Below are positions 1-64,000 of a DNA stretch of 64,000 nucleotides, one piece after another. Both the position numbers and the translations under genes were made by a program. The notes beneath the pieces were generated by a model that did not search any database, had not been told where the DNA came from, and was given only the letters and a program-made list of their open reading frames with translations. Numbering within the stretch: position 1 is the stretch's first letter; every line of letters starts with the position of its first letter. The DNA is taken from contig CAYPCM010000001.1 of NCBI GenBank assembly GCA_964409225.1, positions 32,173 through 96,172 of the forward strand, written 5' to 3'. Source of the DNA: an uncultured Candidatus Saccharibacteria bacterium. GTDB taxonomy: Bacteria; Patescibacteriota; Minisyncoccia; JACPXH01.

Positions 1-495
1 AATCAAGCCGGAGTTATTCCGATAATTTTTGCGCTTTCCATTTTGCTGTTTCCGGGCATGATCGGCGCGTTTCTGGCGCGGGTGCCGGCGCTCTCCGGCA
101 TTGCCGGCGCCCTTACCGGTTTTACCAACAACCCTTGGGCCTACGGCATACTATATTTTGTTTTGGTTGTTTTGTTCACTTATTTTTATACTTTCGTAAC
201 CTTCGACCCGCAGGCGATTGCCTCGAATCTTCAAAAGCAGGGCGGGTTTGTGCCGGGCATAAGACCCGGTACTTCAACGGCCGAACATCTGTCGCGAATT
301 CTGACGCGTATCACTCTCGGCGGGGCGTTATTCCTGGGTGCCATTGCCGTTTTGCCACTTGTGGTTCAGGCGTTTCTGCGCACCAGCGCTCTTACTATCG
401 GTGGCACAGCGCTGCTCATCGTGGTGTCAGTGGTTCTTGAAACAGCCAAACAGGTTAAGGCGCAGCTGGTCATGCGCGAGTACGAAGCGTTTTGA
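1..495 (+). CDS. secY: Preprotein translocase SecY, C-terminal part (5' end outside window)
   Basis: Frame 1 is open from nt 1 (NQAGVIPIIFA...) and continues into the 43..495 ORF; TM-rich sequence typical of SecY C-terminus. Confidence 0.8.
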   Translation, partial: NQAGVIPIIFALSILLFPGMIGAFLARVPALSGIAGALTGFTNNPWAYGILYFVLVVLFTYFYTFVTFDPQAIASNLQKQGGFVPGIRPGTSTAEHLSRILTRITLGGALFLGAIAVLPLVVQAFLRTSALTIGGTALLIVVSVVLETAKQVKAQLVMREYEAF

Positions 496-526
496 TCGGC
501 GTCGCGTTCCGGTATCCTTACATGGG

Positions 527-643
527 TTGACCCCATTAGAAGTCCATAGTTTTACAATCTATTGCGGAGGTCTAAGGGCGAAGCCGCCTAACGGCTTGCG
601 TTCACTTTTTGGAAGACACGATTTAGACCTCTAACGGGGTTGA
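527..643. repeat. Palindromic MITE-like element, family B (CCCCGTTAGAA ends), copy 1
   Basis: Terminal inverted repeats TTGACCCCATTAGAAGTC / GACCTCTAACGGGGTTGA; ~85% identical over ~117 bp to 18208..18326; internal GAAGCCGCCTAACGGCTT hairpin; sits in secY–adk spacer. Confidence 0.7.
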
Positions 644-652
644 GAAAGGTGG

Positions 653-1339
653 TTGAGGATGGTATGCTTGAGGCACATGGCTGCTATTGACATTGTTCTT
701 CTCGGCCGTTCCGGCTGCGGCAAGGGCACACAGGCAGAGCGGTTGGCGAAGCATTTTGGGCTGGCGGTGGTGAGTCCGGGTGAGCGGTTTCGTAAACTTG
801 CCGCCACCTCTTCGTGGACTGGCGAGAAAATTAAAGCCATCATTGATTCAGGGGGGCTGCCGCCAGATTGGCTGGCGGCGCATTTGTGGCTGGCAGAACT
901 TATAGAAAAAATAGTGCCTGGTCGCGGGCTTATTTTTGACGGTACGCCCCGTCGCTTGCCCGAGGCCAAGCTCATTGATGAAATCCTGGCTTGGTACGAG
1001 CGGACCAATGTGCACGTATTTCTGCTCGACATCAGTCGGGAGGAGGCCCGTCGGCGTCTTACCGGACGGCGCATCTGCGTTGGCTGCAGCACCATCGCTC
1101 ACGCCATCTATGACGACACTGACGCGGCCAAGTGCCTTGAGTGCGGCGGCACGCTGGTAAGTCGCCCCGACGATACGGCGGAGGCGATCGGCAAGCGCCT
1201 CGATTGGTTTGATGCAGACGTTATGCCGATTATCCACTATTACGAAACCCAGGGGCGGCTTACGCGGATTAACGGCGAAAGGCCCATCGAAGTTGTCGCC
1301 GCTGAACTCCTTCAGGCCGTAGAGGCGCACCTGGCGTAA
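653..1339 (+). CDS. adk: Adenylate kinase (likely true start ~677, MAAIDIVLLG)
   Basis: P-loop GRSGCGKGTQ, LID domain with Cys4 zinc knuckle (CVGCS...CLECGG); conserved position downstream of secY. Confidence 0.85.
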   Translation: MRMVCLRHMAAIDIVLLGRSGCGKGTQAERLAKHFGLAVVSPGERFRKLAATSSWTGEKIKAIIDSGGLPPDWLAAHLWLAELIEKIVPGRGLIFDGTPRRLPEAKLIDEILAWYERTNVHVFLLDISREEARRRLTGRRICVGCSTIAHAIYDDTDAAKCLECGGTLVSRPDDTAEAIGKRLDWFDADVMPIIHYYETQGRLTRINGERPIEVVAAELLQAVEAHLA

Positions 1340-1368
1340 TTGTTCGCGCCGACGTTCCGCAATGCGCC

Positions 1369-2112
1369 ATGTTTCACTCGAAGACACCAGAGGAAATAGC
1401 ACTGATGCGCGAAGGAGGCAGAATACTTGCGCGTATTCTTCGGGCCGTTAGCGTCATCGTTGCCGCTGGCGTGACCACGGGGCAACTCAACGATTTGGCC
1501 GAGCAGCTTATTCGCGAGTCCGGGGTTATGTCCGCATTTAAGGGCTATCGCAATTTCCCGGCGGCATTATGCGTCTCGGTTAATGACGAGGTTGTGCATG
1601 GGGTGCCGAGTGATCGCTTGCTTATGGGCGGCGACGTAGTGGGGCTTGATTTGGGTATTAAGCATCGAGAATTATTTACAGACACGGCTCTCACAGTCGG
1701 GATTGAGCCATTGGCAGACGAAGCGCGGGAACTCATCAAAGTGGCGCGCGAAGCACTCGCTGTAGGAATTCGCGCAGCTCAGCCCGGAGCGACGACTGGG
1801 GACGTGGGTTGCGCGATTGAATCCTTTGTCCGCAGTCACGGTTTTGCGGTGGTGCGAGATCTGGTGGGGCATGGTATTGGTCGGGCGCCGCACGAAGAGC
1901 CGGCGGTGCCTAATTTTGGTAAAGCCCAAAGCGGTCCCACCCTCGAAGTTGGCATGACCTTAGCCATTGAGCCGATGGTGGTGGCGGGCGAAGCTGACGT
2001 GCTGCAGGCGCCGACTGGCGTATGGAAAACAAGAGATGGCTTTTTGTCCGCGCATTTCGAGCACACAGTGGCGATCGTGCGTGGGGGAGCCCGAACGCTA
2101 ACTTTGGCTTAG
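1369..2112 (+). CDS. map: Methionine aminopeptidase type I
   Basis: Pita-bread fold motifs (…VVHGVPS…, HGIGR, LAIEPM); follows adk as in the conserved secY-adk-map cluster. Confidence 0.85.
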   Translation: MFHSKTPEEIALMREGGRILARILRAVSVIVAAGVTTGQLNDLAEQLIRESGVMSAFKGYRNFPAALCVSVNDEVVHGVPSDRLLMGGDVVGLDLGIKHRELFTDTALTVGIEPLADEARELIKVAREALAVGIRAAQPGATTGDVGCAIESFVRSHGFAVVRDLVGHGIGRAPHEEPAVPNFGKAQSGPTLEVGMTLAIEPMVVAGEADVLQAPTGVWKTRDGFLSAHFEHTVAIVRGGARTLTLA

Positions 2113-2153
2113 GGCTTTGCGCGTAAGGCCCTGTTGCTGTTACACTGGACAGT

Positions 2154-2546
2154 ATGAAAATACTGGCGGTTGATTACGGCAGCGCGAGCGTGGGTTTGGC
2201 CATTTCCGACCCGGGCTGCTCTTTTGCTTTTCCGTTTCGCACTATTCAGGCGGGTTCGCGAATTATCCGCACGCTTAAGGAGATTTGTGACGCGGAGGGC
2301 GTGACTAAAATCATCGTGGGACATCCTCGTACGCTTACGGGTGGTGACGGGCAGCAGGTCACAGCTGCGCAACGGTTCGCTCAACGGTTGCGTCAAGCGG
2401 TTTCTGTGGCTGTGGAGTTTGAGGACGAACGATTCACAAGCGCTCTAGCCCGGCGCTGCCTGCGCGAGTCGGCAGCCAAAGGTGACGGCCACAGTGTTGC
2501 GGCCGCTTGCATTCTCGAAAGCCACCTTACTCACCTTCATCTATAG
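2154..2546 (+). CDS. ruvX: Holliday junction resolvase-like protein YqgF/RuvX
   Basis: N-terminal ILAVDYGSASVGLAISD (RNase H-like YqgF motif), ~130 aa. Confidence 0.75.
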   Translation: MKILAVDYGSASVGLAISDPGCSFAFPFRTIQAGSRIIRTLKEICDAEGVTKIIVGHPRTLTGGDGQQVTAAQRFAQRLRQAVSVAVEFEDERFTSALARRCLRESAAKGDGHSVAAACILESHLTHLHL

Positions 2547-2554
2547 CTTGTAGT

Positions 2555-3304
2555 ATGCCCAGTTCAGCTTTGCCGCGATTGTCTGTTGTGATTCCGGCCT
2601 ATAACGAGGCCAAACGCATTACGGCGACCCTCCTTGACGTCGATCATTACTTGAGCCGGCAGGGTTACGCTTACGAGATTTTGGTCATGAACGACGGGTC
2701 CACCGACAATACTGTGGAGGTGGTGCGCCGGTTTGAGGGCACAATTGCTCATCTGCGGCTCATTGACAATTCGGAAAATAATGGCAAAGGATACGTGGTG
2801 CGTCGGGGTATGCTTGAAAGTCGGGGCGCGGTACGGCTGTTCACTGATGCCGACAACTCAACTTCTATTGATCATATCGAGCAGTTTTGGCCATACTTCG
2901 ATGAGGGCTATGATATTGTTATTGGCTCGCGGGCTGTTCGTGGCGCCAAGATTGCGGTTCATCAGTCCCTGTTAAAGGAGCTTGCCGGGCGTCTCGGGAA
3001 CAAGTATATCCAAATCATGGCCGTGTGGGGCATTAAAGATACGCAGGCTGGATTTAAGGCCTTTACCGCGGAGGCGGCTCGTGATATTTTTTCGCGGCTC
3101 ACTATAAATCGTTGGGGTTTCGACGTGGAGACGCTGGCGGTGGCGCGACTGTTGAGCTATCGCATTCGGGAGATGCCGATTCGGTGGGTAAATGCCGTTG
3201 CTTCTCATGTGCGCGTTTCTGCCTATCTCGAAGTGCTTTGGGAGACGACGAAAATCCGGTTTAATATCTGGCGGGGGAAGTATACAAAAAGTTTAAAAGT
3301 TTAA
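2555..3304 (+). CDS. Glycosyltransferase family 2 (dolichyl-phosphate sugar synthase-like)
   Basis: LSVVIPAYNE…NDGSTD…TDADNS (GT2 DXD) motifs; start moved to ATG 2555 after ruvX stop. Confidence 0.75.
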   Translation: MPSSALPRLSVVIPAYNEAKRITATLLDVDHYLSRQGYAYEILVMNDGSTDNTVEVVRRFEGTIAHLRLIDNSENNGKGYVVRRGMLESRGAVRLFTDADNSTSIDHIEQFWPYFDEGYDIVIGSRAVRGAKIAVHQSLLKELAGRLGNKYIQIMAVWGIKDTQAGFKAFTAEAARDIFSRLTINRWGFDVETLAVARLLSYRIREMPIRWVNAVASHVRVSAYLEVLWETTKIRFNIWRGKYTKSLKV

Positions 3305-3429
3305 AGTGAAAAGTGCAAAGTTAGAGCCCCGCTCGCGGCGGACGATTGCTGACTGAGATTTCGGCATATCGACACATCGAAATGTCTTATGCGTCCGGTC
3401 ACTTTTAATTTTTAACTTTAAACTTTTAC

Positions 3430-4449
3430 ATGGAGCATACTTCTGAATTGCGTCGCGATCTTGTTTCTGGCGATTGGGTGGTCGTAGCCACTGGTCGTGC
3501 CAAGCGCCCGGGCGCTTTTAAGCATTTCGAACCGGAAAAGCCCGCCCCTAAAGAAGGGTGTCCTTTTGAAGATCCCAAGGGTGAGGTCCTATTGGCGTAC
3601 GACGTCGAGGGCAGGGTATTGGGTGAACACAACCGCAGCGATTGGTTTGTGCAGTCGGTGGCAAACAAGTTCCCGGCTTTCGGCACCGGACGCTGCGATG
3701 AAACCCACGAGGTGGGCCCCTACGTTGTTTTAGACGGCGTCGGCGCCCATGAGGTGGTGATTACGCGCGATCACGAGCGCCATTGGGGTCATTTCACCAA
3801 GCCCGAAGCAGGCGCGGTTATGAAGGCCTATCACGCGCGCTACGTGCATCTACTTGAAGCAGCGTGCGTGCGTTATGTTTCCATCTTCCATAATCACGGC
3901 AGTACTGCCGGCGCTTCGGTTTGGCATCCGCATTCTCAAATTATCGCCATCCCCGTGATTCCGCCCGACGTGGGGCGCAGCTTGGACGGTTCGCGCCGGT
4001 ATTGGTCTGAAAACAAGATTTGCGTTCATTGCGCCATGATGGCGTGGGAAGTCGAAGACAAACAAAGGATTGTTTTTGAAAACGAACACGCGATCGCCTT
4101 TTGTCCGTTTGTGTCCAGAACAGCCTTTGAGGTTAGGATTTTCCCGAAACGCCACGAACCATTCTTCGAGCGTTCTTCCGACGTTGAACTTGCCGATACG
4201 GCCGCGGCAGTCCTTGGGGCCCTAAGCCGCATTGCCGAAAAACTCAATGAACCGGCGTACAACTTTTTCGTGCATACAGCGCCCTCCACTGCCGCGGCCG
4301 ACTACGCGCACTATCACTGGCACATCGAAATTCTCCCGAAGACCCAAATTTGGGCCGGGTTTGAGCTGGGTACGGGGATAGAAATTTCTACGATTTCGCC
4401 AGAGGTTGCGGCGGCTTACCTGCGCGGCGAAGTTGCGGACGAGGCATGA
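3430..4449 (+). CDS. galT: Galactose-1-phosphate uridylyltransferase (HIT family)
   Basis: HIT-like HxHxQ motif (WHPHSQII), CPFC/zinc site (EGCPFE), duplicated half-barrel length ~340 aa. Confidence 0.7.
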   Translation: MEHTSELRRDLVSGDWVVVATGRAKRPGAFKHFEPEKPAPKEGCPFEDPKGEVLLAYDVEGRVLGEHNRSDWFVQSVANKFPAFGTGRCDETHEVGPYVVLDGVGAHEVVITRDHERHWGHFTKPEAGAVMKAYHARYVHLLEAACVRYVSIFHNHGSTAGASVWHPHSQIIAIPVIPPDVGRSLDGSRRYWSENKICVHCAMMAWEVEDKQRIVFENEHAIAFCPFVSRTAFEVRIFPKRHEPFFERSSDVELADTAAAVLGALSRIAEKLNEPAYNFFVHTAPSTAAADYAHYHWHIEILPKTQIWAGFELGTGIEISTISPEVAAAYLRGEVADEA

Positions 4450-5114
4450 CCTTTGCCGGCGCTTCCATAATCGGCGCAATCACGCTTGGCGTCGTGCGCT
4501 TGATTGAGCTTGGCGGCTATGGCGGCGTTCTCGTACTTATGACGCTTGAAAGCGCCGGCGCGCCCATTCCTTCGGAAATAATTATGCCTTTTGCGGGGTT
4601 TTTGGTGGCTCAAGGCAAGCTCAATTTTTGGCTGGTGGTGACGATGGGCACGCTTGGCAACCTGCTTGGATCGCTTTTGCTCTACTACATAGGCAATGTC
4701 GGCGGCAGGCCATTTCTGGAGAGATACGGCAAATATTTTCTTTTATCCAAGCGGGAACTCGAGCGTTCCGAGCGGTGGTTCAAACGGTACGGCGGCCCGA
4801 TTGTTTTCTTTGGCCGGCTGCTACCGGTCGTGCGAACGTATATTTCGCTGCCAGCCGGGCTTTCGCAGATGCCGCTTGGGCAGTTTGGTCTCTATACTTT
4901 TGTTGGTTCGGCGCCGTGGTCTGTTCTTTTTGCTTGGCTTGGAGTGAGATTGGGTGCGAATTGGACCGTGATTGAATCGTATTTCAGGCAGTTTGACATC
5001 GCGATTGTTGTAGCTATCGTGTTATTGATTGGGTGGTGGATTTGGCGCCAGCGAAAGGCGAAGATCCGCAGAGTCGTTGAAGAGACGATCGAGGAGATAC
5101 AAAAGCCCATCTGA
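4446..5114 (+). CDS. DedA/SNARE-associated (TVP38) family membrane protein
   Basis: Multiple TM helices and DedA-type motifs (GRLLPVVRTYISLPAG); ATGA overlap with galT stop. Confidence 0.7.
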   Translation: MTFAGASIIGAITLGVVRLIELGGYGGVLVLMTLESAGAPIPSEIIMPFAGFLVAQGKLNFWLVVTMGTLGNLLGSLLLYYIGNVGGRPFLERYGKYFLLSKRELERSERWFKRYGGPIVFFGRLLPVVRTYISLPAGLSQMPLGQFGLYTFVGSAPWSVLFAWLGVRLGANWTVIESYFRQFDIAIVVAIVLLIGWWIWRQRKAKIRRVVEETIEEIQKPI

Positions 5115-5186
5115 ACGATCAATGCCTAATTTCTAATTGGTCTAATCCGAAAGCAATTCGACCTTAGACATTTTTCGCCAGGCGCC

Positions 5187-5939
5187 ATGCCCAAACTTAT
5201 TGTCGCCAACTGGAAGATGAATCCTGCCACCTACGCGGAGGCAGAGGAGTTACTTGCATCTGTGCTCGAGGGGACGAGGGGGGCACGGGGGGTAGAGGTG
5301 ATCATCTGTCCGCCGTTCGTGTGGCTTACGGACTTTTCGCACAAAATGAAATCAATTTCTTTCGGCGCGCAAGATGTGTTCTGGGAAACGCAGGGCGCGT
5401 ACACGGGTGAAATTTCTCCCGCGATGCTTGTTTCGTCGCGCGTCACACACGTGATCGTCGGTCACTCGGAGCGCCGGCGCCATCTGGGCGAAACCGATGA
5501 GATGGTCAACCGCAAGGTGCGCGCAGCACTCACCGCCGGACTCGAGGTGATTTTGTGCGTGGGCGAACATTCAAGAGATGAGGACGATGTTGTGCGCGTG
5601 CTCGACGGGCAAGTTTCGGCAGCGCTTGCAGGTGTGCCCAAGCAGTATCTCGAGCGGCTTACCGTGGCGTATGAGCCGGTCTGGGCGATTGGGACCGGCA
5701 CGGCCGATACACCCAATGATGCGCTTTCCGCCGCAATCTCTATCCGGAAAACCATTCGGAATCTATACGACAAAAAAACCGCCTCCGGTGTGCGGGTGCT
5801 TTACGGCGGAAGCGTGAACACGGCGAATGCGGCTCCGTTCTTGCGGGAGGAGGGGATTGCCGGCGCGCTTGTGGGAGGGGCGTCGCTCCGGGCCGAAGAA
5901 TTTATTGAGATCGTCCGGCAGGCCGCTGCCGTTGGCTAG
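5187..5939 (+). CDS. tpiA: Triosephosphate isomerase
   Basis: ANWKMN…, VGHSERR, AYEPVWAIGTG, GGSV motifs. Confidence 0.9.
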   Translation: MPKLIVANWKMNPATYAEAEELLASVLEGTRGARGVEVIICPPFVWLTDFSHKMKSISFGAQDVFWETQGAYTGEISPAMLVSSRVTHVIVGHSERRRHLGETDEMVNRKVRAALTAGLEVILCVGEHSRDEDDVVRVLDGQVSAALAGVPKQYLERLTVAYEPVWAIGTGTADTPNDALSAAISIRKTIRNLYDKKTASGVRVLYGGSVNTANAAPFLREEGIAGALVGGASLRAEEFIEIVRQAAAVG

Positions 5940-5972
5940 GCGTGTGATCGTCAGAACTAGCAAGCTAAATCC

Positions 5973-7220
5973 TCAGTCGTTCTGGATGTAAATGGAGAGG
6001 CCCCGTAGCCAGATCATGACCGCGCGGGAGAAGGGGAGGATGGACGAGAGGTACACGAGTTCGATCGCCTGTTTGATGCACCAGCCGGCAAAGCCAGTAA
6101 GTCGAAATATCAGGAGGTCGGCGATCGCCCATTTGCCACCAATAGGGATGACATAAGGGTAGCGGCGAATGCGATAGGGAGTAGCCGATTTGCCCATAAG
6201 GCGGCGGACGATGTTGCGCGCTGCGTGCTTGCCCTGTTCAATCGCCACGCGGGCCGTCGCCGGCACGGGTTGTTTTGTTTCGGGGTCGATGAGGTGAGTG
6301 TTGTCGCCGATGGCCCAAATGCCGGAAGCGCATAGCAATGTTTCTGACACCGCCATATGGCCTGATCTGTCATGCTTCAGGGCCGCTGCTTGCGCTAGGC
6401 GGTTTGGCTGAATCCCGCCAGTCCAGATGGTGACTAATGTTTCGATTCTTTCTGTTATACCCGGCGCTGTTTCGACCATAAGTCCAGCTTGGTCTGCCGA
6501 AGTTACGCAAGTGCCGGTTTTGATGGTTACACCAATCGTTTCGAGGCGACGCGTCGCCGCTCGGATGACGTCTGGTCTGAAGCCCTTGAGAATCGTGGGG
6601 CAGGCCTCGATAAGAACGACCCCTGGTTTTTCCCAGCCAAGGGCGCGGCCGAAGCCCATCATCTCAGCCGCAACTTCTACGCCAGCTGACCCGCCGCCGC
6701 ACACCGCGATGGGCAGGCGTGTTTGAGCGGCGAGCCGTTCGGCAATGCGGTTACGCAGCCGAATTATTTCGCGGAACGACCTAAAGGAGAATACGTGTTC
6801 TTCAAGCCCGGCTATGCCAAAAAAATTCGGCTCTGCGCCTAAAGCGAGTATAAGGTGAGCAAATGGCAGGAGCGGTTCAGACGTCGTTTGAACCAAGCGC
6901 TCGGCGGAGTCAATTGCCGTCACTTCGGTCTGCAGGAACCGCACGCCGGTTCCAGCCAGAATTTCTTCGTAGGATACTACCGAAACCTTTTGCAGCTCGT
7001 ATGCAGAAGCGTCTGCTTGAGTAGTGCTTGCGATTTCATAGAGCGCCGGTTGGTAGAGTTGTCCGGCCTGGCGATCGATAAGGACGGGAATAAATTGACG
7101 CGCGAGGTCGTGTTGTTTTAGGAGTTTGGCAAGTTCCCGGGCGCAGGCGATGCCGCCAAACCCGCCGCCGAGAATGACTATGTTTTGCGGCAATCGAGTG
7201 TTTTTATCCATACCCCGCAT
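5973..7220 (-). CDS. ndh: Type II NADH dehydrogenase / FAD-dependent pyridine nucleotide-disulfide oxidoreductase
   Basis: N-terminal Rossmann GxGxxG (VILGGGFGGIACA), second NAD(P) site (AVCGGGSAGVE), C-terminal membrane anchor. Confidence 0.75.
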   Translation of the reverse strand: MRGMDKNTRLPQNIVILGGGFGGIACARELAKLLKQHDLARQFIPVLIDRQAGQLYQPALYEIASTTQADASAYELQKVSVVSYEEILAGTGVRFLQTEVTAIDSAERLVQTTSEPLLPFAHLILALGAEPNFFGIAGLEEHVFSFRSFREIIRLRNRIAERLAAQTRLPIAVCGGGSAGVEVAAEMMGFGRALGWEKPGVVLIEACPTILKGFRPDVIRAATRRLETIGVTIKTGTCVTSADQAGLMVETAPGITERIETLVTIWTGGIQPNRLAQAAALKHDRSGHMAVSETLLCASGIWAIGDNTHLIDPETKQPVPATARVAIEQGKHAARNIVRRLMGKSATPYRIRRYPYVIPIGGKWAIADLLIFRLTGFAGWCIKQAIELVYLSSILPFSRAVMIWLRGLSIYIQND

Positions 7221-7408
7221 TATACCAGATAACCGTGGAGGGCATGGCTGTGATAGAATGGAGTCGGAGTGAGAAATACGAAATCCTAAACTCTAAATCC
7301 GAAACAAAACCCAATACTTAAATTCCAAATCCAAAACGCTTGGGTTTTTGAGATTTGTTGACTGGATATTGTTTAGGATTTCGATATTCGAATTTAGGAT
7401 TTTGTGCC

Positions 7409-8584
7409 ATGTGGCGTACGCTTGATGACTTAGACGTGACCGGCAAACGCGTGCTGTGGCGCGTTGATTTTAACGTGTCGATCGGCGAAAGCGGCCGTAT
7501 TGATCAGCAAAATGATTGGCGAATGCGCGCGGCACTCCCAACGCTTGAAACGCTTCTCAAGCACAAGGCGCGAGTAATCGCCGTCAGCCATTTGGGCGAG
7601 CCGGCCGAGCGCGACGCCAGGTTATCTTTGGCGCCGGTGGCAAGCCATTTATCAAAGCTTGCCGGTCAGCGGATTAGGTTTGTGTCGAGTGTCGTGGGGC
7701 CGGAAGCAGTGGCAGCGGCAGATAAGCTTGAGCCCGGCGAAATTATGATGCTTGAGAATGTTCGCTTCGAGCCCGGGGAAATAGTGAACGATCCAAAGCT
7801 TGCCGATCAACTGGCCGCGGGTGCGGAAATGTTTGTATGCGATGCTTTTGGTGTCGCGCATCGGCCGCACGCTTCCCTCGTCGGTCTGCCAGCGCGTCTG
7901 CCGTCGGCGGCCGGAGAGCTGATGTGTCGTGAGGTGAAAACACTCGCTGATTTTATGACGAGTCCGCCCCGGCCGGCAGTGGTCATTCTCGGAGGCGCAA
8001 AGGTCGGCACTAAACTGGCGGTGCTGGCGAGGATTATGGCTGTGGCGGACTATGTGCTTTTGGGAGGCGTGCTGGCCAACACGGTCCTTGCGGCCAAGAA
8101 CTTCAATGTGGGCGCTTCACCCGTTGATAAGACGGTTATTCCTGCCTTGCAGAAGCTGGATCTGGCTTCGTCTAAAATTCTTCTGCCGCAGGATGCGACC
8201 GTGGGGTTAGCGACTGATTCGCAGCAAGGGGTGAGACAAGTGGACGTGGCGCGTGTGAGAGCCGATGAAGCGATGTATGACTTGGGCGAGCGCACAATTG
8301 CCCTGTACCAAGAGGCAATCACCGGCGCGGCCAGCGTTGTTTGGAACGGACCCATGGGACTCGCAGAAGTTGATCCGTTTGCTACAGGTACCGTCGCTTT
8401 GGCAGAGGCAATCGCCGGCAGACGCATTCCCGCGATTGTGGGTGGCGGCGACACCGTGGCGTTTTTGATGCGTCGGGGTTTGGCGTCCTCGTTCTCCCAT
8501 ATTTCAACCGGCGGCGGGGCCATGCTCGCGTTTCTGGCAGGTGAGCGCTTGCCGGCTCTGGAGGCGTTGGGGTACTATAGTTAA
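7409..8584 (+). CDS. pgk: Phosphoglycerate kinase (start set at MWRTLDDL, 7409)
   Basis: RVDFNV, MLENVRFEPGE, VILGGAKV, GGGDT motifs throughout. Confidence 0.9.
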   Translation: MWRTLDDLDVTGKRVLWRVDFNVSIGESGRIDQQNDWRMRAALPTLETLLKHKARVIAVSHLGEPAERDARLSLAPVASHLSKLAGQRIRFVSSVVGPEAVAAADKLEPGEIMMLENVRFEPGEIVNDPKLADQLAAGAEMFVCDAFGVAHRPHASLVGLPARLPSAAGELMCREVKTLADFMTSPPRPAVVILGGAKVGTKLAVLARIMAVADYVLLGGVLANTVLAAKNFNVGASPVDKTVIPALQKLDLASSKILLPQDATVGLATDSQQGVRQVDVARVRADEAMYDLGERTIALYQEAITGAASVVWNGPMGLAEVDPFATGTVALAEAIAGRRIPAIVGGGDTVAFLMRRGLASSFSHISTGGGAMLAFLAGERLPALEALGYYS

Positions 8585-8743
8585 ATCAAATATCAAATAG
8601 CTAATCGTAAAAATTATCAATGATCAATTATCAATCAAACTCCAAACTCCAATTTTCAGTTGACGACGTAGCGTATTTGAAAACTGAGAAATTGAAAATT
8701 GAAAATTGAGAATTTAAGTTGTCATTTTTCATTTTCAGATATT

Positions 8744-9313
8744 ATGCCGAAGATTCTTATTATCGACGACGACAATTTTGTCCGGAATGTCTACGCTGAC
8801 AAGTTTCGCACGCTTGGCTTTGAGGTGCTCACTGCTTCCGACGGTGTTGAGGGTTTGGAAGCCGTGCGTCAGGCCTCCCCAAAACCAGATGTTGTATTTA
8901 CCGGTATCCAGATGCCAAAGATGGACGGGTTTGCTTTGCTTATGGAGCTTAGGCGTGACCCAGCCACAAAAGGCATTCCGGTTGTGATTTCTTCCCACCG
9001 CGGCCGCAAAGAAGACGAATTACGGACGCGGCAGTTGGGTGCGGCCGATTTCATCTACGCCGGTTTTGTGACGCCGGATGAAACGGTGGAGCGTATTCGG
9101 GCGGTGTTGGGGGGGTTGCCCGTTTGGAAGGTTGCGCTTCAGAAAAGTTCACCCGACGCCGCGCGGCTGGCCGAGGAACTTTCTGCTGATTCGAGTTTGA
9201 CGTGCCGATCGTGCGGCGGCGAGTTGCTGCTCGAGATTACTTTCGTGCCGCAAGAAAAGTGTTATCGGCTGTTTTTCGTCTGCGGCGCGTGCGGCCAGCG
9301 CGCAACCCGTTGA
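8744..9313 (+). CDS. Response regulator receiver domain protein with C-terminal Cys4 zinc-ribbon
   Basis: CheY-like receiver (KILIIDDD…, DVVFTGIQMPKMDG, conserved K), then CRSCGG…CGACG zinc ribbon instead of a canonical output domain; start moved to 8744. Confidence 0.7.
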   Translation: MPKILIIDDDNFVRNVYADKFRTLGFEVLTASDGVEGLEAVRQASPKPDVVFTGIQMPKMDGFALLMELRRDPATKGIPVVISSHRGRKEDELRTRQLGAADFIYAGFVTPDETVERIRAVLGGLPVWKVALQKSSPDAARLAEELSADSSLTCRSCGGELLLEITFVPQEKCYRLFFVCGACGQRATR

Positions 9314-9331
9314 ACTCCGCAGGAGTTCAAC
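9309..9331 (+). terminator. 10-bp stem hairpin overlapping response-regulator stop
   Basis: GTTGAACTCC-gca-GGAGTTCAAC perfect stem; no strong T-tract, so weak terminator/attenuator. Confidence 0.3.
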
Positions 9332-9348
9332 GCACGCCTTTATGGCCA

Positions 9349-9468
9349 CAGACCGTCCGAAAACTCCAAAATTTAGTCTTCGAGCTTGTCGAGAAGCCTA
9401 AATTTTGCCTTAAAACCGACGTATTGTTCTCGACAAGCTCGAACAATAACGAGTTTTCGGACGGTCTG
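9349..9468. repeat. Nested-palindrome MITE-like element, family A, copy 1
   Basis: 16–18-bp terminal inverted repeats CAGACCGTCCGAAAACTC…GAGTTTTCGGACGGTCTG; internal inverted CTTCGAGCTTGTCGAGAAG / CTTCTCGACAAGCTCGAAC; near-identical copies at 20199..20318 and 39749..39898. Confidence 0.75.
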
Positions 9469-9481
9469 TATTGCGTTTCGT

Positions 9482-11236
9482 ATGTTTCTCCTCAAACCGT
9501 CTGCGCCTGTCGACTTCCATGCTCGCTTCCCCGAGTATCCGCGAGTTATTCGCGATCTCTTGTGGCAACGCGGCATTTTGAACGAGGGCGCGGTGGACGA
9601 ATTTTTTCATCCCGACTACGGCGAGGACCTGCACGATCCTTTTTTGCTGTCTGGTATGGCGAGGGCTATAGAGCGTATCTCTGACGCTATTGGGTGCGGC
9701 GAGAAAATTCTGGTTTACGGCGACTACGATGCTGACGGCGTGTGTGCGAGCGCCATACTGATTACGGTTTTGCGTAAATGCGGAGCAGACGTTGAGGTCT
9801 ACCTACCGAATCGAAACAGCGAGGGGTACGGGCTTACCCGCGAGCGGATTGAAGCGTGCGTGGCCGAAGGCGTGGGGCTCATCATAACCATTGACACCGG
9901 CATTACGTTCGGCGAGGAGGTGGCGTTGGCCGAAGCCGCGGGCGTGAACGTTGTCATCTGCGATCATCATTTGCCCCCGCCGGTTTTGCCGCGCGCGTAC
10001 GCCATTGTCGACCCGAAACTTCCCGGCGACGGCTATCCCTTCAAGCACCTGGCCGCTGCCGGCGTGGCGTTCAAGGTGGTCCAAGCCCTCATGGCCCGCG
10101 GCGGCTTCGGCCTTGCTAACGGCTCGGAAAAATTGTTGCTCGACCTTGTGGCGGTGGCGACAATTGCGGACGTGATGCCGCTACTCGGCGAAAACCGTAC
10201 GCTGGTTACGGCTGGGCTTTACATCCTGGCGCACACGACCCGGCCGGGACTCAAAGCGCTAATCGAGGTCTCCGGAATTACGCCAAAAGTTCTCGGCGGT
10301 GATTATGCTGCCGGCCAAATTCCTCGCACCAATCTCGACGCTGACGCGGTTGGATTTCAGCTTGCGCCGCGGCTCAATGCTGCGAGCCGCCTTGATCATG
10401 CGAATACCAGCCTTGAGCTTGTCATGACCGCCGATCCTAGCCGCGCCGCTGAGATTGCGCAAAAGCTCGACGAGAAAAACCGCGAGCGCCAAAGAATCGT
10501 AGACGACATTGCGGCGGAGATCGAAGTCACGCTCGATCCAGCGGCGTTGCCGAAAATTATCATCGCCGGCAACGCCGAGTGGCAACCTGGCATTTTGGGG
10601 TTGGTGGCTGGACGGCTCAAGGACAAGTTTTACCGCCCGGCTATTATTTACCAGCGCGGGCCGAAAGAATCACGCGGGTCATGCCGTAGTATCGAGGCGT
10701 TTAATATTGTAGAAGCCATGCGTCAGTGCGGCGACATCTTTACTCAAATGGGCGGCCATCCGCGCGCCGCTGGGTTTAGCATTGCCAGCGATAAATTAGA
10801 CGAACTAGAAGTATGTTTGGGCCGTACAGCCGAGGCGTGGCTTAAGCCGGAAGATTTGGCCAAGCCCACCGAGGCAGATGTTGAAATTTCAAGTTCTGAA
10901 TTTACGTGGGAGCTGGCCGATTGGGTCGAGCGTTTGGAACCCTTCGGCGAGGGCAATCCCGAGCCCAAGCTGGTGATGCGAAACCTCGACGTGGTCGAAG
11001 CGCGGGCAGTGGGCGCGAATGGCAAGCACCTCAAGCTGACGCTCCGGCCGGACAGCGACCCGCGGCGGTTCATCAAAGCCATCGCTTTTGGTCAAGGCAA
11101 CGGCAGCACCTCTGGTCAGCTGGCGCCGGGCGATCGAGTTGATGCGTGCTTTGCGGTATCTGTCAATGAGTGGAACGGTTCACGCGAGCTTGAGATGAAG
11201 GTGACCGCGCTGGCCGCGCCAGCGCGGTCATCCTGA
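9482..11236 (+). CDS. recJ: Single-stranded-DNA-specific exonuclease RecJ (start set at 9482, downstream of repeat)
   Basis: DHH family motifs (YGDYDADGV, ICDHH), DHHA1 region (GGHPRAAG), C-terminal OB-like domain. Confidence 0.85.
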   Translation: MFLLKPSAPVDFHARFPEYPRVIRDLLWQRGILNEGAVDEFFHPDYGEDLHDPFLLSGMARAIERISDAIGCGEKILVYGDYDADGVCASAILITVLRKCGADVEVYLPNRNSEGYGLTRERIEACVAEGVGLIITIDTGITFGEEVALAEAAGVNVVICDHHLPPPVLPRAYAIVDPKLPGDGYPFKHLAAAGVAFKVVQALMARGGFGLANGSEKLLLDLVAVATIADVMPLLGENRTLVTAGLYILAHTTRPGLKALIEVSGITPKVLGGDYAAGQIPRTNLDADAVGFQLAPRLNAASRLDHANTSLELVMTADPSRAAEIAQKLDEKNRERQRIVDDIAAEIEVTLDPAALPKIIIAGNAEWQPGILGLVAGRLKDKFYRPAIIYQRGPKESRGSCRSIEAFNIVEAMRQCGDIFTQMGGHPRAAGFSIASDKLDELEVCLGRTAEAWLKPEDLAKPTEADVEISSSEFTWELADWVERLEPFGEGNPEPKLVMRNLDVVEARAVGANGKHLKLTLRPDSDPRRFIKAIAFGQGNGSTSGQLAPGDRVDACFAVSVNEWNGSRELEMKVTALAAPARSS

Positions 11237-11349
11237 ACGCAGTGAAGGATCTCGTTTGCAGCGCAAACGCGGTCATCCTGAACCGAGCAGGGCGAGTCCT
11301 GAGCGAAGCTCCGTAGAGCGAGCGAAGGATCCCGTAATGATACGTTGCC

Positions 11350-11922
11350 ATGGTTCACCGCGCAGATTCGCACCACGACATTATCCTCGTTGACGAGCGC
11401 GATCGGCAGATCGGCACTGCCGGCAAGATGACGCCGCACCGAACCGGCGCCTTGCATCGCGCGTTTTCGGTGTTTGTGTTCAATTCGCGAGGCGAGCTCC
11501 TGCTCCAGAAGCGTGCGAAAAAGAAGTACCATTCAGCCGGGCTCTGGACGAACACGTGCTGCAGCCATCCGCGGCCGGGCGAAGCGACGCTGGCGGCGGC
11601 GCGGCGCCGTTTGAAAGAAGAGATGGGGTTTACGACGAAACTCCGCGAGGTGTTCAGTTTTATCTATCGGGTTAAGTTTGCAAACGGTCTTATGGAGCAT
11701 GAGTATGACCACGTGCTCGTGGGTCGCTTTGGCGGCGCGCCCCGTCCCGATCCAGTCGAAGCAGAAGATTGGGAATGGGTTTCGCTTCCGCAACTTCGAC
11801 ACGACATTCGGCGCCATCCGCGTCGGTACAGCTTTTGGCTCAAGAAAGTTTTGCCGCGGTTCACCGCGCATCTTACTTGCAACCGTCATCGAGCGGAGGG
11901 GCGCAGATGTACCATCTTTTGA
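11350..11922 (+). CDS. idi: Isopentenyl-diphosphate delta-isomerase, type 1 (NUDIX fold)
   Basis: HRAFSVFVFN…GELLLQKRA…WTNTCCSHP…GE…RRLKEEMG matches IDI-1 signature. Confidence 0.8.
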   Translation: MVHRADSHHDIILVDERDRQIGTAGKMTPHRTGALHRAFSVFVFNSRGELLLQKRAKKKYHSAGLWTNTCCSHPRPGEATLAAARRRLKEEMGFTTKLREVFSFIYRVKFANGLMEHEYDHVLVGRFGGAPRPDPVEAEDWEWVSLPQLRHDIRRHPRRYSFWLKKVLPRFTAHLTCNRHRAEGRRCTIF

Positions 11923-11995
11923 CGATCGCTAAAAGATGGTACAGGGTTGAAGCTCCCGAAATCATGGCGATCGTGGTGAGACGTGAGAATGATAA

Positions 11996-12026
11996 TAGGA
12001 AGACGCCCGCTCTCGGAAGAGCGGGC
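11996..12026. terminator. Bidirectional intrinsic terminator between convergent idi and lipase genes
   Basis: GACGCCCGCTCTCGGAAGAGCGGGCGTTTGG: 9-bp GC stem, followed by T-run. Confidence 0.5.
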
Positions 12027-12037
12027 GTTTGGACCGA

Positions 12038-13927
12038 TCAGTAGTTCGCGGCAGAGTACTCTCTGCCGGGCCATAGGAACAGGTTGTTCGTCGAAACGTT
12101 CTCGTTGCGGCTGGGGTCGTCGCTCGGCTCGATTGCGTCAATCTCGGCCGCGAACGCAACGATAACGTACCATTCGTCCCGGAAGAGGTTTGCCGGAAGC
12201 GTAAAGCTCGGCGTGGTTGAGGCCGGGCAATTGTATATTGCCCGGCGCGGCGCAAACCGCGTATAGACCCAACACCAGTATCGCGAAGCTCCCGGCACCG
12301 GCTCGAACCAGAAACGCGTCGGGGATACGCTGTCAATGTTGAGCCCTTGCGGGAGTGGGAGCTGGCGGGGTCGATCGAGCGAGTGCGACGCTCCCCGCAC
12401 CGTGCGGCCGTCGGTCGTCGTGACCGTGATGTCAAAGACCCCGGACTCGCCTCCGTAATCTTGTTCGAAGATGTAGCTGGCGTTGCTGTTCGGGAGACGC
12501 CAGTCGAGGTCGATTACGATTACTTCGCCGGTCCGGCGGCTCCGCGCTTCAACGCGCGAAACGTAGTCAGCGGCTGATCCGCGTTCATCTGAGACGATGA
12601 CCTCGATGTGGATTCGGTATCCCGATGTCCATGGCGATTCCCACCGGTAGGGGTTGTTGTAGGTCGAGACGAAGATGTTTTCAATCGCCGTGCGAGCGCT
12701 ATCCGGAGGGGCGATCTGAAAGGTTGTCTGGGCGAGGTTTGAGACGCGGGTGCCGTCGTAGGGACTCTGGGTGGGGCGCACGAGGAGCGCGTAGAAGGTA
12801 TACTCCCCATCGCTGCCGCGCCCGAGCGAATCGAAGCGGATGGGATACAGTTCCTCGCTGTCGAGGCGATGCGCCGCAGGCGTTGCTGTAATGGTCCATC
12901 CTGGCTCTCCAGATTCTATGGCGGTTTGGAATACGAACTGCCTGCTCGGGGTGAGGATGGCGGTGTAGAGGTCGGCAACGCGATTGCCCGAAGACGCCGA
13001 GAGTTTGATTCGAAGCGGTGAGCCGATGCGCGTCCTTGGTGTTTCTGTCTTGAGCACGAGCGCCACTGGCCGGCGAACCACCTCTGCGGTAATGGCGATT
13101 CGGACGTTATCGTCAGCCGTCTCGCACAGATGGTTGAATCGGTTGAGGGTGCACGCATTGAGTAGGTTGATGCGCACTTCCGCATGGAGCGGCACCCGCA
13201 GTTCGGCGCTCGCCAAGTTCTGGCTGCGTTCGTTCACCACGTCGTCGTTGCCCACGATGATGGAGCTGTAGGCAATCGGGGTGTCGCGGTAGCGGTAGAG
13301 GGCGTCGGTGTTGAGCTGGTTGAGTTCGAGGGAGTTCGGTTGCAGAATGCGTACGGCCGTGATTGCCCCCGAGAAACCAGCGACCGCGGCAATATTCGCA
13401 AAGTTAGACCCCAGGTGCGGGGTTCCCACCGTGATGATCTGGCTTACCTTGGGCGTGCGAGCGTAGCTTAAGTACGCCCGGCACGCGAGCCCGCCCATGC
13501 TGTGGCCGACGCAAATCGCCTTTGATTTGCCGGTAAGCTCGAGGATAAAGTTGATGACACCCTCGAGCTCTTCGCCTTGCTGCTGGTAGGTGAGATCTTT
13601 TCCGCTCGTGAACGAGACCGTGTAGATGTCGCCCGGTTTGATGCGGCCGCCAAAGCGGGCATCTGGGAAGTAGTAGATTTGCCCGTTGCGGTATCGAGCT
13701 TGGCCGCCGAAGGTCCAGCCTTGGCTCGTGACGGATGCGAGGAATTCGTCCCACGTGCTCGCGTCGCTGTTGAGTCCATGGACGAGGATAATCGGGTGCT
13801 CGGGCGGCGAAAGCGCCGCCGCCGCGCCAATCCAGCCGGCTACGAGCAGAGCTGCCAGAAAGCCGATACTGCGTTTCCAGCTGCGCGGTTGAGTTGTGAA
13901 AAGAGCTGCCCATTCCAGTCGTCTCAT
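12038..13927 (-). CDS. Secreted alpha/beta-hydrolase (lipase/esterase-like) with large C-terminal beta-rich extension
   Basis: N-terminal signal/TM (LAALLVAGWIGAAAA), nucleophile elbow GHSMGGL, ~630 aa. Confidence 0.6.
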   Translation of the reverse strand: MRRLEWAALFTTQPRSWKRSIGFLAALLVAGWIGAAAALSPPEHPIILVHGLNSDASTWDEFLASVTSQGWTFGGQARYRNGQIYYFPDARFGGRIKPGDIYTVSFTSGKDLTYQQQGEELEGVINFILELTGKSKAICVGHSMGGLACRAYLSYARTPKVSQIITVGTPHLGSNFANIAAVAGFSGAITAVRILQPNSLELNQLNTDALYRYRDTPIAYSSIIVGNDDVVNERSQNLASAELRVPLHAEVRINLLNACTLNRFNHLCETADDNVRIAITAEVVRRPVALVLKTETPRTRIGSPLRIKLSASSGNRVADLYTAILTPSRQFVFQTAIESGEPGWTITATPAAHRLDSEELYPIRFDSLGRGSDGEYTFYALLVRPTQSPYDGTRVSNLAQTTFQIAPPDSARTAIENIFVSTYNNPYRWESPWTSGYRIHIEVIVSDERGSAADYVSRVEARSRRTGEVIVIDLDWRLPNSNASYIFEQDYGGESGVFDITVTTTDGRTVRGASHSLDRPRQLPLPQGLNIDSVSPTRFWFEPVPGASRYWCWVYTRFAPRRAIYNCPASTTPSFTLPANLFRDEWYVIVAFAAEIDAIEPSDDPSRNENVSTNNLFLWPGREYSAANY

Positions 13928-14006
13928 CGCTCATCCTCCTTCTCTGTGCGGGCGATGCGGTTGCGGTTGGGTGCTGAGTTGATGTTCAATCAAATACTCG
14001 TTGGTG

Positions 14007-14111
14007 TCAACCCCGTTAGAAAACAGAACTTTGTCTCATCGAAAGTAAGAACTCTTTAGTAGACTGACAAGTCGAAGAAAGCATGACCAGCTAGTTTTCT
14101 AACGGGGTCAA
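14007..14111. repeat. Palindromic element related to family B (CCCCGTTAGAAAAC ends)
   Basis: CAACCCCGTTAGAAAAC …105 bp… GTTTTCTAACGGGGTCAA inverted termini; lies in lipase/membrane-protein divergent spacer. Confidence 0.55.
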
Positions 14112-14127
14112 TCACCTGCGATGCTGG

Positions 14128-14577
14128 ATGCGAGTGGTTTCCGGTGGTATATTGTGCGTAGAACGCTTTATGAGTAGTTCAAGGATACGATACGCGATCG
14201 TTGGGGTGGTGCTCCTTACGGTTGCATTGCTCATTGTCGTCGGTCCAATCCGGGACTACGTTTTTGCGGGTGAGGCAGGAGATCTTCTCTGGGGAGCGCT
14301 GGTCGTATTCGTTGCCGTTCCCTGCCTTATCGTTGGTATGCTTTTCCTCACCCGCGCCACCTTTGGGCAGGCGAGCGATGCCGTTGGTGCGAGTTCCCCG
14401 CCCGCAAGCGCCTTGCGCCGGCCCCTGAAGCCAACCGTGCCGATTGCGATCGGCGCAATCATCGTGGTGATTGCTGCTTTCTTCTTGCCAAAGGAATTTC
14501 GCGGACTTGAATATCTCGGGTATATTGCCGGGTTTATTCTGCTTGCGATCGGCGCGATCGAAGCGATTTGGCGGTAG
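14128..14577 (+). CDS. Small integral membrane protein (hypothetical)
   Basis: Four predicted TM segments; no recognisable motif. Confidence 0.35.
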   Translation: MRVVSGGILCVERFMSSSRIRYAIVGVVLLTVALLIVVGPIRDYVFAGEAGDLLWGALVVFVAVPCLIVGMLFLTRATFGQASDAVGASSPPASALRRPLKPTVPIAIGAIIVVIAAFFLPKEFRGLEYLGYIAGFILLAIGAIEAIWR

Positions 14578-14783
14578 CACGGCTCGGTAGTGTCATCGGT
14601 TTGCCAAACGCGGTACTTCTTTGCAGAGTACTTTCAGGAGGTACGGAAGCTGTTTTCGGTTGTGACGACGTGGGGAAGGAGGTGAAGGCAAGCACCTTGT
14701 CATTTTGCACAGCAGTAGGGGGGTGTTCCGTGGTCGCCGCGGATGCGGCGCTGCGGACGATTTTGTAAGAAAGGAGGGCGGCG

Positions 14784-15935
14784 ATGCGCATCGTGAAGGC
14801 GGCGGCGGTGTTCGCAGTGCTCGTGGCGGTACTCGTGAGCTGTACTCCCATGGCCCAAGAGTTTCAACGTTGGACTGCGCCGCAGGCCACGGTAACCGGC
14901 GGCTCGGCCCAGGCAGTGGCCCAGGCGCAGTTGGAGCCCTATAACGGCCCCAAGCCGCGGGTCGTGGTGGCGCGCTTCGCCAACAAGACCGGTACTCACT
15001 ACCAAGTGCGCTACACGCGCGGCACGATGACTGCCGGCGATCCGCTCGGTGAGGGGATGTCGGATCAGTTCGTCACGGTGCTCATGGAGACGGGTCGCTT
15101 CATTGTCCTCGGAAGTAAAGAGGACCTTGGAGACGCTATCTCTGAGCAGGACTATGACCCGACTCGCTTTAACCCCGGCACGTTAGCGGCCAAAGGCGGA
15201 CTCGAGGCGGCCGATCTGCTTATCATTGGTGCCGTAACCGGGTTCAAGCCCTCGCAGGCCTCGGTCGGCGGAGGCGCTGGCTACGTTACGAGCGGTTGGG
15301 GGTCTCTGATTGCCATGGCCGTAACAGCTGCGATGGCCCAAGACTACGTGGCCATTGATTTCCGGGCTATCGAGGCGCGGACGCGCCGTGTGGTCTGGGC
15401 GAGTCGCGTGGAAGGCACTGCCCGAGACTTCAGCGCCGGCATCGGGGGAATCTTTAGCCCGCTCCTTGCCGGTGTCGGTGGCAGCTACTCGACGCCGATT
15501 GACCAAGCCACCAGAGCAACGATGGTGAAGGCGACTGAACAGCTCTGGATGAGTTTGGATCGTGGCGGGTTCATCCGACAGTGGGCGGCACAACCGGCAC
15601 CGCAGCCAGCCGTTGCGACGGTCGCTGGTCCGGCCGCGCCGCCAGCGCCGAATTCCGCTCCGCCGCAGGCAGGCACGGTTCCGATTGCGCCTGCAGTTGC
15701 TCCGGCCGTGCCCCTAAAGGCGGTACCAGCGGTTGGCGCGCCGCTTGCTGGTATGGTCAAGGTGAAGGCCTCAAGCGCGATCTTGCGCGACAGCCTGAAC
15801 GGTCAGCGCGTCGCTTCGGTGGCGCAGGGTGCGGCTCTTAAGAAGGTCGCAGAACGCAAAGTCGCCGAACACACCTGGGTCCAAGTCGAGTACAACGAGC
15901 AGGAGGTTTGGATCCGCGCAGACCTCGTTGAATAG
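14784..15935 (+). CDS. CsgG-family lipoprotein with C-terminal SH3b-like domain
   Basis: Lipobox (LVSC), CsgG-like PRVVVARFANKTG…GEGMSDQFVTVLMETGRFIVL…AADLLIIGAVTGF, then Pro/Ala linker and SH3b-like tail. Confidence 0.6.
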   Translation: MRIVKAAAVFAVLVAVLVSCTPMAQEFQRWTAPQATVTGGSAQAVAQAQLEPYNGPKPRVVVARFANKTGTHYQVRYTRGTMTAGDPLGEGMSDQFVTVLMETGRFIVLGSKEDLGDAISEQDYDPTRFNPGTLAAKGGLEAADLLIIGAVTGFKPSQASVGGGAGYVTSGWGSLIAMAVTAAMAQDYVAIDFRAIEARTRRVVWASRVEGTARDFSAGIGGIFSPLLAGVGGSYSTPIDQATRATMVKATEQLWMSLDRGGFIRQWAAQPAPQPAVATVAGPAAPPAPNSAPPQAGTVPIAPAVAPAVPLKAVPAVGAPLAGMVKVKASSAILRDSLNGQRVASVAQGAALKKVAERKVAEHTWVQVEYNEQEVWIRADLVE

Positions 15936-15960
15936 CATCGTTCTTTCGCAGTCCGATGTT

Positions 15961-15999
15961 CCGCCCCGACGCCTTCGCGTCGGGGCGGTTTCCTTTTTC
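15961..15999 (+). terminator. Intrinsic terminator (copy 1 of duplicated hairpin)
   Basis: CCGCCCCGACG-ccttc-GCGTCGGGGCGG followed by TTTCCTTTTTC. Confidence 0.6.
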
Positions 16000-16060
16000 A
16001 AGACCTCGGCGCGTTGCGATCACGCTGCGTTTTCTACATCTGGCATATGCACCTGACATG

Positions 16061-16069
16061 TGGTATGAT
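16061..16069 (+). promoter_or_regulatory. Extended -10 promoter candidate (TGgTATGAT) for AbiE-like operon
   Basis: TGGTATGAT 9 nt upstream of GGGG SD and ATG 16078. Confidence 0.3.
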
Positions 16070-16077
16070 AAAGGGGT

Positions 16078-16332
16078 ATGCGCAAGCCCAAATCAACCCC
16101 AAAAATTCGTTTTCGGCAGTCGCTCTTCTGGGATGTGGATCCTAAAACCATTCATCCCAAACGCCACGCTCGCTACATCATCGAGCGCATTCTTGATTTT
16201 GGCAATGACCGCGAGGTGCGGTGGCTCTGGCAGACGTACCCTCGAACGCTCATCGCCGAGGTCGTCCAACACTCGCGGGTGCTTCATAATCAGTCGCGCG
16301 CTTTATGGACGCTGCTCAGTCGCGGGGCGTAA
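16078..16332 (+). CDS. Small partner protein of AbiEii-like nucleotidyltransferase (putative antitoxin)
   Basis: 84 aa, 28-nt overlap with downstream NTase gene; position equivalent to AbiEi. Confidence 0.4.
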   Translation: MRKPKSTPKIRFRQSLFWDVDPKTIHPKRHARYIIERILDFGNDREVRWLWQTYPRTLIAEVVQHSRVLHNQSRALWTLLSRGA

Positions 16333-16985
16333 CCTGGCATGTTGAGGTGTTGCCGCGGACGGTACGCCAGGCCCTTCGGCGTCTCGCCGGAGCGAGATGG
16401 CTTAAGCGTTCGAAATGGTATCTTGCGGGCGGCACAGCCCTCGCCCTTCAAGCGGGGCACCGCGCTTCGGTTGACCTTGATTTTTTTACGCCTCAAAAAA
16501 CGTTTTCCGCAGACCAGCTGCTCGCTCATTTTCCAAAGGAATCGTGGACAGCTGATGTGGTGCGCGAAGGCACCGTCTATGGTCGGTTGCTCGGAACACG
16601 GGTGAGTTTCATTGCTTACCCCTATTTCGTTGCCCGAGCGCCGTATCGATGGTACGGCTCAGTGCGGGTACTCGCGCCGGCTGATATCGCCGTGATGAAA
16701 ATTGTAGCTATTAGCCAACGCGGCCGAAAAAGAGATTTTGTTGACCTCTATTGGTACTGCCGCCACCGTGAACCGCTCGGCGACATTGTGGAGCGACTGC
16801 GAGACCAATATCCCACCGTGGCCCACAACTATCACCATATTATCAAAAGTCTTGCGTATTTTGCCGACGCTGAAGCCGAGCCCATGCCGAAACTTTTTTT
16901 TGACGTAACGTGGAAAGACATAAAAAAGTTTTTTGAGCGCGAAGTGTCGGCCGTCGCGCGCCGGAAGCTTCTGGGCTTGCGCTGA
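16305..16985 (+). CDS. Nucleotidyltransferase, AbiEii/AbiGii-like toxin family
   Basis: Pol-beta-type NTase motif YLAGGTALALQAGHRASVDLDFF (GG…S.DxD) and C-terminal helical domain. Confidence 0.6.
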   Translation: MDAAQSRGVTWHVEVLPRTVRQALRRLAGARWLKRSKWYLAGGTALALQAGHRASVDLDFFTPQKTFSADQLLAHFPKESWTADVVREGTVYGRLLGTRVSFIAYPYFVARAPYRWYGSVRVLAPADIAVMKIVAISQRGRKRDFVDLYWYCRHREPLGDIVERLRDQYPTVAHNYHHIIKSLAYFADAEAEPMPKLFFDVTWKDIKKFFEREVSAVARRKLLGLR

Positions 16986-17008
16986 AAAGGTGTGAGATAA
17001 CGACTCAG

Positions 17009-17045
17009 CCGCCCCGACGCCTTCGCGTCGGGGCGGTTTCTCTTA
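17009..17045 (+). terminator. Intrinsic terminator (copy 2, identical stem to 15961..15988)
   Basis: CCGCCCCGACGCCTTCGCGTCGGGGCGGTTTC identical over 32 nt to copy 1. Confidence 0.55.
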
Positions 17046-17160
17046 CGCGGCAATTTGACGCACGGTAAGGCAGTTTGTATAGTCAGAGCGGAGATGCACT
17101 TTCCCAATCGCTTTGTCGTTGGGCAGAAACCAAGGAAGGACAACCGGAGAGGAGGAGCCC

Positions 17161-18072
17161 ATGCGCAGCATGTTGGCGGCGGTAGTTCTAGTGGCGGCAA
17201 TCCTTGCTCAAGTCCAAGGGGCGTTCGGGGCGGATGAGCCCCCAACGGTTCGCACGATGGCCGGCAGGCACCAGCAGGTGGGCAACACCGAGGTGTCCGG
17301 GGCGTTCTCCGCAACGCTGTTTGCCGACGGGAGCTTCACGGTACGGTTTAATCTGGACTCCTTGGACTGCGACTTCATCAACTTTCGGGCGAACCACGAG
17401 GCGAGCTTTATCGAGTGGTCTCTCGGCCTCCCGCTCGTCATCACGACGTTTCGGACCGCGGGAGGATTCACCCTCGATGCAGCTACGCTCGTACTGGATG
17501 CGCCGTTGTGGATTCATCCCTCCACCGGCGCCCTCATAAACCGGGGATTGTTTCGTCGGTGTGGCGTTGACGATATGCTCGTCGCGTTCCGGCTTACCAT
17601 CCGTTCGGCGAACTTCGCCCCACTCGGTCGGTACGACGGCGACATCAGCGCAACACTGTTGAGCGGGGCGACCCTGCAGCGATCGTTTAGCGGCACCTTC
17701 TCTGCGGTCTCGCCCATGCCGTTTAGGCCGGTCATCGGTTTTCGGGTTGATCCGACGTATCGGGTGGCTGGAGAATGCCTTAACATCCAGTGGCAGTCGT
17801 TACCTGGTGCCGCGTACTACGCGCTCGAATACGTCGGGCCGTCTCGCAGATTCACTGGTCGCGTATTTTCCGCCACGCCGGAACTCGAGCGTAACCAAGG
17901 GTGGGGATCGGTTCTCCTGCCGTCAGCCACCGCCGCCACGGTCTGCACCTCACAAAACACGCCCGGGGGCAGGTATGAGTTGCGGGTGTTCGGATTGGAT
18001 GGTGCCCTCAATGTTGCTCCGGGCACTGGCTCTTCAGTTCCGGTAACGGTGAGTGTAAGTGCGCCGTATTGA
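17161..18072 (+). CDS. Secreted hypothetical protein
   Basis: Signal peptide MRSMLAAVVLVAAILAQVQGAFG; no recognisable motif. Confidence 0.45.
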   Translation: MRSMLAAVVLVAAILAQVQGAFGADEPPTVRTMAGRHQQVGNTEVSGAFSATLFADGSFTVRFNLDSLDCDFINFRANHEASFIEWSLGLPLVITTFRTAGGFTLDAATLVLDAPLWIHPSTGALINRGLFRRCGVDDMLVAFRLTIRSANFAPLGRYDGDISATLLSGATLQRSFSGTFSAVSPMPFRPVIGFRVDPTYRVAGECLNIQWQSLPGAAYYALEYVGPSRRFTGRVFSATPELERNQGWGSVLLPSATAATVCTSQNTPGGRYELRVFGLDGALNVAPGTGSSVPVTVSVSAPY

Positions 18073-18096
18073 CCTGCGGCGCGCCTGCGCCGCCAA

Positions 18097-18134
18097 CCCG
18101 CCCGACGGGAGTCCGTCGGGCGGGTTTCTTTTCT
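18097..18134 (+). terminator. Intrinsic terminator
   Basis: CCCGCCCGACGG-gagt-CCGTCGGGCGGG + TTTCTTTTCT. Confidence 0.6.
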
Positions 18135-18207
18135 CGGGCACCGGGAGACGGCACATAAAACCAATACTATGCCGTATCCGTTCGTGTGATGATTACGGCC
18201 CCGCAGC

Positions 18208-18326
18208 TTGACCCCGTTAGAAGTCCATAGTTCGGCAATCTATTGTGGGAGCCTAAAGGCGAAGCCGCCTAACGGCTTTCATTTATCTTCTTTGGGGGAC
18301 ACGATTTAGACTTCTAACGGGGTTGA
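18208..18326. repeat. Palindromic MITE-like element, family B, copy 2
   Basis: TTGACCCCGTTAGAAGTC…GACTTCTAACGGGGTTGA perfect 18-bp TIRs; homologous to 527..643. Confidence 0.75.
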
Positions 18327-18384
18327 CGCCGGCGGCGTGCGCGGCAATACTTACATTGATTAACCTTAATCAATAAGACCTTTT

Positions 18385-18678
18385 ATGGTTCAGCGACTCC
18401 CTCTCACCAAAGCCCGGATCAACCTCGGCGCCATCGTCAAGCGAGTCCACCTCAACAAAGAATATTTCATTCTCGAGAAAGACGGCATCCCCGTGGCTGG
18501 CCTCATGGACATTGACGAGTTTGAGGACTACTTGGAACTCCGTGATCCCAAGGTCCGTGAGCACATCCGCAAGAGCAACGCGGAGTACCTCGCGGGCAAG
18601 AGTCGGCCGTACCGAGCCCTCCTCGCGGAACTCAAACGCGAGGAGCAACGGGGGACAAAGCGGCGTCAGAAGGCATGA
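18385..18678 (+). CDS. Phd/YefM family antitoxin
   Basis: Small; PLTKARINLGAIVKRV…ILEKDGIPVAGLMDIDEFED typical Phd/YefM; 4-nt overlap with toxin. Confidence 0.75.
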   Translation: MVQRLPLTKARINLGAIVKRVHLNKEYFILEKDGIPVAGLMDIDEFEDYLELRDPKVREHIRKSNAEYLAGKSRPYRALLAELKREEQRGTKRRQKA

Positions 18679-18965
18679 CGGCGCTTTTTCTCGTTCGCTC
18701 CTCGGCGCGATTCGAGCGGCTCTTCCGTAAACTTTTTCGAAGGCACCCCGAGCTCCGTGCTCTCCGCGATCGCGTCGGCGACATCCTCGAGACCGACCCC
18801 ACCAACCGCACCCGGACCCACCACATCAAGAAGCTCGGAGCCGTCCCACTGGGTGAAGGCCAGTGGCGGTTCTTTCTCGGCCGTTTCCGATTCCGCTATG
18901 ACATCTACGGTCGTGAGGTCGTGCTTCAATACTGCGGTCTCCGGCGCGAAGATACGTACCGGTAG
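18675..18965 (+). CDS. RelE/ParE family toxin
   Basis: C-terminal RFRYDIYGREVVLQYCGLRRE RelE/ParE signature. Confidence 0.7.
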   Translation: MTALFLVRSSARFERLFRKLFRRHPELRALRDRVGDILETDPTNRTRTHHIKKLGAVPLGEGQWRFFLGRFRFRYDIYGREVVLQYCGLRREDTYR

Positions 18966-19117
18966 TACCGCGCCTGAGTTCGAGCATTTGCTTCTCCCGG
19001 GCGCGCAGGCGCTACATCTGTCGGAAACATTTCCAAACTTCGGCGGTAGACGGTGGCGTTAAAGAAAACATTGGCTCAGCGGCTGATGAAGATTCGGAAA
19101 AGCATATCATCGTTGTA

Positions 19118-20197
19118 TTGCGTTTTCCATGCCTTGTCGAGCGTGGGCATCGCGCGGAAAACCTGTGGACAAGATGGGGGAATGGCGTGCGAAGTTCGGA
19201 TGCGTGTGGGCCTCGTAGCGTAATGTTGGTGCTCTTGATGTTCCGCCCTGAAGCGCATAGGCGCTTCAGGGCGGTCTCTTTTACGCTGACCTTGCGTGTT
19301 ATGATGCGGCGTACCGTGGAACCAACACCGGACATCCAAATCCTCGCGGCCACGAGCGACCATCGCGAGAGCATCCGCGAGTTGTACCTTCTCGTCGGCG
19401 GGCCGCACGATCACATTCTCCCGTTCCTCCAGCAACCATTCCCTACCGAGGATTTCGTGCCGTTCGTAGCCGTGCACGATTACGCGGTAGTCGGCGTGGG
19501 GTGCGCATTCGTGCTGGAGCCGTACGTGTGGTTGATGGGTTTGCGTGTGCACCCCGACTGGCGCAACCACAAGATTGGTCAGCAATTGGTTGAGCGCAGG
19601 GTGCAGTTTGCCGCGGCGCGGTGCCAGCCGGTAAAAGCCGTCGTGCTCGCGGCCAACGCCCCGGTGGTGCGCGTGTTCACGAATGCGGGTTTTGCCAGCC
19701 AGCCGGGGTTTACGCTCATGGAGGCAACCATTGGCGCGGTGCGTCCGAGCCATTTCTGGGATCGGTCAGTCGTTCGTGCCGCGACCGCAGCCGAGCGCGC
19801 CGAGGTTGCATCGTTTCTCAACGTCAACTATCAGCTTGCGTCTGATCACGTCAACCTCTTTGGCGAAGATTTCGTCTGGCGGCCAATCAGCTCCGCTAAT
19901 GAGCTTGGCCGGCTCGTTGCGAGCCGGCGGCTGCTCGTAAGCCGCGGCGAGGCAGGCACGGTGAGAGGTGTTGCGGTCGTAAACCCAAAGCCAGATCGCA
20001 CTGTTGAAATCGGCAGAATCTGGGGCGAGCCCGCGCCATTCCTGTGGCACATCATCGAGACGGCCGCACCACCGCGCCTGTGGTGGTATCTCTCCGGAGA
20101 AACAGAAGAAGAGCGCGCGCGCCAATTCCGGTTCCAGATTTCCCGCACCGGGACGAGCGAGCGCCGGTATCTTATTTTTACGAAGGATTCTGCCTGA
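19118..20197 (+). CDS. GNAT family N-acetyltransferase (start uncertain)
   Basis: GNAT motif A region HPDWRNHKIGQQLVERRVQFAAARC…, two acetyltransferase-like halves. Confidence 0.5.
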   Translation: MRFPCLVERGHRAENLWTRWGNGVRSSDACGPRSVMLVLLMFRPEAHRRFRAVSFTLTLRVMMRRTVEPTPDIQILAATSDHRESIRELYLLVGGPHDHILPFLQQPFPTEDFVPFVAVHDYAVVGVGCAFVLEPYVWLMGLRVHPDWRNHKIGQQLVERRVQFAAARCQPVKAVVLAANAPVVRVFTNAGFASQPGFTLMEATIGAVRPSHFWDRSVVRAATAAERAEVASFLNVNYQLASDHVNLFGEDFVWRPISSANELGRLVASRRLLVSRGEAGTVRGVAVVNPKPDRTVEIGRIWGEPAPFLWHIIETAAPPRLWWYLSGETEEERARQFRFQISRTGTSERRYLIFTKDSA

Positions 20198-20198
20198 T

Positions 20199-20318
20199 CA
20201 GACCGTCCGAAAATGCCAAAATTTAGTCTTCGAGCTTGTCGAGAAGCCTAAATTTTGGCATAAATACGTCAGTGGTTCTCGACTTCGCTCGAACCATATC
20301 GAGTTTTCGGATGGTCTG
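20199..20318. repeat. Nested-palindrome MITE-like element, family A, copy 2
   Basis: CAGACCGTCCGAAAATGCC…GAGTTTTCGGATGGTCTG; begins 1 nt after GNAT stop and supplies last ~16 codons + stop of the convergent gene. Confidence 0.75.
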
Positions 20319-21360
20319 TGATGCCCAAGAGGAATATCGGGCACCACTCGGCACCTTCATAGTCGTTCGCGCGCTTCGTCTCAACCACGGTGAAGTATTT
20401 GGAAAACAGCGTAACAAGCTCGCGTTCTCCAGGCGGGGACCACGTGCGGAAAGCGGCCGGGTCCTCAAGAATGGCTTGGCGGATGCGCGCCAGGAGCGGA
20501 TGCGTCGTCCCTGTTGCGTCTGCCCAGGCCGCGAGTTTTTGGCTGGCGAGCGTTCGATTGAGCTGGCGAAGGGTTCGGTCGGCAAAACGCCACAAAAGCC
20601 GCGAGGCGATGAAGTATACTTTCTGCCAGTCCGTCAGCGGACGGCCGCGGAACCGCGCAACGATCGCGCCAATATCGTCGCCGAGAACGGTCTCGTCGAG
20701 TACTTGGCAGCGCGTGATGAAGACGCCTCCTGGCCGCAGGAGTGTCGCGACTTTCCCTAGGAGGCGCGGCTCCGCTTCAGGCGTAAGTTGCTGGAGCGTA
20801 AGGTCTCCGAGGATAGCCCCAAAGAATTCTTGAGGGAAAGGGAGCTCAAGCCAGTTGGCCCGCACCCAAATTTCTTCGCGCGGGTCAACATGTTTCGTGA
20901 ACCGAAGCATGGCGAGCGGCATCCGGTACGAAAAGTCAGCGAGGTGCACCCGGCCTGCGCCGGCGGTGGCGGCGAGATCTCGGAGTTCAGGGGTGGAACC
21001 CAAGATGAGCACCGGGCCGACGCCCCTGGTTTTCGTGAGGAATTCACGGTATACGGAAATATCTCCCGAGCTTGGACGGAACGGGCTTGTGACGTCCTCC
21101 CAGCGGTCAGCGAGGCGCTCCCAGTAGCCGCATTGATCTTGTTCGTGGGTCCGTTTTGTCGCCGTGATCAAGCGTTGATGAATAAGGCGATGAAGTACTG
21201 CAAGCTCATCCCGCTTGAGCAGCTGGCTAAGATATAACAGGAGTTTCTGGAGAGCGCGCGGCACGGAGTTGTGGATATGAGTTGTTGTGTGCAGGGAGGT
21301 CTTGGAGTATGATGTTGCTATATTAAGTGTACTGGACTGGCTACATATGCTCCAGACCAT
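20269..21360 (-). CDS. Class I SAM-methyltransferase-fold protein (degenerate motif I; N-terminus uncertain)
   Basis: VLILGSTPEL…LADFS…LELPFPQEFFGAILGD…LLRPGGVFI resemble MTase motifs I/II/post-II/III; ORF extends to 21504 through a low-complexity stretch. Confidence 0.4.
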   Translation of the reverse strand: MVWSICSQSSTLNIATSYSKTSLHTTTHIHNSVPRALQKLLLYLSQLLKRDELAVLHRLIHQRLITATKRTHEQDQCGYWERLADRWEDVTSPFRPSSGDISVYREFLTKTRGVGPVLILGSTPELRDLAATAGAGRVHLADFSYRMPLAMLRFTKHVDPREEIWVRANWLELPFPQEFFGAILGDLTLQQLTPEAEPRLLGKVATLLRPGGVFITRCQVLDETVLGDDIGAIVARFRGRPLTDWQKVYFIASRLLWRFADRTLRQLNRTLASQKLAAWADATGTTHPLLARIRQAILEDPAAFRTWSPPGERELVTLFSKYFTVVETKRANDYEGAEWCPIFLLGITDHPKTRYGSSEVENH

Positions 21361-21612
21361 CCGTGAATTCCTGCGAATAATTGTGGTGGGGTTGACGGTT
21401 TTCGTCGTCGGCCTCGTTGCGAAGTCGTCCGTCTCTAAACCGCATTCACCCGCGGACTCGTGCGGCGAGAGCGGCCTTTTGCCGGTCGCTTCAGCCCAGA
21501 TCAACGATCCGAGTTGCTGGGCGCCACCAGCAGAACCATGCCCTGGCTGCGGCGGAAACGCCGACGGCGGGTGCGGTAACGTCGGCGGCGAAGTCGGCGG
21601 CTGTTAAAGTCA

Positions 21613-23922
21613 GTGCGCCACTGGATCAGACCGAGTTTCATCATCGCCGGAGCCGTTGCGCTGGCAGCGGTTTTGTTTGTTTCAGCGCGCTCCCGGCCGC
21701 CGGAACAACCCTCGCTTTTCGAGAAGCCAGCGCTCATCGCGATTGACGAGGCGCGCGATCGTTTTTTTGTGTTCAACGACGCATCCGGTATTGTCGTGGG
21801 TTTACGGGCCAGCACGAGAGAGGTGATTGGTCGAGCCAAGGCGGCGCCGCGGGCGCAGGCCATGGTGCTCGATCCAGAGAGCGGGGCGCTCTACCTTACC
21901 GATGGGCAGACAAATTCCGTAGTCGAAATACGCCCAGATAATTGGGAGGTTCGGCGCATTCCCGTGGGCAAAGGGCCGGTTGCGCTAGCACTCGATCCAA
22001 CGAGCAGGCGCCTCTTCGCCGCAAACTTTAGCGAGAACTCCGTTTCCCTCATTGATACCAGCACGGCGCGCATGGTGGCCGAAACAGCGGTCGGGGCCGG
22101 ACCTATTCAGGTCGCTCTCAATCCGAAAACCGGCTCGGTCTACGTCGCGAATGAAACTAGCCGATCTATCACCGTCCTCGCGCCAGAACCTCTCTTGGCG
22201 GTTCGCACGGTACCGCTTCCATTCACTCCACGCTATCTCGTGGTGGACAGCGCGCGATCAGTGCTCTACGTCGCACCCGCTGTAGGCACTACTCTCGTGA
22301 AAATGGTAGAAGGGGAGTTCGCGCCTAAAGAAATTGTCGTTGGCCGCGACCCGCGGGGGTTTGCGCTCGATGCGGCTACGGGGACGCTATACGTTACGCT
22401 TTTTGTGAGTGGCGCCGTCGCGAAAATTTCACCAGTAGGGGTGGTCATAGCGAAACTGGAGCTCCCAGCTGGTTCATTTCCCGGCAAGCCGGCGCTCGAC
22501 CGCGAGGGGAGCGTGCTCTACGTGCCGCTCACCGGTTCGGCTCGCGTGGCAGTCGTGGATGCCGAACATATGCAGATAATTCGCCTGATCGAGAGTGGCA
22601 CGAACACCGACGAGGCCACCTTCAACGAGCGTCAGGGCGAGGTCTATTTTGTGAATCCCGAAAGCGATACCCTTACCGTTTTCAACGTCGCCACGCAGCA
22701 GACGATATTTCTGCCGAAAGGCGCAGACCCACGCCGGGTCGCACGGCGCGCCGGACCGGTGTTTGACTTTCCGATTGGGCTTGCTGTAAACGAATCCGAC
22801 GAACGCGTGTACGTCGTCAATAACGTTGGCGGGTTCCTTACCGTCATCGAGGGCCGCACGCAGGCGGCTGTCCGGACGATCCAGCTTGGTCGCAACCCCC
22901 GCGCCGCGCTCTACGTTTCTGAAGTCGGCAAACTCTACGTGGCGAGCGGCGACGAAAATGTGGTGATGGTGCTTGACCGTAAGGCCCGCCGCGTTAAGAA
23001 ACGGATCGCCGTGGGCCAGAAACCGCGCACCATGCGTTACGATGCCGTTACCCGGCGGCTATTTGTGGTGAATCAAGACAGTAACTCGGTGAGCGTCGTG
23101 GACACCGTAAAAGATGAAGTAGTTCAGACAATTTCGGTTGGCAAGGCCCCTTTGTTTATAGAAGTCCAGCCGTCAAGCGGTCGGGTCGCGGTCGTGAACG
23201 CCGCCGACAACTCCGTGAGCATCATTGATGCCGCAGCGCTGCGCGAGGTTGGGCGCGTTCAGCTGGATGCGCCAATCGTAGGGCTGGTCTTTCCGGAGCG
23301 CGGCGCGGGCGCGGTTGCGCTTACGCGTTCGCCGAGTATGGTCGCGCTCATTGATGCGGACCGCGCTAAGCTTGGACAAAAGGTTGCTCTCGTCGGAGAC
23401 GCCGTGGGCATTGCCGATACGCCAACCGGGGTGGTCATTGGCCAGAATCTTTCGGCTGGGGCTGAAATAATCATGGTGGATCCGGAGAGTTTGTCGGTGA
23501 TAAGCCGGACGCGTCTTGATCAGGCGCTCGCGTCTGCCGGCGTGGCGCCGCCGGTTCTTCAGTCAAGCGGCGAGGTGTTGTGGCGCGACCTCGCCTCGCA
23601 GCGCCAACTCCTTAGGTTTAACCCGGCTGATCAGACCGTCTCGGCGATCGCCACGCTCCTGTTCCCGGTTTCGTACGCGGCCTTCAACCAGCGCACCGGG
23701 GAACTGTACGCGCTGCATGCCAGCCAGCACGCCATGACCGTTGTTGACGTAGCCCGCGGTCAGGCCGTGCGGGTCGTGACCAACCACACCCCGGTTGAGA
23801 ATCCCTGGGAGCGCAGCGTCCTGGTCGGAGCGGCCGCACTCCTACTTACCGCGATTGTCGGTCTGGTTGGCATCCGTCGGTTTTTGCCAAACAACAAAAA
23901 CAGAAAGATTGACAAGGAGTAA
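21613..23922 (+). CDS. YVTN-family beta-propeller repeat protein with N- and C-terminal membrane anchors
   Basis: More than 12 repeats of the ~40-aa motif ending …LYVTD/VYVAN/LFVVN…; N-terminal TM and C-terminal TM + basic tail. Confidence 0.6.
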   Translation: MRHWIRPSFIIAGAVALAAVLFVSARSRPPEQPSLFEKPALIAIDEARDRFFVFNDASGIVVGLRASTREVIGRAKAAPRAQAMVLDPESGALYLTDGQTNSVVEIRPDNWEVRRIPVGKGPVALALDPTSRRLFAANFSENSVSLIDTSTARMVAETAVGAGPIQVALNPKTGSVYVANETSRSITVLAPEPLLAVRTVPLPFTPRYLVVDSARSVLYVAPAVGTTLVKMVEGEFAPKEIVVGRDPRGFALDAATGTLYVTLFVSGAVAKISPVGVVIAKLELPAGSFPGKPALDREGSVLYVPLTGSARVAVVDAEHMQIIRLIESGTNTDEATFNERQGEVYFVNPESDTLTVFNVATQQTIFLPKGADPRRVARRAGPVFDFPIGLAVNESDERVYVVNNVGGFLTVIEGRTQAAVRTIQLGRNPRAALYVSEVGKLYVASGDENVVMVLDRKARRVKKRIAVGQKPRTMRYDAVTRRLFVVNQDSNSVSVVDTVKDEVVQTISVGKAPLFIEVQPSSGRVAVVNAADNSVSIIDAAALREVGRVQLDAPIVGLVFPERGAGAVALTRSPSMVALIDADRAKLGQKVALVGDAVGIADTPTGVVIGQNLSAGAEIIMVDPESLSVISRTRLDQALASAGVAPPVLQSSGEVLWRDLASQRQLLRFNPADQTVSAIATLLFPVSYAAFNQRTGELYALHASQHAMTVVDVARGQAVRVVTNHTPVENPWERSVLVGAAALLLTAIVGLVGIRRFLPNNKNRKIDKE

Positions 23923-24066
23923 CACCAAGCCATACAATTCGGTCTAGGAGTGTAGTGGGGTTGGTGTTTGACAATTGAGGTGATGGCACAGGATAAGGCC
24001 CCAATCGCCTGACAGCTGACGGGCAAGGCCCCTAGCTAAAGCTACGGAGGCCAATGGAGGAAAGCC

Positions 24067-25161
24067 ATGACTGCGTTTCTGAAGCATAGCGCAGTCGGGT
24101 TCGCCTTGATTGCGCTTATCGCGGCAGTGCCGAGGGCAACGTCGGGGTTCGAGCGGCTGTGCAAGCCCATCGAGTTCTGTGTGTGGGATGCGGCAGACAT
24201 GCCCATTCCTTACACGATTGATTTGGTCAGCCTGGCGGCGTACCCAGTCGTGCGGCCAGGCCAGATCGTGCCAGGGTTCGACCCAATCGAGGTCATCCAC
24301 CGGGCGTTCCGGGCCTGGGAAGAGGTGCCGGGAACATACGTTCGGTTCCGGTACGAGCCCAACGTCAACTTTGACCCTGACAACCCGTGGCCCCTCATCC
24401 AGGTGTATTTCACGGATGACAGTGGTGCATGGGCCTATTTGTTGAAGCATCGGCCTCGCGGCACCATGGCCATGCTGTACGCTCGGGTGAGAGTGGGGAC
24501 GAACCACGGCGCGGTTGGCCGAAGTAAGGAGGTGTTTTACAAAGATGTGAAGCACGAGATCGGCCATGTCTTGGGCTTAGGGCATCCGTCTAACCCGGAC
24601 CAGTTCCGTGATCCGAACCAGTTTCCAGGCATTGGCGGACCGGTCATGGGCCATGGCGGGGTGCCAAGCGGAGTGGAATGGTTCCCATTTCACCCGGACG
24701 ACATCGCCGGGATCCGCTTCCTGTACCCGGCCCTGCGCGGAAGCGGCCAACAGTTGCGGATTTCCGGGCCGCCGGAAGTGGAGATTTGGCCAGCATTTGG
24801 TTCGGTCTCCTACCAAGGTCAGGACTTCCAGATCGCGATTTCAGACCCGGACGGTCGGGACGACACCGCGAGCGTGCAGGTTTTGGCGAACGGTCAGGAC
24901 GTAACCGCAGGCGTGGGCTGGCTATTCGGTATGTTCGGCCGGCTTACGCCTCACGGGTACGTGCTGTCGTTGTCCCCAAACTCGCAGTTCAACGCCGGCG
25001 CGCTCCTTCGAGCCGGGATGCGCTGCGGCACCCTGCTCGAGCCGGAGTGCAAACTTTTCCCGCCGCGTTCGCTCGGTCCCACCATCACCATCACAGTCAC
25101 CGCCCGCGATACATCCGGGAACGAAACCCGGGTGGAGCGGACGTACACCATTGTCCCGTGA
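24067..25161 (+). CDS. Secreted metzincin zinc metalloprotease
   Basis: Signal peptide; HEIGHVLGLGH (HExxHxxGxxH) zinc-binding consensus. Confidence 0.7.
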   Translation: MTAFLKHSAVGFALIALIAAVPRATSGFERLCKPIEFCVWDAADMPIPYTIDLVSLAAYPVVRPGQIVPGFDPIEVIHRAFRAWEEVPGTYVRFRYEPNVNFDPDNPWPLIQVYFTDDSGAWAYLLKHRPRGTMAMLYARVRVGTNHGAVGRSKEVFYKDVKHEIGHVLGLGHPSNPDQFRDPNQFPGIGGPVMGHGGVPSGVEWFPFHPDDIAGIRFLYPALRGSGQQLRISGPPEVEIWPAFGSVSYQGQDFQIAISDPDGRDDTASVQVLANGQDVTAGVGWLFGMFGRLTPHGYVLSLSPNSQFNAGALLRAGMRCGTLLEPECKLFPPRSLGPTITITVTARDTSGNETRVERTYTIVP

Positions 25162-25185
25162 GAGTACGCTTCTCTCACGGGACAA
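25151..25185 (+). terminator. Intrinsic terminator overlapping metalloprotease stop
   Basis: 14-bp stem TTGTCCCGTGAGAG…CTCTCACGGGACAA followed by TTTCTATTTGT. Confidence 0.5.
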
Positions 25186-25261
25186 TTTCTATTTGTGGAT
25201 AATGTGATTCTGGCATTTTCGTTTCCGTGGTAGAATTACCGCAGGAAATTTTGCAATACTA

Positions 25262-28200
25262 ATGAAATGGTCTTGGAGCAAATTGCGTCTGCCGCCGCGG
25301 CCGTGGCTGGTGGGGTTTGGGTTTTGGGTGGGTGTTCTCGTTATCCTCGCGTTCATGGCGGCTGCGCCGCCTTCTTTCCCAAAGCCCCAGCCAAGCATTG
25401 CGACTATCCCGCACTGCGGCGAAACAAACGAGTGGCTTGCGTTGGTTGACAAGTACTTGGGCACGCAGCTGGCCGAAGCCCAGTCCGGCGGACCGTGCGT
25501 GAAGATAAGCGCCCAGTGTCAGGGATCCGACGACGCCTATCCCGGATTCAAGCTGGAGTGGTTCGGCGTCGCCCATTTGCCCAGCTGGAAGTATCAGTTG
25601 GTGATTCCCGGGTTTGAGTTCATGCGGCCTGATGGCGGCATTCAAGCTGCGGGCGCCGGGTTCAGGCGTTGGGACATCGATCCGAGCGTGCCGACGTTGA
25701 GCGCCGGAAGTGGGTTGATAACACAGCTTGTGCGCACGGAAACAGCTACTGGCCTCGCCGTTGATGACGATACGTACTACCGCGCCGCGGTCTATTCGCA
25801 GAACACGACCGCGGTGCAGTGTGCGGGCACGGACGAGGCCTCCAATAACCGTGCGCCTGACTGTCTTAGGTTTCGTACCCGCGATCTGCCGCCTGATCCG
25901 CGCTACGGCGTGTTGGTGACTAGCGCGACCTGCCCTTGGCAGGCCGAAGAGACCACAGAGGTCTCTATTCCGTGTGGACAAACAACTCTGTATACTTCGC
26001 CTCTCAGCTCTAACCGCGGCGGCCAGACCGAATGGGAAATCAGCGGCGTAACGCCCGTTTCAGCCTCGCCAATACTTACTTCGAACACGAGCCAGCCACC
26101 TCGTGTATACAGTGGTACTTTTGACGACGGTTCTACGGTTTCGCTGTCAATGAGAGACAATCAAGTGGTGGCCTCAAGAACCTCGCCACCCGGCGGCGTG
26201 TGCGATCCGCCGCCGCCAACGATCACATGCGAATTGCGCATTAACGGATTAGCTGATGCTTCTTGGCAGAGCAGCAGCAGTCCTGCTCCAACCTTAACTT
26301 GGAGCACCGCAGATTTTAGAGACGGCGACACCATCGAAGCGAAAGAGTACACCGCGAGCAATGTTCCCACCGGGAAAGAAGCCTCGAGCAACCAGGCGGC
26401 CGGCTCAACCGGCCTCGGCTCTTTGCCGCGAGTGCGGCCAGGCGAATCGCCGGTGACGCGAAAGTACGTCGCGACTCCCTACGATACCGGCGCGCCCAAC
26501 GGCTCAGTGCGATCCGGCTCCGAGTCGTGTGAGGCCAACCTTACCATTACGGCGGAGTCGCCTCCTGTCTGTCCAGGTGGTCTTACCTGCGTCGGTGGCT
26601 GTACGCCCTTGCCTTCGTACAACTCGGCGGAACTCACGTGGTCGCCGGTGGCCAATGCGAGGGTCTACCGCGTGCGTACGTCCCGGAGCGACGGGACGAT
26701 TCTGCGCACCGACGACGTAACCCCCCCCACTACGCGAATCACGATCACCGGCTTGGCGCCCAGTACGTCGTATCTCTTCAGTGTTCAGACAATTGATCAG
26801 CTCGACAACAGCTCGGCGCTATGCCCGGGAGCTGGGCTGACTGCAACCACGTCCCCCGGTCCCGGTGGTCCGGGCGGCCCCCCCGGAACGCCCGCGCTCA
26901 CACTAACCGCCGGTCCCACCTGCACGCAGATGACTTTGAGCTGGCCTGATGTGGCGAATGAGACATCATACGAGGTGTACCGCGGCCCCACGAGTAGTGG
27001 CCCTTGGACGCTCATTACCAGTCCGGCGCTCGCGGCCAACACGACCTCATACACCGACAGCGGCCGCACGCAACTTACCTCGTATAGCTATTACGTTAAG
27101 GCGCTCAATGCCGTCGGCCCGGCCACCTCGAACATTGCAACCGCCACCACGGACGCTTGTGGCGGTCCTGGCGGCGCGGACTTTTCAGTGAGTGTGGCGC
27201 CGGCAAGCCGTACTGTCAGCCCAGGCCAGAGCACGACCTACACCGTTACCGTCACGAGCACAAGTTTACCGAACACGCCGATCACGCTCAGCGTTACGGC
27301 TGGCTTGCCCACGGGTGCTTCGGCCACGTTCGCACCCAACCCCGTTACCACCCCGTCGACAGATGGGAGCGTGACGAGTACGATGACGGTTTCGACGATT
27401 GCTTCGACTCCCCTCGGGACCTCGTCGCTTACCATCTCTGGCACCGGCGCTTCGCTTACACGTACGGCGCCAACGACGCTCGTCGTGGATACGAGCGGTT
27501 CTAACTTCACGCTCGACGCGACGCCAGCGAGCGTTACGGTCCAGCCGGGCGAGACCGCAAACTACCGCGTGGCTATAATTCCGACGAATCTTCCGAATAC
27601 CGATATTACTCTTGCGGTAACCGCCGGCTTGCCCGCAGGCGCCACTGCTTCCTTCGGCTCAAACCCGGTGCGAACGCCGGCCTCGGGGGATGTCCAGACA
27701 GATATGTTTATTGCAACCGCACCCGGTACGTCGGCCGGCACCTATCCGCTTACCGTACGCGGTTCAACCACCGGCGCGTCGCCCATCGTGCGCACCGACA
27801 CCGTGAATCTCGTCGTGAATACAAGCGGCGGCCCCAACACCCCGCCTGACCCGCCCGGCGGACCCGGTGGCGGCCCTACACCGCCTAGCCGCACGCTCAT
27901 GTGCGAAAGCCCGGCCCGGCTCACTTTTGAGTTCGTTTACACCGACCCTGACACCCCGCCTGACAATGCCGATCGTTTCACTTTCCAAGTGGCGCGGGAT
28001 GCGGGTTTTGCGAATCTTATCGTGAGCCGCTCTTACTCTTCGCCCGTTTCTTCGGGCACTACGTTGAATCAGCTTGTCACTATGCAAACCGGTGCAGATC
28101 CCGGAGGCGTGCGCGACGTGCTATATTACGGACAGTCCTATTATTGGCGGGTGAAAGCGTGGGACAGCCGCGGCGCAGAATCACGGTGGTCATGCGGCGA

Positions 28201-28606
28201 TTCCGGCACTCCCGCGTGCGCGGTCTTTTCTACGCCGAGTCATCCGTACCCGCAGCCGGATTTCACGCATAATCCTTCGACGCTTACGCCCGGCACGCCC
28301 ATCGCCTTTAGCGCCGATGCCTCAACCGCTGCTCCGGGCCGTCAGATAGTGCGCTGGTTCTGGAAATTCCTTGACGGGGTTGCCACCGCCCCTGACGACG
28401 CTGATTCAGATCCTGACGAAGTGCTCCATGTGAGGCCGCCTTCAACTCGTTCACGTCCCAGCGCTACTTACAGCACCGCCGGTGCGAAAACAGTTACCCT
28501 CACGGTTCAAGACGACGGCGGCCCGGAGTTCACTTGCAGCCGGTTGAAGGTGCTTTTCGGCGGCTCCGGCGCAAATCTGGACTGGCGGGAGGTGAAGCCG
28601 CGGTAA
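25262..28606 (+). CDS. Giant secreted/surface protein with fibronectin-III/Ig-like repeats
   Basis: N-terminal TM/signal, repeated …VTAGLPTGASATF… modules, Pro/Gly linkers (PGGPGGPPG), FN3-like WSPV…Y.VR segments; 1114 aa. Confidence 0.6.
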   Translation: MKWSWSKLRLPPRPWLVGFGFWVGVLVILAFMAAAPPSFPKPQPSIATIPHCGETNEWLALVDKYLGTQLAEAQSGGPCVKISAQCQGSDDAYPGFKLEWFGVAHLPSWKYQLVIPGFEFMRPDGGIQAAGAGFRRWDIDPSVPTLSAGSGLITQLVRTETATGLAVDDDTYYRAAVYSQNTTAVQCAGTDEASNNRAPDCLRFRTRDLPPDPRYGVLVTSATCPWQAEETTEVSIPCGQTTLYTSPLSSNRGGQTEWEISGVTPVSASPILTSNTSQPPRVYSGTFDDGSTVSLSMRDNQVVASRTSPPGGVCDPPPPTITCELRINGLADASWQSSSSPAPTLTWSTADFRDGDTIEAKEYTASNVPTGKEASSNQAAGSTGLGSLPRVRPGESPVTRKYVATPYDTGAPNGSVRSGSESCEANLTITAESPPVCPGGLTCVGGCTPLPSYNSAELTWSPVANARVYRVRTSRSDGTILRTDDVTPPTTRITITGLAPSTSYLFSVQTIDQLDNSSALCPGAGLTATTSPGPGGPGGPPGTPALTLTAGPTCTQMTLSWPDVANETSYEVYRGPTSSGPWTLITSPALAANTTSYTDSGRTQLTSYSYYVKALNAVGPATSNIATATTDACGGPGGADFSVSVAPASRTVSPGQSTTYTVTVTSTSLPNTPITLSVTAGLPTGASATFAPNPVTTPSTDGSVTSTMTVSTIASTPLGTSSLTISGTGASLTRTAPTTLVVDTSGSNFTLDATPASVTVQPGETANYRVAIIPTNLPNTDITLAVTAGLPAGATASFGSNPVRTPASGDVQTDMFIATAPGTSAGTYPLTVRGSTTGASPIVRTDTVNLVVNTSGGPNTPPDPPGGPGGGPTPPSRTLMCESPARLTFEFVYTDPDTPPDNADRFTFQVARDAGFANLIVSRSYSSPVSSGTTLNQLVTMQTGADPGGVRDVLYYGQSYYWRVKAWDSRGAESRWSCGDSGTPACAVFSTPSHPYPQPDFTHNPSTLTPGTPIAFSADASTAAPGRQIVRWFWKFLDGVATAPDDADSDPDEVLHVRPPSTRSRPSATYSTAGAKTVTLTVQDDGGPEFTCSRLKVLFGGSGANLDWREVKPR

Positions 28607-28692
28607 TAAAAAATCCAAAGCACAAAGCACAAAATCCAAGGCACAAATTCAAATGACAACGAAGTCATCTCAAAATTCTCAAAAAAGGCGTT

Positions 28693-28775
28693 ATTCTTCG
28701 AGCGAAGTCGAGAAGAGACCTTTATATAACCTTTATATAAGCAGTTATTGTTCTCGACAAGCTCGAACAATAATG
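28693..28775. repeat. Degenerate internal fragment of family A element (no outer TIRs)
   Basis: TTCTTCGAGCGAAGTCGAGAAG … TTATTGTTCTCGACAAGCTCGAACAATAA matches the inner inverted repeats of family A. Confidence 0.4.
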
Positions 28776-28848
28776 CGTGAGCTAGTTTCGAGATGACTTA
28801 AACATGTTTCGAGATTTGAGGTTTGGTTATTATTTTGGATTTTGAGCT

Positions 28849-29334
28849 TTGGATTTTGGATTTCGTTTTATGGATCAGAACAAAAAACATCTCTTCATTC
28901 TCCTTGGCCTCGGCGTCGCGGTCGTAATTTTTATCGTGATCGCATTCTACCAAAAGCCCACGCCCGGGCCGCAGCCCGGGCCGACCCCGCCGCCAGACAA
29001 CGGCGCTCCGGCAAACGATCTGCCGAAGGACTTGCGCGTGGTGTCGGGCAAGATTACGAACATTGCCGGCAGCAGCATGACGATCGAATGGACCGTGCCG
29101 CAGAAGCTTGATTTTAGCGAAATAAAGGTTTTCCCGAAGCATATTACGTGGACGAACAGCACGACCTTCAGCCGGGTACGGGCCGACGCGCCCGGCGCGA
29201 AACCCGAGGTGATCAAATCCTCGGATCTCAAAATCGGCCAGACCGTGGTGGTCAGCACTCTTGAAACGGTCCAGGATCATTTTGAGCTAACCGCGCTTAG
29301 TATTCAGGTGCAGGTGCCGCCAACACCAAAATGA
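28849..29334 (+). CDS. Small membrane-anchored secreted protein (hypothetical)
   Basis: N-terminal TM, Pro-rich linker; overlaps next gene by 4 nt. Confidence 0.4.
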   Translation: MDFGFRFMDQNKKHLFILLGLGVAVVIFIVIAFYQKPTPGPQPGPTPPPDNGAPANDLPKDLRVVSGKITNIAGSSMTIEWTVPQKLDFSEIKVFPKHITWTNSTTFSRVRADAPGAKPEVIKSSDLKIGQTVVVSTLETVQDHFELTALSIQVQVPPTPK

Positions 29335-30173
29335 CCATGACCATCAACCGCACTTTTGCCTTTGGCATCATTCTTCTCGGCGCGCTCGTCGTTACGGCAT
29401 TGAGTTTTGTGCTCGTTTCTTTTCAGGGCAGCACGCCATCGGCAACCAATGTCGCACCCATTCCTGAGCCGGAAAATCAGGCTTACCTTCCAAGCGTTCT
29501 CAACTCTTTGTCGGGAATGGTGGTAAAGCGCGATGCCGGATCAATCGTTATGCAGGTGCGCATACCCGAATCAGCTGACGCGTCTAAACTCCGCGCCGAG
29601 GAACGCGTTGTCAGATGGTTAAAAGACACCAAGTTTCTGATGTCCGATGACTACCCCACCGATAAAACTCCGGCGAAAGAGATAAAATCAGAGGACGTTA
29701 AAGTCGGTGACGCAGTTGTCGCAACTTCAGATGAAAATATTCGTTCGAGCCGGCAATTTGCGGCTAAATCAGTTACTGTATATGGGCGGGTGGGGGATAT
29801 TCCGATTGGACAGTTCTCACTTGAGTCCGGGCCGGTAATAGGACAGTTGATTAAGATTCAGGGATATACGCTGACTGTTAAATTTGAACCTCTAAAGCCG
29901 TTTGGCGATCTAAAAAATCCGGGGCCAGAACTTATACCGCCGGGGACTTGGGTTGTGCGGCTGGGAAGTTCGGCGAGTTTCAACAAAGTCGTCTGGCCAA
30001 GACCAAAATCTTCGCCTACCCCCCCAAGCTCATCGTCGCCAATAAGCATCACTCCAATCTCCATTGGCGATTTGGCCGCAGATACTGCGGTGGCGGTATA
30101 TTTTTCAGCAAAAGACGAGGCGAATAAGATATTAGAGTCCAACCATATTGACATAGTGGAAACGCAAAAATAA
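29331..30173 (+). CDS. Membrane-anchored hypothetical protein
   Basis: N-terminal TM; operon with flanking secreted-protein genes. Confidence 0.4.
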   Translation: MTMTINRTFAFGIILLGALVVTALSFVLVSFQGSTPSATNVAPIPEPENQAYLPSVLNSLSGMVVKRDAGSIVMQVRIPESADASKLRAEERVVRWLKDTKFLMSDDYPTDKTPAKEIKSEDVKVGDAVVATSDENIRSSRQFAAKSVTVYGRVGDIPIGQFSLESGPVIGQLIKIQGYTLTVKFEPLKPFGDLKNPGPELIPPGTWVVRLGSSASFNKVVWPRPKSSPTPPSSSSPISITPISIGDLAADTAVAVYFSAKDEANKILESNHIDIVETQK

Positions 30174-30178
30174 TTATT

Positions 30179-31885
30179 ATGTCAAACAGATTTAAATATC
30201 ATAGAGTAATCATTGCCGCCGCAGTGATTTTCAGCGGATTGTTTGCCGTGATCTTTTCAAATCCGGCGGAGGTCTACGCCGACAGGTGTATAGGCAATGA
30301 TTGGTATGTTTACGGGCCGAACGGATCAGCTTGCGGATATACGGAAACATGCAATCCACCCGATCCAACTTGGTACCATCTTGATGAACCGCCCACGTAT
30401 TTTGTAGCTTATCCTGGCGTGTACTTATATTGCACCTGGTTTGGCGCCGAGCAACTATCGGGGTGGACTTACGGCGCCCCTTATTGGTACCAAAAGCCGC
30501 AAAGGGTGCCACAATCCTGCGAATATCTTCAAACCAAAAACGATCCTCGATGCTTAGCTCCGTCGGGCGCCCCGGGCGCGCTTTCAACTTCATGCCCTAT
30601 CCCGGGAACGAGCGCGACTGTTTCCTGGGGTTCTGTGCCTGGAGCTACCTACTACGCGTTGCGGGTAAATAATACCGCTGACGGGTGGGATGGAAGTTGT
30701 TCGTCACCCCAAGGCGATCTTTGTTCAAATGTTTTCGGTACGGGGTACACCTTTACCTCGCGAGCAGGTAATACCTATGGTTGGTGGGTGCATGCCTGCA
30801 ATAGTAATGGGTGTAGTAGTCCAGCCAACGGACCAAACTTCACTTGCTCCTCGGCTCCTATTCGTCCTTCTATCCCCGGTACGCCTTCGGTTTCTCCCAA
30901 TCCCAGTAACGTAGGGGACACCCTTAGTTTTTTTTGGGGAGCCGCAAGCGGCGCGACCTCTTATGTAGTTGATACTCAAAGCGGGACGTGTATTTCTGAA
31001 GGATGTTTTCCCGGAGATAGGACTACTATGACTAGCAGTGGATATTCTGCCGGTGCTAATTGGGTAAGGGTTAAGGCCTGTAATTCCAGTGGTTGCAGTT
31101 CTTATTCCCCTCAAACCAATTTTACGGTGAATTCGCCTCCGCCGCCACCGCCGCAGAATTTGCGGATTACGCCGGCAGGCACCCAGAGGCACGGCGATGT
31201 TGCGACGATCCAGTGGGATCCGGTTAGCGGAGCGACGTCCTACCTTTTCTTTTCCTCTTGGCCGGTTTGCGTCAGCGGTTGTCAGCTTGCCGGAACGCAG
31301 GTTGGCCCAGGAGTAAACACATCGGTTGGTTCGGGCACCCATTCGTTCTGGGTCAAGGCCTGCAACGCCACCGGTTGCGGAGGTTCGACGATCCCGGTGT
31401 ACTTTGCGGTTCAATCGAACAACGCCGCGTTCGTGTCGCAGAAAATCAATAATCAGTCCAACCCCATCTCCTTTAACGTCCCGCCTGGTCAGACGACTTT
31501 CAGCGTGGAGCTGACGTTCCAGAATACCGGGGACGCAACATGGGACAATCCGGGGGGATACGTGCTTAGAAGCAAGAACCCGGACGGGAATACCACGTGG
31601 GGTAGTTCCGAGGTGCAGCTTGTTCCTTCGGCTGCAGATCGGACGACGGTTTTAAAGAATCAGCAGGTTAAGTTCTCTGGACCAGTTCCGGCGCCGACGA
31701 ACCCCGGCACCTACCAATTCCAGTGGCAGATGTATCGCAAGACGACAACCGCGGGCTTCCCGGACTACGGGTATTTCGGTACTGCCTCGACGAACGTGAC
31801 CATCACCGTGCCGGGTCCGGTATCAGCCCAGCCGATCAGGGTGCAACTCCAGATTCGCGCCAAACAGCATTTGCCGATTCAGTAA
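30179..31885 (+). CDS. Secreted Cys-rich protein with FN3-like repeats
   Basis: Signal/TM; repeated …GATSY…V.AC…GCS… modules; 568 aa. Confidence 0.45.
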   Translation: MSNRFKYHRVIIAAAVIFSGLFAVIFSNPAEVYADRCIGNDWYVYGPNGSACGYTETCNPPDPTWYHLDEPPTYFVAYPGVYLYCTWFGAEQLSGWTYGAPYWYQKPQRVPQSCEYLQTKNDPRCLAPSGAPGALSTSCPIPGTSATVSWGSVPGATYYALRVNNTADGWDGSCSSPQGDLCSNVFGTGYTFTSRAGNTYGWWVHACNSNGCSSPANGPNFTCSSAPIRPSIPGTPSVSPNPSNVGDTLSFFWGAASGATSYVVDTQSGTCISEGCFPGDRTTMTSSGYSAGANWVRVKACNSSGCSSYSPQTNFTVNSPPPPPPQNLRITPAGTQRHGDVATIQWDPVSGATSYLFFSSWPVCVSGCQLAGTQVGPGVNTSVGSGTHSFWVKACNATGCGGSTIPVYFAVQSNNAAFVSQKINNQSNPISFNVPPGQTTFSVELTFQNTGDATWDNPGGYVLRSKNPDGNTTWGSSEVQLVPSAADRTTVLKNQQVKFSGPVPAPTNPGTYQFQWQMYRKTTTAGFPDYGYFGTASTNVTITVPGPVSAQPIRVQLQIRAKQHLPIQ

Positions 31886-32043
31886 GCACATTCTCGGTTC
31901 AGTATTCGGAAGGTCTCTGCGCTAGCAGGCCTTTTCGACGTGTGCGAATGTCCACTTGACTGCCGCCGGTGGATGGCTATACTGGAGCTATAACAGTACT
32001 GTATCACCCCCGAAAAGGGAGGGCGAATATTGGGATACAATCT

Positions 32044-32361
32044 ATGCCCAAAGAGGTGAGCGCCCTCAAGATGCGCCACAATCTGGGAGAGATCTTGAAT
32101 CAGGTCGCCAACCAGCGGCTCCGCTTTGTGGTGAAGCGCGCCGGCATCCCCGCGGCAATCCTCATGAGCATCCAGGACTACGAGGACTTGGAGGACCTGG
32201 TCGAAACAGCCGTCGAGGAGGCGGGTCCCAAGTTCCAGCGGAGTTTGCTCGAGGGTCGTAAGGCCATTGACGCGGGCCGCTTCACGACCGCGGCGGATCT
32301 ACGGCGGGACTTGCGGCGGAAAGAGGCGAAGGTGCGCCGGACGGGGAAAAGGAGCCGCTAA
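32044..32361 (+). CDS. Phd/YefM family antitoxin (start at MPKEV, 32044)
   Basis: MPKEVSALKMRHNLGEILNQV…RFVVKRAGIPAAILMSIQDYEDLEDLVE Phd/YefM signature. Confidence 0.7.
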   Translation: MPKEVSALKMRHNLGEILNQVANQRLRFVVKRAGIPAAILMSIQDYEDLEDLVETAVEEAGPKFQRSLLEGRKAIDAGRFTTAADLRRDLRRKEAKVRRTGKRSR

Positions 32362-32375
32362 GTCCGCTCGAGCGC

Positions 32376-32627
32376 ATGGCCTTCACCCTCCGGTATGCGC
32401 CGCAGGCCCGCAAGGATTTCGGTCGCTTGGATGTCGAGACGCTCCGGCGTATTCTCGCCGCGCTGTAAGAGCTCTGTGCGAACCCGCACACAGGCGGGAT
32501 TCTGCGGGGCAAGAAGGTGGGCCGGCGTAAATTCAGGGTTGGCGACTACCGGATTCGTTATGACATCGTCGGCCAGTACGTGGACATCTATCGGGTGCGC
32601 CACCGACGGGAGGTATATCGGGATTGA
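32376..32627 (+). pseudogene. RelE/ParE-family toxin gene interrupted by in-frame TAA (codon 31)
   Basis: MAFTLRYAPQARKDFGRLDVETLRRILAAL*ELCANPHTGGILRGKKVGRRKFRVGDYRIRYDIVGQYVDIYRVRHRREVYRD in a single frame; TAA at 32466..32468. Confidence 0.6.
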
Positions 32628-32706
32628 GAAATGTCCGGTCCGCTGGCGAAAAACCATTAATAGGAGGGTCTGACCCTACTATTACAAGAGGAGATTTTTT
32701 GGAGTT

Positions 32707-33168
32707 ATGAAGCGTACGGACGCGCCCCAACTAATCATTCATGCCGATGGCGGCTCACGGGGCAACCCCGGGCCGGCGGCGTTGGGCGTGGTCATTGAGC
32801 CGGCGGCTGGTTCGGATCTTAAACCGGGTCGGAAAGAATACGCCGAATACTTAGGCGAGCTTACGAACAACGAAGCCGAATACCGCGCGCTTATTTTTGC
32901 CCTGAAAAAAGCCAAACAGCTTTATGGCAAAGACAAAATTGCCAAGGCGGCGGTGGAGGTGCGAATGGATTCTGAGCTGGTGGTCAAGCACCTCAACGCC
33001 GAATATAAAATTGAGGACGAAAAGCTCCAGCCGTTATTTCTTGAAGCGTGGAATCTGAGGCAGGATTTCGGTTCGGTGCGCCTTATCGCCGTCCCGCGTC
33101 AGAACAACCGCCGGGCGGATGCGTTGGTGAACCGCGTGCTCGACCAGCAGGGGAGTCGGCTGCTCTAG
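32707..33168 (+). CDS. rnhA: Ribonuclease HI
   Basis: IHADGGSRGNPGPAA…TNNEAEYRALI…DSELVV RNase H catalytic motifs. Confidence 0.85.
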   Translation: MKRTDAPQLIIHADGGSRGNPGPAALGVVIEPAAGSDLKPGRKEYAEYLGELTNNEAEYRALIFALKKAKQLYGKDKIAKAAVEVRMDSELVVKHLNAEYKIEDEKLQPLFLEAWNLRQDFGSVRLIAVPRQNNRRADALVNRVLDQQGSRLL

Positions 33169-33229
33169 TCCACTCTCATCTTGATTATTGATGGGTTTAA
33201 GTATATACTTTGTGTATACATACTTTGTT

Positions 33230-33472
33230 ATGAGCACCAAAGTTCAAAAATGGGGCAACAGTCTTGCCGTGCGGCTGCCGAAAGAAGTCGCCGTTAAGTT
33301 TGGTTTGAAAGAGGGGGCGGTAGTCCAAATCGTGCCGTCGGTGAAAAACATTATCTTGAAACCCGTTTCCAGGAAAAGGTTAACATTGCGGGATCTCGTG
33401 GGGGAAATTACCCCCAAGAATAGGCACGACGAGGTTTCGTGGGGTAAACCCCGCGGTAGAGAAGTATGGTAG
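33230..33472 (+). CDS. mazE: MazE/AbrB-type antitoxin
   Basis: KVQKWGNSLAVRLPKEV… SpoVT/AbrB swapped-hairpin motif; overlaps mazF. Confidence 0.7.
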   Translation: MSTKVQKWGNSLAVRLPKEVAVKFGLKEGAVVQIVPSVKNIILKPVSRKRLTLRDLVGEITPKNRHDEVSWGKPRGREVW

Positions 33473-33804
33473 CTAGAAATTATATCCCCGGCCGAGGCGA
33501 TGTAGTGTGGGCGGACTTTGATCCGGTTAGGGGCCACGAAGAGCAAGGCCGCCGACCCGCTTTCGCCGTTTCTTCGCTCGAATACAATTCGCGTTCCGGC
33601 CTCGTTCTGTTGTGTCCGATAACTTCCAAACCCAAAGGATATCCGTTTGAGGTGGCGATAAATCTGGCGAAGATTAAGGGAGTAATTCTGGCCGATCAGG
33701 TTCGCAGCGTTGACCGGAGTAAACGCAGAATCAAGTTCATAGCCAAGGCGGACTATTCGGTGCTTGAGAAAGTGCGGGAAAGGTTGGCGTTACTGATAAA
33801 TTAG
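33466..33804 (+). CDS. mazF: MazF/PemK family mRNA interferase toxin
   Basis: PGRGDVVWADFDPVRGHEQ.GRRPA…VLLCPITSK PemK/MazF signature. Confidence 0.75.
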   Translation: MVARNYIPGRGDVVWADFDPVRGHEEQGRRPAFAVSSLEYNSRSGLVLLCPITSKPKGYPFEVAINLAKIKGVILADQVRSVDRSKRRIKFIAKADYSVLEKVRERLALLIN

Positions 33805-34017
33805 ATATGGTTAAGGTTAGGGTTCATCAGCAAAGAGACGTTCCCGAACAGCACCTTCCGATCAGGAAAGAGGATAAACATTCTCGCATTGCCGCCTTGT
33901 TTCCTGCGGTGGGCGTGATGTTTTCTCCTCGCGATATCGAAGAAGTGGTATCAGAAATTCGGAGTAACGGACACGATGCAACCCTTGATCAGCGCGCGAG
34001 TAAACTTTTCTGAGCCA

Positions 34018-34046
34018 TTGACAAGCGAAAATAACCGCAGTATACT
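34018..34046 (+). promoter_or_regulatory. Sigma70-type promoter for rnpB (TTGACA-17-TATACT)
   Basis: TTGACA 34018..34023, 17-nt spacer, TATACT 34041..34046; predicted +1 ~34053 coincides with P1 5' strand. Confidence 0.55.
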
Positions 34047-34054
34047 TCCGATGC

Positions 34055-34963
34055 CAAGTGGATTGGATAGTCGCGCTCATTGAAATTTCAGTGGGTGAGG
34101 AAAGTCCGAACACCCCAGCCGATGCGCGGCATCGGAAATTCGAAGCTCGAATTTCGAATTTCGAAACAAATTCAAAATTCCAAATACAAATGTTCCAAAC
34201 GTTTGGAATTTGGGATATTGGGTATTGTGATTTGTTTCGAATTTCGAATTTCGGATTTCGTGCTTCCGCTGCTGCGCAGCGGCTGGAAGTAGGCAGTCGC
34301 TAACGGCGACCGGGAGCAGCTTGTTTCATCGGCGCGGTTCACGAATTGTTGCACGTAGCGCATTCGTGACTATGTGCGACATTGACTGCGTTTAAGGATA
34401 CGAGCGAAGCCCAGGGAAAGTGCCACAGAGACATATACCGCCTGCCGATGCTTCGCATCGGGAAACTCGAAATTCGAATTTCGAAACAAATTCAAAATTC
34501 CAAATACCAATGTTCCAAACGTTTGGAATTTGGGATATTGGGTATTGTGATTTGTTTCGGATTTCGTGCTTCGGATTTGGGATTTCCGCTGCGAAGCAGC
34601 GGTTGGTAAGGGTGAAAAGAGTGGGTTCGCCTTCGTTCCGCTTTCGCGGAACTTCGGCGGAATAAACCCGCCTTCATGCGCCAGCGCGCCGGAAGGTGTG
34701 GTGAACGTAAGAGCCCACAGTTCTCGCAGGTGACTGTGAGAAGAGGAAAACCCTGCCTGGTGCAAGGTCAGCGTTTCCTCGGCAGATTTCGTCTGCCGCG
34801 GGATTCGAAAAGTTAGACCGCTAGAGGCCGCGAGCAATCGCGGTCCCAGATAGATGGCTATCAGGGCGTGCGGCCTGTAAACCCCTCCCCAGTTTGCAAA
34901 ACAAACTGGGGAGGGGGAGGAAGGGCCGCACTCCTTACAGAATTCGGCTTATAGATCCACTTG
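34055..34963 (+). ncRNA. rnpB: RNase P RNA (bacterial type A core) carrying two ~165-nt inserted palindromic modules
   Basis: P1 pairing CAAGTGGAT/ATCCACTTG; P4 strands GAGGAAAGTCCGAAC and ACAGAATTCGGCTTATAG; conserved GGGAAAGTGCCACAGAGA, GGTAAGGGTGAAAAG, AACGTAAGAGCCCACAG, GGTGCAAGGTCAG, CCAGATAGATGGCTATCAGGG blocks matching E. coli M1 RNA; ~909 nt vs ~380 expected. Confidence 0.75.
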
Positions 34964-34975
34964 ACGCCAAAAATT

Positions 34976-34996
34976 CCGCCAGCCGGCGGTTTTTTT
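34976..34996 (+). terminator. Intrinsic terminator of rnpB
   Basis: CCGCC-agcc-GGCGG + TTTTTTT. Confidence 0.6.
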
Positions 34997-35047
34997 GGTT
35001 TGAGCGCGCATTGCGTTTTTAAAGAGAATCTGCTTAAAATACCAGCA

Positions 35048-36475
35048 ATGAAGCGCATTCAACTCTTGTTTACGGCGCTTTTGGTCCCGCTCGATTATGT
35101 GGCCTTGCTATTGGCCGGCATAGCGGTTTACTCCTTGCGCACCGGCGAAGTCGGTCGGGCTGTCATTGGGCCGGTTTTGTTTGCGGCGCGCGTGCCTTTT
35201 GAGCGGTATTTTGCGCTGGTGGCCGGTGTGGCGGCTATTTGGCTTGCGGCGTTTGCATTCATCGGTCTTTATCGGTTTGAGACAACCAAAAAGCCGGTCG
35301 AAGAATTCACCAAAATTGTCATTGGCTCGACCGCCGGCATAATGACCGTCATTTTCTATATGTTCTTTCGTCAGGAAATTTTTGATTCGCGGTTTCTGGT
35401 GCTGGCGGGTTGGGTGGCGGGGATTTTAGCGGTGACGCTGGGTCGTTTTCTCATGCGCGCGATATCGCGGTCTTTGCTTATTCGTTACCAAATCGGCGCG
35501 CATAAAGTTTTGGTGATTGGCCGGGACGAAGTGTCGCGGGCGGTGGTGGCGGCCATACGCAGCGATCCAGAATCCGGTTATGTCATCGTCAAGCACTTGT
35601 TTGAGCCGAACATCGTCGCGGTGGCGGCGTCAGTTGGCAATCCCGGCGCGGACGAGATTATTTTGACCGATCCGGACTGGCCGAGGGAACGCATCATAGA
35701 ACTCATCGATTATGCGACTGATAAGCGCCTTGCCTTCAAGTTCGTGCCGAATCTGTTTCAAACGCTCACAGCCAATGTCGCCTTTGAAACAGTGGGCGGG
35801 GTGCCGCTCGTTGAGTTCAAGCGGTCTCGGCTTGACGGCTGGGGGCGAATCGCCAAAAGAAGCATCGACATATTCGGCGCTTTTGGCGGCTTCGTCGTGT
35901 TGGCGCCGGTAGCGGCGGTTATTGCGCTCGCAATCAAATTGGAATCGCCCGGCCCGGTCATTTATCGCAACCGTCGCGTGGGGCCTCGGGGCGAATTTGA
36001 AACGTTTAAGTTTCGCACGATGAAGCTTGAGTATTGCACCGATGAGCGTTATCCCAACTGGCGCCGGGCGCGCGAGTTTGAGGCGAAGCTCGTAGCCGAA
36101 CGCAGCCGTAGGCGCGGGCCGGTGTTCAAAATTATGGACGATCCGCGCCGCACCCGAGTTGGCCGTTTCCTTGAGCGCACCAGCTTAGATGAGCTGCCGC
36201 AGTTTGTGAACGTGTGGCGCGGGCACATGTCGCTGGTGGGACCGAGACCCCACATGCCTCGGGAGGTTGAGCGTTACGCGAGGCATCATCAGTTGGTGTT
36301 TAATGTAAAGCCCGGCATAACGGGTTTGGCGCAAACCTCGGGCCGTTCAGACCTCGATTTTGAAGACGAAATAAAACTCGATCTCTACTACATGGAGCAC
36401 TGGTCGCTCAAATTAGATTTTGCCATTTTGCTTAAGACGCCGTTTGTGATGTTTTTTAGGCGCCACCGGAACTAA
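35048..36475 (+). CDS. Polyprenyl-phosphate sugar phosphotransferase (WbaP/bacterial sugar transferase family)
   Basis: N-terminal TM block, C-terminal sugar-transferase domain (…KFRTM…, …PRPHMPREV…GITGLAQ…); start moved to 35048 clear of rnpB. Confidence 0.8.
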   Translation: MKRIQLLFTALLVPLDYVALLLAGIAVYSLRTGEVGRAVIGPVLFAARVPFERYFALVAGVAAIWLAAFAFIGLYRFETTKKPVEEFTKIVIGSTAGIMTVIFYMFFRQEIFDSRFLVLAGWVAGILAVTLGRFLMRAISRSLLIRYQIGAHKVLVIGRDEVSRAVVAAIRSDPESGYVIVKHLFEPNIVAVAASVGNPGADEIILTDPDWPRERIIELIDYATDKRLAFKFVPNLFQTLTANVAFETVGGVPLVEFKRSRLDGWGRIAKRSIDIFGAFGGFVVLAPVAAVIALAIKLESPGPVIYRNRRVGPRGEFETFKFRTMKLEYCTDERYPNWRRAREFEAKLVAERSRRRGPVFKIMDDPRRTRVGRFLERTSLDELPQFVNVWRGHMSLVGPRPHMPREVERYARHHQLVFNVKPGITGLAQTSGRSDLDFEDEIKLDLYYMEHWSLKLDFAILLKTPFVMFFRRHRN

Positions 36476-36518
36476 TATCAAAAATCAAAAAGCAAAGAGC
36501 AAAAATACAGATCAAAAA
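36474..36518. repeat. AT-rich inverted repeat, left arm, flanking four-helix-bundle gene
   Basis: AATATCAAAAATCAAAAAGCAAAGAGCAAAAATACAGATCAAAAA ~80% identical to reverse complement of 36916..36961. Confidence 0.4.
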
Positions 36519-36534
36519 TTCTAAAATACACAAC

Positions 36535-36909
36535 GTGGATAAGAGCGAGCAACGGCGGGCATTCAAAGTGAGGATGTATCGTTACATCTTGTGGTTGGTG
36601 AAGTTTCTGAGCGCGTTGCCGAATGCAACAGTCGTTCGAGAGATAGTGGGTCAATTGATGCGGAGCGGGACGAGCGTTGGCGCGAACTACTTTGAAGCAC
36701 AGAGCGCCAGTTCGAAGAGAGAGTACCAGAATTTCTTTCGTTACTCCCTCAAATCTGCTAACGAGTCGCTCTTTTGGCTTGCGGTGCTGCGAGACGGCGG
36801 TTTTGTGGCGGAGCGTTTACAGGCTGAATGCGCGTGGCTCTTACGGGAAACCAAAGAGTTTGCGAATATCTTTGCCGCAAGCATTCTCACCTTGAAGGGG
36901 AAGCGATAA
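36535..36909 (+). CDS. Four-helix-bundle protein (23S rRNA intervening-sequence protein family)
   Basis: …SGTSVGANYFEAQSASSKREYQNFFRYSLKSANESLFWL… matches the 'four helix bundle protein' family. Confidence 0.65.
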   Translation: MDKSEQRRAFKVRMYRYILWLVKFLSALPNATVVREIVGQLMRSGTSVGANYFEAQSASSKREYQNFFRYSLKSANESLFWLAVLRDGGFVAERLQAECAWLLRETKEFANIFAASILTLKGKR

Positions 36910-36915
36910 TCTTTC

Positions 36916-36961
36916 ATTTTTACCTTGTATTTTTGCTATTTGATTTTTTATTTTTGATATT
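36916..36961. repeat. AT-rich inverted repeat, right arm
   Basis: TTTTTACCTTGTATTTTTGCTATTTGATTTTTTATTTTTGATATT, reverse-complement-similar to 36474..36518. Confidence 0.4.
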
Positions 36962-36967
36962 GTAATC

Positions 36968-38119
36968 ATGCGCGTTGCATTGGTTCACGACTACCTCACC
37001 CAATACGGCGGCTCTGAACGCGTACTCGGGGCGCTGTGCGAATTGTTTCCGGATGCGCCCATTTATACGCTTTTAAGCGATGATCGTCTTACCGGCGGGG
37101 CGTTTCGCCGCTGCGTTATCCGCACCAGTTTTCTGCAGCGTTGGCCTTTGGCACGCCGGCACCATCGGTTGTTTTTGCCGTTTATGCCGCTGGCAGCGGA
37201 ATCGTTCAACCTAGCCGAATACGATCTTGTTATTTCCGATTCAGCCAGTTTTGCCAAGGGGGTTATTACCAAGCCCAGTACGCTGCACATAAACTATTGT
37301 CACACTCCCACTCGCTACCTGTGGCTGGATTCGCACCGGCATGTCGCTGACTTTCCGGCGCCGCGCTTCGCCCGCCGGCTAATGCCAGCGGCTCTTACGT
37401 ATTTGCGGCTGTGGGACATTGAGGCCGCAGGGCGAGTGGATTATTTCGTGGCCAATTCCCGGTGCGTGGCCGAGCGAATAAGAAAGTTTTACCGCCGCGA
37501 GGCCGCAGTAATTTATCCGCCGGTTTTTACTGACCGCTTTCAGGTGGGCGGGCCGCCGCAGGGTGCATACCTCATGGTCGGGCGCCTTCTGCCGTATAAA
37601 AGTTTTGATATCGCCATTCACGCGTTTAATCTCCTGCGCTATCCGCTCATTATCGTGGGCGACGGTCCGGAGCGCCGGCGCCTAGAGCGGCTGGCCGGGC
37701 CCACCGTCAATTTTCTCGGGCTTGTGTCAGACGCCGCGCTCCGGCGCTACTATCAGCATGCGGCCGGGTTTGTATTTGCGGGCGAGGATGATTTTGGCAT
37801 TGCGCCGGTGGAAGCCATGGCGTGCGGACGGCCCGTGATTGCGTATGGCGCCGGCGGGGCGCTGGAAACAGTGGTGGATGGCGTGACCGGCGTTTTCTTC
37901 AGCGAGCAAACGCCAGCGGCGATTGCAGCCGCGGTCAAGCGCGCCGAGCGACTTACGTTTTACCCCGAGCGTATCCGCGAGCACGCGCTAAGGTTTGATG
38001 CGGAGATTTTCAAGCGTGAGTTTCGTGGTTTTGTCGAAATCGCTTGGCAGACGTGGCAGGGCGTGCGGCGGGCTCCAATGCCGGTGCAGGCATCGTTTCC
38101 GATAGGGGTGTCTGCCTGA
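36968..38119 (+). CDS. Glycosyltransferase family 4
   Basis: GT-B fold; …GEDDFGIAPVEAMACGRPVIAYGAGG… EX7E region. Confidence 0.75.
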   Translation: MRVALVHDYLTQYGGSERVLGALCELFPDAPIYTLLSDDRLTGGAFRRCVIRTSFLQRWPLARRHHRLFLPFMPLAAESFNLAEYDLVISDSASFAKGVITKPSTLHINYCHTPTRYLWLDSHRHVADFPAPRFARRLMPAALTYLRLWDIEAAGRVDYFVANSRCVAERIRKFYRREAAVIYPPVFTDRFQVGGPPQGAYLMVGRLLPYKSFDIAIHAFNLLRYPLIIVGDGPERRRLERLAGPTVNFLGLVSDAALRRYYQHAAGFVFAGEDDFGIAPVEAMACGRPVIAYGAGGALETVVDGVTGVFFSEQTPAAIAAAVKRAERLTFYPERIREHALRFDAEIFKREFRGFVEIAWQTWQGVRRAPMPVQASFPIGVSA

Positions 38120-38122
38120 CGC

Positions 38123-39283
38123 ATGAAAGATTTTGCCGTCGGCGTTGATTTGCGGGTGCTTGTGCGCGGCGTGCGCACCGGAATCGAACGGTACACGTGT
38201 GAATTGCTTGAAGAAATCCTCGGTCTAGCCGACAGTCCAAGGTTTGTTGGTTTTTACAACGGCTGGCGGCGTTTGCCGTTTCCGCCCGCGCTGGTTGCCT
38301 CACCGCGCCTTACGGTGCGCGAGCGGGGGATACCGAATCGGCTGCTTTCGTTCGGCATGACTGCTCTTGGCACGCCGCGGTTAGATCGTTTTTTAGGCGA
38401 GGTGGATTGTCTTTGGAATCCGCATTTTTTGGCTGCGGCTGTTTCGCCGCGGGTGCGGCGAGTGGTCACTTTTCACGATCTTTCTTTCGAGCATTACCCC
38501 GAGTTTTTTACGACGACGCAGCGGCTGTGGCATTGGTCGCAAAAGCCACGTTCACAGGCGCGTAAGGCCGATCGCCTCATCGCGGTTTCCCATTCCACGA
38601 AAGCCGACCTGATTAATCTTTACGGCATTGAGCCCGAGCGCATAACCGTGGTGCATTCAGGCGTGTCTCGACGGTTTTGCCCGATTGCGGCAGACGATGC
38701 GGCTTGCGAGCGCTTGAGCCAGCGCACCGGGTTGCGCGAGCCCTACGTGCTTTCACTCGGCACCCTTGAGCCGCGCAAGAACGTAAGGGGTATCATCCGG
38801 GCGTTCGGCGCGCTAGTGGGGAGCGCGCCCCAAACGTTTCGCCACCTGACTCTGGCGATCGCCGGCGCGCCCGGCTGGTTGGCCGGGGATCTTTTTGACG
38901 AGGCGCGCGCAAGTAGGGCGGCAGCGCAGATTAAATTTATCGGTTTTGTGCCGGATGAGTTTCTGCCGGTGCTATACGGTCGTGCTGCGGCTTTTGCCTA
39001 TCCTAGCTTTTTTGAGGGTTTCGGATTTCAGCCGCTCGAAGCCATGGCTTGCGGTGTGCCGGTGGTTGCGTCCAATAATTCGTCGCTCCCTGAAGTGGTT
39101 GGAGATGCAGCGATGATGGTGGATCCTTGGCGACCTGACGAAATTGCGTGGGCCTTGGCAGAGGTGCTTACTCAAAAGGGCCTTGCGGCCGACTTGCGAG
39201 CCCGGGGCCTTGAGCGGGCCCGGCTTTTTTCGTGGCAAAAGTCGGCTCGCCAGACACTCTCGGTTTTGCAGGATCAGGCGTAA
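38123..39283 (+). CDS. Glycosyltransferase family 4
   Basis: …[22 protein letters not shown]… EX7E motif. Confidence 0.75.
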
Positions 39284-39748
39284 GCGCAGAAATAGCTCAC
39301 GCGCGGACCAGACGTGCTATAATCAGTAGCAATGAGGAATATATTTCCTCAACTCTTCGATGTCCGTCCCAGAGGGCGAGATGGGGAGGTGGACTTCGAA
39401 AAAATCAAACGAGTTGAGGCGGTGTTGGATTTGACGAGTAAGGAAAACGATCTGGCAGAGCCGGTGCGTTTAAATCAGGCGCGGGCGTTGCCGGCGGACG
39501 CCGCGTCCGCCGAACTCACCGCCGAAAAGCTCCTGGCAGAGCTTACGGCGATTTACGAGCGCGACGACACCTTAGAGGCCGAGCTGGCGCGTGAGCGGTC
39601 TTACCCCGTTAGAACACCACCAACTTCTGTTGGTGGTGACTATACAATTGTTGATGAGACAGCGCCACCATGCTCTGAAAGCCACGCGCCACCGATTAAA
39701 GTCGCGTTAGTACCAGAGTCGGCAGAACCTCTTGCAGTCAATAACTTT

Positions 39749-39898
39749 CAGACCGTCCGAAAACGCCAAAATTTAGTCTTCGAGCCTGTCGATGGTTCGA
39801 CAAGCTCACCACAGGGAAGATACATTGGGGGTTTCCCTGCCCCGAGCCACGTCGAGGGGTCGACAAGCTCGAACAATAACGAGTTTTCGGACGGTCTG
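39749..39898. repeat. Nested-palindrome MITE-like element, family A, copy 3 (150 bp, +30 bp internal)
   Basis: CAGACCGTCCGAAAACGCC…GAGTTTTCGGACGGTCTG; same TIRs/internal repeats as 9349 and 20199 copies. Confidence 0.75.
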
Positions 39899-40021
39899 TT
39901 TATCACGCGGGAAACCGAGGTGCCGAGCATTCCAGAACCGACGTGGCTGCCTGCGCCGGTTACTTTGCCGGCTGTGCCAATGCCCAGAGCCACGGCGCGG
40001 CTCAGCAGTGAGGCGCAGCCG

Positions 40022-41947
40022 ATGGCGTGGCCCGCGCGTTCTGAGCGCCGGCGGGAACTTAAATATTTTGTTGCGGCGGTGTTGGGCTTGGCTGCTGTGC
40101 TTATTGGTTTGGGGTTTGCTGGCCGGGTTATGGCGGTTAAAGCCGTGGTTGAGGCGCGGGTTTTGGTTGGCTTTAAGCGTCTGGCGGCAGCGGAGGAGAG
40201 TGTTGAGAATCGCGACCTCGCCGCCGCGCGAGACGACTTCCAAAAAGCGAGTGCTGAATTTCAGGGGGCGCGCGCGGCGCTTGGCTGGTCCGGGCGCACC
40301 GCGCTATTCGCCGCCCGGATTTGGCCATTGCCTTCAGCTGCGAAGAACGCCTCCCGGGTGCTTGAGGTGGGGGGGTCTTTAGCCGCAGCCGGCGTTGATC
40401 TTGCGACAGTGGCTGAGCGTTTTGTCGCCGGTGGCGCGCTTAAGTCGCTTTTGGGCGAAAACCAAGAAGACATTTTGGTTGAGTCCCGTGAAGCGCTCGA
40501 GCGGGCCACGCGAGCGCTCGACACAGCGCTTGCCTCCAGCGAGCGTATTTCGCCGGAACATCTGCCGGCTGAGGCGCGCGAGCGTTTCGCGGACTTGCGC
40601 CGGGTTATGCCGGTTGTCACTGCCGGCGTGCGCGCTGCCAAACAGGAGTTTGATCTGTGGGCGCCGATGCTTGGGTCAGACATGCCTCGCCGGTACTTGC
40701 TGGTTTTTCAGAATTCGAGCGAATTGCGCCCCACTGGCGGCTTTATCGGCTCATACGCTACCGTGGCGATTGATCAGGGGCGACTTAAAGAGTTTTTAGT
40801 CAACGGCATCTTCGATCCGGACGGCCAACTGGCGGTGAAAGTGGTGCCGCCCCGGCCGCTGCAGCTAATTTCGACCGCTTGGGCCACGCGCGACGCCAAC
40901 TGGTTTTTTGATTATCCGACATCCGCCAAAAAAATCGCCTGGTTTTTTGGCAAAACAGGAGAGCCCTCGGTCGATGGCGTAATTGCTTTTACTCCCGAAG
41001 CGCTCGTGCGTCTTTTGTCTTTGACCGGCCCAATTGCCATGCCGGCGTACGACGAAGTGGTCAGCGCGGAAAATTTTATTGAAGTGGCCCAGCGCGAGGT
41101 GGAGCTCGAGTACGATCCGGTGGTCAACCGCCCGAAGCAGTTTCTGGCGGATTTGGTGATTGAGTTGCTCGAACGGCTCAGGGCGCTGGACCCGCATGAG
41201 CTTGGTAAGATTATTTCTGTCACGGCCGACAGCTTGGCTCAAAAGGACATTCTCATATACCTTGCTGATCCCGAGCGCCAAGCCGAGGTGGCGCGTCGAG
41301 GTTTTGCCGGTGCGGTCACGGACACCAGCGGCGACTATTTGGCGGTTGTGCACACCAATATCAACGGCTACAAATCGGACTACGTCACTGACGACGAACT
41401 TGCGCATGAAACCGCAATTTGGCCGGACGGATCAACAATAAACACCGTGACGGTGAAACGCACCCATCGCGGCGGAAAGACGCCGCACTCTTTTTGGAAT
41501 CAGGTAAATGCCGAATGGCTGCGGGTGTATGCGCCTTTGGGCAGCGAACTCATTTCGGTCTCCGGCGTTACGCGTTTGGAGTCGCGTGAATCCATTGACT
41601 ACAGCCGCGCCGGTTTCCAGAATGACGCGGATGTTGTGGCCGAGGAGGCCAAGCAGCGCAAGGATCCGTTTTCCGGCAGCACTATTGGCGAAGAAGCGGG
41701 CAAGACCGTTTTTGGCAACTGGGTTTTCGTGAAGCCCGGAGAGACGGTTACGGTTTCGTACCGCTACCGTTTGCCGTTTACGCTTCAAAACGGCAGCGTC
41801 CACACTTTGGTTTGGCAAAAGCAACCGGGCACGAAGGCCCGCTTCAGCCACCGCCTGCAGGCGTCTGGTTGGCGCGTGGAAGGTGAGGCAGATGCAGGCG
41901 GAGTTCTGGATCGGGATTTTTTTACCGAAGTTAAGTTGTTTAGGTAG
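40022..41947 (+). CDS. DUF4012-like membrane-anchored protein (start set downstream of repeats; ORF could extend to 39332)
   Basis: N-terminal TM (FVAAVLGLAAVLIGLGF) then large conserved domain (…LVFQNSSELRPTGGFIGSYA…) as in DUF4012 proteins. Confidence 0.5.
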   Translation: MAWPARSERRRELKYFVAAVLGLAAVLIGLGFAGRVMAVKAVVEARVLVGFKRLAAAEESVENRDLAAARDDFQKASAEFQGARAALGWSGRTALFAARIWPLPSAAKNASRVLEVGGSLAAAGVDLATVAERFVAGGALKSLLGENQEDILVESREALERATRALDTALASSERISPEHLPAEARERFADLRRVMPVVTAGVRAAKQEFDLWAPMLGSDMPRRYLLVFQNSSELRPTGGFIGSYATVAIDQGRLKEFLVNGIFDPDGQLAVKVVPPRPLQLISTAWATRDANWFFDYPTSAKKIAWFFGKTGEPSVDGVIAFTPEALVRLLSLTGPIAMPAYDEVVSAENFIEVAQREVELEYDPVVNRPKQFLADLVIELLERLRALDPHELGKIISVTADSLAQKDILIYLADPERQAEVARRGFAGAVTDTSGDYLAVVHTNINGYKSDYVTDDELAHETAIWPDGSTINTVTVKRTHRGGKTPHSFWNQVNAEWLRVYAPLGSELISVSGVTRLESRESIDYSRAGFQNDADVVAEEAKQRKDPFSGSTIGEEAGKTVFGNWVFVKPGETVTVSYRYRLPFTLQNGSVHTLVWQKQPGTKARFSHRLQASGWRVEGEADAGGVLDRDFFTEVKLFR

Positions 41948-42158
41948 GAGTGTGTAAAATTATCAATGGCCAATGTTCAATCAATTTTCAATTATTCAAG
42001 TATCAAACACGTAATTGAAAATTGGACAATTGGATCATTGATTGAAAATTGAGAATTGTAAATTTAGGTTGCCTTTCCCATTTTGATGGTTCGACTCGGT
42101 TCACCATATATATCCTAAGCGAAGTCGAAGGATGATTTTTACATTTTTCATTAGTTCT

Positions 42159-43868
42159 ATGCCGGTTTGGCGTAAATTCGTAAACGGTGAATATTTGAAG
42201 CGTCTCGTGACCAGCGAGGCCGAGACCATCATGGGCGCAGCGGCGCTCATTGCGCTGTTTGGGCTGGCGAGCCGGCTCTTGGGGCTTGTGCGCGATCGCA
42301 TTCTCGCCGGTTCCTTCGGCGCAGCCGGGCTTGACGTGTATTACGCCGCTTTTGAAGTGCCGGACTTGCTGTATTCTTTTCTCGTGGTCGGCGCCATTTC
42401 GACGGCTTTTATTCCGGTCTTTGCCGATTATTACCGGCGCGATCAAGCCGAGGCGTGGCGCGTGGCCGGCGGACTGTTTGCTCTGTTTTCCGTAGTGTTT
42501 GTGGGGCTCGCAGTCGGGGCCATTATTTTTGCGCCCCAACTCGTGCGGTTTGTTGTGCCCGGTTTTGATCCGGTTCGTCAGGCAGCTGCGACGGAACTGG
42601 CCCGGATTATGTTTCTCTCGCCGGTATTGTTCGGACTCGCTAATGTGCTAGCCAGCGTGCTGCAGTATTTCAGGCGGTTTTTTGTGGTGAGTGCTGCACC
42701 CATTCTCTATAATCTCGGCATCATCGTGGGCGCCCTTGTGTTTGTACCGCGTATGGGTACGGTAGGTCTGGCTTGGGGAGTGGTGCTCGGGGCGCTCATG
42801 TATTTCGTGCTGCATCTCACGGGTTATTTGGGTCTTGGCGGGCGGCTCATGGCATTCCAAGCATTGTGGCATGCGGGCGTGCGCCGCATCATCCTGCAAA
42901 CTATTCCTCGCGCCCTTGGCGTATCCATAAATCAATTGGCCGGACTGGTTGTAATTATGATTGCTTCAGGACTTGCCGCCGGCTCAATTGGCGCTTACAA
43001 CCTCGCTTTGAACTTGCAGGCGGTGCCGGTGGGGCTTTTTGGAGTGGCCATTGCGAGCGCGGCCTTTCCGAAATTGAGTCGCGCTTCGGCTGACCATGAC
43101 GAGCATACGTTCCGTCAGGTCTTGTCTGCCTCAATGCGTCAGACGCTGTTTTTAGTTTTGCCTGCCGCAGTGCTTTTGATTGTGTTGCGCGCGCACATCG
43201 TGCGCGTGGTGTATGGACTCGGCGCTTTCGGCTGGGGTGATACGCGACTTACCGCAGCTGCCCTCGGCATTTTCGCCCTGTCCATCGTCGCGCAGGCCTT
43301 AGTGCCAATCTTGGCGCGCGCATTTTATAGCCAGCACCGGACAGCTGTTCCGGTTGGCGCAAGCATCGGGGCGGTCGCGGCCATTATGGCAGCAGCGGCA
43401 ATGTTCGTGCCGGCCTTTCAAACTGATCGCGTCCTGCATGGGTCGCTCGGGCCTTTACTTAAAGTGGCTGATCTGGCAGACATTCGTATCCTGGGGCTTG
43501 TGCTCGCGTTTTCAGTCGCGGCGTTTTTGAACGCCGGCACCTTGGTTTTGTTTTTGGGCCGGCGCGCACGGGCCGGTTTTGAGAACATCGGGCGTTTAAG
43601 CGTCGCGGCAGCCGTCCTTGCGGCTGCGGCCTATGGCGCGTTATATCTTTTAGCGGGGTTTATTGATACGCGCACGACCTTCGGTGTGTTTTTGCAGGGC
43701 TTTGGCGCTGGGATTATTGGCCTTGTGATGTACGTGGCCTGCGCGCGTTTCCTCGGAGTGGCCGAGGGTGCGGTTATGACCGCGGCCATAGGTGCGGTCG
43801 CAAAGAGGTTTGCGTTTTGGCGCAAGCGCATTCCGCCGGCCATTCGAGAGGACGATAAGCTCGCCTAA
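42159..43868 (+). CDS. murJ: Lipid II flippase MurJ/MviN
   Basis: N-terminus LKRLVTS…LASRLLGLVRDRILAGSFGAAGLDVYYAAFEVPDLL matches MurJ; 14 TM. Confidence 0.75.
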   Translation: MPVWRKFVNGEYLKRLVTSEAETIMGAAALIALFGLASRLLGLVRDRILAGSFGAAGLDVYYAAFEVPDLLYSFLVVGAISTAFIPVFADYYRRDQAEAWRVAGGLFALFSVVFVGLAVGAIIFAPQLVRFVVPGFDPVRQAAATELARIMFLSPVLFGLANVLASVLQYFRRFFVVSAAPILYNLGIIVGALVFVPRMGTVGLAWGVVLGALMYFVLHLTGYLGLGGRLMAFQALWHAGVRRIILQTIPRALGVSINQLAGLVVIMIASGLAAGSIGAYNLALNLQAVPVGLFGVAIASAAFPKLSRASADHDEHTFRQVLSASMRQTLFLVLPAAVLLIVLRAHIVRVVYGLGAFGWGDTRLTAAALGIFALSIVAQALVPILARAFYSQHRTAVPVGASIGAVAAIMAAAAMFVPAFQTDRVLHGSLGPLLKVADLADIRILGLVLAFSVAAFLNAGTLVLFLGRRARAGFENIGRLSVAAAVLAAAAYGALYLLAGFIDTRTTFGVFLQGFGAGIIGLVMYVACARFLGVAEGAVMTAAIGAVAKRFAFWRKRIPPAIREDDKLA

Positions 43869-43886
43869 TTGGCTGCCACTTGGCAT

Positions 43887-45761
43887 ATGCAAAAGCAGGT
43901 CCGCAATTTTGTCATCATAAGCCACGTGGACCACGGCAAGTCCACGCTGGCTGACCGTTTGCTTGAACTCACTCAAACCGTGGACTCGCGTCGAATGCGC
44001 AGTCAGTTTTTAGACGCCATGCCCCTTGAGCGGGAGAGGGGGATTACGATTAAATTGCAGCCCGTGCGAATGATCTATCATTCGCAAAATCAAAAATCAA
44101 ATATCAAAAATTTTACCCCGAGCGCAGTCGAGGGGCAAAAAGACGGTACAAACATTTTGAATTTGATTGACACTCCCGGCCACACGGATTTTTCTTACGA
44201 AGTATCGCGGGCGCTGGCGGCGGTGGAGGGGGCGGTATTGCTTGTCGACGCCACTCAAGGCATTCAGGCGCAAACGATCGCCAACCTGCACTTGGCCGAG
44301 CGTCAGGGGCTTATGGTGGTGCCGGTGATAAATAAAATTGACTTGCCCGGCGCGATGGTTGCCGAAACCGAGGCCGAACTACTCGCACTCGGAGCCGGCT
44401 TTGAGGCCAACGACATTTTGCGTCTTTCGGCCAAAACCGGTCAGGGCGTGCCCGCGCTTTTAGCAGCGATTGTAAGTCGCGTGCCAGCGCCTCGGGGCGA
44501 GGCCCATGCGCCTTTGCGCGCGCTCGTATTCGATTCGCATTACGATGCCTATAAAGGCATCGTGGCTTACGTACGAGTGGTAGATGGAGCGGTGCGTGCA
44601 GGCGAAAAACTCATGTTTTTGGGCACCGGTTATGTTGTTGACGCACTGGAAGCGGGCGTATTTGCGCCGGAGCTGAAACCTACGGGCGTGCTTGAGGCCG
44701 GCGAAATAGGCTATGTGGCGACCGGTCTTAAAGAACCGCGGCTTGTGCGCGTCGGAGACACAATTACAAACTCAAAGCTCAAAGCCCAAAACTCAAAAGT
44801 AATCGAACCGCTGCCGGGCTATGCGGAGCCGCAGCCAATGGTGTACGCCAGTTTTTTTGCGAGCCGCGGAAACGAAGCAGATACGCTCGCGGCTTTGCGC
44901 GACGCCCTGGAGAAGCTGCAACTCAACGACGCCGCGCTGGTTTTTACGCCCGAAACCTCCACTGCCCTGGGCCGTGGTTTTCGCTGCGGGTTTCTGGGCA
45001 TTTTGCATCTTGAAATAGTCCGCGAACGGCTTTGGCGCGAGTACGCGCTGGATATTGTGGTGACTTCGCCTTCGGTCGCGTATGAAGTTAAGAACACCCA
45101 TACGGGTGAGGCGCGCATTGTGGCCGCGGCCGCGGATTTTCCGGATCAAACGGGTCATTTGGAGGTGCGTGAGCCGTGGGTGCGGCTCGAACTATTTTTG
45201 CCAGCAGGCGTTTTGGGGGAACTCACGAAGTTACTCCGCAGCCATCGCGCCTTTGTCGTGTCCACCGAAGGGTTTGGCTCCGCACGCTTGCGTGTGGTGG
45301 CTGAAGCGCCGCTCGCTGAAGTGATTGTTGATTTTCACGATCAGCTTAAAAGCGTTTCTTCCGGTTACGCCTCTTTAAGTTACGAATTGATTGATTGGCG
45401 GCCGGCTGATATTGTAAAGCTCGCCATTCTCGTGGCGGGTGCGCCGGTGGAGGCGCTCGCGCTTTTGGTGCCGCGCGAGCGGGCGCAAACAGTGGGTCGC
45501 AGCCGCGTGGAAAAACTCAAAGAAGTGCTGCCGCGCGAGAACTTTGCGGTAGCGCTGCAGGCGGTGATTGGCGGCAAAATAATTGCCCGCGAGACCATTC
45601 CGGCCAGGCGCAAGGACGTAACCGGCTATCTGTACGGCGGCGATTACAGCCGCAAAAAGAAACTGCTCGAAAAACAAAAACGCGGCAAGGCGCGGCTTAA
45701 GGCCTTCGGGCAAGTGACCATTCCGCCCGGGGCTTTTCTGGAGATGCTAAAATCCCGCTAG
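43887..45761 (+). CDS. lepA: Elongation factor 4 (LepA)
   Basis: NFVIISHVDHGKSTLADRLL, DTPGHTDF, NKIDL, C-terminal LepA domain. Confidence 0.9.
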   Translation: MQKQVRNFVIISHVDHGKSTLADRLLELTQTVDSRRMRSQFLDAMPLERERGITIKLQPVRMIYHSQNQKSNIKNFTPSAVEGQKDGTNILNLIDTPGHTDFSYEVSRALAAVEGAVLLVDATQGIQAQTIANLHLAERQGLMVVPVINKIDLPGAMVAETEAELLALGAGFEANDILRLSAKTGQGVPALLAAIVSRVPAPRGEAHAPLRALVFDSHYDAYKGIVAYVRVVDGAVRAGEKLMFLGTGYVVDALEAGVFAPELKPTGVLEAGEIGYVATGLKEPRLVRVGDTITNSKLKAQNSKVIEPLPGYAEPQPMVYASFFASRGNEADTLAALRDALEKLQLNDAALVFTPETSTALGRGFRCGFLGILHLEIVRERLWREYALDIVVTSPSVAYEVKNTHTGEARIVAAAADFPDQTGHLEVREPWVRLELFLPAGVLGELTKLLRSHRAFVVSTEGFGSARLRVVAEAPLAEVIVDFHDQLKSVSSGYASLSYELIDWRPADIVKLAILVAGAPVEALALLVPRERAQTVGRSRVEKLKEVLPRENFAVALQAVIGGKIIARETIPARRKDVTGYLYGGDYSRKKKLLEKQKRGKARLKAFGQVTIPPGAFLEMLKSR

Positions 45762-45937
45762 AGACCGATGAGCGGTATGAGCAGGTAGGCGATCATGGAG
45801 ACGGCCGTGAGCACCACTATGACCGCCCAGACGATTCGGACAGTTCGTTTGCGCGCAAACATTTCACTTTAACTTTAAACTTCGGTTATCGCGTATCGCG
45901 CGTTCGCTCAGGCCTTCAGTATAACACGTTTGCTTGT

Positions 45938-46372
45938 ATGGTTGGCGAGTCAGTACCAAAACATGGTTCTTGGCGGCGACTCGGCGCGTATGCGGCCGCG
46001 TTCGTTCTTTTGGTTGCGCTTGGTTGGCTTGGGGTGGCGGTATGGCGGGAGGCGCGCCGGAGTATGGTGGTTGAAGAGCGTGTGCGTGAGGTGCGCCGCG
46101 AAGTTGAGAAACTCACGGCGAATCGCGACGAGCTCGCGCGCATGCTTACTGCGTTGCAAGACCCGTCTGCGCTTGAGCGCGAAGCCAAGACCCAGCTCAA
46201 CCTGCGCCGGCCAGACGAACGCGTGGTCATTGTGGTGCCGGACGACGGCACGATCTCTGTGGTAGTGCCTACCACCTCTGAAATTACCGCAGCACCTGTC
46301 GCGCCAGAGGGCGCGACAGGCAATCTTCTTTCGTGGTGGGAATACTTTTTCGGCGCGCGCCGGCCTCGTTAG
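45938..46372 (+). CDS. ftsB: Septum formation initiator FtsB/DivIC-like
   Basis: N-terminal TM then coiled coil (…EVEKLTANRDELARMLTALQDPSALEREAK…). Confidence 0.55.
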   Translation: MVGESVPKHGSWRRLGAYAAAFVLLVALGWLGVAVWREARRSMVVEERVREVRREVEKLTANRDELARMLTALQDPSALEREAKTQLNLRRPDERVVIVVPDDGTISVVVPTTSEITAAPVAPEGATGNLLSWWEYFFGARRPR

Positions 46373-46442
46373 AAAACTCGTTGGTGCCCGTTTGTCTGTG
46401 TGTTTTCTAATGGTGTACGCTTAGACAATAGGAGCGAGTGTT

Positions 46443-46485
46443 GCGGGTGTAGTACAGTGGCAGTACCCCGTACCACAACAAGGAT
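46443..46485 (+). other. tRNA-Gly 5'-half-like fragment plus left arm of 20-bp inverted repeat enclosing tRNA-Gly
   Basis: GCGGGTGTAGTACAGTGGCAGTAC (19/24 match to tRNA-Gly 5' half) then CCCCGTACCACAACAAGGAT, reverse-complementary to 46592..46612. Confidence 0.4.
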
Positions 46486-46499
46486 AATAAATTGACTAT

Positions 46500-46571
46500 G
46501 CGGGCGTAGTTCAGTGGTAGAACGTCTGCTTCCCAAGCAGAAGATCGCCGGTTCGAGTCCGGTCGCCCGCT
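46500..46571 (+). tRNA. tRNA-Gly (anticodon CCC)
   Basis: Cloverleaf folded by hand: acceptor GCGGGCG/CGCCCGC, D-arm GTTC…GAAC, anticodon stem TCTGC/GCAGA loop TTCCCAA, T-arm GCCGG-TTCGAGT-CCGGT; no encoded CCA. Confidence 0.8.
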
Positions 46572-46655
46572 CACTAACGCCACCGCCACCAATCCTTGTT
46601 GTGGTCACGGGGCAAGCCAGATGCGGGAGTTCGATATCAGAAATTTTAACTATTT

Positions 46656-47396
46656 ATGGAACAAGAAAACGCACCCCAAGCAATGCAAACAAAAAATAAT
46701 CTCGCAATGTCAGCCGCAGTTGTTATCGCCGGCGCACTGATTGCGGGAGCCGTGTATTGGAGCGCGCGTGGAGACAGCCTTGCTGTCGCACCACAGCCAC
46801 GGGCCGGAGCAGGAAATGCCGCCGCGCTCGATATTATGAATCCGACCGAAAACGCCGACCACATTCGCGGCAATCCGAATGCTCCGGTAAAAATAGTTGA
46901 ATATTCGGATATGGAATGTCCGTTCTGCAAACGGTTTCACTCCACGATGCAACGAGTGATGGACGAGTACGGCAAAAACGGCAAAGTAGCGTGGGTGTAC
47001 CGTCACTTTCCGCTTGACTCTATCCACTCGAAAGCCAGAACGGAAGCGGTTGCAAGCGAGTGTGCGAACGAACTTGGCGGAAACGACGCATTTTGGAAAT
47101 ATGTTGACCGCTTCTTCGAACTCACTCCGTCAAACAATCAAACGGACATTGACGTTGTGTTGCCCCAAATCGCGCGCGAAATCGGACTTGACGAAGCAGC
47201 ATTTATCTTATGTCTCACGAGTAAGAAGTACGACGGACACATTCAGGACGATCTCGACAACGCAACCGCAACCGGAGGCAACGGCACGCCGTGGAGCATC
47301 GTTGTGGCTGCGAGCGGTAAAAAATACCCGCTCTCGGGCGCGCAACCATACGCGACGGTCGGGCAGCTTATTGAGCTTGCGCTTCAAGAAAAATAA
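46656..47396 (+). CDS. DsbA-like thioredoxin-fold thiol:disulfide oxidoreductase
   Basis: Signal/TM, CPFC active site, DsbA-like helical insertion. Confidence 0.7.
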   Translation: MEQENAPQAMQTKNNLAMSAAVVIAGALIAGAVYWSARGDSLAVAPQPRAGAGNAAALDIMNPTENADHIRGNPNAPVKIVEYSDMECPFCKRFHSTMQRVMDEYGKNGKVAWVYRHFPLDSIHSKARTEAVASECANELGGNDAFWKYVDRFFELTPSNNQTDIDVVLPQIAREIGLDEAAFILCLTSKKYDGHIQDDLDNATATGGNGTPWSIVVAASGKKYPLSGAQPYATVGQLIELALQEK

Positions 47397-47488
47397 TTAT
47401 GACCCTTCAACCCTTCAACAAGTTCAGGGTCGCCCCGAGCACGGTCGAGGATCGACAATTTCAGGGTCATAGTGAGTAAAATCGAACC

Positions 47489-48052
47489 ATGAAAGAAAAT
47501 CTAAAAAATCTGCAAGTGGCGTTTGGCGAAGTGTTTGGCAACACTTCGTACATAGTGTTCGCGAGTACGCTTGCGATTGCCGCCTTCCTCTTTGCCGTCT
47601 GGCTTCCTAATTTTGGCCTCATTGGTGAAGTGTTTAGCATTTCAAGCGCGCCGCTCGCGACGAAGCTCAAGGTTGTGATTACATTACTCGGCGGTATTGG
47701 CACGAATTTCAGTTTTCTTTCCGCCGGATATACCATCGCAATTGCCGCGCTCTTTGGAATTAACTTGGCAATGATTGTCTATTTTCTGAAACGCACACGC
47801 GCTGGTCTCGGCAGACAAAATCTGGCGGCGGGCGTAGGAGGCATCGCAAGCGGCGCGCTTGGCATCGGTTGCGCCGCTTGCGGGTCGTTTATTTTGAGCA
47901 CGATACTTGCTTCGTTGGGGGCCGCTGGTGCACTCGCAATCCTGCCCCTTCGCGGCGGAGAATTTGGGATATTGAGTATTGTACTCCTTGTTCTTTCTCT
48001 CATGCTTATCAGTAAGAAAATAGCGGCGCCGCTTATTTGCAAACCTTCTTAG
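47489..48052 (+). CDS. Integral membrane protein with CAAC motif (hypothetical; possible DsbA redox partner)
   Basis: Five TM segments; GIGCAACGSF; immediately downstream of dsbA-like gene. Confidence 0.35.
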   Translation: MKENLKNLQVAFGEVFGNTSYIVFASTLAIAAFLFAVWLPNFGLIGEVFSISSAPLATKLKVVITLLGGIGTNFSFLSAGYTIAIAALFGINLAMIVYFLKRTRAGLGRQNLAAGVGGIASGALGIGCAACGSFILSTILASLGAAGALAILPLRGGEFGILSIVLLVLSLMLISKKIAAPLICKPS

Positions 48053-48651
48053 CGACTATGAACAAACAAACTGCATTCGCACTTGTCATCGTTCTAGTCT
48101 TTGTCGGCGGAGCAATTTTTCTCGGCGGCCCGCAGAAACAAAGAGAACAAGCAAACATCGGCCATGTGAACGAAGCGCTGGCCGCGAAATTTGCCGACTT
48201 GTCCCAAAGCGGCAACTCGTCTTGCTCCGCCACATTCAAAGAATCAATACTTGCCATGGCGGATGATGCGCGGCTCAAGGGTTCGTGCTGCAGTCCGATG
48301 AGCATACATCGTTACAGCGAACAAGTTGAGGGTTTAGAGAATTTTAAATCCGTTCCCGATCAAAACATTGCAGAGATTCCCGACGATCCGTATGACATTG
48401 AAGCCGGGCTCGCAAAGCGACTTATTTCGTATTACGACACAGAGCTAACCCCGGAGGAACAAGCGGCGTACGATTACGCCGTACTTAATTCGAGCGAGAA
48501 AGGCCCATGTTGCTGTAAATGCTGGCGTTGGTATGTGTACGGCGGCTTGGCAAAGTTTCTTGTTCAAAATCACGGCTTCACTGGCGAGCAAGTAACCCAA
48601 GTGTGGGATCTCTCCGATGGATGCGGCGGTGACAGCGAGCATCACCACTAA
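48037..48651 (+). CDS. Secreted Cys-rich hypothetical protein
   Basis: N-terminal TM; multiple Cys pairs (CC, CCCKC). Confidence 0.35.
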   Translation: MQTFLATMNKQTAFALVIVLVFVGGAIFLGGPQKQREQANIGHVNEALAAKFADLSQSGNSSCSATFKESILAMADDARLKGSCCSPMSIHRYSEQVEGLENFKSVPDQNIAEIPDDPYDIEAGLAKRLISYYDTELTPEEQAAYDYAVLNSSEKGPCCCKCWRWYVYGGLAKFLVQNHGFTGEQVTQVWDLSDGCGGDSEHHH

Positions 48652-48656
48652 AGATT

Positions 48657-49187
48657 ATGGAAAACGAACCGCAAATTGAGTTGAGTAAAAAAGAGCGGAA
48701 AGAATTGCGCCGCGTTGAGCGTCTTGAAGAAGAACAAAAACTTGCAAAGCAGCGGGGCCTGAAGCGTATGACGAAAATCGCGCTCGCCGTGATTATCATT
48801 GGTGGAGGCATTGGCGCTTTTGTTTGGTATCTTGCGACTCGTCCGTCCATTCCCGAAGGGGAGATTATTTCCCGACGCGGTTTGCATTGGCACCCCGCGC
48901 TTACTATTTTCGTCCAAGGAGAAAAACAAGAAATACCCGCAAATATTGGCATTGGCGCGGTGCATAATCCCGTTCATACTCATGATGCCAGCGGCGTCAT
49001 CCACCTAGAGTTTCCAGGGCTGGTTCGCGGGGACGACGTGAAGCTTGGTCGTTTCTTTGAAGTTTGGGGCAAGAACGTTATGGAATTCGGATCATCGGTT
49101 CGCATGACGGTAAACGGCGAAGAGAACGCCGAGCTTCAAAACCATCAAATGAAAGACGGCGATAAAATCGAATTGCGATATGAATAG
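48657..49187 (+). CDS. Membrane-anchored hypothetical protein
   Basis: N-terminal coiled/TM (ALAVIIIGGGIGAFVWYL). Confidence 0.35.
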   Translation: MENEPQIELSKKERKELRRVERLEEEQKLAKQRGLKRMTKIALAVIIIGGGIGAFVWYLATRPSIPEGEIISRRGLHWHPALTIFVQGEKQEIPANIGIGAVHNPVHTHDASGVIHLEFPGLVRGDDVKLGRFFEVWGKNVMEFGSSVRMTVNGEENAELQNHQMKDGDKIELRYE

Positions 49188-49285
49188 AAACGTATGGTAA
49201 AAATGTTTCACCTGTTCGGGTTTTGGAATTTTTGGTAAAATGGTTTAGAGCGAAATCTAAATACGCTTATCATTCCGCTTTTATC

Positions 49286-50131
49286 ATGCCAAGGAGGATA
49301 GTTTTTTTGGCTTTTGCGGTGGGTCTCATAGTGGGGGTGGCGTGGGAAGCGCTTGGTCTTCAGGCGTTGCCGCGCCTTGAATATCGCGTCACTCCCGAAG
49401 TGGGGGAAGAAGTGGTGGTGTCGGTGGGGCCAGGCATTCACCGCGCGCAAGCCGAGCGCGCTTTTCGGCTCTCGCCGCCGGTCCGGGGGCAGACCGAGTG
49501 GGACGAGGCCGCGCGTGCGCTGCATTTTTTCCCGCTTGACGGGTTTAAACCGGGTCAGGTTTATACATTGATTTGGTCTGGCCCGGGGTCGCTTTTGGCG
49601 CGGATAGTGCCGGAGGTGGGGGCTTCGTTTCGGGCCGAGCCGCAGCGTTTGGCCAGCTCGGTTGAGCCAGAACCAGTGTCTGCGCCAACGCCACTTCCGC
49701 CGTCTGGAGACCAGGTGCTCACCAAGCATAGCGGCGAGCGCGTGATGCTTGACCCGCCGCGGGTAAGGCGGGGCAAGTCCATAGAAATCAATCTTTCGCT
49801 GATGACTTTACAGATGTTCGAGAACGGCCAGCGCGTGGCCGCCTTTGAGACGGCGGGCAAAGGCAACCCCAAAACAACTCCCACGCCCACCGGCCGCTTC
49901 AAGATTTTGCGCAAGCGCGGGCTTATGCTTTCGAACCTTTCGTATGTCTGGATGCCGTACAGTATGCAATTTTCAGGGCCGTATTATCTGCACGGCCTGC
50001 CCTACTATCAAAACGGCCGCATGCTGACCACTCAGTATTCCGGAGGGTGTGTGCGCATGCCTAAGGGCGTGGATCAAACCGTGTATAACTGGGCTCAAGT
50101 GGGCACGGCAGTGGTAATTTCCGGAGCATGA
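49286..50131 (+). CDS. L,D-transpeptidase (YkuD family)
   Basis: Catalytic HG…S.GC.RM (HGLPYYQNGRMLTTQYSGGCVRM); N-terminal TM. Confidence 0.65.
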   Translation: MPRRIVFLAFAVGLIVGVAWEALGLQALPRLEYRVTPEVGEEVVVSVGPGIHRAQAERAFRLSPPVRGQTEWDEAARALHFFPLDGFKPGQVYTLIWSGPGSLLARIVPEVGASFRAEPQRLASSVEPEPVSAPTPLPPSGDQVLTKHSGERVMLDPPRVRRGKSIEINLSLMTLQMFENGQRVAAFETAGKGNPKTTPTPTGRFKILRKRGLMLSNLSYVWMPYSMQFSGPYYLHGLPYYQNGRMLTTQYSGGCVRMPKGVDQTVYNWAQVGTAVVISGA

Positions 50132-50529
50132 TTGTCCCCGGATTTTTGCGCTTGGCGTTCCGCCTTCACGCTGTATACTTTTTTGTGTGGGCGACTGTTT
50201 TTGATTTTTTTGTTGAGCCGTTTGGGCGCATTTTCGGACTTGAAGCGCCGCGCACCATTATCGGCTGGGTGGGAACTGGCGTGGCTTCGGGCGGTCTACT
50301 TACGGCGGGTGTGCTTTTTCTTTTGGCTTCGTTTCAGCGTAAGCTGCCGCGGTTTGTGATTGCGGTGGCGCTGGTGCAGACAACGTTCAATCTTTATCAC
50401 GACGTGGTGTGGTTTAGGGTGGGTGCGCCGATGGAGCTCGTCTTGCTCGATGCCGCCGTGATCGGTATGCTGTTCATCGCGTATCTGGCTGCGTGGCGGA
50501 TGTCGCGCGCCGCGCAAACATCGATCTAG
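50128..50529 (+). CDS. Small integral membrane protein (hypothetical)
   Basis: Four TM helices; ATGA overlap with upstream gene. Confidence 0.3.
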   Translation: MIVPGFLRLAFRLHAVYFFVWATVFDFFVEPFGRIFGLEAPRTIIGWVGTGVASGGLLTAGVLFLLASFQRKLPRFVIAVALVQTTFNLYHDVVWFRVGAPMELVLLDAAVIGMLFIAYLAAWRMSRAAQTSI

Positions 50530-50547
50530 GGCTCATTACCTATCGTT

Positions 50548-50619
50548 GCCGGAGTAGCTCAGTGGCAGAGCAGGGCTTTCGTAAAGCCAAGGTCGCGAGT
50601 TCGACTCTCGCCTCCGGCT
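50548..50619 (+). tRNA. tRNA-Thr (anticodon CGT)
   Basis: Acceptor GCCGGAG/CTCCGGC, D-arm GCTC…GAGC, anticodon loop TTCGTAA, T-arm GCGAG-TTCGACT-CTCGC; one G·A mismatch at 27:43. Confidence 0.75.
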
Positions 50620-50680
50620 CAAGGTTTGGACAACGGGGCGGCTTCCATGATTGGCCGCGGCATGCTACGATGTGTCAGCC

Positions 50681-51854
50681 ATGGAAGCCCCAATCGAAAA
50701 ACTCGCTCGTTTAGAAGCTGAAATCCGCCGCACGGCGGACCGTCTTTGACTTAGCGCAACTTAAAAAACAGATTCTAGAACTTGAGCGCGAGGCCGGCCG
50801 GCCCGACTTTTGGGGGCAGGTGGATCGAGCCCAAAAAACTCAGCAGCGCTTGGGCGAGCTTAGGGGAGAAGTGGCGTTGTGGGAGGAACTCCGGAGGGCA
50901 GCGGAGAGCTTGCGCCAAGATCACGCCGCGCTTGTGGAGCTTGATCGGGCCGACGGCAACTTGGACGAACCGGAATTCGCCGTCTTGAAATCCGATTGGG
51001 AGGCGCGACTTCATGACTTAGAGCGTCGTTTCCGCAAAGCCGAGCTGCGCGCTTTTTTGTCGGGACCGTACGATAAAAATTCAGCTCTTCTTTCTATTAA
51101 CGCCGGAGCCGGCGGCATTGATGCGCAGGATTGGGCCGAGATGCTGGCGCGGATGTATGTGCGCTACTCAGAAGGTCGGGGCTGGAAAATAACTAAGCTC
51201 GACGAATCGCGCGGCGAGGAACAGGGGATTAAGTCGGTTGCGTTTCAGGTGGAGGGCGGGTTTGCGTACGGGTACTTGAAGGGCGAAAACGGCGTGCACC
51301 GTTTGGTGCGGCAATCGCCGTTTTCAGCCAACAAGCTCCGGCACACCTCGTTTGCTCTGGTGGAAGTATTGCCGGTTTTTGCCGAAGGCGAGGCAGATAT
51401 CGAAATTAGACCCGAAGATGTTCAGGTTGATATGTTCCGTTCATCCGGGCCGGGCGGGCAAAACGTGAACAAGCGCGAAACCGCAGTTCGCATAACGCAC
51501 CTTCCCACCGGTCTGGTCGTGGCTTCGCAAGAAGAGCGTCAGCAGTCGGCCAACCGGGAATTAGCGATGGCCATGCTGCGCGCCAAACTCTTTCAACTGA
51601 TGGAGCAGGAAAAAACCAAAGAACTGGCCAAACTGAAGGGTAAACGTGTTACAATTGAATGGGGCCACCAGATTCGCTCTTACGTGCTCCATCCTTATAA
51701 AATGGTCAAGGATTTGCGAACTAACGTTGAAACGTCTCAAGCAGAGGCGGTGCTCGACGGGGTGCTGGACGAATTCATCGAAGCCGAGCTGCGGGAGGCG
51801 TCAGCTGCGCACTACGACGTGGAGAAGCGTACAAAAAAGCCCAGCCATGATTAA
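50681..51854 (+). CDS. prfB: Peptide chain release factor 2, with programmed +1 frameshift at CTT TGA C (50744..50750)
   Basis: ORF1 MEAPIEKLARLEAEIRRTADRL stops at TGA 50747; +1 frame continues through SPF and GGQ motifs. Confidence 0.85.
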
Positions 51855-52527
51855 ATTCGACAACGTCTCGAAGATTTACAACGAACACGCCGTGGCGCTG
51901 GAAGGGGTTACGCTTGAGATTCAGCCGGGCGAGTTTGTGTCAATTGTGGGGCAATCCGGCGCTGGCAAGTCCACGTTTTTGAAGCTGCTCATCGCCGAAG
52001 AAGAGCCCTCGTCTGGCCGCGTGTTTTTGGACGCAATCGACGTTCACCAGATTCCGCCGGCCAAGCTGCCAATTTTGCGCCGTAGAATCGGCAACGTGTT
52101 TCAGGATTTTAAACTGCTCACGGACCGGACCGCTTTCGAGAACGTGGCTTTTGCCATGGAGGTGGCCGGCGTGGCCGAACACGACATTCATCGTGACGTG
52201 CCCAAAGTGCTTGAGCTAGTGGGTCTTGCGGATAAAGGCGGCAATTTCCCCCGAGAACTTTCCGGCGGCGAGAAACAGCGCGTGGCGATCGCTCGCGCCT
52301 TGGCCCATCGGCCGGATATCATCATGGCTGACGAACCCACCGGCAACTTGGATCCGCTTAACACTTGGGATATCATACGGCTGCTCATGAAAATCAACGA
52401 TCTTGGCACGACCGTCATCCTCGCCACTCACGACCGCGAAATCATCAACACCATCGAGCGCAGGGTTGTAAGTTTGGACCGAGGGCGCATTGTGCGCGAT
52501 GAAGCGCGAGGAAGATATATCCTATGA
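51847..52527 (+). CDS. ftsE: Cell division ATP-binding protein FtsE
   Basis: Walker A GQSGAGKST, ABC signature LSGGEKQR, Walker B IIMADEPTGNLD. Confidence 0.85.
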   Translation: MIKFDNVSKIYNEHAVALEGVTLEIQPGEFVSIVGQSGAGKSTFLKLLIAEEEPSSGRVFLDAIDVHQIPPAKLPILRRRIGNVFQDFKLLTDRTAFENVAFAMEVAGVAEHDIHRDVPKVLELVGLADKGGNFPRELSGGEKQRVAIARALAHRPDIIMADEPTGNLDPLNTWDIIRLLMKINDLGTTVILATHDREIINTIERRVVSLDRGRIVRDEARGRYIL

Positions 52528-52567
52528 AATCCAAAATCCAAAATCCAACCCCCAAAAATTTCGGCGT

Positions 52568-53485
52568 ATGCCGATTGTAGAAACATTAAAACGCGTTGCC
52601 CGTTCGGGGCTGCAGTCGTTTCTGCGCAACGGCTGGCTTTCGACCGCGACCATAAGCGTCATGGCCCTCGCCATTTTCGTGATGACGAGTTTGGTGCTGC
52701 TCAACGTCATCACCCAATCGCTCGTCGCCAACCTTCAGGATCGCATTGATATCAGCGTGTATTTCAAGCAGGAAGCGCCTGACGGCGAAATAGCCAAGGT
52801 TCAGCGCGATCTTGAGCAGCTGACCGAAGTTAAATCGGTTGAATTCGTAACTGCCGACGAGGCCCTCGTGCGTTTCCGAGAGCGCCATCAGGACAACCCT
52901 CTGCTTCTTGAATCGCTGGAAGAATTGGGCACCAATCCTCTGCAAGCAACGCTCAACATCAAAGCGCGCGAAGCGAACCAATTCGCTTCGATTGCGAGTT
53001 TTCTTCAAGCCGAAAGGTTTCAGCCCGTCATTGATAAGGTCAACTACACCCAGAATGCCGAGGTGATAAGCCGGCTCGCCAGCATTGTTTCGGGCGTGCG
53101 GCGGGGCGGAGCCGCGCTTACGCTGGTGCTGGCCACGATTGCCATTTTGGTTTCGTTCAATACCATTCGACTCGCTATCTATACTGCGCGCGAAGAGGTT
53201 GGTGTGATGCGGCTGGTGGGCGCTTCCAACTGGTTCATCCGCGGTCCCTTTCTGGTGGCTGGCTTTGTGTATGGCGTGGCGGCAGCGGCGATCTCCATGG
53301 CCGTGTTTTTTCCGCTTGTGGGAGCTATCTCGCCGAAAGTATCCGGCTTTCTTCTCACCGGCACCAACTTGTTCGCTTACGTGCAACAGAACTTCTGGCC
53401 GCTTTTGGGCTTGGGGCTCGCGGTCGGCGTGGCGCTCGGCGTGCTTTCGAGCTACATCGCGATCCGGAGGTATTTGAAGGTGTAG
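52568..53485 (+). CDS. ftsX: Cell division permease-like protein FtsX
   Basis: TM1, large periplasmic loop, three C-terminal TM; adjacent to ftsE. Confidence 0.8.
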   Translation: MPIVETLKRVARSGLQSFLRNGWLSTATISVMALAIFVMTSLVLLNVITQSLVANLQDRIDISVYFKQEAPDGEIAKVQRDLEQLTEVKSVEFVTADEALVRFRERHQDNPLLLESLEELGTNPLQATLNIKAREANQFASIASFLQAERFQPVIDKVNYTQNAEVISRLASIVSGVRRGGAALTLVLATIAILVSFNTIRLAIYTAREEVGVMRLVGASNWFIRGPFLVAGFVYGVAAAAISMAVFFPLVGAISPKVSGFLLTGTNLFAYVQQNFWPLLGLGLAVGVALGVLSSYIAIRRYLKV

Positions 53486-53504
53486 GTTGTATATCCTGAG
53501 TTTA

Positions 53505-53545
53505 TCGCGGGCCGCGCCCGCCGTCCGGCGGGCGCGGCCCGCACT
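53505..53545 (+). terminator. GC-rich hairpin downstream of ftsX (no T-tract)
   Basis: GGGCCGCGCCCGCC-gtcc-GGCGGGCGCGGCCC. Confidence 0.35.
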
Positions 53546-53598
53546 ATTCGTCGTGGTGGTGCGGTGTGGATAATCCTCGTTGAACAATTGTACAGTGA

Positions 53599-54513
53599 GT
53601 GTATGATGGAAGTATGGCGAATAATGTGCAGTGTAAGGTATGCGGGCAATCGTTCGGCGCCGTTACGAACACTCACTTGGCGACGCACGACATCTCAGTT
53701 TCCGACTATCGGCGTCGCTACCCCGGTACGGCCGTCGGGTTTGCCTTGGTGCCGGCGCAGCTTGCGAAAGGCGATCTACGGTATCGCCGATGGCGCCGTT
53801 CGTTGCTGAAGCGGCCGCCACCTTGGAACAGAGGTCAGACAAAAGCGACGCACCCGGGTGTTGCAAGAATATCGGCTACGTTTCGGGAACGAGGCATTGA
53901 TAACTTTGTTCATTGGCGACAAAAGATGGAGGCACGGGGGCGGTTTCATCATAGCTATCCAGATTTTCCACATACAGGAGATTTGGCCGAACTGATCGGT
54001 CTTGTTCTCGGCGACGGGCACATCTGTCGATTCGCGCGCACGGAGAGTCTCGGCATAACGCTTAATAATAAGTATCAAGCCCTGATCGAACGAACCGCAA
54101 AGCTGATACAGCGCGTTTTCCATAAAAAGCCGGCTCGACTAGTGCGCCGCGATGCAAACTGTACGAGGCTGGTGCTGTATCAGAAAGACATCAGCCGCCG
54201 TTTGGGCATTCCGAATGGTAATCGAAGCCAGGCCGATAATGGTATACCGCAGTGGGTATGGCGCCACAAGCCGTTTTTGATTCGCTGCTTGCGGGGACTC
54301 TACGAAGCCGAGGGGTTTTTCTCGCAACATCTACCGACCTATACATATAAATTTTCTTTCACCAACTCAAACCCGCGCTTGCTCAACGACGTTTTCCGCG
54401 GTATAAGTACACTTGGCTTTGCGCCGCATCGGGAAGCCAGGCGCATCACAATTTCGAAGCGGGCACAGGCGTTTGCGTGTCGTACCCTCCTTCGTTTTCG
54501 CGAATACAACTAA
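53599..54513 (+). CDS. Free-standing LAGLIDADG homing-endonuclease-like protein with N-terminal C2H2 zinc finger
   Basis: CKVCGQSFGAVTNTHLATH (C-x2-C-x12-H-x3-H); LAGLIDADG motif 1 LAELIGLVLGDGH and motif 2 LRGLYEAEGFF. Confidence 0.65.
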   Translation: MYDGSMANNVQCKVCGQSFGAVTNTHLATHDISVSDYRRRYPGTAVGFALVPAQLAKGDLRYRRWRRSLLKRPPPWNRGQTKATHPGVARISATFRERGIDNFVHWRQKMEARGRFHHSYPDFPHTGDLAELIGLVLGDGHICRFARTESLGITLNNKYQALIERTAKLIQRVFHKKPARLVRRDANCTRLVLYQKDISRRLGIPNGNRSQADNGIPQWVWRHKPFLIRCLRGLYEAEGFFSQHLPTYTYKFSFTNSNPRLLNDVFRGISTLGFAPHREARRITISKRAQAFACRTLLRFREYN

Positions 54514-54518
54514 TCAAT

Positions 54519-54592
54519 TGGGAGGTCTGCTAATGGTAGGCATCATGGCTCTGAACCATGCAATGGAGGTTCGACTCCTCCCCTCCCAGCCA
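54519..54592 (+). tRNA. tRNA-Gln (anticodon CTG), CCA encoded
   Basis: Acceptor TGGGAGG/CCTCCCA (U1:A72 typical of tRNA-Gln), D-arm TGCT…GGCA, anticodon stem CATGG/CCATG loop CTCTGAA, T-arm GGAGG-TTCGACT-CCTCC, GCCA tail. Confidence 0.8.
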
Positions 54593-54657
54593 ATTTGTAA
54601 AGTTTGCGTTTTCCGCCTCGCTCGGGGCTTCGCTTGATGATTTAATGAAATAAAATT

Positions 54658-55662
54658 ATGGGAACAAAGCAATCATTATATAAAGCACACAAGATTAAGG
54701 ACGATGAGTTCTTTACTCTTTACGAGGATGTTGCTAACGAAGTTTCGCTTTATAAGAAACAACTGAAAAGGAAAAGAATTATATGTCCCTGCGATTGGGA
54801 TGAAAGTTATAACGAAGAGATTGTTTTCAAGGAAGAAGGATTTATTGGTCCGTCCAATTTATTGGACAAAGGCGGAACAATTAAAAAAATAGATATAAAA
54901 GCGTCTAAGAAAAAAATTGAAAAACCGCTAGCTTTGATTAAGTGTAATTTTGTTAAATTTTTAGTTGCTCATGCTGATGCTTATGGCATAAAGTCAATTT
55001 CTGTGAGCGGATATAATCCTGCAAACGGTAAAGGTGTTAAATTCCAAGATGTTGATTATTCAAAATATGATCTAGTTATTACGAATCCGCCGTTTAGTCA
55101 GTTTCGGGATTTCATTGAAACAATGTTTAAAAATAAGACGGATTTTTTGGTCGTCGGACCAATTACTGCCATAACATACAAGGAAATTTTCAGTCACATA
55201 AAAGACAATAAAATGTGGCTTGGTTACGCAAAACAATTATCCGGATTTCGATTGACTGATGGTACTCTTGTTCTTTCAAAAAATCCCGAAGGATCAGTGC
55301 CTCGTGCTTGTAAATGGTACACGAATTTGGATGTTGCCTATCGGCACGACAGGATGATTTTGACAGAAAACTATAGCCCCGAAAAATACCCAAAATATTA
55401 CAACTATAACGGCGTGGATGTAGAAAAAACAAATAAAATACCTTTTGATTTCGATGGTATTATGGGTGTTCCAGTTACTTTTTTAACAAAGTATAATCCA
55501 CAGCAGTTTAAGATTGTAGGAAAAGGGGTTCAGGTTGAAAAAACAGTAAGGTTCAAGGGTGATAAGGCTACGCTCTGGATTGAAAAGGACGGAAAACCTT
55601 TCAGGGCACCTTTTGAAAGAATTTTAATAAAAAATAGAGAGGTAATTAAAAATGAAAAATAA
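54658..55662 (+). CDS. Adenine-specific DNA methyltransferase, M.EcoRI-like family
   Basis: DDEFFTLYEDV…CPCDWDES, DLVITNPPF, ITYKEIFSHIKDNKMWLGY, CKWYTNLDV, YPKYYNYNGVDVEKTNKIPFDFDGIMGVPVTFLTKYNPQQF — collinear with my recollection of M.EcoRI; ~33% GC. Confidence 0.6.
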   Translation: MGTKQSLYKAHKIKDDEFFTLYEDVANEVSLYKKQLKRKRIICPCDWDESYNEEIVFKEEGFIGPSNLLDKGGTIKKIDIKASKKKIEKPLALIKCNFVKFLVAHADAYGIKSISVSGYNPANGKGVKFQDVDYSKYDLVITNPPFSQFRDFIETMFKNKTDFLVVGPITAITYKEIFSHIKDNKMWLGYAKQLSGFRLTDGTLVLSKNPEGSVPRACKWYTNLDVAYRHDRMILTENYSPEKYPKYYNYNGVDVEKTNKIPFDFDGIMGVPVTFLTKYNPQQFKIVGKGVQVEKTVRFKGDKATLWIEKDGKPFRAPFERILIKNREVIKNEK

Positions 55663-56737
55663 TATGAATATCAAAACTTTATACGAACAACTTAGGGATG
55701 GGAAAATTATCAGCGACATAGAACTCCAAAGAGAGATAGTTTATGATACCGAAAAACAAATGCTAGTTATAGACAGTATCGTTAATGGGATTCCGTTGCC
55801 TGCTTTTTATTTTTGGAAAAATGACGAAGGAATTTTGGAAGTATTGGACGGCAAACAAAGAATAGAAGCCATTAAAAAATTTATTGAAAACGACATCCAA
55901 TATCAGGATAAGTTATGGAAACAAACGGACAAAAAAATTCAAGACATAATCAATAATGCCGAGCTTTCAATCATTGTTTGTGGAGGTAAAGAACAATTAA
56001 AAAGGGAGATATTTAGAAGAATTAATACTCTGGGTGTTCCACTTTCTCCTTATGAAGTTTTGAACGGCCTTTTTCATGGCGAGTATTTAAGGGGTTTAAC
56101 TGTTTATGTCGGGCAAGATAGGGATGCACTGAAAGTTCTAAACGCCAACAGCCGAGGTAAAAATCAATATAGAATTTTGCAATTATTGATGGAATTGAAA
56201 AATTTGCCGAAAGATGCGCAGAGTATAAACGACCATGTGAATTCAAATCAGAAAAAATCTTTTGCTGATGACCAAAGGGAGGTTGGTAAATATATCAAAT
56301 TCGTCAGAGACATATTTGATGATTACGGCCAATTAGACATTTATTTTAACTTGGCGAGAAAATATTTTAAGGACGCGGTTATATGGAAACAAAACAAGGA
56401 CGAAATCAATTCTCGCGTCAAAAGATATTTAAAAAGCGATGACGCTAAATTGACGGATAAAGCAAAAGAAATAGAAGATATTATTCAAGCCATTGTAAAT
56501 AATATCAGTGTTGATGATAAAAGGTTATTTTCAAGCGATGACAAAAAGGAATTTTTGAGGAAAAAGAAGCCGAATAAAGAGAAAAAATATCAATGTGCGG
56601 ACTGCAAAAAGTATTTTTATGCCGAGGAATTAACAATGGATCATGTAGACCCGTGGAGTAAAGGCGGCAGAACCGAACTTTCAAACGCTGAACTACGATG
56701 CCGTCCTTGCAATATTAAAAAGGGCAATAGAAGTTAG
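55652..56737 (+). CDS. DUF262 (ParB/Srx-like, DGQQR-type) domain fused to C-terminal HNH nuclease
   Basis: N-terminal …LEVLDGKQRIEAI… (DUF262 DGQQR motif variant); C-terminal CADCKKY…MDHVDPWSKGG…N…CRPCNIKKGN HNH Cys4/His-Me finger; 11-nt overlap with upstream MTase gene. Confidence 0.6.
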   Translation: MKNNMNIKTLYEQLRDGKIISDIELQREIVYDTEKQMLVIDSIVNGIPLPAFYFWKNDEGILEVLDGKQRIEAIKKFIENDIQYQDKLWKQTDKKIQDIINNAELSIIVCGGKEQLKREIFRRINTLGVPLSPYEVLNGLFHGEYLRGLTVYVGQDRDALKVLNANSRGKNQYRILQLLMELKNLPKDAQSINDHVNSNQKKSFADDQREVGKYIKFVRDIFDDYGQLDIYFNLARKYFKDAVIWKQNKDEINSRVKRYLKSDDAKLTDKAKEIEDIIQAIVNNISVDDKRLFSSDDKKEFLRKKKPNKEKKYQCADCKKYFYAEELTMDHVDPWSKGGRTELSNAELRCRPCNIKKGNRS

Positions 56738-56740
56738 ATT

Positions 56741-57877
56741 ATGAATTCTAAAATTATTATCAAGGCCAATTTACCTTTTTGTTTATATAGATTAGATGAA
56801 AGATATTTTCAAATTGACCCTCAAACACGCATCCGTTTTTTAAAAGAAAAAATAGAGCCAAGCAGAAGGACAAGCTCATCAAAAAATGTTGAGTTTTTAA
56901 ATGATAGATGGGGCTGGGATGGTTTTTCTAAAGTAGAAATTGAAACAGAAAAAGAAATTGATTTAGAAAATTCAACATCGGAAAAAGCACAAAAATTTGC
57001 TATAAAAATCATTAACGAGTTCATCAATCTTTATAGATATTTTGATGAAAATGCTGTCCACTTTGTTAAACTTATAGAATCTGATTTATTAGAATTTTCT
57101 GTGGAGAAAAATGGTCATGGGATGTTTGCGATGCCGTTGCACATGACAGTTTTAGACCCTAAGAAAATTTCAGCAGTAAGTAGTAGCATAGAGAGGGCGT
57201 TAAGTGATGAATACAAAATCCCCTTATGGAGAGAACTTATACTTAATGCCGAACATTACTGTTATATCGGAGATTTTAGAATGGCAATTTTGGAAAGCGT
57301 GACTGCATTGGAATTAGTAATTTCTAGATTTATAAGTGGTGAGTTATCAGCGGCCGGTGTTCAAGAAAAAGAAATTAAAGAGTTTATTAAGGAAACTGGC
57401 GTAGCAAAGGGGCTTAATGTTGTGATTCGGCTTTTAGTAGGAAAAAGTGGAATACCGAATGAATTATTTGAAAAATGCAAAGGTACTATAACTAAACGAA
57501 ACAAGATAGTTCATGAGGGAAGAAAAGAAATAGATTATCAAAGCACTAAAGATTCCATTATCGCCATATATCAGCTTATTCAGCTTTTATTGGAAAAGGG
57601 TCGAGATATGGATGAATTAAGAGATAATTATAGACAAATTATGAAATTTGAAGAATACTTAAAAACTGTTGTACCGAAGATTGGTCCAAATGCCGCTTTT
57701 GACCTTTCAAGAGATGCACGCACAACGGCAATCGAAAACATCTTGGTGGATAAAAAAGTAGCAACAAAAGAAGAAATTGAAACTGCAGTTGAAAACGAGT
57801 TATCAAAAAGCGCCGAGAATATTTTGCGTATGCCACCCTTGCCAAAGGATGAACCTAAGGAAGCTCCGCAAAAATGA
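56741..57877 (+). CDS. Alpha-helical protein with HEPN-like Rx4H motif (putative abortive-infection/RNase component)
   Basis: …TITKRNKIVHEGRKE… (R-x4-H) in predicted helical context; 3 nt after upstream stop; AT-rich like the other two genes. Confidence 0.3.
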   Translation: MNSKIIIKANLPFCLYRLDERYFQIDPQTRIRFLKEKIEPSRRTSSSKNVEFLNDRWGWDGFSKVEIETEKEIDLENSTSEKAQKFAIKIINEFINLYRYFDENAVHFVKLIESDLLEFSVEKNGHGMFAMPLHMTVLDPKKISAVSSSIERALSDEYKIPLWRELILNAEHYCYIGDFRMAILESVTALELVISRFISGELSAAGVQEKEIKEFIKETGVAKGLNVVIRLLVGKSGIPNELFEKCKGTITKRNKIVHEGRKEIDYQSTKDSIIAIYQLIQLLLEKGRDMDELRDNYRQIMKFEEYLKTVVPKIGPNAAFDLSRDARTTAIENILVDKKVATKEEIETAVENELSKSAENILRMPPLPKDEPKEAPQK

Positions 57878-57977
57878 CCTAATGCGGCGCGCCAGCTTCG
57901 CTGGCACGAAATTCGGCGGCGGCGGAAAAAATTGTAATCGGAAAGCGAGGGCGGGCAAAAATTCCTTCCCCCCAACC

Positions 57978-58071
57978 CCCTTCCTTTTTGCCCGCCCGAG
58001 CGAAAATTATCAGAAATCAGCGTCCGGATTTTCTCGGAAAAAAGTTCGGATTTTGTCCAAGACAGACAGCA
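57978..58071 (+). repeat. 93-bp direct repeat, family C, copy 1
   Basis: CCTTCCTTTTTGCCCGCCCGAGCGAAAATTATCAGAAATCAGCGTCCGGATTTTCTCGG…GACAGACAGCA ~80% identical to 61068..61160. Confidence 0.55.
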
Positions 58072-58265
58072 TAATTGGTTTCCGCCAAAGGCGGAAAAGA
58101 AAAAGTCGGCTCGAACCCCCTGCTCGCGGAGCGAGCGGTTTCGGTTTCGTTCAAAAAGGGCAGACAGCCAGCGAGGACAAGAGCCGAGGTGCCCTCGATT
58201 GACACGCGATGCCGAGATCTGTATCATCCAAATATATGAAAACACAATTCCATGGAGGGAGCGCC

Positions 58266-58556
58266 ATGCCGGCGGTCAAGATCGGGGTGAGCCGACAGGT
58301 GGTCATCCCCAAGAAGCTCCACGACGAACTCGGGCTCACGCCCGGGGACTACCTCGAAGTCGAGCTCGAGCGCGGCAAGCTCGTGCTCACGCCGAAAACC
58401 CTCGTTGATAAAGCGATTGAGCAGCGGCTCGCCGAGAGCTTCGAGGATTTCCGGCGGGGCCGCACCCACGGGCCGTTCCCTTCAGCCAAGGAGGCGATCC
58501 GCTTCTTGCATACTGAGGTGAAGCGAAGAAGGGGAAAGAAGTCTAAAGCGGCGTAA
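58266..58556 (+). CDS. AbrB/MazE/SpoVT-family antitoxin
   Basis: MPAVKIGVSRQVVIPKKLHDELGLTPGDYLEVELERGKLVLTP swapped-hairpin motif. Confidence 0.65.
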   Translation: MPAVKIGVSRQVVIPKKLHDELGLTPGDYLEVELERGKLVLTPKTLVDKAIEQRLAESFEDFRRGRTHGPFPSAKEAIRFLHTEVKRRRGKKSKAA

Positions 58557-58801
58557 TGCGCCCCCACTTTTCCGAAGGTTTCGTCCGCAGCTACGCGAAC
58601 GCTCCCGCGCACGTGCAGCGAGCTTTCGATCGGAAACTGACCTTCCTGCTTCAGAATCTCCATCATCCCTCGCTTCGCGCGAAGAAGTACGATGAAACCC
58701 GCGGCATTTGGCAGGCGCGGGTGAGTCGCAACTGGCGGTTCTATTTCACGATCGAGGGCGACGCTTGCCACCTCCATGAGATCATGGCGCACCCGAAGTA
58801 G
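58556..58801 (+). CDS. RelE/ParE-superfamily toxin
   Basis: TAATG overlap with antitoxin; C-terminal …GIWQARVSRNWRFYFTIEGDACHLHEIMAHPK. Confidence 0.5.
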   Translation: MRPHFSEGFVRSYANAPAHVQRAFDRKLTFLLQNLHHPSLRAKKYDETRGIWQARVSRNWRFYFTIEGDACHLHEIMAHPK

Positions 58802-58827
58802 GGCCCGACGACTTCAAGGGACAACAA

Positions 58828-59232
58828 ATGTTTCAAATCAAAACAATAGAAGACATCCCAATTGCGTATGTGGCGAAACAAGGCCACCCTGCTGTTGTTG
58901 CGGGCAGGGCATTTTGGGAATTGGAGCAACGCGTACCGCTCAAGGGAAATAAGTTTTACGGAGTTTTTGACGAGCGCACGAACGAATACCGGGCCTGCGT
59001 GGCGCTAAGCGAAGCGAATCAGGATTCAGCCCAAGGTCTAAATCGCGGAGTTATCCAAGGCGGAGCGTATGCGTATACCACTATCGTGGGGGATTATCGG
59101 GACATCGTTCGTCAGGTTGGCCCCGCGTTCGACGAGCTTGCCCGAAGTTACCGGCGAGATCCCGCGAGGCCGTGTGTTGAGTTTTATAAACGCCACACGG
59201 AAGTTCTTGTGATGCTTCCGGTACAACAATAG
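58828..59232 (+). CDS. GyrI-like small-molecule-binding domain protein
   Basis: ~134 aa, pattern of SbmC/GyrI-like effector-binding fold (…GAYAYTTIVGDYRDI…). Confidence 0.45.
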   Translation: MFQIKTIEDIPIAYVAKQGHPAVVAGRAFWELEQRVPLKGNKFYGVFDERTNEYRACVALSEANQDSAQGLNRGVIQGGAYAYTTIVGDYRDIVRQVGPAFDELARSYRRDPARPCVEFYKRHTEVLVMLPVQQ

Positions 59233-59245
59233 TTGATTTTACCCA

Positions 59246-59719
59246 ATGGCCAAAGACAGAAATAAAGCCGTGCCGGCGGTCTACCTGCTTCTGAGAAAAG
59301 GGGAGGATATTTTGCTTATGCGGCGACAGGGTTCTGGCTATTATGACGGTTGGTACTCGGTGCCCGCAGGACATGTTGAAGCCGGAGAGTTGCCACTTGG
59401 TGGGTTGATACGAGAAGCTGGCGAGGAACTCGGCATAGCCGTTGATCCCAAAGACGCCAAACTGGTGCATACGATGTACCGAACCAAGCACGACGAGACC
59501 GGCGATAGGGTGGATATGTTTTTTGTCGTGAGCAAATGGTCGGGAGAAATTACGAACGTGGAACCGCACAAATGCGGCGATATCCGTTGGTTTCCCGTCA
59601 AGGAACTGCCGGAAAATGTGATGCATCATGTTCGAGACGCAATTAAAGATGTTGAGCTTAGCATTCAATATTCGGAGCTGGATTTGCCCCACATCACCTT
59701 GAACCCACCAAAACCGTGA
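59246..59719 (+). CDS. NUDIX hydrolase
   Basis: Nudix box GHVEAGELPLGGLIREAGEELGI. Confidence 0.75.
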   Translation: MAKDRNKAVPAVYLLLRKGEDILLMRRQGSGYYDGWYSVPAGHVEAGELPLGGLIREAGEELGIAVDPKDAKLVHTMYRTKHDETGDRVDMFFVVSKWSGEITNVEPHKCGDIRWFPVKELPENVMHHVRDAIKDVELSIQYSELDLPHITLNPPKP

Positions 59720-59773
59720 TCTGGTCGAGGTGCCTTGGTTTGATTTAATCGATCGACACCAGTTTTCTACGTC

Positions 59774-60973
59774 ATGAAACAACAAACACAACAGCCCACC
59801 TCAGGTTTTTATGGCCTTGGCATTGCGCCGGGGCTGCTTGAGATTTTGGAGAAACTTCGCTATGCAACCCCGACCCCGATTCAGCGCCAGGCGATTCCGA
59901 TTGCGATTCAGGGCAAAGACGTGGTGGGCGTGGCGCAAACCGGAACCGGGAAAACCCTCGCATTTGGCATCCCCATGATTCAAATTCTCGCTCGAACCAA
60001 AGGGCGGGGCCTGGTATTGGTGCCCACACGAGAACTCGCGCTCCAGGTTGATGAGATGTTGCACGCGGTCGGCCGCTCTCTGGGGCTGCGGACCGCGGTC
60101 CTCATCGGCGGCGCTTCGATGAGGCCGCAGATCCAAGCGATCGAAAAGAACCCGCACATCATCGTCGCCACTCCCGGCCGGCTGATCGACCATTTGCATC
60201 AGAAGACGGTTGCGCTTGGGGGTGTGCGCATACTGGTGCTTGACGAGGCGGATCGCATGCTTGACATGGGGTTTTTGCCGCAGGTTCAGAAGATTCTCCA
60301 CGCCGTTCCCAAAGATCGCCAAACCATGTTGTTTTCGGCCACGCTTTCGTCCGAGATCATGCAGGTCGCAACGGCCAACATGAAGCTCCCGATCCGCATT
60401 GAAATCGCGCCTTCCGGCACCACGGTTGAGCGCGTAACCCAAGAGCTTTTTGTGGTCAAGCGTGACGCGAAGAATCGGTTGCTTGAGATTGTGTTGGCCG
60501 AGCACGCGGGGTCGGCGCTTGTGTTCACCCGCACAAAATACGGCGCCAAACGCATTACCAAGGCAGTGCGCGCCATGGGGCATAGCGCTGCCGAAATCCA
60601 CTCAAATCGCTCGCTCGGGCAGCGCCGCGATGCACTGGATGGGTTCAAGTCCGGCAAATATCGGGTGCTGGTTGCCACCGACATCGCGGCTCGCGGGATT
60701 GACGTCGTCGGGATCGAGCTCGTGTTGAATTACGATCTGCCGGCGCATTCCGAAGATTACGTGCACCGGATCGGCCGCACGGCCCGAGCAGGAGCCGAGG
60801 GGCATGCGATATCATTCGTGCTGCCCGAAGAGCAGCGCGAGGTGCGCAACATCGAGCGGCTCATCAGGAAGAGTCTGCGCGTCTCGCCCCTCCCGAAGCT
60901 GCCGCCGGAGCGAATGCCGGAACAGACACCGCGTCATCGACCTGGAACGCGGCCGTTTCATCGGCGGCGTTGA
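59774..60973 (+). CDS. DEAD-box ATP-dependent RNA helicase
   Basis: Q-motif, AQTGTGKT, PTRELA, DEAD, SAT, HRIGRTARAG motifs. Confidence 0.9.
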   Translation: MKQQTQQPTSGFYGLGIAPGLLEILEKLRYATPTPIQRQAIPIAIQGKDVVGVAQTGTGKTLAFGIPMIQILARTKGRGLVLVPTRELALQVDEMLHAVGRSLGLRTAVLIGGASMRPQIQAIEKNPHIIVATPGRLIDHLHQKTVALGGVRILVLDEADRMLDMGFLPQVQKILHAVPKDRQTMLFSATLSSEIMQVATANMKLPIRIEIAPSGTTVERVTQELFVVKRDAKNRLLEIVLAEHAGSALVFTRTKYGAKRITKAVRAMGHSAAEIHSNRSLGQRRDALDGFKSGKYRVLVATDIAARGIDVVGIELVLNYDLPAHSEDYVHRIGRTARAGAEGHAISFVLPEEQREVRNIERLIRKSLRVSPLPKLPPERMPEQTPRHRPGTRPFHRRR

Positions 60974-61067
60974 GCTGCGTGGACGTATCTTCGCCGCACA
61001 GATCCATCATGAAAGCCTTCCTTGAGCACATCCCATTGAATGTATCGGATCCGAAAATCTCTTTCCC

Positions 61068-61160
61068 CTTCCCTTTTGCCCGCACGAGTGTAGTTTTTCA
61101 GAAATCAGCATCAGGATTTTCTCGGGGAAAAAGTTAGGATTTTGTTCAGGACAGACAGCA
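61068..61160 (+). repeat. 93-bp direct repeat, family C, copy 2
   Basis: CCTTCCCTTTTGCCCGCACGAGTGTAGTTTTTCAGAAATCAGCATCAGGATTTTCTCGG…GACAGACAGCA. Confidence 0.55.
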
Positions 61161-61537
61161 GGGATATGAGCATTTACGAAAAGCTATCGGATAGCGAGAT
61201 CATTCGAGCCGCCTATAATCCACCTGGTTCGCCAGCGGTCGCGGCGAATGTTGAGATGATGCGCCGACTAAAGGATTCGCTCATCGCACAGCAAAACTCG
61301 GCGAATGAACTCACCGAACGGATTCGGAAGCTGAATGCCTGACTCTTGTGGTTCACGATCGCGATTCTCGCCCTGACAGTGGTACAGGTACTCGTCGTCT
61401 TGAAGGTTATCGCACTTCCTTGACCCGATCCTGGTGCGGCAGCTCGTGCTCCGGGGTCTATTCTGGTTGACCCACAGACGAGCCAGGCACGCGGGGGTTT
61501 TCTGTTTGGGCGGGTTCAGTATAGGCTGTGTCTGGAT

Positions 61538-61882
61538 ATGTTGCTTCGCATGACACCGCAGCCTTTTGCGGGTACCGGCGAGCGCCGGTACCTTTGGACT
61601 CGCCATGCGCGCGAGAAGATGCGGCAGTATCGTCTGTCGGAATCGCGCGTGCGGCGCATCATCCGCCATCCCGAACGAATTGAAGAGGGGATTGCGCCGA
61701 ACACGGTTGCGGCAATGCAGCAGGCGTCTTCGCGGCGCCGGCAGGAACTCTGGACGATGTACCGGCTGGTGCCTGGACGCAAGCTGATCAAAATTATCAC
61801 CGCCTGGCGCTATCCGGGCGAGAGCCCGAAGCGAAATCCCATACCGCCTGCGATTCTCCGTGAAATCCGTTCGTTGCTTTGA
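61538..61882 (+). CDS. DUF4258-like (putative orphan toxin) protein
   Basis: …WTRHAREKMRQYRLSESRVRRII… resembles DUF4258 N-terminal signature. Confidence 0.4.
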   Translation: MLLRMTPQPFAGTGERRYLWTRHAREKMRQYRLSESRVRRIIRHPERIEEGIAPNTVAAMQQASSRRRQELWTMYRLVPGRKLIKIITAWRYPGESPKRNPIPPAILREIRSLL

Positions 61883-61968
61883 ATTGTTCTCGCGGTAGCC
61901 GGCAGATCGCGCGCACTATTGCTATAAATAAGAGGCGCCGTCCACGCTTGAGCGTGGACGGCGTTTCG

Positions 61969-62580
61969 CTATGGATACGCGTACGATATGGAACGATCAA
62001 GCTCGTATCGAGCGATCTGGCTGCAGGAAAGAAGCGTGCCGCTCAATCCGGCCCAGCCACCTTCGAGCGTCACCACGCCGTTGGCAGAAACGATGCCGCT
62101 CGCTATGGTAAAGCCAATTCCTGTGCCAGCGGCGTTGAACGCGTTAAACGTGAATCCGATGCTTTTGAGCTGTCCGGTTCGGTTACGCACTCGTAGCTGT
62201 AATAGGCAGCCCGAGAAGTAACCTGGCGTAAGCGATTCGGCTTCGATGACGACCCCGTTGAGCTCTACACCTACGTGTCCGCCGGTCGAGCCGCCGCCAC
62301 CGCCGACGGGCGTCGCCGAGATCGGCATCAGCACGTTCGCGAGCGGGTTCCATTCGAAGCGTACGGCGTAGGTGCCTGGCGGGTAGCCCGGCACATTCGG
62401 GCTCAGGATCGTGACGGGACTGATCGTGATTCGGAGGCCGTATAGCGTGTTCCACGGCTCGACCTGGATCGTGGCGCCTGCGCTCATCTCGATGTTGATC
62501 GCGAACGCCGGCGCCGCTGCTGCGCCCACGAGGCACGCGAGCACGGTTCCAAGCAGTAGATTTCTCCTGGCCATTGCCAT
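61969..62580 (-). CDS. Secreted hypothetical protein
   Basis: Signal peptide MAMARRNLLLGTVLACLVGAAAAPAFA; Gly/Thr-rich beta-type sequence. Confidence 0.4.
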   Translation of the reverse strand: MAMARRNLLLGTVLACLVGAAAAPAFAINIEMSAGATIQVEPWNTLYGLRITISPVTILSPNVPGYPPGTYAVRFEWNPLANVLMPISATPVGGGGGSTGGHVGVELNGVVIEAESLTPGYFSGCLLQLRVRNRTGQLKSIGFTFNAFNAAGTGIGFTIASGIVSANGVVTLEGGWAGLSGTLLSCSQIARYELDRSISYAYP

Positions 62581-62696
62581 CCCTCCTCTGTGTTGGTTTC
62601 CTCCTGTTTCGATCAAAAGGACTCCATTCCGCTATATACTCTGCTGGAGAGGTGCGGTCAAGCGGGGTTGCAAAGCAGGGGAGCCCAACGTACGGT

Positions 62697-63530
62697 ATGT
62701 TCATGGCGCAGTTTTCGATTTTGACGCTCAACCTCCGGCACGGTCAGGGGCCACGGGTCGCTGCTGGCGAGGCGCCGTGGTCCTTTGGCCAGCGTCGCGC
62801 AACCATGCGCGCCCATGCGGCGGCGATCGGTTCGTTCATCGGGCAGATGACGCCGCAGCCGGATATCGTGTGTCTGCAGGAGACGAATGCTGCCGCGTTT
62901 TTTTGGCCGGATATTCTTAGTATTATTCGCGAAAGGTCTGGCTATCAATACGTAGCGGCTTCTCCCCAAAAAGTTTTGCCGCATAATAATGGAATTTTAA
63001 GTCGGTTTCCATTCAATCGCGTGGTCTCGCGCCAGTTTCGCAAACTGCCGATGGTTATGGCGGGGTGGCGCGCGATATGCTATTCAATCAACCGTGGGTT
63101 TGTCGCAGCAGAAATCGAGGGGGTCGGGACTGTCGTTTCGACGCACCTCGATCCATATGTTCCCGCGCTGCGGTTTGGCCAAGCGCGCGAGCTGCGGCAA
63201 GCGCTGCCGGCGCGCAATATCATCATCACCGGAGATTTCAATCCGTTGACGTGGGATGAAGAGTCGCTCAAGGTGGCGGGGGAAGGGCTTACGACGGCGC
63301 CGCCGATTGATGCAGAACACTTCGCGTCGTTCGCAACTTGGCCAGCCCCGTTAGAAACCCAGTTTCTAACGGGGCCAGCTGGCGTAATGTCCACCGAAGT
63401 AGTACCAGAATGCCGGCTCGATTACGTGCTCGTTTCGCCGGGCTTGCGCTTCGTCTCTGCCGAGCGCGTGTTCACCGGCCACACGGATCATTACGGTGTC
63501 GTAGTTACCGTTGAAAGGCGCTCGCCATGA
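62697..63530 (+). CDS. Endonuclease/exonuclease/phosphatase (EEP) family protein
   Basis: N-terminal …ILTLNL…, CLQETN, GDFN, C-terminal TDHYGVVV (SDHxPV-like). Confidence 0.6.
   Translation: MFMAQFSILTLNLRHGQGPRVAAGEAPWSFGQRRATMRAHAAAIGSFIGQMTPQPDIVCLQETNAAAFFWPDILSIIRERSGYQYVAASPQKVLPHNNGILSRFPFNRVVSRQFRKLPMVMAGWRAICYSINRGFVAAEIEGVGTVVSTHLDPYVPALRFGQARELRQALPARNIIITGDFNPLTWDEESLKVAGEGLTTAPPIDAEHFASFATWPAPLETQFLTGPAGVMSTEVVPECRLDYVLVSPGLRFVSAERVFTGHTDHYGVVVTVERRSP
63345..63375. repeat. 13-bp-stem CCCCGTTAGAAA hairpin (family B-type end motif) embedded in EEP coding sequence
   Basis: GCCCCGTTAGAAA-cccag-TTTCTAACGGGGC perfect inverted repeat inside ORF. Confidence 0.5.
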
Positions 63531-64000
63531 CGGACGAACTCGTCACACTCCTCGGGTTGTTCCAATCGTCCCACTACGACCGCGCGGTGTTCCGGTCGTG
63601 GTTAGCGCGGCATCCGACCCCGGCCGACTGGGCGCTGTTCCGGGATCGCGTCAAGCTCGTCTGGACCCGCAAGGCCCGGATGCTGTCGTGGGTGGCGCGG
63701 ATTGTTTCGCTCGGCCGTACCAGTCGTCTCCCGCAGGCGGTTCTTCTTGCCCAGCAGCTCCTGCGCCCCGTTGAAGCGGCGGCGACATGGTGGCTTGCTC
63801 AACTCGCACGTCGCACCCTTCGTCGGGCCCGGCCGGTCGTGATCGGCATTGTGGGGAGCTACGGGAAGACGACGACGAAAGAGATTCTCGCTCACGTGCT
63901 CTCGGGGCATTTTCGGGTGCACCGGACGCCGGAGAACGTGAATACGCTGTTGGGTATTGCGGCTTGGCTGCGGCGTCTCGCCATCGAGCCCGAGGGCGTA
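63526..64000 (+). CDS. Mur ligase (MurF/MurE-like), 5' part; continues beyond window
   Basis: ATGA overlap with EEP stop; Mur ligase P-loop GIVGSYGKTTTKE. Confidence 0.65.

What the first reader, a model, noticed from the sequence alone, without database searches (positions are those of the whole stretch)
34055..34963. RNase P RNA roughly 2.4x normal length because of two inserted copies of a ~165-nt AT-rich palindromic module
All universally conserved type-A blocks are present in the right order: P1, GGAAAGUCCG P4 5' strand, ACAGARA, GGUAAGGGUGAAA, UAAGAGC, GCAAGG, and the ACAGAAyyCGGCUUA P4 3' strand. Two near-identical modules sit after P4 and after P9. Module 1 is ~34117..34290 and module 2 is ~34442..34606. 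Each is [CCGATGC-NNN-GCATCGG hairpin][TTCGAA repeats][~100-nt AT hairpin centred on the 16-bp palindrome TTCCAAACGTTTGGAA][CCGCTGC-NNN-GCAGCGG hairpin]. A perfect sigma70 promoter (TTGACA-17-TATACT) and an intrinsic terminator bracket the 909-nt unit, so it is probably transcribed as one RNA. Insertions of this size and self-similarity are not a known feature of bacterial rnpB. They could be expansion segments, IVS-like elements that get excised, or parasitic MITEs tolerated in a structural RNA.
Basis: seen in the sequence. Interest (0 to 1): 0.8.

Follow-up and report, generated by a model that had tools for sequence, protein, structure and literature searches.

The report
Repeat-element insertions enlarge RNase P RNA
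This is a real RNase P RNA gene from an uncultured Parcubacteria (CPR) bacterium that reaches ~910 nt, partly because two copies of a dispersed palindromic repeat landed in it; relatives carry the same repeat at the classic excised-insert (IVS) sites of 23S rRNA, so this essential ribozyme may be cut into three pieces in the cell.

Summary
Window 34055-34967 is a type-A RNase P RNA gene with a strong promoter and a terminator. It carries two ~160-nt, 91%-identical AT-rich palindromic modules.

Rfam misses the gene at its curated threshold (69 bits against 100). A syntenic sister genome (L023) has the same promoter and a ~90% identical core. That core scores 148 bits, is 607 nt long and lacks both modules. 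More distant syntenic relatives have ordinary 340-425-nt genes.

The modules are therefore recent insertions and account for about 300 of the ~530 extra nucleotides. The rest comes from lineage expansions of P9 and P13 and a P19-like helix.

Module 1 replaces the tip of a hairpin between P5 and P7. Module 2 extends P12, not a site "after P9".

The module belongs to a dispersed Patescibacteria family:
- one more clear copy lies in this window (7260-7416);
- copies sit between genes on other contigs;
- copies sit inside 23S rRNA genes, including the helix-25 and helix-45 IVS sites.

Copies in stable RNAs have GC clamps and fold better on the RNA-sense strand.

Best reading: a selfish IVS-type hairpin element tolerated at peripheral helix tips. 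It is probably excised by RNase III (about 55%) and otherwise retained. This is a new variant of known kinds.

The parts
34018..34046 (+). Sigma-70-type promoter, TTGACA-17-TATACT
   Evidence: 11 of 12 consensus positions. It is 100% conserved in the syntenic relative L023.
34055..34967 (+). Complete RNase P RNA gene (type A), about 910 nt
   Evidence: RF00010 gives 69.1 bits, E = 1e-20. It is orthologous to L023 5314-5920, which scores 148 bits. Twenty compensatory pairs separate it from L023.
34055..34114 (+). P1/P2 5' strands (34055-34072), P3 (34073-34097), CR-I/P4 5' strand (34097-34111), P5 5' strand CACC (34111-34114)
   Evidence: Model alignment of L023 transferred through A2. This stretch is nearly identical in both genomes.
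34115..34286 (+). Helix between P5 and P7 (the position of type-B P5.1). Its base is CCAGCC/GGCTGG. Its tip has been replaced by module 1.
   Evidence: L023 and L026 have a short hairpin here (CCCGCC-22 nt-GGCGGG). The base pair A-U in the window corresponds to C-G in L023, a compensatory change.
34119..34282 (+). Module 1: left GC clamp 34119-34135, heptad-periodic AU-rich arms 34136-34265 (tip palindrome 34193-34208), right GC clamp 34266-34282
   Evidence: Family model R1 scores 157 bits. Absent from L023.
34291..34437 (+). P7 5' strand and P8 (34291-34310), expanded P9 (34311-34413, 103 nt), P10/P11 5' strands (34414-34424), J11/12 (34425-34437)
   Evidence: The P9 expansion is shared with L023 and shows compensatory changes.
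34438..34611 (+). P12: base CCGCC / GGTAAGG, with module 2 forming the distal part
   Evidence: The stretch between J11/12 and J12/13 is 176 nt here and 38-55 nt in relatives.
34445..34602 (+). Module 2: left clamp 34445-34461 (matches the sole P12 hairpin of L023 at 16 of 17 positions), arms 34462-34585 (tip 34513-34528), right clamp 34586-34602
   Evidence: R1 scores 146 bits. An independent Logan contig (L002) begins inside the right arm and runs into the 3' part of rnpB.
34612..34862 (+). J12/13; P13 with an ~87-nt insert (34621-34718); P14 (34721-34742); 3' strands of P11, P10, P7 and P5 (34743-34762); P15-P17 region; P18 (34826-34846); P2 3' strand (34856-34862)
34863..34936 (+). P19-like helix with a perfect 15-bp hairpin at its tip (34882-34916)
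   Evidence: The helix is shared with L023, but the tip sequence differs.
34937..34963 (+). CR-V/P4 3' strand ACAGAATTCGGCTTA (34937-34951) and P1 3' strand (34955-34963)
34976..34996 (+). Intrinsic terminator: CCGCC-AGCC-GGCGG followed by T7
7260..7416 (.). Third copy of the same element family in this genome. It lies between genes, just upstream of the pgk start codon (7409), and has no GC clamps.
   Evidence: R1 scores 103 bits, E = 1e-17. Sequence. Arm similarity to module 1 is reached by 0.3% or fewer of shuffles. pgk identified.

Best explanation
The locus is the functional type-A RNase P RNA gene of a Candidatus Parcubacteria (Patescibacteria/CPR) bacterium.

Its lineage already had an enlarged RNA of ~607 nt. 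The enlargement comes from a hairpin between P5 and P7, a 100-nt P9, an insert in P13 and a P19-like helix. This genome then acquired two copies of a ~160-nt palindromic element. One copy replaced the tip of the P5/P7 hairpin. The other extended P12.

The element belongs to a dispersed family in Patescibacteria. Family members lie between genes and inside 23S rRNA genes, including the classical helix-25 and helix-45 IVS sites.

How it works:
- Shown: each copy folds on its own into a long AU-rich hairpin. In stable-RNA copies a GC-rich clamp closes the base.
- Inferred: because it folds as it is transcribed and projects from a peripheral helix tip, it does not disturb the catalytic core.
- Inferred, about 55%: RNase III then cuts the long double-stranded arms, as it does for 23S IVSs, without religation. 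That would leave a three-piece RNase P RNA held together by the clamps and by P1, P2, P4, P5, P7, P10, P11 and the P12 base.

I read the element as selfish or neutral rather than useful to RNase P.
For: Identity of the gene
- RF00010 gives E = 1e-20.
- RNase H - rnpB - sugar-transferase synteny is conserved in seven relatives.
- The promoter is identical and the core ~90% identical to L023, which scores 148 bits.
- Twenty compensatory pairs and no broken pairs separate the window core from L023.

The modules are recent insertions
- Both are absent from L023, L026 and five further orthologues of 340-425 nt.

The element family is dispersed
- The 20-mer from the hairpin tip found 14 metagenome contigs and one Patescibacteria MAG.
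- blastn and family model R1 detect full copies in 12 of these loci and a third copy at window 7260-7416.

Link to IVSs
- Copies lie inside 23S genes in L007, L010, L011 and L012.
- One copy sits exactly at the helix-25 hairpin and another at about E. coli position 1169, in helix 45.
- Short ORF-less insertions at these sites in CPR 23S genes are already presumed to be RNase III IVSs (PMC11270868).
- CPR bacteria retain rnc (PMC12641178).

Selection at the RNA level
- In 6 of 7 stable-RNA copies the sense strand folds 6-24 kcal/mol better than the antisense strand, through G.U pairs. Intergenic copies show no such bias.
- The loops of the left and right clamps are complementary in all 7 stable-RNA copies (read).

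Hairpin covariation
- 92.6% of cells are paired, and 0 of 500 shuffles reach the observed covariation.

The pieces would stay together
- Each clamp duplex beats two separate hairpins, by 14.2 kcal/mol at site 1 and 12.1 kcal/mol at site 2.
- The three-piece complex is 32 kcal/mol more stable than the separated pieces.

A reason to remove the modules
- In the intact RNA the two modules can pair with each other. That fold is the MFE at -442.0 kcal/mol, against -437.3 when each module folds locally.
Against: - There are no transcript data, so excision is inferred by analogy only.
- The nearest rnpB precedent, heptamer STRR repeats in cyanobacterial rnpB, is to my knowledge retained in the mature RNA.
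- The arms have a 1x1 mismatch every 5-9 bp and are AU-rich. That could limit RNase III cleavage.
- The presence of rnc in this particular MAG was not checked. It was not among the 28 window ORFs scanned.
- No target-site duplication and no transposase were found, so the way the element moves is unknown.
- Only 64 kb of the genome could be searched for further copies.
- The gene falls below Rfam's curated threshold as it stands.
Confidence: 0.55

Rival explanations
1. The insertions are the same, but they are retained. The two hairpins stay in the mature RNA as inert ~75-bp helical extensions of P12 and the P5/P7 hairpin, giving a continuous ~900-nt RNase P RNA.
For: - P12 length varies widely among these relatives (38-55 nt against 176 nt).
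- CPR RNase P RNAs with large helix extensions are reported (PMC8172020).
- Cyanobacterial rnpB carries dispersed heptamer repeats (Vioque 1997, reference confirmed; that they are retained is my own recollection).
- With each module folded locally, the core folds exactly as in the module-deleted RNA.
- Periodic mismatches in the arms may blunt RNase III cleavage.
Against: - Family members occupy the 23S helix-25 and helix-45 sites, where characterised inserts are excised (PMC11270868).
- dsRNA this long is a canonical RNase III substrate, and CPR bacteria keep rnc.
- Two mutually complementary modules in one RNA invite a 160-bp mispairing that is slightly more stable than the native fold.
Confidence: 0.35
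2. The modules are adaptive expansion segments. They were recruited for a function in RNase P, for example binding a protein or stabilising the fold, rather than being selfish insertions.
For: - The hairpin is maintained on the RNA-sense strand.
- The GC clamps are specific to stable-RNA copies.
- Both modules have the same orientation as the gene.
Against: - They are absent from the sister species and from six other orthologues.
- Near-identical family members lie between unrelated genes and in 23S rRNA. The sequence is therefore not tailored to RNase P.
- Selection on the sense strand is equally expected if the hairpin only has to be harmless.
Confidence: 0.05
3. The arrangement is an assembly artefact or a decaying pseudogene. 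Either repeats misled the assembler, or the gene was disrupted by insertions and replaced by another copy elsewhere.
For: - The sequence comes from a metagenome-assembled genome.
- Independent Logan contigs break at or near the repeats.
- The two modules share more than 100 nt of near-identical sequence.
Against: - All four junctions join module sequence to rnpB-specific sequence in the correct helix order.
- The base of the site-1 helix carries a compensatory change specific to this allele.
- Logan contig L002 independently joins the right arm of module 2 to the 3' part of rnpB.
- The promoter and terminator are intact.
- There are 20 compensatory and no disruptive substitutions relative to L023.
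- Synteny is conserved.
Confidence: 0.05

Closest known systems
Bacterial 23S rRNA intervening sequences (IVSs) in helices 25 and 45, excised by RNase III without religation (Salmonella, Leptospira, Coxiella and others; presumed also for short ORF-less inserts in CPR 23S genes, PMC11270868)
   Same: - An extended stem-loop of about 100-200 nt replaces the tip of a native peripheral helix of an essential structural RNA.
- Distribution among close relatives is sporadic.
- Members of this same element family sit at the helix-25 and helix-45 sites of Patescibacteria 23S genes.
- A GC-rich stem at the base could hold the fragments together.
   Different: - The host RNA here is RNase P RNA, not 23S rRNA.
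- There are two copies in one RNA.
- One copy lies at the junction between the catalytic and specificity domains.
- The family also occurs between protein-coding genes.
- Excision has not been shown.
STRR heptamer repeats within rnpB of heterocyst-forming cyanobacteria (Vioque 1997, NAR 25:3471; title confirmed, details from my own knowledge)
   Same: - A repeat that is dispersed in the genome and has 7-nt periodicity lies inside rnpB and lengthens helix P12.
- The gene remains functional.
   Different: - The element here is a discrete palindrome with a conserved tip and GC clamps, not a plain tandem array.
- A second copy lies outside P12.
- The family also occupies rRNA IVS sites.
- The host phylum is different.
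Diverged CPR RNase P RNAs (Lui, Nielsen and Arkin 2021, PMC8172020)
   Same: - The genes fall below Rfam thresholds, need manual refolding and can have 'large extensions of helices'.
- The phylum is the same.
   Different: That study does not attribute extensions to a dispersed repeat or IVS-type element. It describes nothing near 900 nt or with duplicated modules, as far as the text I read shows.
MITE / REP-type dispersed palindromic repeats of bacteria
   Same: - The element is short, has no ORF and has terminal inverted repeats.
- Several copies occur per genome, mostly between genes, with subfamilies.
   Different: - No target-site duplication: the insertion replaces a helix tip.
- No cognate transposase was found in the part of the window scanned.
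- Copies in stable RNAs show strand-specific selection on RNA structure.
Helix P5.1 of type-B (Bacillus-type) RNase P RNA
   Same: A helix emerges between P5 and P7, where this lineage has a hairpin and this genome has module 1.
   Different: - The rest of the RNA is type A, with P13, P14 and P18 present.
- No homology to type-B P5.1 was tested or is claimed.

Membership tests
Bacterial RNase P RNA, class A (Rfam RF00010) | Recognition by the covariance model at the curated gathering score (100 bits) | tested here: inconclusive
   - No hit at gathering.
- The permissive scan gives 69.1 bits, E = 1e-20, with the 5' third misaligned around the insertions.
- The syntenic orthologue without modules scores 148.1 bits. 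More distant orthologues score 200-232 bits.
- The tool cannot scan an edited sequence with the modules removed.
Bacterial RNase P RNA, class A (Rfam RF00010) | CR-I and CR-V present and complementary, so that they form P4; P1-P3 close the molecule | tested here: met
   - GGAAAGTCCGAA (34099-34110) pairs with TTCGGCTT (within 34937-34951).
- P1: 34055-34063 pairs with 34955-34963.
- P1, P2 and P3 are recovered in unconstrained folds and in the L023 model alignment.
Bacterial RNase P RNA, class A (Rfam RF00010) | Specificity-domain core (J11/12 ACAGARA, J12/13 GGUAAGGGUGAAA) and the type-A helices P13, P14 and P18 | tested here: met
   - The blocks lie at 34425-34431 and 34605-34617.
- P13, P14 and P18 are aligned by the model.
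- Compensatory changes relative to L023 occur in P14, P15 and P18.
23S-type intervening sequence (IVS) | An extended stem-loop replaces the tip of a native helix in a stable RNA and is sporadically present among close relatives | tested here: met
   - Module 1 replaces 22 nt of hairpin tip.
- Module 2 extends the P12 hairpin.
- Both are absent in L023 and the other orthologues.
23S-type intervening sequence (IVS) | Located in 23S rRNA (helices 9, 25 or 45) | tested here: not met
   The window copies are in rnpB. Other members of the same family do lie in 23S rRNA at helix 25 and helix 45. The window copies therefore resemble an IVS in how they are built, without being 23S IVSs in the strict sense.
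23S-type intervening sequence (IVS) | Excised from the primary transcript by RNase III without religation, leaving a fragmented RNA | not testable with these tools
   There are no transcript data. Indirect support only:
- the dsRNA arms are long;
- rnc is retained in CPR bacteria;
- the fragments would stay associated.
MITE / REP-like dispersed palindromic repeat | Multiple dispersed, ORF-less copies with terminal inverted repeats | tested here: met
   - Three copies lie in this 64-kb window: 34119-34282, 34445-34602 and 7260-7416.
- Copies occur on 12 other loci, eight of them between genes.
- 92.6% of cells are paired across the family.
MITE / REP-like dispersed palindromic repeat | Target-site duplication flanking the insertion | tested here: not met
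   Comparing filled and empty sites (window against L023) shows the helix tip replaced, with no duplicated flank.
MITE / REP-like dispersed palindromic repeat | A cognate transposase (for example Y1/RAYT or DDE) encoded in the genome | not tested
   Only 28 of about 56 window ORFs were scanned and none is a transposase. The rest of the genome is not available.
STRR-type heptamer repeat insertion in rnpB (cyanobacteria) | Genome-dispersed 7-nt-periodic repeats lengthening P12 of a functional rnpB | tested here: met
   - The arms are tandem AAATYCN / NGRATTT heptads.
- Module 2 lies in P12.
- Module 1 is not in P12, so the match is partial.
- The sequences are unrelated to the STRR consensus sequences, which I know only from memory.

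The most novel reading that the evidence does not exclude
RNase P RNA in this bacterium is a naturally fragmented ribozyme. RNase III removes two IVS-type hairpins from a ~910-nt precursor. The enzyme then works as three non-covalently joined RNA pieces of about 70-90, 150-210 and 370-390 nt, held together by GC clamps and native helices. It would follow that one mobile hairpin family colonises any highly structured stable RNA (23S rRNA, pre-rRNA spacers, rnpB), because the cell's rRNA-processing machinery cleans it out.
Probability: 0.45. Interest if true: 0.8.

Novelty: new variant of a known kind. Interest (0 to 1): 0.6.

Why it matters
**Scientific significance**
- RNase P RNA is a universal, essential ribozyme, and bacterial versions are normally 330-450 nt. 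Here it has been colonised twice by the kind of element known from 23S rRNA IVS sites.
- That links three phenomena usually treated separately: rRNA IVSs, dispersed palindromic repeats, and the oversized stable RNAs of CPR bacteria.
- If the hairpins are excised, this would be, to my knowledge, the first natural split bacterial RNase P RNA. It would show that IVS tolerance is a general property of stable RNAs with peripheral helices.

**Practical consequences**
- Standard annotation misses this essential gene (no Rfam hit at gathering). That affects completeness checks of CPR genomes.
- The filled-site / empty-site pair (window and L023) and family model R1 give a direct way to find more cases.

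Tried and rejected
- **Rfam at gathering threshold.** No rnpB hit. The permissive hit misplaces P1-P4, so I took the helix map from the module-free orthologue instead.
- **First genome-collection scan.** The 22-mer ending in GGG found nothing. That ending is specific to the window copies and L013. The 20-mer later found only one representative genome, so the source MAG is evidently not in that collection.
- **microRNA-precursor hits over the modules.** All are far below their gathering scores and simply reflect long hairpins. Rejected.
- **Viral contigs, phage records and plasmid records.** Only the 32-nt tip matches in two viral contigs. There are no blastn hits elsewhere. L006, L015 and L018 are likewise tip-only matches.
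- **Are the ORF-less modules derived from the nearby IVP-gene element with inverted-repeat arms?** Arm similarity is not significant (shuffle fractions 0.06 and 0.27). Not claimed.
- **The palindromes at 8599 and 41936.** They score weakly with R1. By sequence they form a second family, related to each other but not to the module.
- **A closer strain.** A 109.8-kb contig is hinted at, but it could not be retrieved.
- **Logan contigs upstream of rnpB.** They stop at about 34022, where the window and L023 sequences become identical. They therefore give no independent check of the module 1 junctions.
- **Vioque 1997.** The full text is not held.
- **Target-site duplication.** None was found.
Full report
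**1. What is in the sequence**

Window 34055-34967 contains every conserved block of a bacterial type-A RNase P RNA, in the correct order (coordinates).
- CAAGTGGAT (34055-34063) pairs with ATCCACTTG (34955-34963) to form P1.
- GGAAAGTCCG lies at 34099-34108 and ACAGAGA at 34425-34431.
- GGTAAGGGTGAAA lies at 34605-34617, TAAGAGC at 34708-34714 and GCAAGG at 34762-34767.
- ACAGAATTCGGCTTA lies at 34937-34951.

A promoter (TTGACA, 17 nt, TATACT; 11 of 12 consensus positions) ends at 34046. A terminator (GC hairpin plus T7) lies at 34976-34996.

Two modules form a 145-nt direct repeat 320 nt apart and are 91% identical over ~175 nt. Each folds as one long hairpin far more stable than shuffled sequence (-89.6 kcal/mol, z = -10.7; -73.6 kcal/mol, z = -7.0).

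**2. The covariance-model test**

Rfam finds no RNase P RNA in the window at gathering thresholds. A permissive scan of the region gives RF00010 at 34331-34967 with 69.1 bits (gathering score 100), E = 1e-20. That alignment treats module 2 and two other stretches as insertions. It also deletes the P4 5' strand, because the true 5' end lies beyond module 1. By itself this is suggestive, not decisive.

**3. Source and orthologues**

The window comes from NCBI MAG GCA_016186535.1, contig JACPLK010000001.1, labelled Candidatus Parcubacteria bacterium.

The downstream sugar transferase (35048-36475) has a 75%-identical homologue in another Parcubacteria MAG. That locus, L023, is syntenic: RNase H, MazE, PemK, a gap, then the transferase.

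Aligning the two gaps shows:
- an identical promoter;
- a ~90% identical RNA core;
- clean absence of both modules in L023.

L023's rnpB is 607 nt and scores 148.1 bits. An Azambacteria orthologue is 418 nt and scores 213 bits. Five more distant relatives keep the RNase H - rnpB - transferase order. Their genes are 340-425 nt, score 200-232 bits and contain no module.

Between the window core and L023, 20 predicted pairs changed on both sides while staying paired. None is broken apart from indels. The window gene is therefore a live, structurally constrained rnpB, and the modules are recent insertions.

They add about 300 nt. The other ~230 extra nucleotides relative to E. coli's 377 nt are shared with L023:
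- a hairpin between P5 and P7;
- a 103-nt P9;
- an insert in P13;
- a P19-like helix.

**4. Where the modules sit**

I transferred the model alignment of L023 through the pairwise alignment.

Module 1 (34119-34282) replaces the 22-nt tip of a hairpin that emerges between the P5 5' strand (CACC, 34111-34114) and P7 (AGGCA, 34291-34295). This is the position occupied by P5.1 in type-B RNAs. The base of the hairpin shows a compensatory change: CCAGCC/GGCTGG in the window against CCCGCC/GGCGGG in L023.

Module 2 (34445-34602) is the distal part of P12.

One odd point concerns the clamps. L023's P12 is closed by a single hairpin, CCGATGC-TTT-GCATCGG. It matches the left clamp of module 2 at 16 of 17 positions, and module 1 carries the same clamp stems. 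There are two possible histories:
- L023 keeps a 'solo clamp' left after the arms were lost;
- or the element captured the P12 hairpin before copying itself to site 1.

I could not decide between these.

**5. The module is a member of a dispersed family**

A 20-mer from the hairpin tip finds 14 metagenome contigs and one Patescibacteria MAG. blastn shows 75-84% identity over 100-155 nt in 11 of the metagenome contigs.

Fifteen copies align into a clear family. Its features are:
- 7-nt-periodic arms (AAATYCN / NGRATTT);
- invariant TAAACAA...TTGTTTAG blocks;
- a conserved tip.

Pairing across the family is 92.6%. There are 24 double-change cells against 7.3 expected, and 0 of 500 shuffles reach the observed covariation.

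A covariance model built from this alignment (R1) finds a third clear copy in the window at 7260-7416 (103 bits). It lies between genes, just upstream of pgk.

Two weaker hits, at 8599-8748 and 41936-42085, belong to a second heptad-periodic palindrome family.

Elsewhere, eight copies lie in short gaps between long open reading frames.

**6. Link to rRNA intervening sequences**

Four of the metagenome loci are 23S rRNA genes, and the copies lie inside them in the same orientation as the rRNA.

Mapping L010 to E. coli 23S and reading the sequence places its copies as follows:
- one exactly where the helix-25 hairpin lies;
- one at about position 1169, in helix 45;
- one near position 275;
- one inside a large insertion downstream of helix 25;
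- one in the spacer upstream of the 23S 5' end.

Helices 25 and 45 are the classical IVS sites. Tsurumaki et al. report many short ORF-less insertions at these sites in CPR 23S genes and presume they are RNase III IVSs (PMC11270868). CPR bacteria retain rnc (PMC12641178).

**7. Signs of selection at the RNA level**

In six of the seven copies inside stable-RNA genes, the sense strand folds 6-24 kcal/mol better than the antisense strand. The difference comes from G.U pairs that would be A.C mismatches on the other strand. The exception, L010a, lies in the pre-23S spacer. Intergenic copies show no consistent bias.

All seven stable-RNA copies carry GC-rich clamps (CCGNNGC-NNN-GCNNCGG) at both ends. 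The loops of the left and right clamps are complementary to each other, often through G.U pairs. Intergenic copies mostly lack clamps.

**8. Consequences for the RNA**

With each module folded on itself, the core folds exactly as in a module-deleted version.

The two modules are also complementary to each other. The unconstrained optimum of the full transcript pairs module 1 with module 2 (111 pairs; -442.0 kcal/mol against -437.3 for the local fold). Correct folding therefore depends on folding during transcription, or on removal of the modules.

If the AU arms were removed:
- each clamp pair would prefer an intermolecular duplex over separate hairpins, by 14.2 kcal/mol at site 1 and 12.1 kcal/mol at site 2;
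- the three-piece complex would be 32 kcal/mol more stable than the separated pieces.

**9. Interpretation**

Shown:
- this is a functional rnpB;
- it carries two recent insertions;
- the inserts belong to a dispersed Patescibacteria palindromic family that also occupies 23S IVS sites;
- copies in stable RNAs are under sense-strand structural constraint.

Inferred:
- the element is selfish or neutral, and is tolerated because it folds on its own and sits on peripheral helices;
- RNase III probably excises it, giving a three-piece RNase P RNA (about 55%). The main alternative is retention as inert helical extensions (about 35%).

An adaptive expansion, or an artefact or pseudogene, is unlikely (about 5% each).

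**10. Comparison with what is known**

- CPR RNase P RNAs that evade Rfam and carry large helix extensions are already reported (PMC8172020).
- Dispersed heptamer repeats inside cyanobacterial rnpB are known (Vioque 1997; reference confirmed, full text not held).
- 23S IVSs are classical.
- Searches for rnpB together with IVS or RNase III, and for RNase P RNA together with Patescibacteria, returned nothing.

What appears to be new:
- one element family is shared between 23S IVS sites, intergenic DNA and rnpB;
- two copies lie in a single RNase P RNA;
- one of them lies at the junction between the catalytic and specificity domains.

I rate this a new variant of known kinds, with interest 0.6.

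Noticed in passing
window 36474-36961: The PF05635 '23S rRNA intervening sequence protein' gene (36535-36909) is bracketed by 46-nt AT-rich, roughly heptad-periodic inverted repeats that are 85% complementary (36474-36519 / 36916-36961). The whole ~480-nt unit is absent from the syntenic relative L023, where the transferase stop is followed directly by the next gene. It looks like an ORF-bearing IVS-type element sitting between protein-coding genes. Its arms are not significantly similar to the rnpB modules.
   Followed up: partly
window 8599-8748 and 41936-42085: A second family of AT-rich palindromes with 7-nt-periodic arms (ATCAATN / TTGAAAA). They lie in gaps after gene ends: pgk / response regulator, and DUF4012 / MurJ. 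They are related to each other but not, by sequence, to the rnpB module.
   Followed up: partly
L010 12470-13300 (metagenome contig ORJL010289377.1): A 23S rRNA gene carries at least four module copies. It also has an ~800-nt insertion downstream of helix 25 that contains a tRNA-Gly(GCC) gene (13026-13100) and two further T-arm-like motifs. The insertion ends in a module copy. This suggests a 23S gene split by a tRNA-bearing spacer.
   Followed up: partly
L011 893-1125, L012 1775-2007, L007: These are overlapping contigs of another Patescibacteria 23S gene. It carries a group I intron as well as a module copy in domain III (about E. coli position 1480). L007 has additional weaker module-like hits, one near helix 25.
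   Followed up: no
window 34055-34967: In the thermodynamic optimum of the full transcript, module 1 pairs with module 2 along ~160 nt, enclosing P7-P11 as a loop. This fold is 4.7 kcal/mol more stable than the fold with both modules local.
   Followed up: yes
window 54519-57877: A low-GC island (36-40% against ~56%) lies directly after a tRNA gene (54519-54589). It encodes an EcoRI-like adenine methyltransferase, a GmrSD/HNH endonuclease and an ORF with no Pfam match. A LAGLIDADG-like ORF lies just upstream at 53599-54513.
   Followed up: partly
window 9386-33168: In five relatives, RecJ, RNase H, rnpB and the transferase are contiguous. Here RecJ (9386-11236) is separated from RNase H (32707-33168) by ~21 kb, much of it at higher GC (58-62%). 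That stretch holds CsgG-like, AbiEii and large surface-protein genes. Two toxin-antitoxin pairs also flank RNase H: PhdYeFM/ParE upstream, and MazE/PemK between RNase H and rnpB.
   Followed up: no
window 34882-34916: A perfect 15-bp hairpin (CCCCTCCCCAGTTTG-CAAAA-CAAACTGGGGAGGGG) tips the P19-like helix. L023 has a different, imperfect tip at the same place. This may be another replaced helix tip.
   Followed up: no
window 33807-34013, 34058-34303, 34370-34837: Open reading frames overlap or abut the RNA gene. The deposited annotation calls a 68-aa ORF just upstream, and mechanical ORFs of 81 and 155 aa lie inside rnpB. No RNA gene fills the ~1-kb gap in the gene calls, so the essential rnpB appears not to have been called in the gene set held for this MAG.
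   Followed up: no

What the first reader, a model, noticed from the sequence alone, without database searches (positions are those of the whole stretch)
53599..54592. Free-standing C2H2-zinc-finger + double-motif LAGLIDADG endonuclease-like gene abutting tRNA-Gln
LAGLIDADG enzymes are normally intron- or intein-encoded. This one is host-GC and stand-alone. It ends 5 nt before tRNA-Gln, exactly at the left edge of the AT-rich island. It may be a domesticated homing endonuclease, or it may be involved in the island's integration at the tRNA.
Basis: partly seen in the sequence, partly recalled or inferred. Interest (0 to 1): 0.5.

Follow-up and report, generated by a model that had tools for sequence, protein, structure and literature searches.

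The report
Homing-endonuclease cassette invading a tRNA-Gln gene
The gene is a real zinc-finger LAGLIDADG endonuclease, and its relatives show it belongs to an apparently undescribed lineage of selfish DNA-cutting genes in ultra-small bacteria and archaea that sit directly 5' of one specific tRNA gene; in the two best-sampled families they insert into that gene and rebuild it behind them.

Summary
An intact 299-aa ORF (ATG 53614 to 54513) has a C2H2 finger and two LAGLIDADG motifs, and both catalytic acidic residues are kept. It ends 5 nt before tRNA-Gln(CUG). The genome is a Parcubacteria (CPR) bacterium.

A role in integrating the AT-rich island is refuted. In 75 of 75 informative loci from other Patescibacteria, a homologue ends a median 4 nt before tRNA-Gln(CUG), and almost none carry the island.

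- In 62 of 78 loci, a 5' fragment of tRNA-Gln (positions 1-23) lies upstream of the ORF. An extended -10 promoter follows it, placed for a leaderless mRNA. The layout is therefore [tRNA 5' piece][promoter][ORF][complete tRNA].
- Related genomes keep ftsX-tRNA-Gln with no ORF, and the endonuclease tree conflicts strongly with its neighbouring genes.
- Sister families abut tRNA-Glu(CUC) in Pacearchaeota and tRNA-Ser in Patescibacteria.

Best reading: a homing-endonuclease cassette that targets the tRNA D-arm and restores the gene. Cleavage is untested. The window's own copy lacks a recognisable fragment.

The parts
53580..53607 (+). Promoter-like site, TTGAAC-16 nt-TATGAT, ending 6 nt before ATG 53614. 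It predicts a leaderless or near-leaderless mRNA.
   Evidence: the only + strand hit in 53300-54800. In the family, 63 of 78 loci have a hexamer matching TATAAT at 5 or more of 6 positions, ending 4-10 nt before the ATG (52 at exactly 6 nt, 52 with a TG extension). The same is true of 7.8% of random ATGs.
53614..54513 (+). LAGLIDADG endonuclease ORF (299 aa plus TAA stop); NCBI locus tag HYW67_00015, Candidatus Parcubacteria bacterium.
   Evidence: The AF2 model has pLDDT 86.7. The best Foldseek hits in PDB are I-Tsp061I, the Tli VMA intein endonuclease, I-DmoI and WhiA. The best HMM hit in PDB is I-DmoI, with the alignment spanning both LAGLIDADG motifs.
53632..53688 (+). C2H2 (Ros/MucR-type) zinc finger, residues 7-25: CKVCGQSFGAVTNTHLATH.
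   Evidence: It is present in 14 of 76 relatives (the long form) and absent from the mid form (~259 aa) and short form (~232 aa).
53821..53874 (+). Conserved linker module PWNRGQTKATHPGVARIS (residues 70-87). It is kept in all three length classes and is probably an extra DNA-binding element. The resemblance to NUMOD3 comes from memory; no Pfam hit supports it.
   Evidence: Alignment A1: W71, G74, K77, S87 and T89 are invariant. The AF2 model shows helices at 55-66, 81-93 and 99-107.
53983..54018 (+). LAGLIDADG motif 1 (LAELIGLVLGDG). D134 is the putative catalytic aspartate.
   Evidence: G133, D134 and G135 are invariant in 22 diverse homologues. The motif aligns with I-DmoI LLGLIIGDG.
54289..54315 (+). 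LAGLIDADG motif 2 (LRGLYEAEG). E233 is the putative catalytic glutamate.
   Evidence: A232, E233 and G234 are invariant. The motif aligns with I-DmoI IKGLYVAEG.
54519..54592 (+). Complete tRNA-Gln(CUG), starting 5 nt after the stop codon. No promoter-like site was found on the + strand between the ORF's own promoter and the tRNA. Its D-stem is the TGCT/GGCA variant.
   Evidence: TGCT/GGCA is one of the two commonest D-stem types among functional tRNAs of endonuclease-bearing loci.
54593..54633 (+). A 41-nt tRNA trailer shared with other Patescibacteria. It lies outside the AT-rich island and marks the island's true left border.
   Evidence: 92-95% identity to L009 and L026.

Best explanation
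The gene is a member of a lineage of LAGLIDADG homing-endonuclease cassettes that target one tRNA gene.

Shown at family level:
- The unit is [5' fragment of tRNA-Gln, positions 1-23] - [A-rich spacer plus extended -10 promoter, 6 nt before the ATG] - [endonuclease ORF] - [0-16 nt] - [complete tRNA-Gln(CUG)].
- Related genomes have the same neighbourhood with an uninterrupted tRNA and no ORF.
- The ORF's phylogeny disagrees with that of its neighbours on the same contigs.

Inferred:
1. The enzyme recognises about 20 bp of the tRNA-Gln(CUG) gene centred near position 24-25. This spans the D-loop and D-stem 3' strand through to the anticodon loop, which would explain why only the CUG isoacceptor is involved.
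2. It cuts alleles that lack the cassette.
3. Repair copies in [promoter-ORF-replacement tRNA 5' part]. The old 5' piece is left stranded upstream and the tRNA stays intact.
4. The cassette's own promoter then transcribes a leaderless mRNA that runs into the tRNA, and RNase P would separate the two.
5. Carrier alleles escape re-cutting through compensated D-stem changes (for example TGCT/GGCA in place of GTCT/GGAC).
6. Recombination between the 23-nt repeat and the tRNA can delete the cassette precisely, regenerating empty sites that can be re-invaded.

The zinc finger and the conserved linker module are taken to be accessory DNA-binding parts that shorter relatives have lost. The window copy is intact with both catalytic residues, but its upstream relic is no longer recognisable.
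For: - Fold and active site: Pfam hit above cut-off; I-DmoI-like alignment spanning both motifs, with D134 and E233 invariant in the family; confident AF2 model with LAGLIDADG enzymes as top PDB matches.
- Site specificity: 75 of 75 informative loci have tRNA-Gln(CTG) on the same strand, median gap 4 nt, with 7 overlapping the tRNA. The upstream neighbour is ftsX in about half the loci and something else in the rest.
- Relic of the invaded tRNA: a local match to tRNA-Gln positions 1-23 scores 22 or more in 62 of 78 loci, against under 0.8% of random windows. It ends mostly 20 or 30 nt before the ATG.
- The same layout occurs in the archaeal sister family.
- Own promoter.
- Empty sites: 107 metagenomic tRNA-Gln(CUG) loci have no ORF and no remnant. 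L179 has prfB-ftsE-ftsX followed 58 nt later by the tRNA. L131, L134 and L138 are also syntenic empties. These loci nest among carrier lineages (FtsE best-match identities 57-70%; L131 is the weakest case).
- Horizontal replacement: bootstrapped trees from the same contigs conflict. Housekeeping trees give (L012,L034), (L013,L059) and (L053,L057,L074,L078) 100% support, while the endonuclease tree gives them 0%. The endonuclease tree gives (L060,L078) 100%, (L025,L074) 95% and (L003,L012,L013,L032) 91%, while housekeeping gives them 0%. L012 and L034 even carry different length classes.
- Selection: dN/dS is 0.05-0.15 in six pairs, and all the ORFs examined are intact.
- Immunity signal: the GTCT/GGAC D-stem occurs in 37 of 62 relic fragments and 8 of 16 CPR-like empty alleles, but in only 11 of 76 functional tRNAs of carriers (Fisher p=0.004; p=1.5e-4 against all 107 empties). 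The relic differs from its own downstream tRNA in 52 of 57 loci.
- The largest carrier-versus-empty differences fall at tRNA positions 7, 26 and 44-45, with smaller ones at 11 and 24. Several of these lie around the junction.
- Generality: 6 of 6 Pacearchaeota contexts abut tRNA-Glu(CUC), and 5 of 5 contexts of a third Patescibacteria family abut tRNA-Ser.
Against: - No cleavage or homing has been observed, and the target site is only predicted.
- The window copy has no significant upstream tRNA fragment (score 15, within the null range).
- No near-identical cassette was found in divergent hosts. The closest discordant pair is 77% identical, so mobility is old or rare on this sample.
- Strong purifying selection and the absence of pseudogenes among the best 80 loci would fit a host function equally well. 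The 80 loci are the best-scoring of 147, which biases the sample against decayed copies.
- 11 of 76 carriers keep the supposedly sensitive D-stem.
- tRNA sequence distances track neither the endonuclease tree nor the host tree.
- The tRNA-Ser family shows no clear fragment.
- The trees are neighbour-joining trees on corrected p-distances only.
- Only 4 syntenic and about 12 further CPR-like empty sites were available, and their taxonomy is inferred rather than known.
- Counts across loci are not phylogenetically independent.
Confidence: 0.6

Rival explanations
1. The gene is a domesticated host gene. An ancient LAGLIDADG insertion upstream of tRNA-Gln became a vertically inherited operon partner. 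It could act as a WhiA-like DNA-binding regulator, or as the supplier of the tRNA's promoter. Under this reading, absences reflect gene loss in streamlined genomes.
For: - Mean pairwise identity is 54%, the same as PrfB.
- dN/dS is 0.05-0.15.
- All the ORFs examined are intact.
- The synteny tRNA-Thr-prfB-ftsE-ftsX-ORF-tRNA-Gln is widely conserved.
- Shallow clades are congruent between the two trees: L020/L021, L001/L002, L029/L041 and L044/L072.
- The upstream fragment is more conserved (91% to consensus) than a neutral relic should be.
- Some members hit the WhiA LAGLIDADG models, and WhiA is among the fold matches.
- The tRNA appears to depend on the ORF's promoter.
Against: - Both catalytic acidic residues are invariant. 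From my own knowledge, WhiA has lost them.
- There is no C-terminal WhiA HTH domain.
- Tree conflicts carry 91-100% bootstrap support.
- Close relatives carry different length classes (L012 versus L034).
- Clean empty sites nest among carriers.
- None of 107 randomly captured tRNA-Gln(CUG) loci carries the gene, so it is not a core gene.
- The endonuclease diverges faster than its neighbours between close relatives: 68% identity against 87-92% for L044/L072.
Confidence: 0.22
2. The gene is an inert passenger: a once-mobile endonuclease gene, now fixed and non-functional in this genome. It would be retained only because deleting it removes the promoter of tRNA-Gln(CUG).
For: - The window copy lacks a recognisable upstream tRNA fragment.
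- No + strand promoter-like site lies between the ORF promoter and the tRNA.
- In T4, promoters embedded in endonuclease genes are argued to favour their retention (PMC2988022).
Against: - The ORF is full length with all invariant family residues, including D134 and E233.
- Family-wide purifying selection would not be expected if only the DNA, and not the protein, mattered.
Confidence: 0.12
3. The gene mediates integration of the AT-rich restriction-modification island at tRNA-Gln.
For: Physical proximity only. L049 and L065 also have an EcoRI-like methylase plus a GmrSD/HNH pair 2-3 kb downstream of their tRNA-Gln.
Against: - The gene-tRNA pair is conserved in 75 of 75 loci, nearly all without any such island.
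- The island starts 41 nt beyond the tRNA.
- The island has no att-like repeat of the tRNA.
- The endonuclease lies on the 5' side of the tRNA and the island on the 3' side.
Confidence: 0.02

Closest known systems
I-DmoI / I-Tsp061I (archaeal rRNA-intron-encoded monomeric LAGLIDADG homing endonucleases)
   Same: A single chain with two LAGLIDADG motifs. The alignment to I-DmoI spans both motifs, where Asp (motif 1) and Glu (motif 2) are invariant in this family. These are the best sequence and fold matches among solved structures.
   Different: This gene is not inside an intron. It has about 120 extra N-terminal residues (zinc finger plus a conserved linker module). It carries its own promoter. 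Its presumed target is a tRNA gene rather than rDNA.
Phage T4 SegB (free-standing GIY-YIG homing endonuclease in the tRNA gene cluster)
   Same: A free-standing endonuclease gene lodged among tRNA genes. It cuts the cassette-free tRNA region of a relative and is co-inherited with the tRNA genes (PMC2988022).
   Different: It belongs to a different nuclease family and occurs in a phage, not a cellular genome. It lies between two tRNA genes rather than inside one. No duplicated tRNA segment is involved.
Mitochondrial mobile ORF elements that carry a replacement end of the invaded gene (for example the Allomyces atp6 element; from my own knowledge, Paquin, Laforest & Lang 1994, not checked here)
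   Same: The same logic: the endonuclease gene travels with a copy of the displaced part of its target. The target stays functional and a stranded gene fragment is left behind.
   Different: In that case the target is a protein-coding gene, the 3' end is replaced, and the ORF is fused in frame to the host gene. Here the 5' part of a tRNA gene is replaced and a promoter is supplied.
tRNA-targeting integrative elements (tyrosine-integrase prophages and islands)
   Same: They insert into a tRNA gene and restore it with an element-borne copy of the displaced segment, leaving a partial tRNA repeat at the other end.
   Different: Those elements use a recombinase, target the 3' half of the tRNA and carry many genes. 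This cassette is about 0.8-1 kb, has no recombinase, and the duplication covers the 5' 23 nt.
HO endonuclease of yeast (F-SceII)
   Same: A free-standing LAGLIDADG enzyme with an added zinc-finger DNA-binding domain.
   Different: From my own knowledge, HO derives from an intein, keeps Hint remnants, has C-terminal fingers and serves a host function (mating-type switching). Here the finger is N-terminal and Ros/MucR-like, no Hint domain was detected, and no host function is evident.
WhiA (bacterial transcription factor with a degenerate LAGLIDADG fold)
   Same: It shares the two-domain LAGLIDADG fold. Some family members hit the WhiA Pfam models weakly, and JGI names two of them WhiA.
   Different: There is no C-terminal WhiA HTH domain. 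The catalytic Asp and Glu are kept here. Distribution is patchy rather than universal.

Membership tests
LAGLIDADG homing endonucleases | Two-fold alpha-beta-beta-alpha-beta-beta-alpha core (a monomer with two LAGLIDADG helices) | tested here: met
   PF14528 scores above its cut-off. The AF2 model (pLDDT 86.7) shows H122-134/E/E/H/E/E and H219-233/E/E/H/E/E. The top Foldseek hits are all LAGLIDADG enzymes.
LAGLIDADG homing endonucleases | A conserved acidic residue at the end of each LAGLIDADG helix (metal binding and catalysis) | tested here: met
   D134 (in GDG) and E233 (in AEG) are invariant in 22 diverse homologues. They align with the I-DmoI GDG and AEG motifs.
LAGLIDADG homing endonucleases | Site-specific double-strand cleavage of a long (about 20 bp) target in alleles lacking the gene | not testable with these tools
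   Only a predicted target is available: the tRNA-Gln(CUG) gene around positions 12-36. It is inferred from the fragment/cassette junction.
LAGLIDADG homing endonucleases | Residence in a self-splicing intron or an intein | tested here: not met
   Rfam finds only the tRNA. No Hint or intein domain was found. The tRNA is uninterrupted. Free-standing members of the family are known, so this feature is typical rather than obligatory.
Homing (selfish) genetic elements in general | Presence/absence polymorphism at one conserved genomic site | tested here: met
   75 of 75 carrier loci sit at tRNA-Gln(CUG). Empty syntenic sites are L179, L131, L134 and L138. No remnants were found in 107 empty loci.
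Homing (selfish) genetic elements in general | Phylogeny discordant with the host or flanking genes (horizontal transmission) | tested here: met
   Bootstrapped NJ trees from the same contigs give several conflicts at 91-100% versus 0% support. The weak distance correlation agrees: rho 0.19-0.24 against 0.44-0.70 among housekeeping genes. No maximum-likelihood test was done.
Homing (selfish) genetic elements in general | Degenerate copies as part of the gain-decay-loss cycle | tested here: not met
   All ORFs in the 80 best loci are intact. The sample is biased because it is the best-scoring 80 of 147.
WhiA | C-terminal WhiA helix-turn-helix domain (PF02650) plus loss of the catalytic acidic residues | tested here: not met
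   No PF02650 hit in any of 22 members. The acidic residues are invariant.
Ros/MucR-type C2H2 zinc finger | C-x2-C...H-x3-5-H motif matching PF05443 | tested here: inconclusive
   The window protein scores E=0.0075, 16.8 bits, below the cut-off of 25.4. However, 13 of 22 relatives match, best E 9.6e-8, and the Cys/His spacing is conserved.

The most novel reading that the evidence does not exclude
This is a third strategy for homing endonucleases, beside introns and inteins. A compact promoter-bearing cassette inserts into the D-arm region of a tRNA gene in CPR bacteria and DPANN archaea. It brings a replacement tRNA 5' segment, is expressed as a leaderless mRNA fused to the tRNA, and is released by RNase P. 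Sister lineages are specialised on tRNA-Gln(CUG), tRNA-Glu(CUC) and tRNA-Ser. Compensated D-stem variants, and possibly archaeal tRNA introns at the same spot, would act as host or cassette immunity.
Probability: 0.4. Interest if true: 0.85.

Novelty: new variant of a known kind. Interest (0 to 1): 0.7.

Why it matters
If correct, this shows that homing endonucleases can parasitise tRNA genes in cellular genomes without needing an intron or intein. They would rebuild the target and supply its promoter instead.

- It offers a concrete selective agent for the rapid turnover of tRNA-Gln D-stem alleles seen here.
- It bears on the old idea that introns and splits in archaeal tRNA genes protect against invaders.
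- It documents what may be gene flow of a selfish element between, or in parallel within, the ultra-small CPR bacteria and DPANN archaea.
- It provides hundreds of natural, small (about 230 aa) monomeric LAGLIDADG scaffolds with guessable targets, which is useful for meganuclease engineering.

For the window itself, it explains an odd 'hypothetical protein' and separates it from the neighbouring defence island.

Tried and rejected
- Island-integration role: rejected.
- Known RNA element downstream of the tRNA, or an intron: Rfam finds only tRNAs, plus one unrelated SAM riboswitch.
- Endonuclease remnants in empty sites: none found by tblastn or by six-frame HMM search.
- Whether the functional tRNA's 5' or 3' part follows the endonuclease tree or the host tree: no correlation with either (rho about 0), so this was uninformative.
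- Phage carriage: one weak partial hit in IMG/VR, so no evidence for it.
- Other paralogues of the sister families in the window or in held loci: none.
- A tRNA-5' fragment upstream of the window's own ORF: not significant (score 15). 'TTCGTCGTGGTGGTGCGG' at about 53546 is too degenerate to call.
- A tRNA-Ser fragment upstream of the third family: not found.
- A separate tRNA promoter in the conserved C-terminal codons (TTTAGAAAATATTAA): considered, but the hexamers are poor or too close to the tRNA 5' end, and the window has none.
- Literature: six full-text searches found no description of LAGLIDADG genes abutting tRNA genes in CPR or DPANN. The known CPR cases are rRNA-intron LAGLIDADGs (PMC11270868) and HNH genes in tRNA-Asn introns (bioRxiv 10.1101/2025.07.03.662931).
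Full report
**1. What is in the window**

The + strand carries an ORF from 53599 (GTG) to 54513. The probable start is ATG 53614 (299 aa). A TTGAAC-16 nt-TATGAT promoter-like site ends 6 nt before it, and homologues begin at the same place.

- Pfam LAGLIDADG_3 matches above its curated cut-off (E=7e-7).
- The N-terminus has C7-x2-C10-x10-H21-x3-H25. This is a weak Ros/MucR match in the window protein but a clear one in relatives (13 of 22 members, best E 9.6e-8).
- The two LAGLIDADG motifs are LAELIGLVLGDG (124-135) and LRGLYEAEG (226-234). D134 and E233 are invariant across 22 diverse homologues. The profile alignment to I-DmoI spans both motifs.
- An AlphaFold model (pLDDT 86.7) shows two alpha-beta-beta-alpha-beta-beta units. 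Its best PDB matches are I-Tsp061I, the Tli VMA intein endonuclease, I-DmoI and WhiA.
- tRNA-Gln(CUG) lies at 54519-54592, 5 nt after the stop codon.
- ORF GC is 0.539, similar to the host. The island at about 54634-57900 has GC 0.342.
- The exact protein is NCBI HYW67_00015 from a Candidatus Parcubacteria bacterium.

**2. The island is a separate matter**

The AT-rich stretch encodes an EcoRI-like adenine methylase, a GmrSD_N+HNH nuclease and a 378-aa protein with no Pfam match. It has no integrase and no repeat of the tRNA end. It starts 41 nt beyond the tRNA, and those 41 nt are shared with L009 and L026.

**3. The gene-tRNA pair is conserved without the island**

- A profile scan of one genome per GTDB species found relatives in at least 147 Patescibacteria species, of which 80 loci were returned.
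- In all 75 loci where the contig continues, tRNA-Gln(CTG) follows on the same strand.
- The gap from the stop codon to the tRNA has a median of 4 nt. In 67 loci it is 0-16 nt, and in 7 the ORF runs into the tRNA.
- When the ORF overlaps by 15 nt, its stop codon is T13-A14-A15 of the tRNA.
- The upstream neighbour is ftsX in about half the loci and a different gene in the rest. In L013 and L044, prfB-ftsEX lies inverted downstream.
- The constant unit is therefore ORF plus tRNA-Gln(CUG).
- Only L049 and L065 have a distant methylase+GmrSD pair downstream.

**4. The ORF sits inside a former tRNA-Gln gene**

I printed the 70 nt upstream of each start codon. They show a 5' fragment of tRNA-Gln with consensus TGCGGGATCGTCTAATGGTAGGA (positions 1-23, sometimes only 8-23).

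- A local alignment scores 22 or more in 62 of 78 loci, against under 0.8% of random 150-nt windows from the same loci.
- The fragment ends at preferred distances of 20 or 30 nt before the ATG. In a smaller group the distance is about 10 nt, and there the tRNA's TGGTA runs straight into TAAT to form TGgTATAAT.
- An A-rich spacer and a -10 hexamer follow. In 63 of 78 loci a hexamer matching TATAAT at 5 or more of 6 positions ends 4-10 nt before the ATG (52 at exactly 6 nt, 52 with a TG extension). The same holds for 7.8% of random ATGs. This predicts a leaderless mRNA.
- Upstream of many fragments there is a further -10-like box at the distance seen for ordinary tRNA genes (visible). This looks like the ghost of the original tRNA promoter.

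The architecture is [old tRNA 5' piece][promoter][ORF][complete tRNA]. No tRNA 3' piece follows the complete tRNA as a rule. The mobile insert is therefore best described as promoter + ORF + replacement tRNA 5' part, joined at about tRNA position 23-25.

The window's own copy has the promoter. It has no statistically recognisable fragment (score 15).

**5. Evidence for mobility**

*Empty sites.* A pattern scan for the tRNA-Gln(CUG) anticodon and T arms in metagenome contigs returned 120 loci. Of these, 107 have tRNA-Gln(CTG). None has the ORF, and none has any remnant in a six-frame HMM search.
- Four keep the Parcubacteria-type synteny. In L179, prfB-ftsE-ftsX ends 58 nt before the tRNA. L131, L134 and L138 are similar.
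- Their FtsE, FtsX and PrfB are as close to carrier loci (FtsE best matches 57-70%) as carriers are to each other (FtsE mean 59%), so they nest among carriers.

*Tree conflict.* For 37 loci with PrfB, FtsE, FtsX and the endonuclease on one contig, bootstrapped NJ trees conflict.
- Housekeeping genes give (L012,L034), (L013,L059) and (L053,L057,L074,L078) 100% support. The endonuclease tree gives these 0%.
- The endonuclease tree gives (L060,L078) 100%, (L025,L074) 95% and (L003,L012,L013,L032) 91%. The housekeeping tree gives these 0%.
- L012 and L034 are 79-82% identical in FtsE and PrfB, but only 49% identical in the endonuclease, and they carry different length classes.
- Shallow pairs are congruent, so transmission is mostly vertical with occasional replacement.

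*Selection.* dN/dS is 0.05-0.15 in six pairs, so the protein is under selection.

**6. A possible immunity mechanism**

- The relic fragments mostly carry the D-stem 5' strand GTCT (37 of 62).
- Full GTCT/GGAC stems occur in 8 of 16 CPR-like empty alleles and in 43 of 107 of all empty alleles.
- They occur in only 11 of 76 functional tRNAs of carriers. These mostly have compensated variants (TGCT/GGCA as in the window, GGCT/GGCC, GTGT/GCAC, ATCT/GGAT, TTCT/GGAA).
- Fisher p is 0.004 against the CPR-like empties and 1.5e-4 against all empties.
- The relic differs from its own downstream tRNA in 52 of 57 loci. It is closer to the family consensus (91%) than to that tRNA (78%).
- Position by position, the largest carrier-versus-empty differences are at tRNA positions 7, 26 and 44-45, with smaller ones at 11 and 24. 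Several of these lie around the junction.

This fits a target centred on the D-stem 3' strand, with carrier alleles protected by central-base changes. The counts are not phylogenetically independent, and 11 carriers are exceptions.

**7. The phenomenon is wider than this family**

An exhaustive profile search found 4084 related proteins (1176 with E<1e-10).
- *Pacearchaeota/Nanoarchaeota.* The nearest other family is about 304 aa, with an HTH-like N-terminus and motif 2 LRGLIDTDGS. In 6 of 6 contexts its ORF overlaps the first 15 nt of tRNA-Glu(CUC), and the stop codon is the tRNA's T13-A14-G15. This count treats L203/L204 and L209/L212 as one context each. For L201 and L224 the Glu(CUC) identity was read by eye from an intron-containing tRNA; for L205 only the Rfam tRNA call was made, the anticodon was not examined, and the ORF overlaps that tRNA by about 62 nt. 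Some of these tRNAs contain introns.
- A tRNA-Glu 5' fragment followed by a BRE/TATA-like AAAAGATTTAAATA lies upstream of the archaeal ORF. It is clear in L203/L204, weaker in L209/L212, and degenerate by eye in L201, L205 and L224.
- *Patescibacteria, third family.* These proteins are about 333 aa (HTH plus LAGLIDADG). In 5 of 5 contexts the gene lies directly 5' of tRNA-Ser: four GCU and one UGA, with gaps of 8-55 nt or an overlap. No clear fragment was seen there.

**8. Interpretation**

The best-supported reading is a homing-endonuclease cassette specific for the tRNA-Gln(CUG) gene.

- *Shown:* fold and active-site residues; strict site association; relic plus promoter architecture; empty sites; tree conflict; purifying selection.
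- *Inferred:* the cut site; repair-mediated copying; co-transcription with RNase P release; D-stem immunity; precise loss through the 23-nt repeat.

From my own knowledge, CPR bacteria are widely predicted to take up DNA, which would provide a route for donor alleles.

The main rival is domestication. It is favoured by conservation and the absence of pseudogenes. It is disfavoured by the retained catalytic residues, the patchy distribution and the tree conflicts.

**9. Comparison with what is known**

The closest analogues are:
- I-DmoI-type enzymes (same protein family, but intronic);
- T4 SegB (a free-standing endonuclease in a tRNA cluster; PMC2988022);
- mitochondrial mobile ORFs that carry a replacement gene end (my own knowledge);
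- integrase-type islands that restore a tRNA 3' end;
- HO endonuclease;
- WhiA.

Six literature searches found no description of this arrangement. Reported CPR homing endonucleases are rRNA-intron LAGLIDADGs (PMC11270868) and HNH genes in tRNA-Asn introns (bioRxiv 10.1101/2025.07.03.662931).

**10. Verdict**

The island hypothesis is refuted. 'Domesticated' is possible but is not the best fit.

The finding leads to what appears to be an undescribed variant of homing element. It is a new variant of a known kind, with interest 0.7. Confidence in the mechanism is 0.6, pending cleavage assays.

Noticed in passing
window 54634-57900: An AT-rich (GC 0.34) three-gene cassette: an EcoRI-like adenine methyltransferase (54658-55662), a GmrSD_N+HNH nuclease (55652-56737, overlapping the methylase by 11 nt) and a 378-aa protein with no Pfam match (56741-57877). 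There is no integrase and no tRNA-derived direct repeat. It is probably a laterally acquired restriction/defence module.
   Followed up: partly
L049 8565-10733; L065 4485-6702: Distant homologues (27-36% identity) of the same methylase+GmrSD/HNH pair lie 2-3 kb downstream of tRNA-Gln in two other Patescibacteria. The 3' side of this tRNA may be a recurrent landing site for such modules.
   Followed up: no
window 54593-54633; L009, L026, L037, L062, L076 downstream of tRNA-Gln: A G+C-rich repetitive trailer (…GCGTTTTCCGCCTCGCTCGGGGCTTCGC…) is shared at 92-95% identity between the window, L009 and L026. Related CGCTTCGGC / GGGGGTTCGAGCC motifs occur in other loci. These could be small repeated elements or partial tRNA T-arm copies.
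   Followed up: no
L201 3901-4070; L205 3404-3574; L224 2419-2616: The archaeal tRNA-Glu(CUC) genes abutted by the sister endonuclease often contain long introns. In L224 one appears to interrupt the D-arm region, close to the presumed cassette junction. This could bear on the idea that tRNA introns protect against invaders.
   Followed up: no
L201 3868-3882; L203 3868-3882: A TATA-box-like CATTTAAAAAGAT lies inside the 3' end of the archaeal endonuclease ORF, about 24-31 nt before the tRNA-Glu start. It encodes the conserved ...KHLKR... tail. In archaea the tRNA may therefore keep a promoter embedded in the ORF.
   Followed up: no
L209 1972-2046: In one Pacearchaeota context a tRNA-Gln(CTG) lies about 450 nt upstream of the endonuclease gene that abuts tRNA-Glu(CTC).
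   Followed up: no
window 46500-53485 and loci L001-L080: The order tRNA-Gly(CCC) - tRNA-Thr(CGT) - prfB - ftsE - ftsX - (endonuclease) - tRNA-Gln(CUG) is conserved across many Patescibacteria. The prfB ORF here starts with GTG, and tblastn matches to it in other loci often cover only about 240-270 of its 344 residues. This may reflect the usual RF2 frameshift; I did not examine it.
   Followed up: no
L213, L215, L220, L222 (about 2200-2500 or 850-1500): The tRNA-Ser-associated endonuclease family is always preceded by a ComF-like phosphoribosyltransferase gene and a divergently oriented pilM. Its start region (…TTAGAATGGAAGTATGGC…) closely resembles the window's (…TATGATGGAAGTATGGC…).
   Followed up: no
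35 carrier loci (tRNA-Gln genes): Sequence distances between the functional tRNA-Gln(CUG) genes show essentially no correlation with host housekeeping distances (rho about 0.05). Close relatives (FtsE 85-90% identical) have different D-stems, which is unusually fast turnover for a tRNA.
   Followed up: partly

What the first reader, a model, noticed from the sequence alone, without database searches (positions are those of the whole stretch)
54519..57877. AT-rich three-gene operon at tRNA-Gln: M.EcoRI-like methylase + DUF262–HNH nuclease + HEPN-like protein (candidate composite defence island)
Three tightly coupled genes (11-nt overlap, then a 3-nt gap) have ~33% GC inside a ~60% GC chromosome. 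They begin 66 nt after the 3' end of tRNA-Gln(CTG) and end where GC-rich sequence resumes at 57878. Gene 1 is collinear with M.EcoRI (TNPPF, GIMGVPVTFL). Gene 2 fuses a DUF262/ParB-like NTPase domain (DGKQR) to a canonical Cys4 HNH. Gene 3 carries an Rx4H HEPN-type motif. The pairing is not a classical EcoRI-type RM system, where the REase is a PD-(D/E)XK enzyme. DUF262–HNH fusions are usually GmrSD/BrxU-like type IV enzymes, so a methylase partnered with a DUF262–HNH and a HEPN protein suggests an undescribed RM/abortive-infection hybrid. No integrase or att duplication is visible.
Basis: partly seen in the sequence, partly recalled or inferred. Interest (0 to 1): 0.85.

Follow-up and report, generated by a model that had tools for sequence, protein, structure and literature searches.

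The report
Restriction-modification pair plus separate HEPN gene
The AT-rich island next to tRNA-Gln is real, but it is two independent mobile modules joined together (a widespread methylase plus DUF262-HNH nuclease restriction pair, and a rare HEPN toxin-like gene), not a new three-part defence system.

Summary
tRNA-Gln(CTG) lies at 54519-54592, followed by three intact, tightly packed + strand genes at 34% GC in a 57% GC background. There is no integrase and no att repeat.

Genes 1 and 2 (EcoRI-family adenine methylase and DUF262-HNH nuclease) form a self-contained two-gene module. In 79 of 79 genomes from many bacterial lineages, and on Enterococcus and Moraxella plasmids, the nuclease sits directly after such a methylase. 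None of those 79 loci has gene 3. PADLOC's type II restriction-enzyme model matches gene 2 over its full length.

Gene 3 is a separate module. DNA homology breaks exactly at its start and stop codons. Its close relatives lie beside three unrelated type II restriction-modification (RM) systems. It has a HEPN fold with an invariant RNxxxH motif, but matches no Pfam or PADLOC family. Its last 78 residues are encoded, in more distant relatives, as a small gene that overlaps the start of the HEPN gene. That is a toxin-antitoxin-like layout, fused into one protein here.

HEPN genes next to RM systems were described in 2013. The result is a new variant of a known theme and of moderate interest.

The parts
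54519..54592 (+). tRNA-Gln(CTG); left landmark of the island
   Evidence: ARAGORN; Rfam tRNA, 56.4 bits. A tRNA-Gln(TTG) also lies upstream of the same RM module in L093 and L012.
54593..54657 (+). Leader between the tRNA and gene 1. The first ~40 nt resemble the post-tRNA sequence of L093. Island homology to other loci starts at ~54639-54648.
   Evidence: Sequence comparison. blastn breakpoints 54639/54641/54642/54648 in L012, L014, L015, L018, L090, L093. No + strand sigma-70-like site was found in this spacer.
54658..55662 (+). Gene 1: EcoRI-family N6-adenine DNA methyltransferase (M subunit)
   Evidence: Pfam EcoRI_methylase 1.8e-64, 218.7 bits against a cut-off of 26.4. PADLOC MTase_II 5e-60. 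NPPF motif in the translation. Found immediately upstream of a gene 2 homologue in 79/79 loci.
55652..56737 (+). Gene 2: DUF262 (ParB-like NTPase) + Cys4 HNH nuclease; predicted R subunit
   Evidence: Pfam GmrSD_N 1.6e-15 and HNH 1.9e-11. PADLOC REase_II PDLC03418 3.3e-23 over residues 24-360 of the protein and 37-372 of 372 model positions. Invariant across 15 sequences at 64-94% identity to gene 2: QR...Y, DGKQR, FRRIN, C315, C318, D330, H331, N345, C350, C353, N354. 637 homologues.
56741..57877 (+). Gene 3: three-domain HEPN protein, a separate mobile module
   Evidence: Only 22 clusters among 5.8 billion proteins. DNA homology to L001, L005, L091 and L092 is limited to 56738/56750-57852. 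Absent from all 79 gene 2 loci.
56741..57145 (+). Gene 3 N-terminal beta-rich domain (residues 1-135); function unknown
57158..57610 (+). Gene 3 HEPN domain (residues ~140-290). The RNKIVH motif is at 57497-57514.
57641..57877 (+). Gene 3 C-terminal helical domain (residues 301-378, begins MKFEEYLK). In other lineages it is encoded as a separate small gene.
   Evidence: tblastn finds it as a 73-84 aa ORF immediately upstream of the N+HEPN gene in L095-L101, L103-L106 and L116. 22 stand-alone clusters at 55-77% identity. It overlaps the downstream 289-293 aa gene by 8-29 nt in L136-L143.
57881..57927 (+). Conserved ~45-nt right-end motif: GCGGCGC, a hairpin, then ACGAAATTCGGCGGC
   Evidence: Found directly after the last AT-rich gene in the window, L076, L015, L090 and L011, although the third gene differs. 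The hairpin stem covaries in L090: GCCAGC/GCTGGC becomes TTTTTGC/GCAAAAA.
57949..58071 (.). GC-rich hairpin (57949-57997) plus a repeated intergenic element (57977-58071); probably a host repeat, not island cargo
   Evidence: Perfect 13-nt inverted repeat. A second copy lies at 61065-61160, 85% identical. Related copies occur in L090 and L092, where 248-nt inverted repeats at 93.5% identity flank the RM+gene 3 island.

Best explanation
The island is a mosaic of two independently mobile defence modules. They lie head to tail next to tRNA-Gln in a high-GC genome that is probably CPR/Patescibacteria, and they were acquired from low-GC donors.

Module A (genes 1-2) is a type II-like restriction-modification pair. 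The EcoRI-family N6-adenine methylase, translated first, protects host DNA. The DUF262-HNH protein is the nuclease: it cuts unmethylated DNA with its Cys4 HNH site. Its ParB-like DUF262 domain has all three NTPase motifs intact and probably binds or hydrolyses NTP to gate or position cleavage.

Module B (gene 3) is a single-chain descendant of a two-gene, toxin-antitoxin-like pair. It combines an N-terminal domain of unknown function (a possible sensor), a HEPN RNase domain with an RNxxxH active site, and a C-terminal ~75-aa helical domain. In relatives that C-terminal domain is a separate small protein encoded just upstream. It most likely holds the RNase inactive until a trigger releases it, which would stop growth as an abortive-infection or second-line response.

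In this window gene 3 is probably co-transcribed with the RM genes, but it does not need them.

Shown: module boundaries, synteny statistics, domain and fold assignments, and the split/fused architecture.
Inferred: enzymatic activities, NTP dependence, autoinhibition by the C-domain, and the abortive-infection role.
For: Module independence.
- A gene 1 homologue lies directly upstream of gene 2 in 79/79 genome loci spanning CPR, Clostridia, Bacteroidales, Spirochaetes, Actinomycetota, Planctomycetes, Fibrobacter, Pelagibacteraceae and Mycoplasma. Gene 3 is absent from all of them.
- The same pairing holds at ~29% identity on Enterococcus and Moraxella plasmids.
- The ORF downstream of gene 2 is variable: 58 singletons among 71. 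In close CPR relatives that position holds a SocA/Panacea TA pair, an SDH protease, a trypsin-like protease, an alpha/beta-hydrolase or unknown proteins.
- DNA homology breakpoints fall at 54640/56738 for genes 1-2 and at 56738-57852 for gene 3.

RM function.
- Pfam and PADLOC MTase hits; full-length PADLOC REase_II hit.
- Catalytic and NTPase motifs invariant.

Gene 3.
- Close relatives (71-80% aa) sit beside Endonuclease_7, MvaI/BcnI-like and TaqI-like RM systems.
- HEPN fold and invariant RNxxxH.
- Wider family members hit HEPN_AbiU2 (6.8e-9), HEPN_RiboL-PSP, HEPN, and the Csx1/Csm6 and Cas13b HEPN models.
- The C-domain is a separate overlapping upstream gene.

Foreign origin.
- 34% against 57% GC.
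- 87-94% nucleotide identity to islands in unrelated contexts.
Against: - No biochemical data exist for any of the three proteins.
- The recognition site is unknown, and no palindrome avoidance points to one: GAATTC occurs 15 times against 15.8 expected in the host part of the window.
- I found no paper that characterises a DUF262-HNH type II enzyme, so NTP dependence is extrapolated from GmrSD, BrxU and SspE.
- Autoinhibition by the C-domain rests only on gene architecture. The AF2 confidence for that domain is modest (pLDDT 44-73) and no coordinates were available to inspect contacts.
- Every fused gene 3 with a readable context is next to an RM system (8 loci, 4 RM types). Among the split forms whose neighbours were annotated, only L103/L105 has a DNA methyltransferase next door. 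This hints at a functional tie to RM that the 'independent module' reading underplays.
- The left junction of the window is not independently assembled.
Confidence: 0.6

Rival explanations
1. PrrC-style guard. The fused gene 3 is functionally coupled to whichever RM system it sits beside. Its HEPN RNase would stay silent while restriction works and fire when a phage disables it or DNA damage accumulates. The three genes would then act as one layered system, although the RM pair can also exist alone.
For: - The gap to gene 2 is 3 nt and the arrangement is the same in L090 and L093.
- All 8 fused-form loci with readable flanks are RM-adjacent, across 4 RM types.
- Split forms mostly lie among housekeeping genes.
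- Anantharaman et al. 2013 proposed exactly this for RM-linked HEPN clades (PMC3710099).
- HEC-08, a HEPN protein embedded in Hma systems, defends against phage (bioRxiv 10.1101/2024.01.29.577857).
Against: - The partner RM enzymes are unrelated: DUF262-HNH, TaqI-like, MvaI/BcnI-like and EndoVII nucleases, with an EcoRI-family or a LexA-S24-N6_N4 methylase. A specific protein-protein contact like PrrC-EcoprrI is therefore unlikely.
- In three of the four contexts gene 3 is transcribed divergently from its own intergenic region.
- Gene 3 lacks the ABC-ATPase regulatory domain of PrrC.
Confidence: 0.2
2. One reading: one obligate, previously undescribed three-component RM/abortive-infection hybrid in which methylase, DUF262-HNH and HEPN protein need each other.
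For: Tight gene spacing and uniform GC. The three-gene block recurs at 87% nucleotide identity in L090 and L093.
Against: - 79/79 gene 1-2 loci lack gene 3.
- Gene 3 relatives occur without genes 1-2 in more than 30 loci.
- Homology breakpoints fall exactly at the gene borders.
- The position after gene 2 is variable.
Confidence: 0.07
3. Gene 2 is a modification-dependent (type IV, GmrSD/BrxU-like) nuclease, and gene 1 is an unrelated or orphan methylase that merely sits beside it.
For: - The DUF262 domain and its NTPase motifs are shared with GmrSD, BrxU and SspE.
- There are PADLOC NsnA and PD-T4-2_A hits on the N-terminal half.
Against: - Strict adjacency in the same order, often with overlap, in 79/79 loci and down to 29% identity is the signature of a cognate M-R pair.
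- There is no DUF1524 domain. The nuclease is a canonical PF01844 HNH, and the protein is about 360 aa, against a 587-aa BrxU chain (7p9k).
- The match to BrxU is E=0.71 over 34 residues.
- The PADLOC type II REase model matches the full length.
Confidence: 0.05
4. Gene 3 is not a toxin. It would be a non-catalytic HEPN-fold regulator or nucleotide-binding protein, like MtlR, or an anti-defence or accessory gene carried by the mobile element.
For: - There is no direct evidence of toxicity.
Against: - R and N of the RNxxxH motif are invariant, and H is conserved in at least 90%, across 54 members that are 19-40% identical to gene 3.
- An overlapping small upstream gene is typical of toxin-antitoxin pairs.
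- Neighbours are often other defence or TA genes: Fic/DOC motif-bearing proteins (recognised by eye from the HPFxxGNGR motif, not confirmed by Pfam), further HEPN paralogues, a methylase.
Confidence: 0.08

Closest known systems
Type II RM systems with HNH (beta-beta-alpha-Me) nucleases, e.g. KpnI, Hpy99I, PacI (from my own knowledge), and the REBASE-derived PADLOC model REase_II PDLC03418
   Same: A methylase plus an HNH nuclease encoded side by side. The PADLOC type II REase model matches gene 2 end to end at 3.3e-23.
   Different: Gene 2 carries an N-terminal DUF262/ParB-like NTPase domain with intact motifs, which classical type II enzymes lack. The nuclease is more conserved than its methylase in 66 of 73 loci. 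No characterised member or recognition site is known to me.
EcoRI restriction-modification system
   Same: Gene 1 is a clear member of the Pfam EcoRI_methylase family (1.8e-64).
   Different: The partner nuclease is DUF262-HNH, not the PD-(D/E)XK R.EcoRI. There is no evidence for GAATTC specificity: no avoidance in the host sequence.
GmrSD / BrxU / SspE (type IV, DUF262 + DUF1524)
   Same: An N-terminal DUF262 with a DGxQR NTPase motif, followed by a His-Me finger nuclease (PMC4619093).
   Different: - These enzymes are modification-dependent and act alone, without a cognate methylase.
- They use DUF1524, not PF01844 HNH, and are larger (the BrxU chain 7p9k is 587 aa).
- Gene 2 is always paired with a methylase and barely matches BrxU (E=0.71).
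RM-linked HEPN proteins (PrrC-EcoprrI; the 16 or more RM-associated HEPN clades of Anantharaman et al. [quoted passage not shown]
   Same: A HEPN Rx4-6H protein encoded beside RM genes, proposed or shown to act as an RNA-level second line of defence (PMC3710099; bioRxiv 10.1101/2024.01.29.577857).
   Different: - Gene 3 matches none of the Pfam HEPN families at threshold.
- It lacks PrrC's ABC ATPase.
- Its N- and C-terminal domains match no Pfam family.
- It partners with four unrelated RM types rather than one.
HEPN toxin-antitoxin pairs (HEPN-MNT, e.g. SO_3166/SO_3165) and fused toxin-antitoxin defence proteins such as CapRel SJ46 (the latter from my own knowledge)
   Same: Relatives of gene 3 form a bicistron of a small gene overlapping a HEPN gene. 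In gene 3 the two parts are one polypeptide, like a fused toxin-antitoxin. The HEPN toxins 5yep and 7ae2 are among the structural matches.
   Different: The small partner is a ~75-aa helical protein, not an MNT nucleotidyltransferase. It has no Pfam match. Neutralisation has not been tested.
Pfam HEPN_RiboL-PSP (PF18735) and HEPN_AbiU2 (PF18734)
   Same: These are the nearest sequence families. 9 of 16 diverse members give HEPN_RiboL-PSP hits (best 1.6e-4), and one wider member hits AbiU2 at 6.8e-9.
   Different: Gene 3 itself scores 14.5 bits against a cut-off of 28.4. There is no L-PSP fusion, and the flanking domains differ.

Membership tests
Type II restriction-modification system (M + R gene pair) | A DNA methyltransferase with a catalytic (D/N/S)PP(Y/F) motif | tested here: met
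   NPPF is in the gene 1 translation. Pfam EcoRI_methylase 218.7 bits against a 26.4 cut-off; PADLOC MTase_II 5e-60.
Type II restriction-modification system (M + R gene pair) | A cognate endonuclease gene conserved next to the methylase | tested here: met
   79/79 genome loci, same order and strand. Plasmid examples at ~29% identity. Full-length PADLOC REase_II hit. HNH catalytic residues invariant.
Type II restriction-modification system (M + R gene pair) | Sequence-specific cleavage that is blocked by the cognate methylation | not testable with these tools
   Needs a methylome and in vitro cleavage. Word statistics gave no candidate site.
EcoRI RM system proper | A PD-(D/E)XK R.EcoRI-like nuclease partner and GAATTC specificity | tested here: not met
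   The partner is DUF262+HNH. GAATTC is not avoided: 15 observed against 15.8 expected.
GmrSD/BrxU type IV enzymes | DUF262 fused to a DUF1524 nuclease, acting without a cognate methylase | tested here: not met
   No DUF1524 hit; the nuclease is PF01844 HNH. It is always preceded by a methylase. BrxU match E=0.71.
DUF262/ParB-like NTPase domain | Motifs I (QRxxxW), II (DGxQR) and III (FxxxN) | tested here: met
   QREIVY, DGKQR and FRRIN are invariant in alignment A2. Motif definitions come from PMC12065111. NTP hydrolysis itself was not tested.
HEPN superfamily | An Rx4-6H motif conserved across the family | tested here: met
   R253 and N254 are invariant and H258 is at least 90% conserved in 54 diverse members. 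All three are invariant in A1, and R and H are invariant in A3.
HEPN superfamily | The alpha-helical HEPN fold | tested here: met
HEPN superfamily | Metal-independent RNase activity | not testable with these tools
   Requires biochemistry.
Any existing Pfam or PADLOC HEPN family (RiboL-PSP, Apea, AbiU2, MAE_28990, Swt1 and others) | A score above the family's gathering threshold | tested here: not met
   Gene 3 has no hit at E<=0.1 as a full-length protein. As an isolated domain it scores 14.5-15.1 bits against cut-offs of 24.4-28.4.
HEPN-MNT toxin-antitoxin | An adjacent minimal nucleotidyltransferase antitoxin | tested here: not met
   The partner is a ~75-aa helical protein or domain with no Pfam match.
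Type II toxin-antitoxin-like bicistron (generic) | A small gene overlapping or abutting a larger toxin gene, conserved as a pair | tested here: met
   For relatives, not for the fused gene 3 itself: 11 metagenome loci and 4 of 4 look-ups with 8-29 nt overlaps. Neutralisation was not tested.
PrrC/RloC anticodon nucleases | An N-terminal ABC-ATPase regulatory domain fused to HEPN | tested here: not met
   No ATPase domain. The N-domain is a small beta-rich fold.
tRNA-integrating genomic island | An integrase gene and a duplicated tRNA 3' end (att) at the far border | tested here: not met
   No integrase among the ORFs or Pfam hits. No direct repeat of the tRNA end. tRNA-Gln adjacency does recur in L093 and L012.

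The most novel reading that the evidence does not exclude
Gene 3 could represent an undescribed family of single-chain toxin-antitoxin HEPN RNases. In this reading the toxin and its formerly separate small partner were fused, and the fused form is specifically recruited next to type II RM systems as a generic sensor of restriction failure. Separately, the DUF262-HNH nuclease could define an NTP-gated class of methylation-sensitive restriction enzyme that is mechanistically distinct from classical type II enzymes. That would explain why it is more conserved than its methylase.
Probability: 0.2. Interest if true: 0.7.

Novelty: new variant of a known kind. Interest (0 to 1): 0.42.

Why it matters
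- It corrects a tempting over-reading. Tight spacing and uniform GC do not make an operon a single system. Breakpoint and synteny analysis show two modules.
- It flags a very widespread but, as far as I could find, uncharacterised RM family: an EcoRI-family methylase with a DUF262-HNH nuclease. The DUF262 domain is otherwise known from modification-dependent enzymes; here it is paired with a protective methylase. That makes the role of NTP binding in self/non-self discrimination directly testable.
- It identifies a rare HEPN family, absent from Pfam and PADLOC, that exists in split (two-gene) and fused (one-gene) forms. This is a natural experiment for how toxin-antitoxin pairs become single-chain defence proteins.
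- It shows that the position downstream of a conserved RM core is a variable slot holding different defence-like cargo, closed by a conserved 45-nt motif.

Tried and rejected
- Sequence searches of gene 3 and its family profiles against PDB found nothing useful. Only fold comparison worked.
- Recognition-site inference from palindrome under-representation in the host part of the window and in the island gave no signal.
- The empty-site test failed. Exact look-ups of flanking proteins returned only the same MAG contig or ~1-2 kb Logan contigs that break at the GC-rich repeat. Full-length gene 1 is not on record, and a gene 2 look-up gave only the NCBI contig.
- Rfam found no RNA other than the tRNA in 53000-60000, and none in five related loci.
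- The region downstream of gene 3 looked at first like an island-specific terminal repeat. A second copy at 61065-61160 shows that part of it is a host intergenic repeat.
- No inverted or direct repeat links the left leader to the right flank; the best match is 10 nt.
- There are no gene 3 relatives and no right-end motif in IMG/VR viral contigs, and no gene 3 relatives on PLSDB plasmids.
- Literature searches found no paper on a DUF262-HNH nuclease paired with an EcoRI-family methylase.
- The PADLOC NsnA (Menshen) hit is to the DUF262 domain only, and no NsnB or NsnC is present, so Menshen was rejected.

Full report
**Observation**

ARAGORN and Rfam place tRNA-Gln(ctg) at 54519-54592. Three + strand ORFs follow: 54658-55662 (334 aa), 55652-56737 (361 aa) and 56741-57877 (378 aa). 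They show the stated 11-nt overlap and 3-nt gap.

The island is 34.1% GC and the rest of the window is 56.6%. The drop is sharp at both ends. No direct repeat of the tRNA end and no integrase are present. All quoted motifs are in the translations.

One caveat applies. The tRNA/gene 1 junction has no independent assembly support. Two NCBI MAG contigs (JACPLK010000008.1 and JACPMK010000001.1) both end at the same point inside gene 1. The full-length gene 1 product is not on record. The right junction is reproduced in L007 and in three Logan assemblies. In addition, an independent metagenome contig (L093) has a tRNA-Gln, a homologous ~40-nt leader and the same three genes.

**Genes 1 and 2 are a restriction-modification pair**

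Gene 1 is a clear EcoRI-family adenine methylase: Pfam 1.8e-64 and PADLOC MTase_II 5e-60.

Gene 2 has DUF262/GmrSD_N (1.6e-15) and HNH (1.9e-11) domains. PADLOC's type II restriction-enzyme model PDLC03418 matches it from residue 24 to 360, across model positions 37-372 of 372 (3.3e-23).

Gene 2 has 637 homologues and is strikingly conserved. The best 120 listed are all at least 63% identical, and in the genome scan identity stays at 39-69% in phyla as distant as Spirochaetes, Bacteroidales and Mycoplasma. The DUF262 NTPase motifs (QR...Y, DGKQR, FRRIN) and the Cys4 HNH residues are invariant.

In a scan of 185,579 species genomes, 79 loci encoded a gene 2 relative. The lineages include CPR, Clostridia, Bacteroidales, Spirochaetes, Actinomycetota, Planctomycetes, Fibrobacter, Pelagibacteraceae and Mycoplasma. 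All 79 have a gene 1 homologue immediately upstream on the same strand.

The pairing persists at ~29% identity on Enterococcus and Moraxella plasmids. There NCBI annotates an 'adenine-specific methyltransferase EcoRI family protein' next to a 'DUF262 domain-containing protein'.

This is the signature of a cognate M-R pair. It is not a GmrSD/BrxU-type modification-dependent enzyme. Those enzymes use DUF1524, act alone, and match gene 2 only at E=0.71 over 34 residues.

Unusually, the nuclease is more conserved than the methylase in 66 of 73 loci. The recognition site is unknown, and GAATTC is not avoided. I found no paper that characterises this enzyme family.

**Gene 3 is not part of that module**

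None of the 79 loci has gene 3. The ORF after gene 2 is variable: 58 singletons among 71. In the closest CPR relatives that position holds one of the following:
- an HTH-SocA/Panacea antitoxin plus a small ORF;
- an SDH-type protease;
- a trypsin-like protease;
- an alpha/beta-hydrolase;
- unknown proteins.

DNA homology of the window to other loci stops at gene borders. For the gene 1-2 block it runs from ~54640 to 56738. For gene 3 it runs from 56738/56750 to 57852. All three genes occur together only in L090 and L093 (87% nucleotide identity) and in the source MAG.

A conserved ~45-nt motif (57881-57927) follows the last island gene in the window, L076, L015, L090 and L011, whatever the third gene is. 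Its hairpin stem covaries in L090. It may mark the right end of the mobile unit, but I could not establish what it does.

**What gene 3 is**

*Rarity and context.* Only 22 clusters among 5.8 billion proteins resemble the whole protein. Its close relatives (71-80% aa) lie next to three other, unrelated type II RM systems:
- HTH + Endonuclease_7 + a LexA-S24-N6_N4 methylase fusion (L001, L002, L091);
- an MvaI/BcnI-like nuclease + a LexA-S24 methylase (L005);
- HTH + a TaqI-like nuclease + a LexA-S24 methylase (L092).

*Structure.* An AF2 model (pLDDT 75) shows three parts: a beta-rich N-domain (residues 1-135), a helical domain (~140-290) and a C-terminal helical domain (~300-365).

- HEPN_RiboL-PSP in 9 of 16 members;
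- AbiU2 at 6.8e-9;
- HEPN and Hypoth_Ymh;
- the Csx1/Csm6 and Cas13b models.

At profile level the N-domain+HEPN architecture is moderately common: 1295 clusters at 50% identity with E<=1e-3. The N-domain gave no informative fold match.

**Split and fused forms**

The last 78 residues of gene 3, starting MKFEEYLK, are a separate 73-84 aa gene in relatives whose N+HEPN part is ~40-43% identical. That small gene lies immediately upstream of the N+HEPN gene in 11 metagenome loci. There are 22 stand-alone clusters at 55-77% identity.

In four of four look-ups the small gene overlaps a 289-293 aa Pfam-less gene by 8-29 nt. The neighbours there are housekeeping genes, not RM genes. Other relatives lack the small part altogether (L003, L006, L102).

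A small overlapping upstream gene plus a HEPN gene is a toxin-antitoxin-like layout. In gene 3 the two are fused, with the small part moved to the C-terminus. I infer, but have not shown, that this domain restrains the RNase.

All eight fused-form loci with readable flanks are RM-adjacent. This keeps a PrrC-like 'guard' reading alive. The diversity of partner enzymes, however, argues against a specific physical coupling.

**Comparison with what is known**

HEPN genes beside RM systems are an established theme. Anantharaman et al. listed at least 16 RM-linked HEPN clades. [quoted passage not shown] They proposed a PrrC-like second line of defence (PMC3710099). HEC-08, a HEPN protein embedded in Hma systems, was later shown to defend against phage.

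The RM pair is catalogued (PADLOC/REBASE-derived model; NCBI product names) but, to my knowledge, not characterised. The locus is therefore a new variant of known kinds:
- a known type of RM pair with an unusual NTPase-bearing nuclease;
- a new HEPN family with a split/fused architecture;
- the two joined in a foreign island at tRNA-Gln.

**Verdict**

The island is best read as two independent mobile defence modules (confidence 0.6). A looser functional coupling remains possible (0.2), and an obligate three-part system is unlikely (0.07). Interest is moderate at 0.42.

The most useful follow-ups are the methylome and NTP dependence of the DUF262-HNH enzyme, and toxicity tests of gene 3 with and without its C-domain.

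Noticed in passing
window 53599-54513 (+): A 304-aa protein with a LAGLIDADG_3 domain (7e-07) and a weak N-terminal ROS/MucR-like zinc-finger hit sits directly upstream of tRNA-Gln at host-like GC. It looks like a free-standing homing-endonuclease-like gene beside an insertion hot spot.
   Followed up: partly
window 58209-58801 (+): A MazE-like antitoxin (2e-10) and a ParE-like toxin (8.7e-05, just under the Pfam cut-off) form an overlapping pair immediately downstream of the island, at host GC. A strong sigma-70-like promoter lies at 58199-58227.
   Followed up: partly
window 57881-57927; L076 2493-2539; L015 6347-6383; L090 ~3725-3770; L011 3207-3245: A conserved ~45-nt motif follows the last AT-rich gene of islands that share genes 1-2 but differ in the third gene. 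The hairpin stem covaries in L090. It may be a terminator or a recombination site.
   Followed up: partly
window 57949-58071 and 61065-61160; L090 3868-3964; L092 1-243 and 4040-4285: A GC-rich hairpin and a ~95-nt repeated intergenic element occur in the window. In L092 the RM+gene 3 island is bracketed by 248-nt inverted repeats at 93.5% identity. Logan contigs break at this element.
   Followed up: partly
L093 52-1156; L012 3750-4962: In two other loci a tRNA-Gln(TTG) lies upstream of the same RM module. A T5orf172/MUG113 (GIY-YIG-like) gene or a Bro-N gene sits in between. tRNA-Gln adjacency therefore recurs, and a possible mobilising gene is missing from the window.
   Followed up: partly
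L001 869-2299, L005 1239-3104, L091 3-1355, L092 1293-2816: These DNA methylases are fused to a complete LexA-like module (LexA_DNA_bind + Peptidase_S24 + N6_N4_Mtase), each beside a different nuclease. The architecture suggests SOS-type or autoproteolytic control of an RM system.
   Followed up: no
L011-L089 versus window 54658-56737: The nuclease (gene 2) is more conserved than its methylase (gene 1) in 66 of 73 loci (median 55.6% against 51.2% identity). This is the reverse of what is usual for RM pairs.
   Followed up: partly
L007 and L011 (contig ends): Two MAG contigs from the same groundwater project both end at the same position inside gene 1 (query residue 181). Near-identical copies of the RM module in co-occurring genomes probably break the assemblies.
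   Followed up: no
L099 8227-9922; L114 1214-3586; L110 767-2722: Relatives of gene 3 occur as tandem HEPN paralogues (each with an RNxxxH or RSxxxH motif). One relative is a 651-aa form with a long N-terminal extension and a zinc ribbon.
   Followed up: no
window 34142-34286 and 34462-34606: Two copies (90% identical, 320 nt apart) of a ~145-nt internally palindromic repeat rich in CGAAATTCGAAATTCGA blocks. Unrelated to the finding.
   Followed up: no
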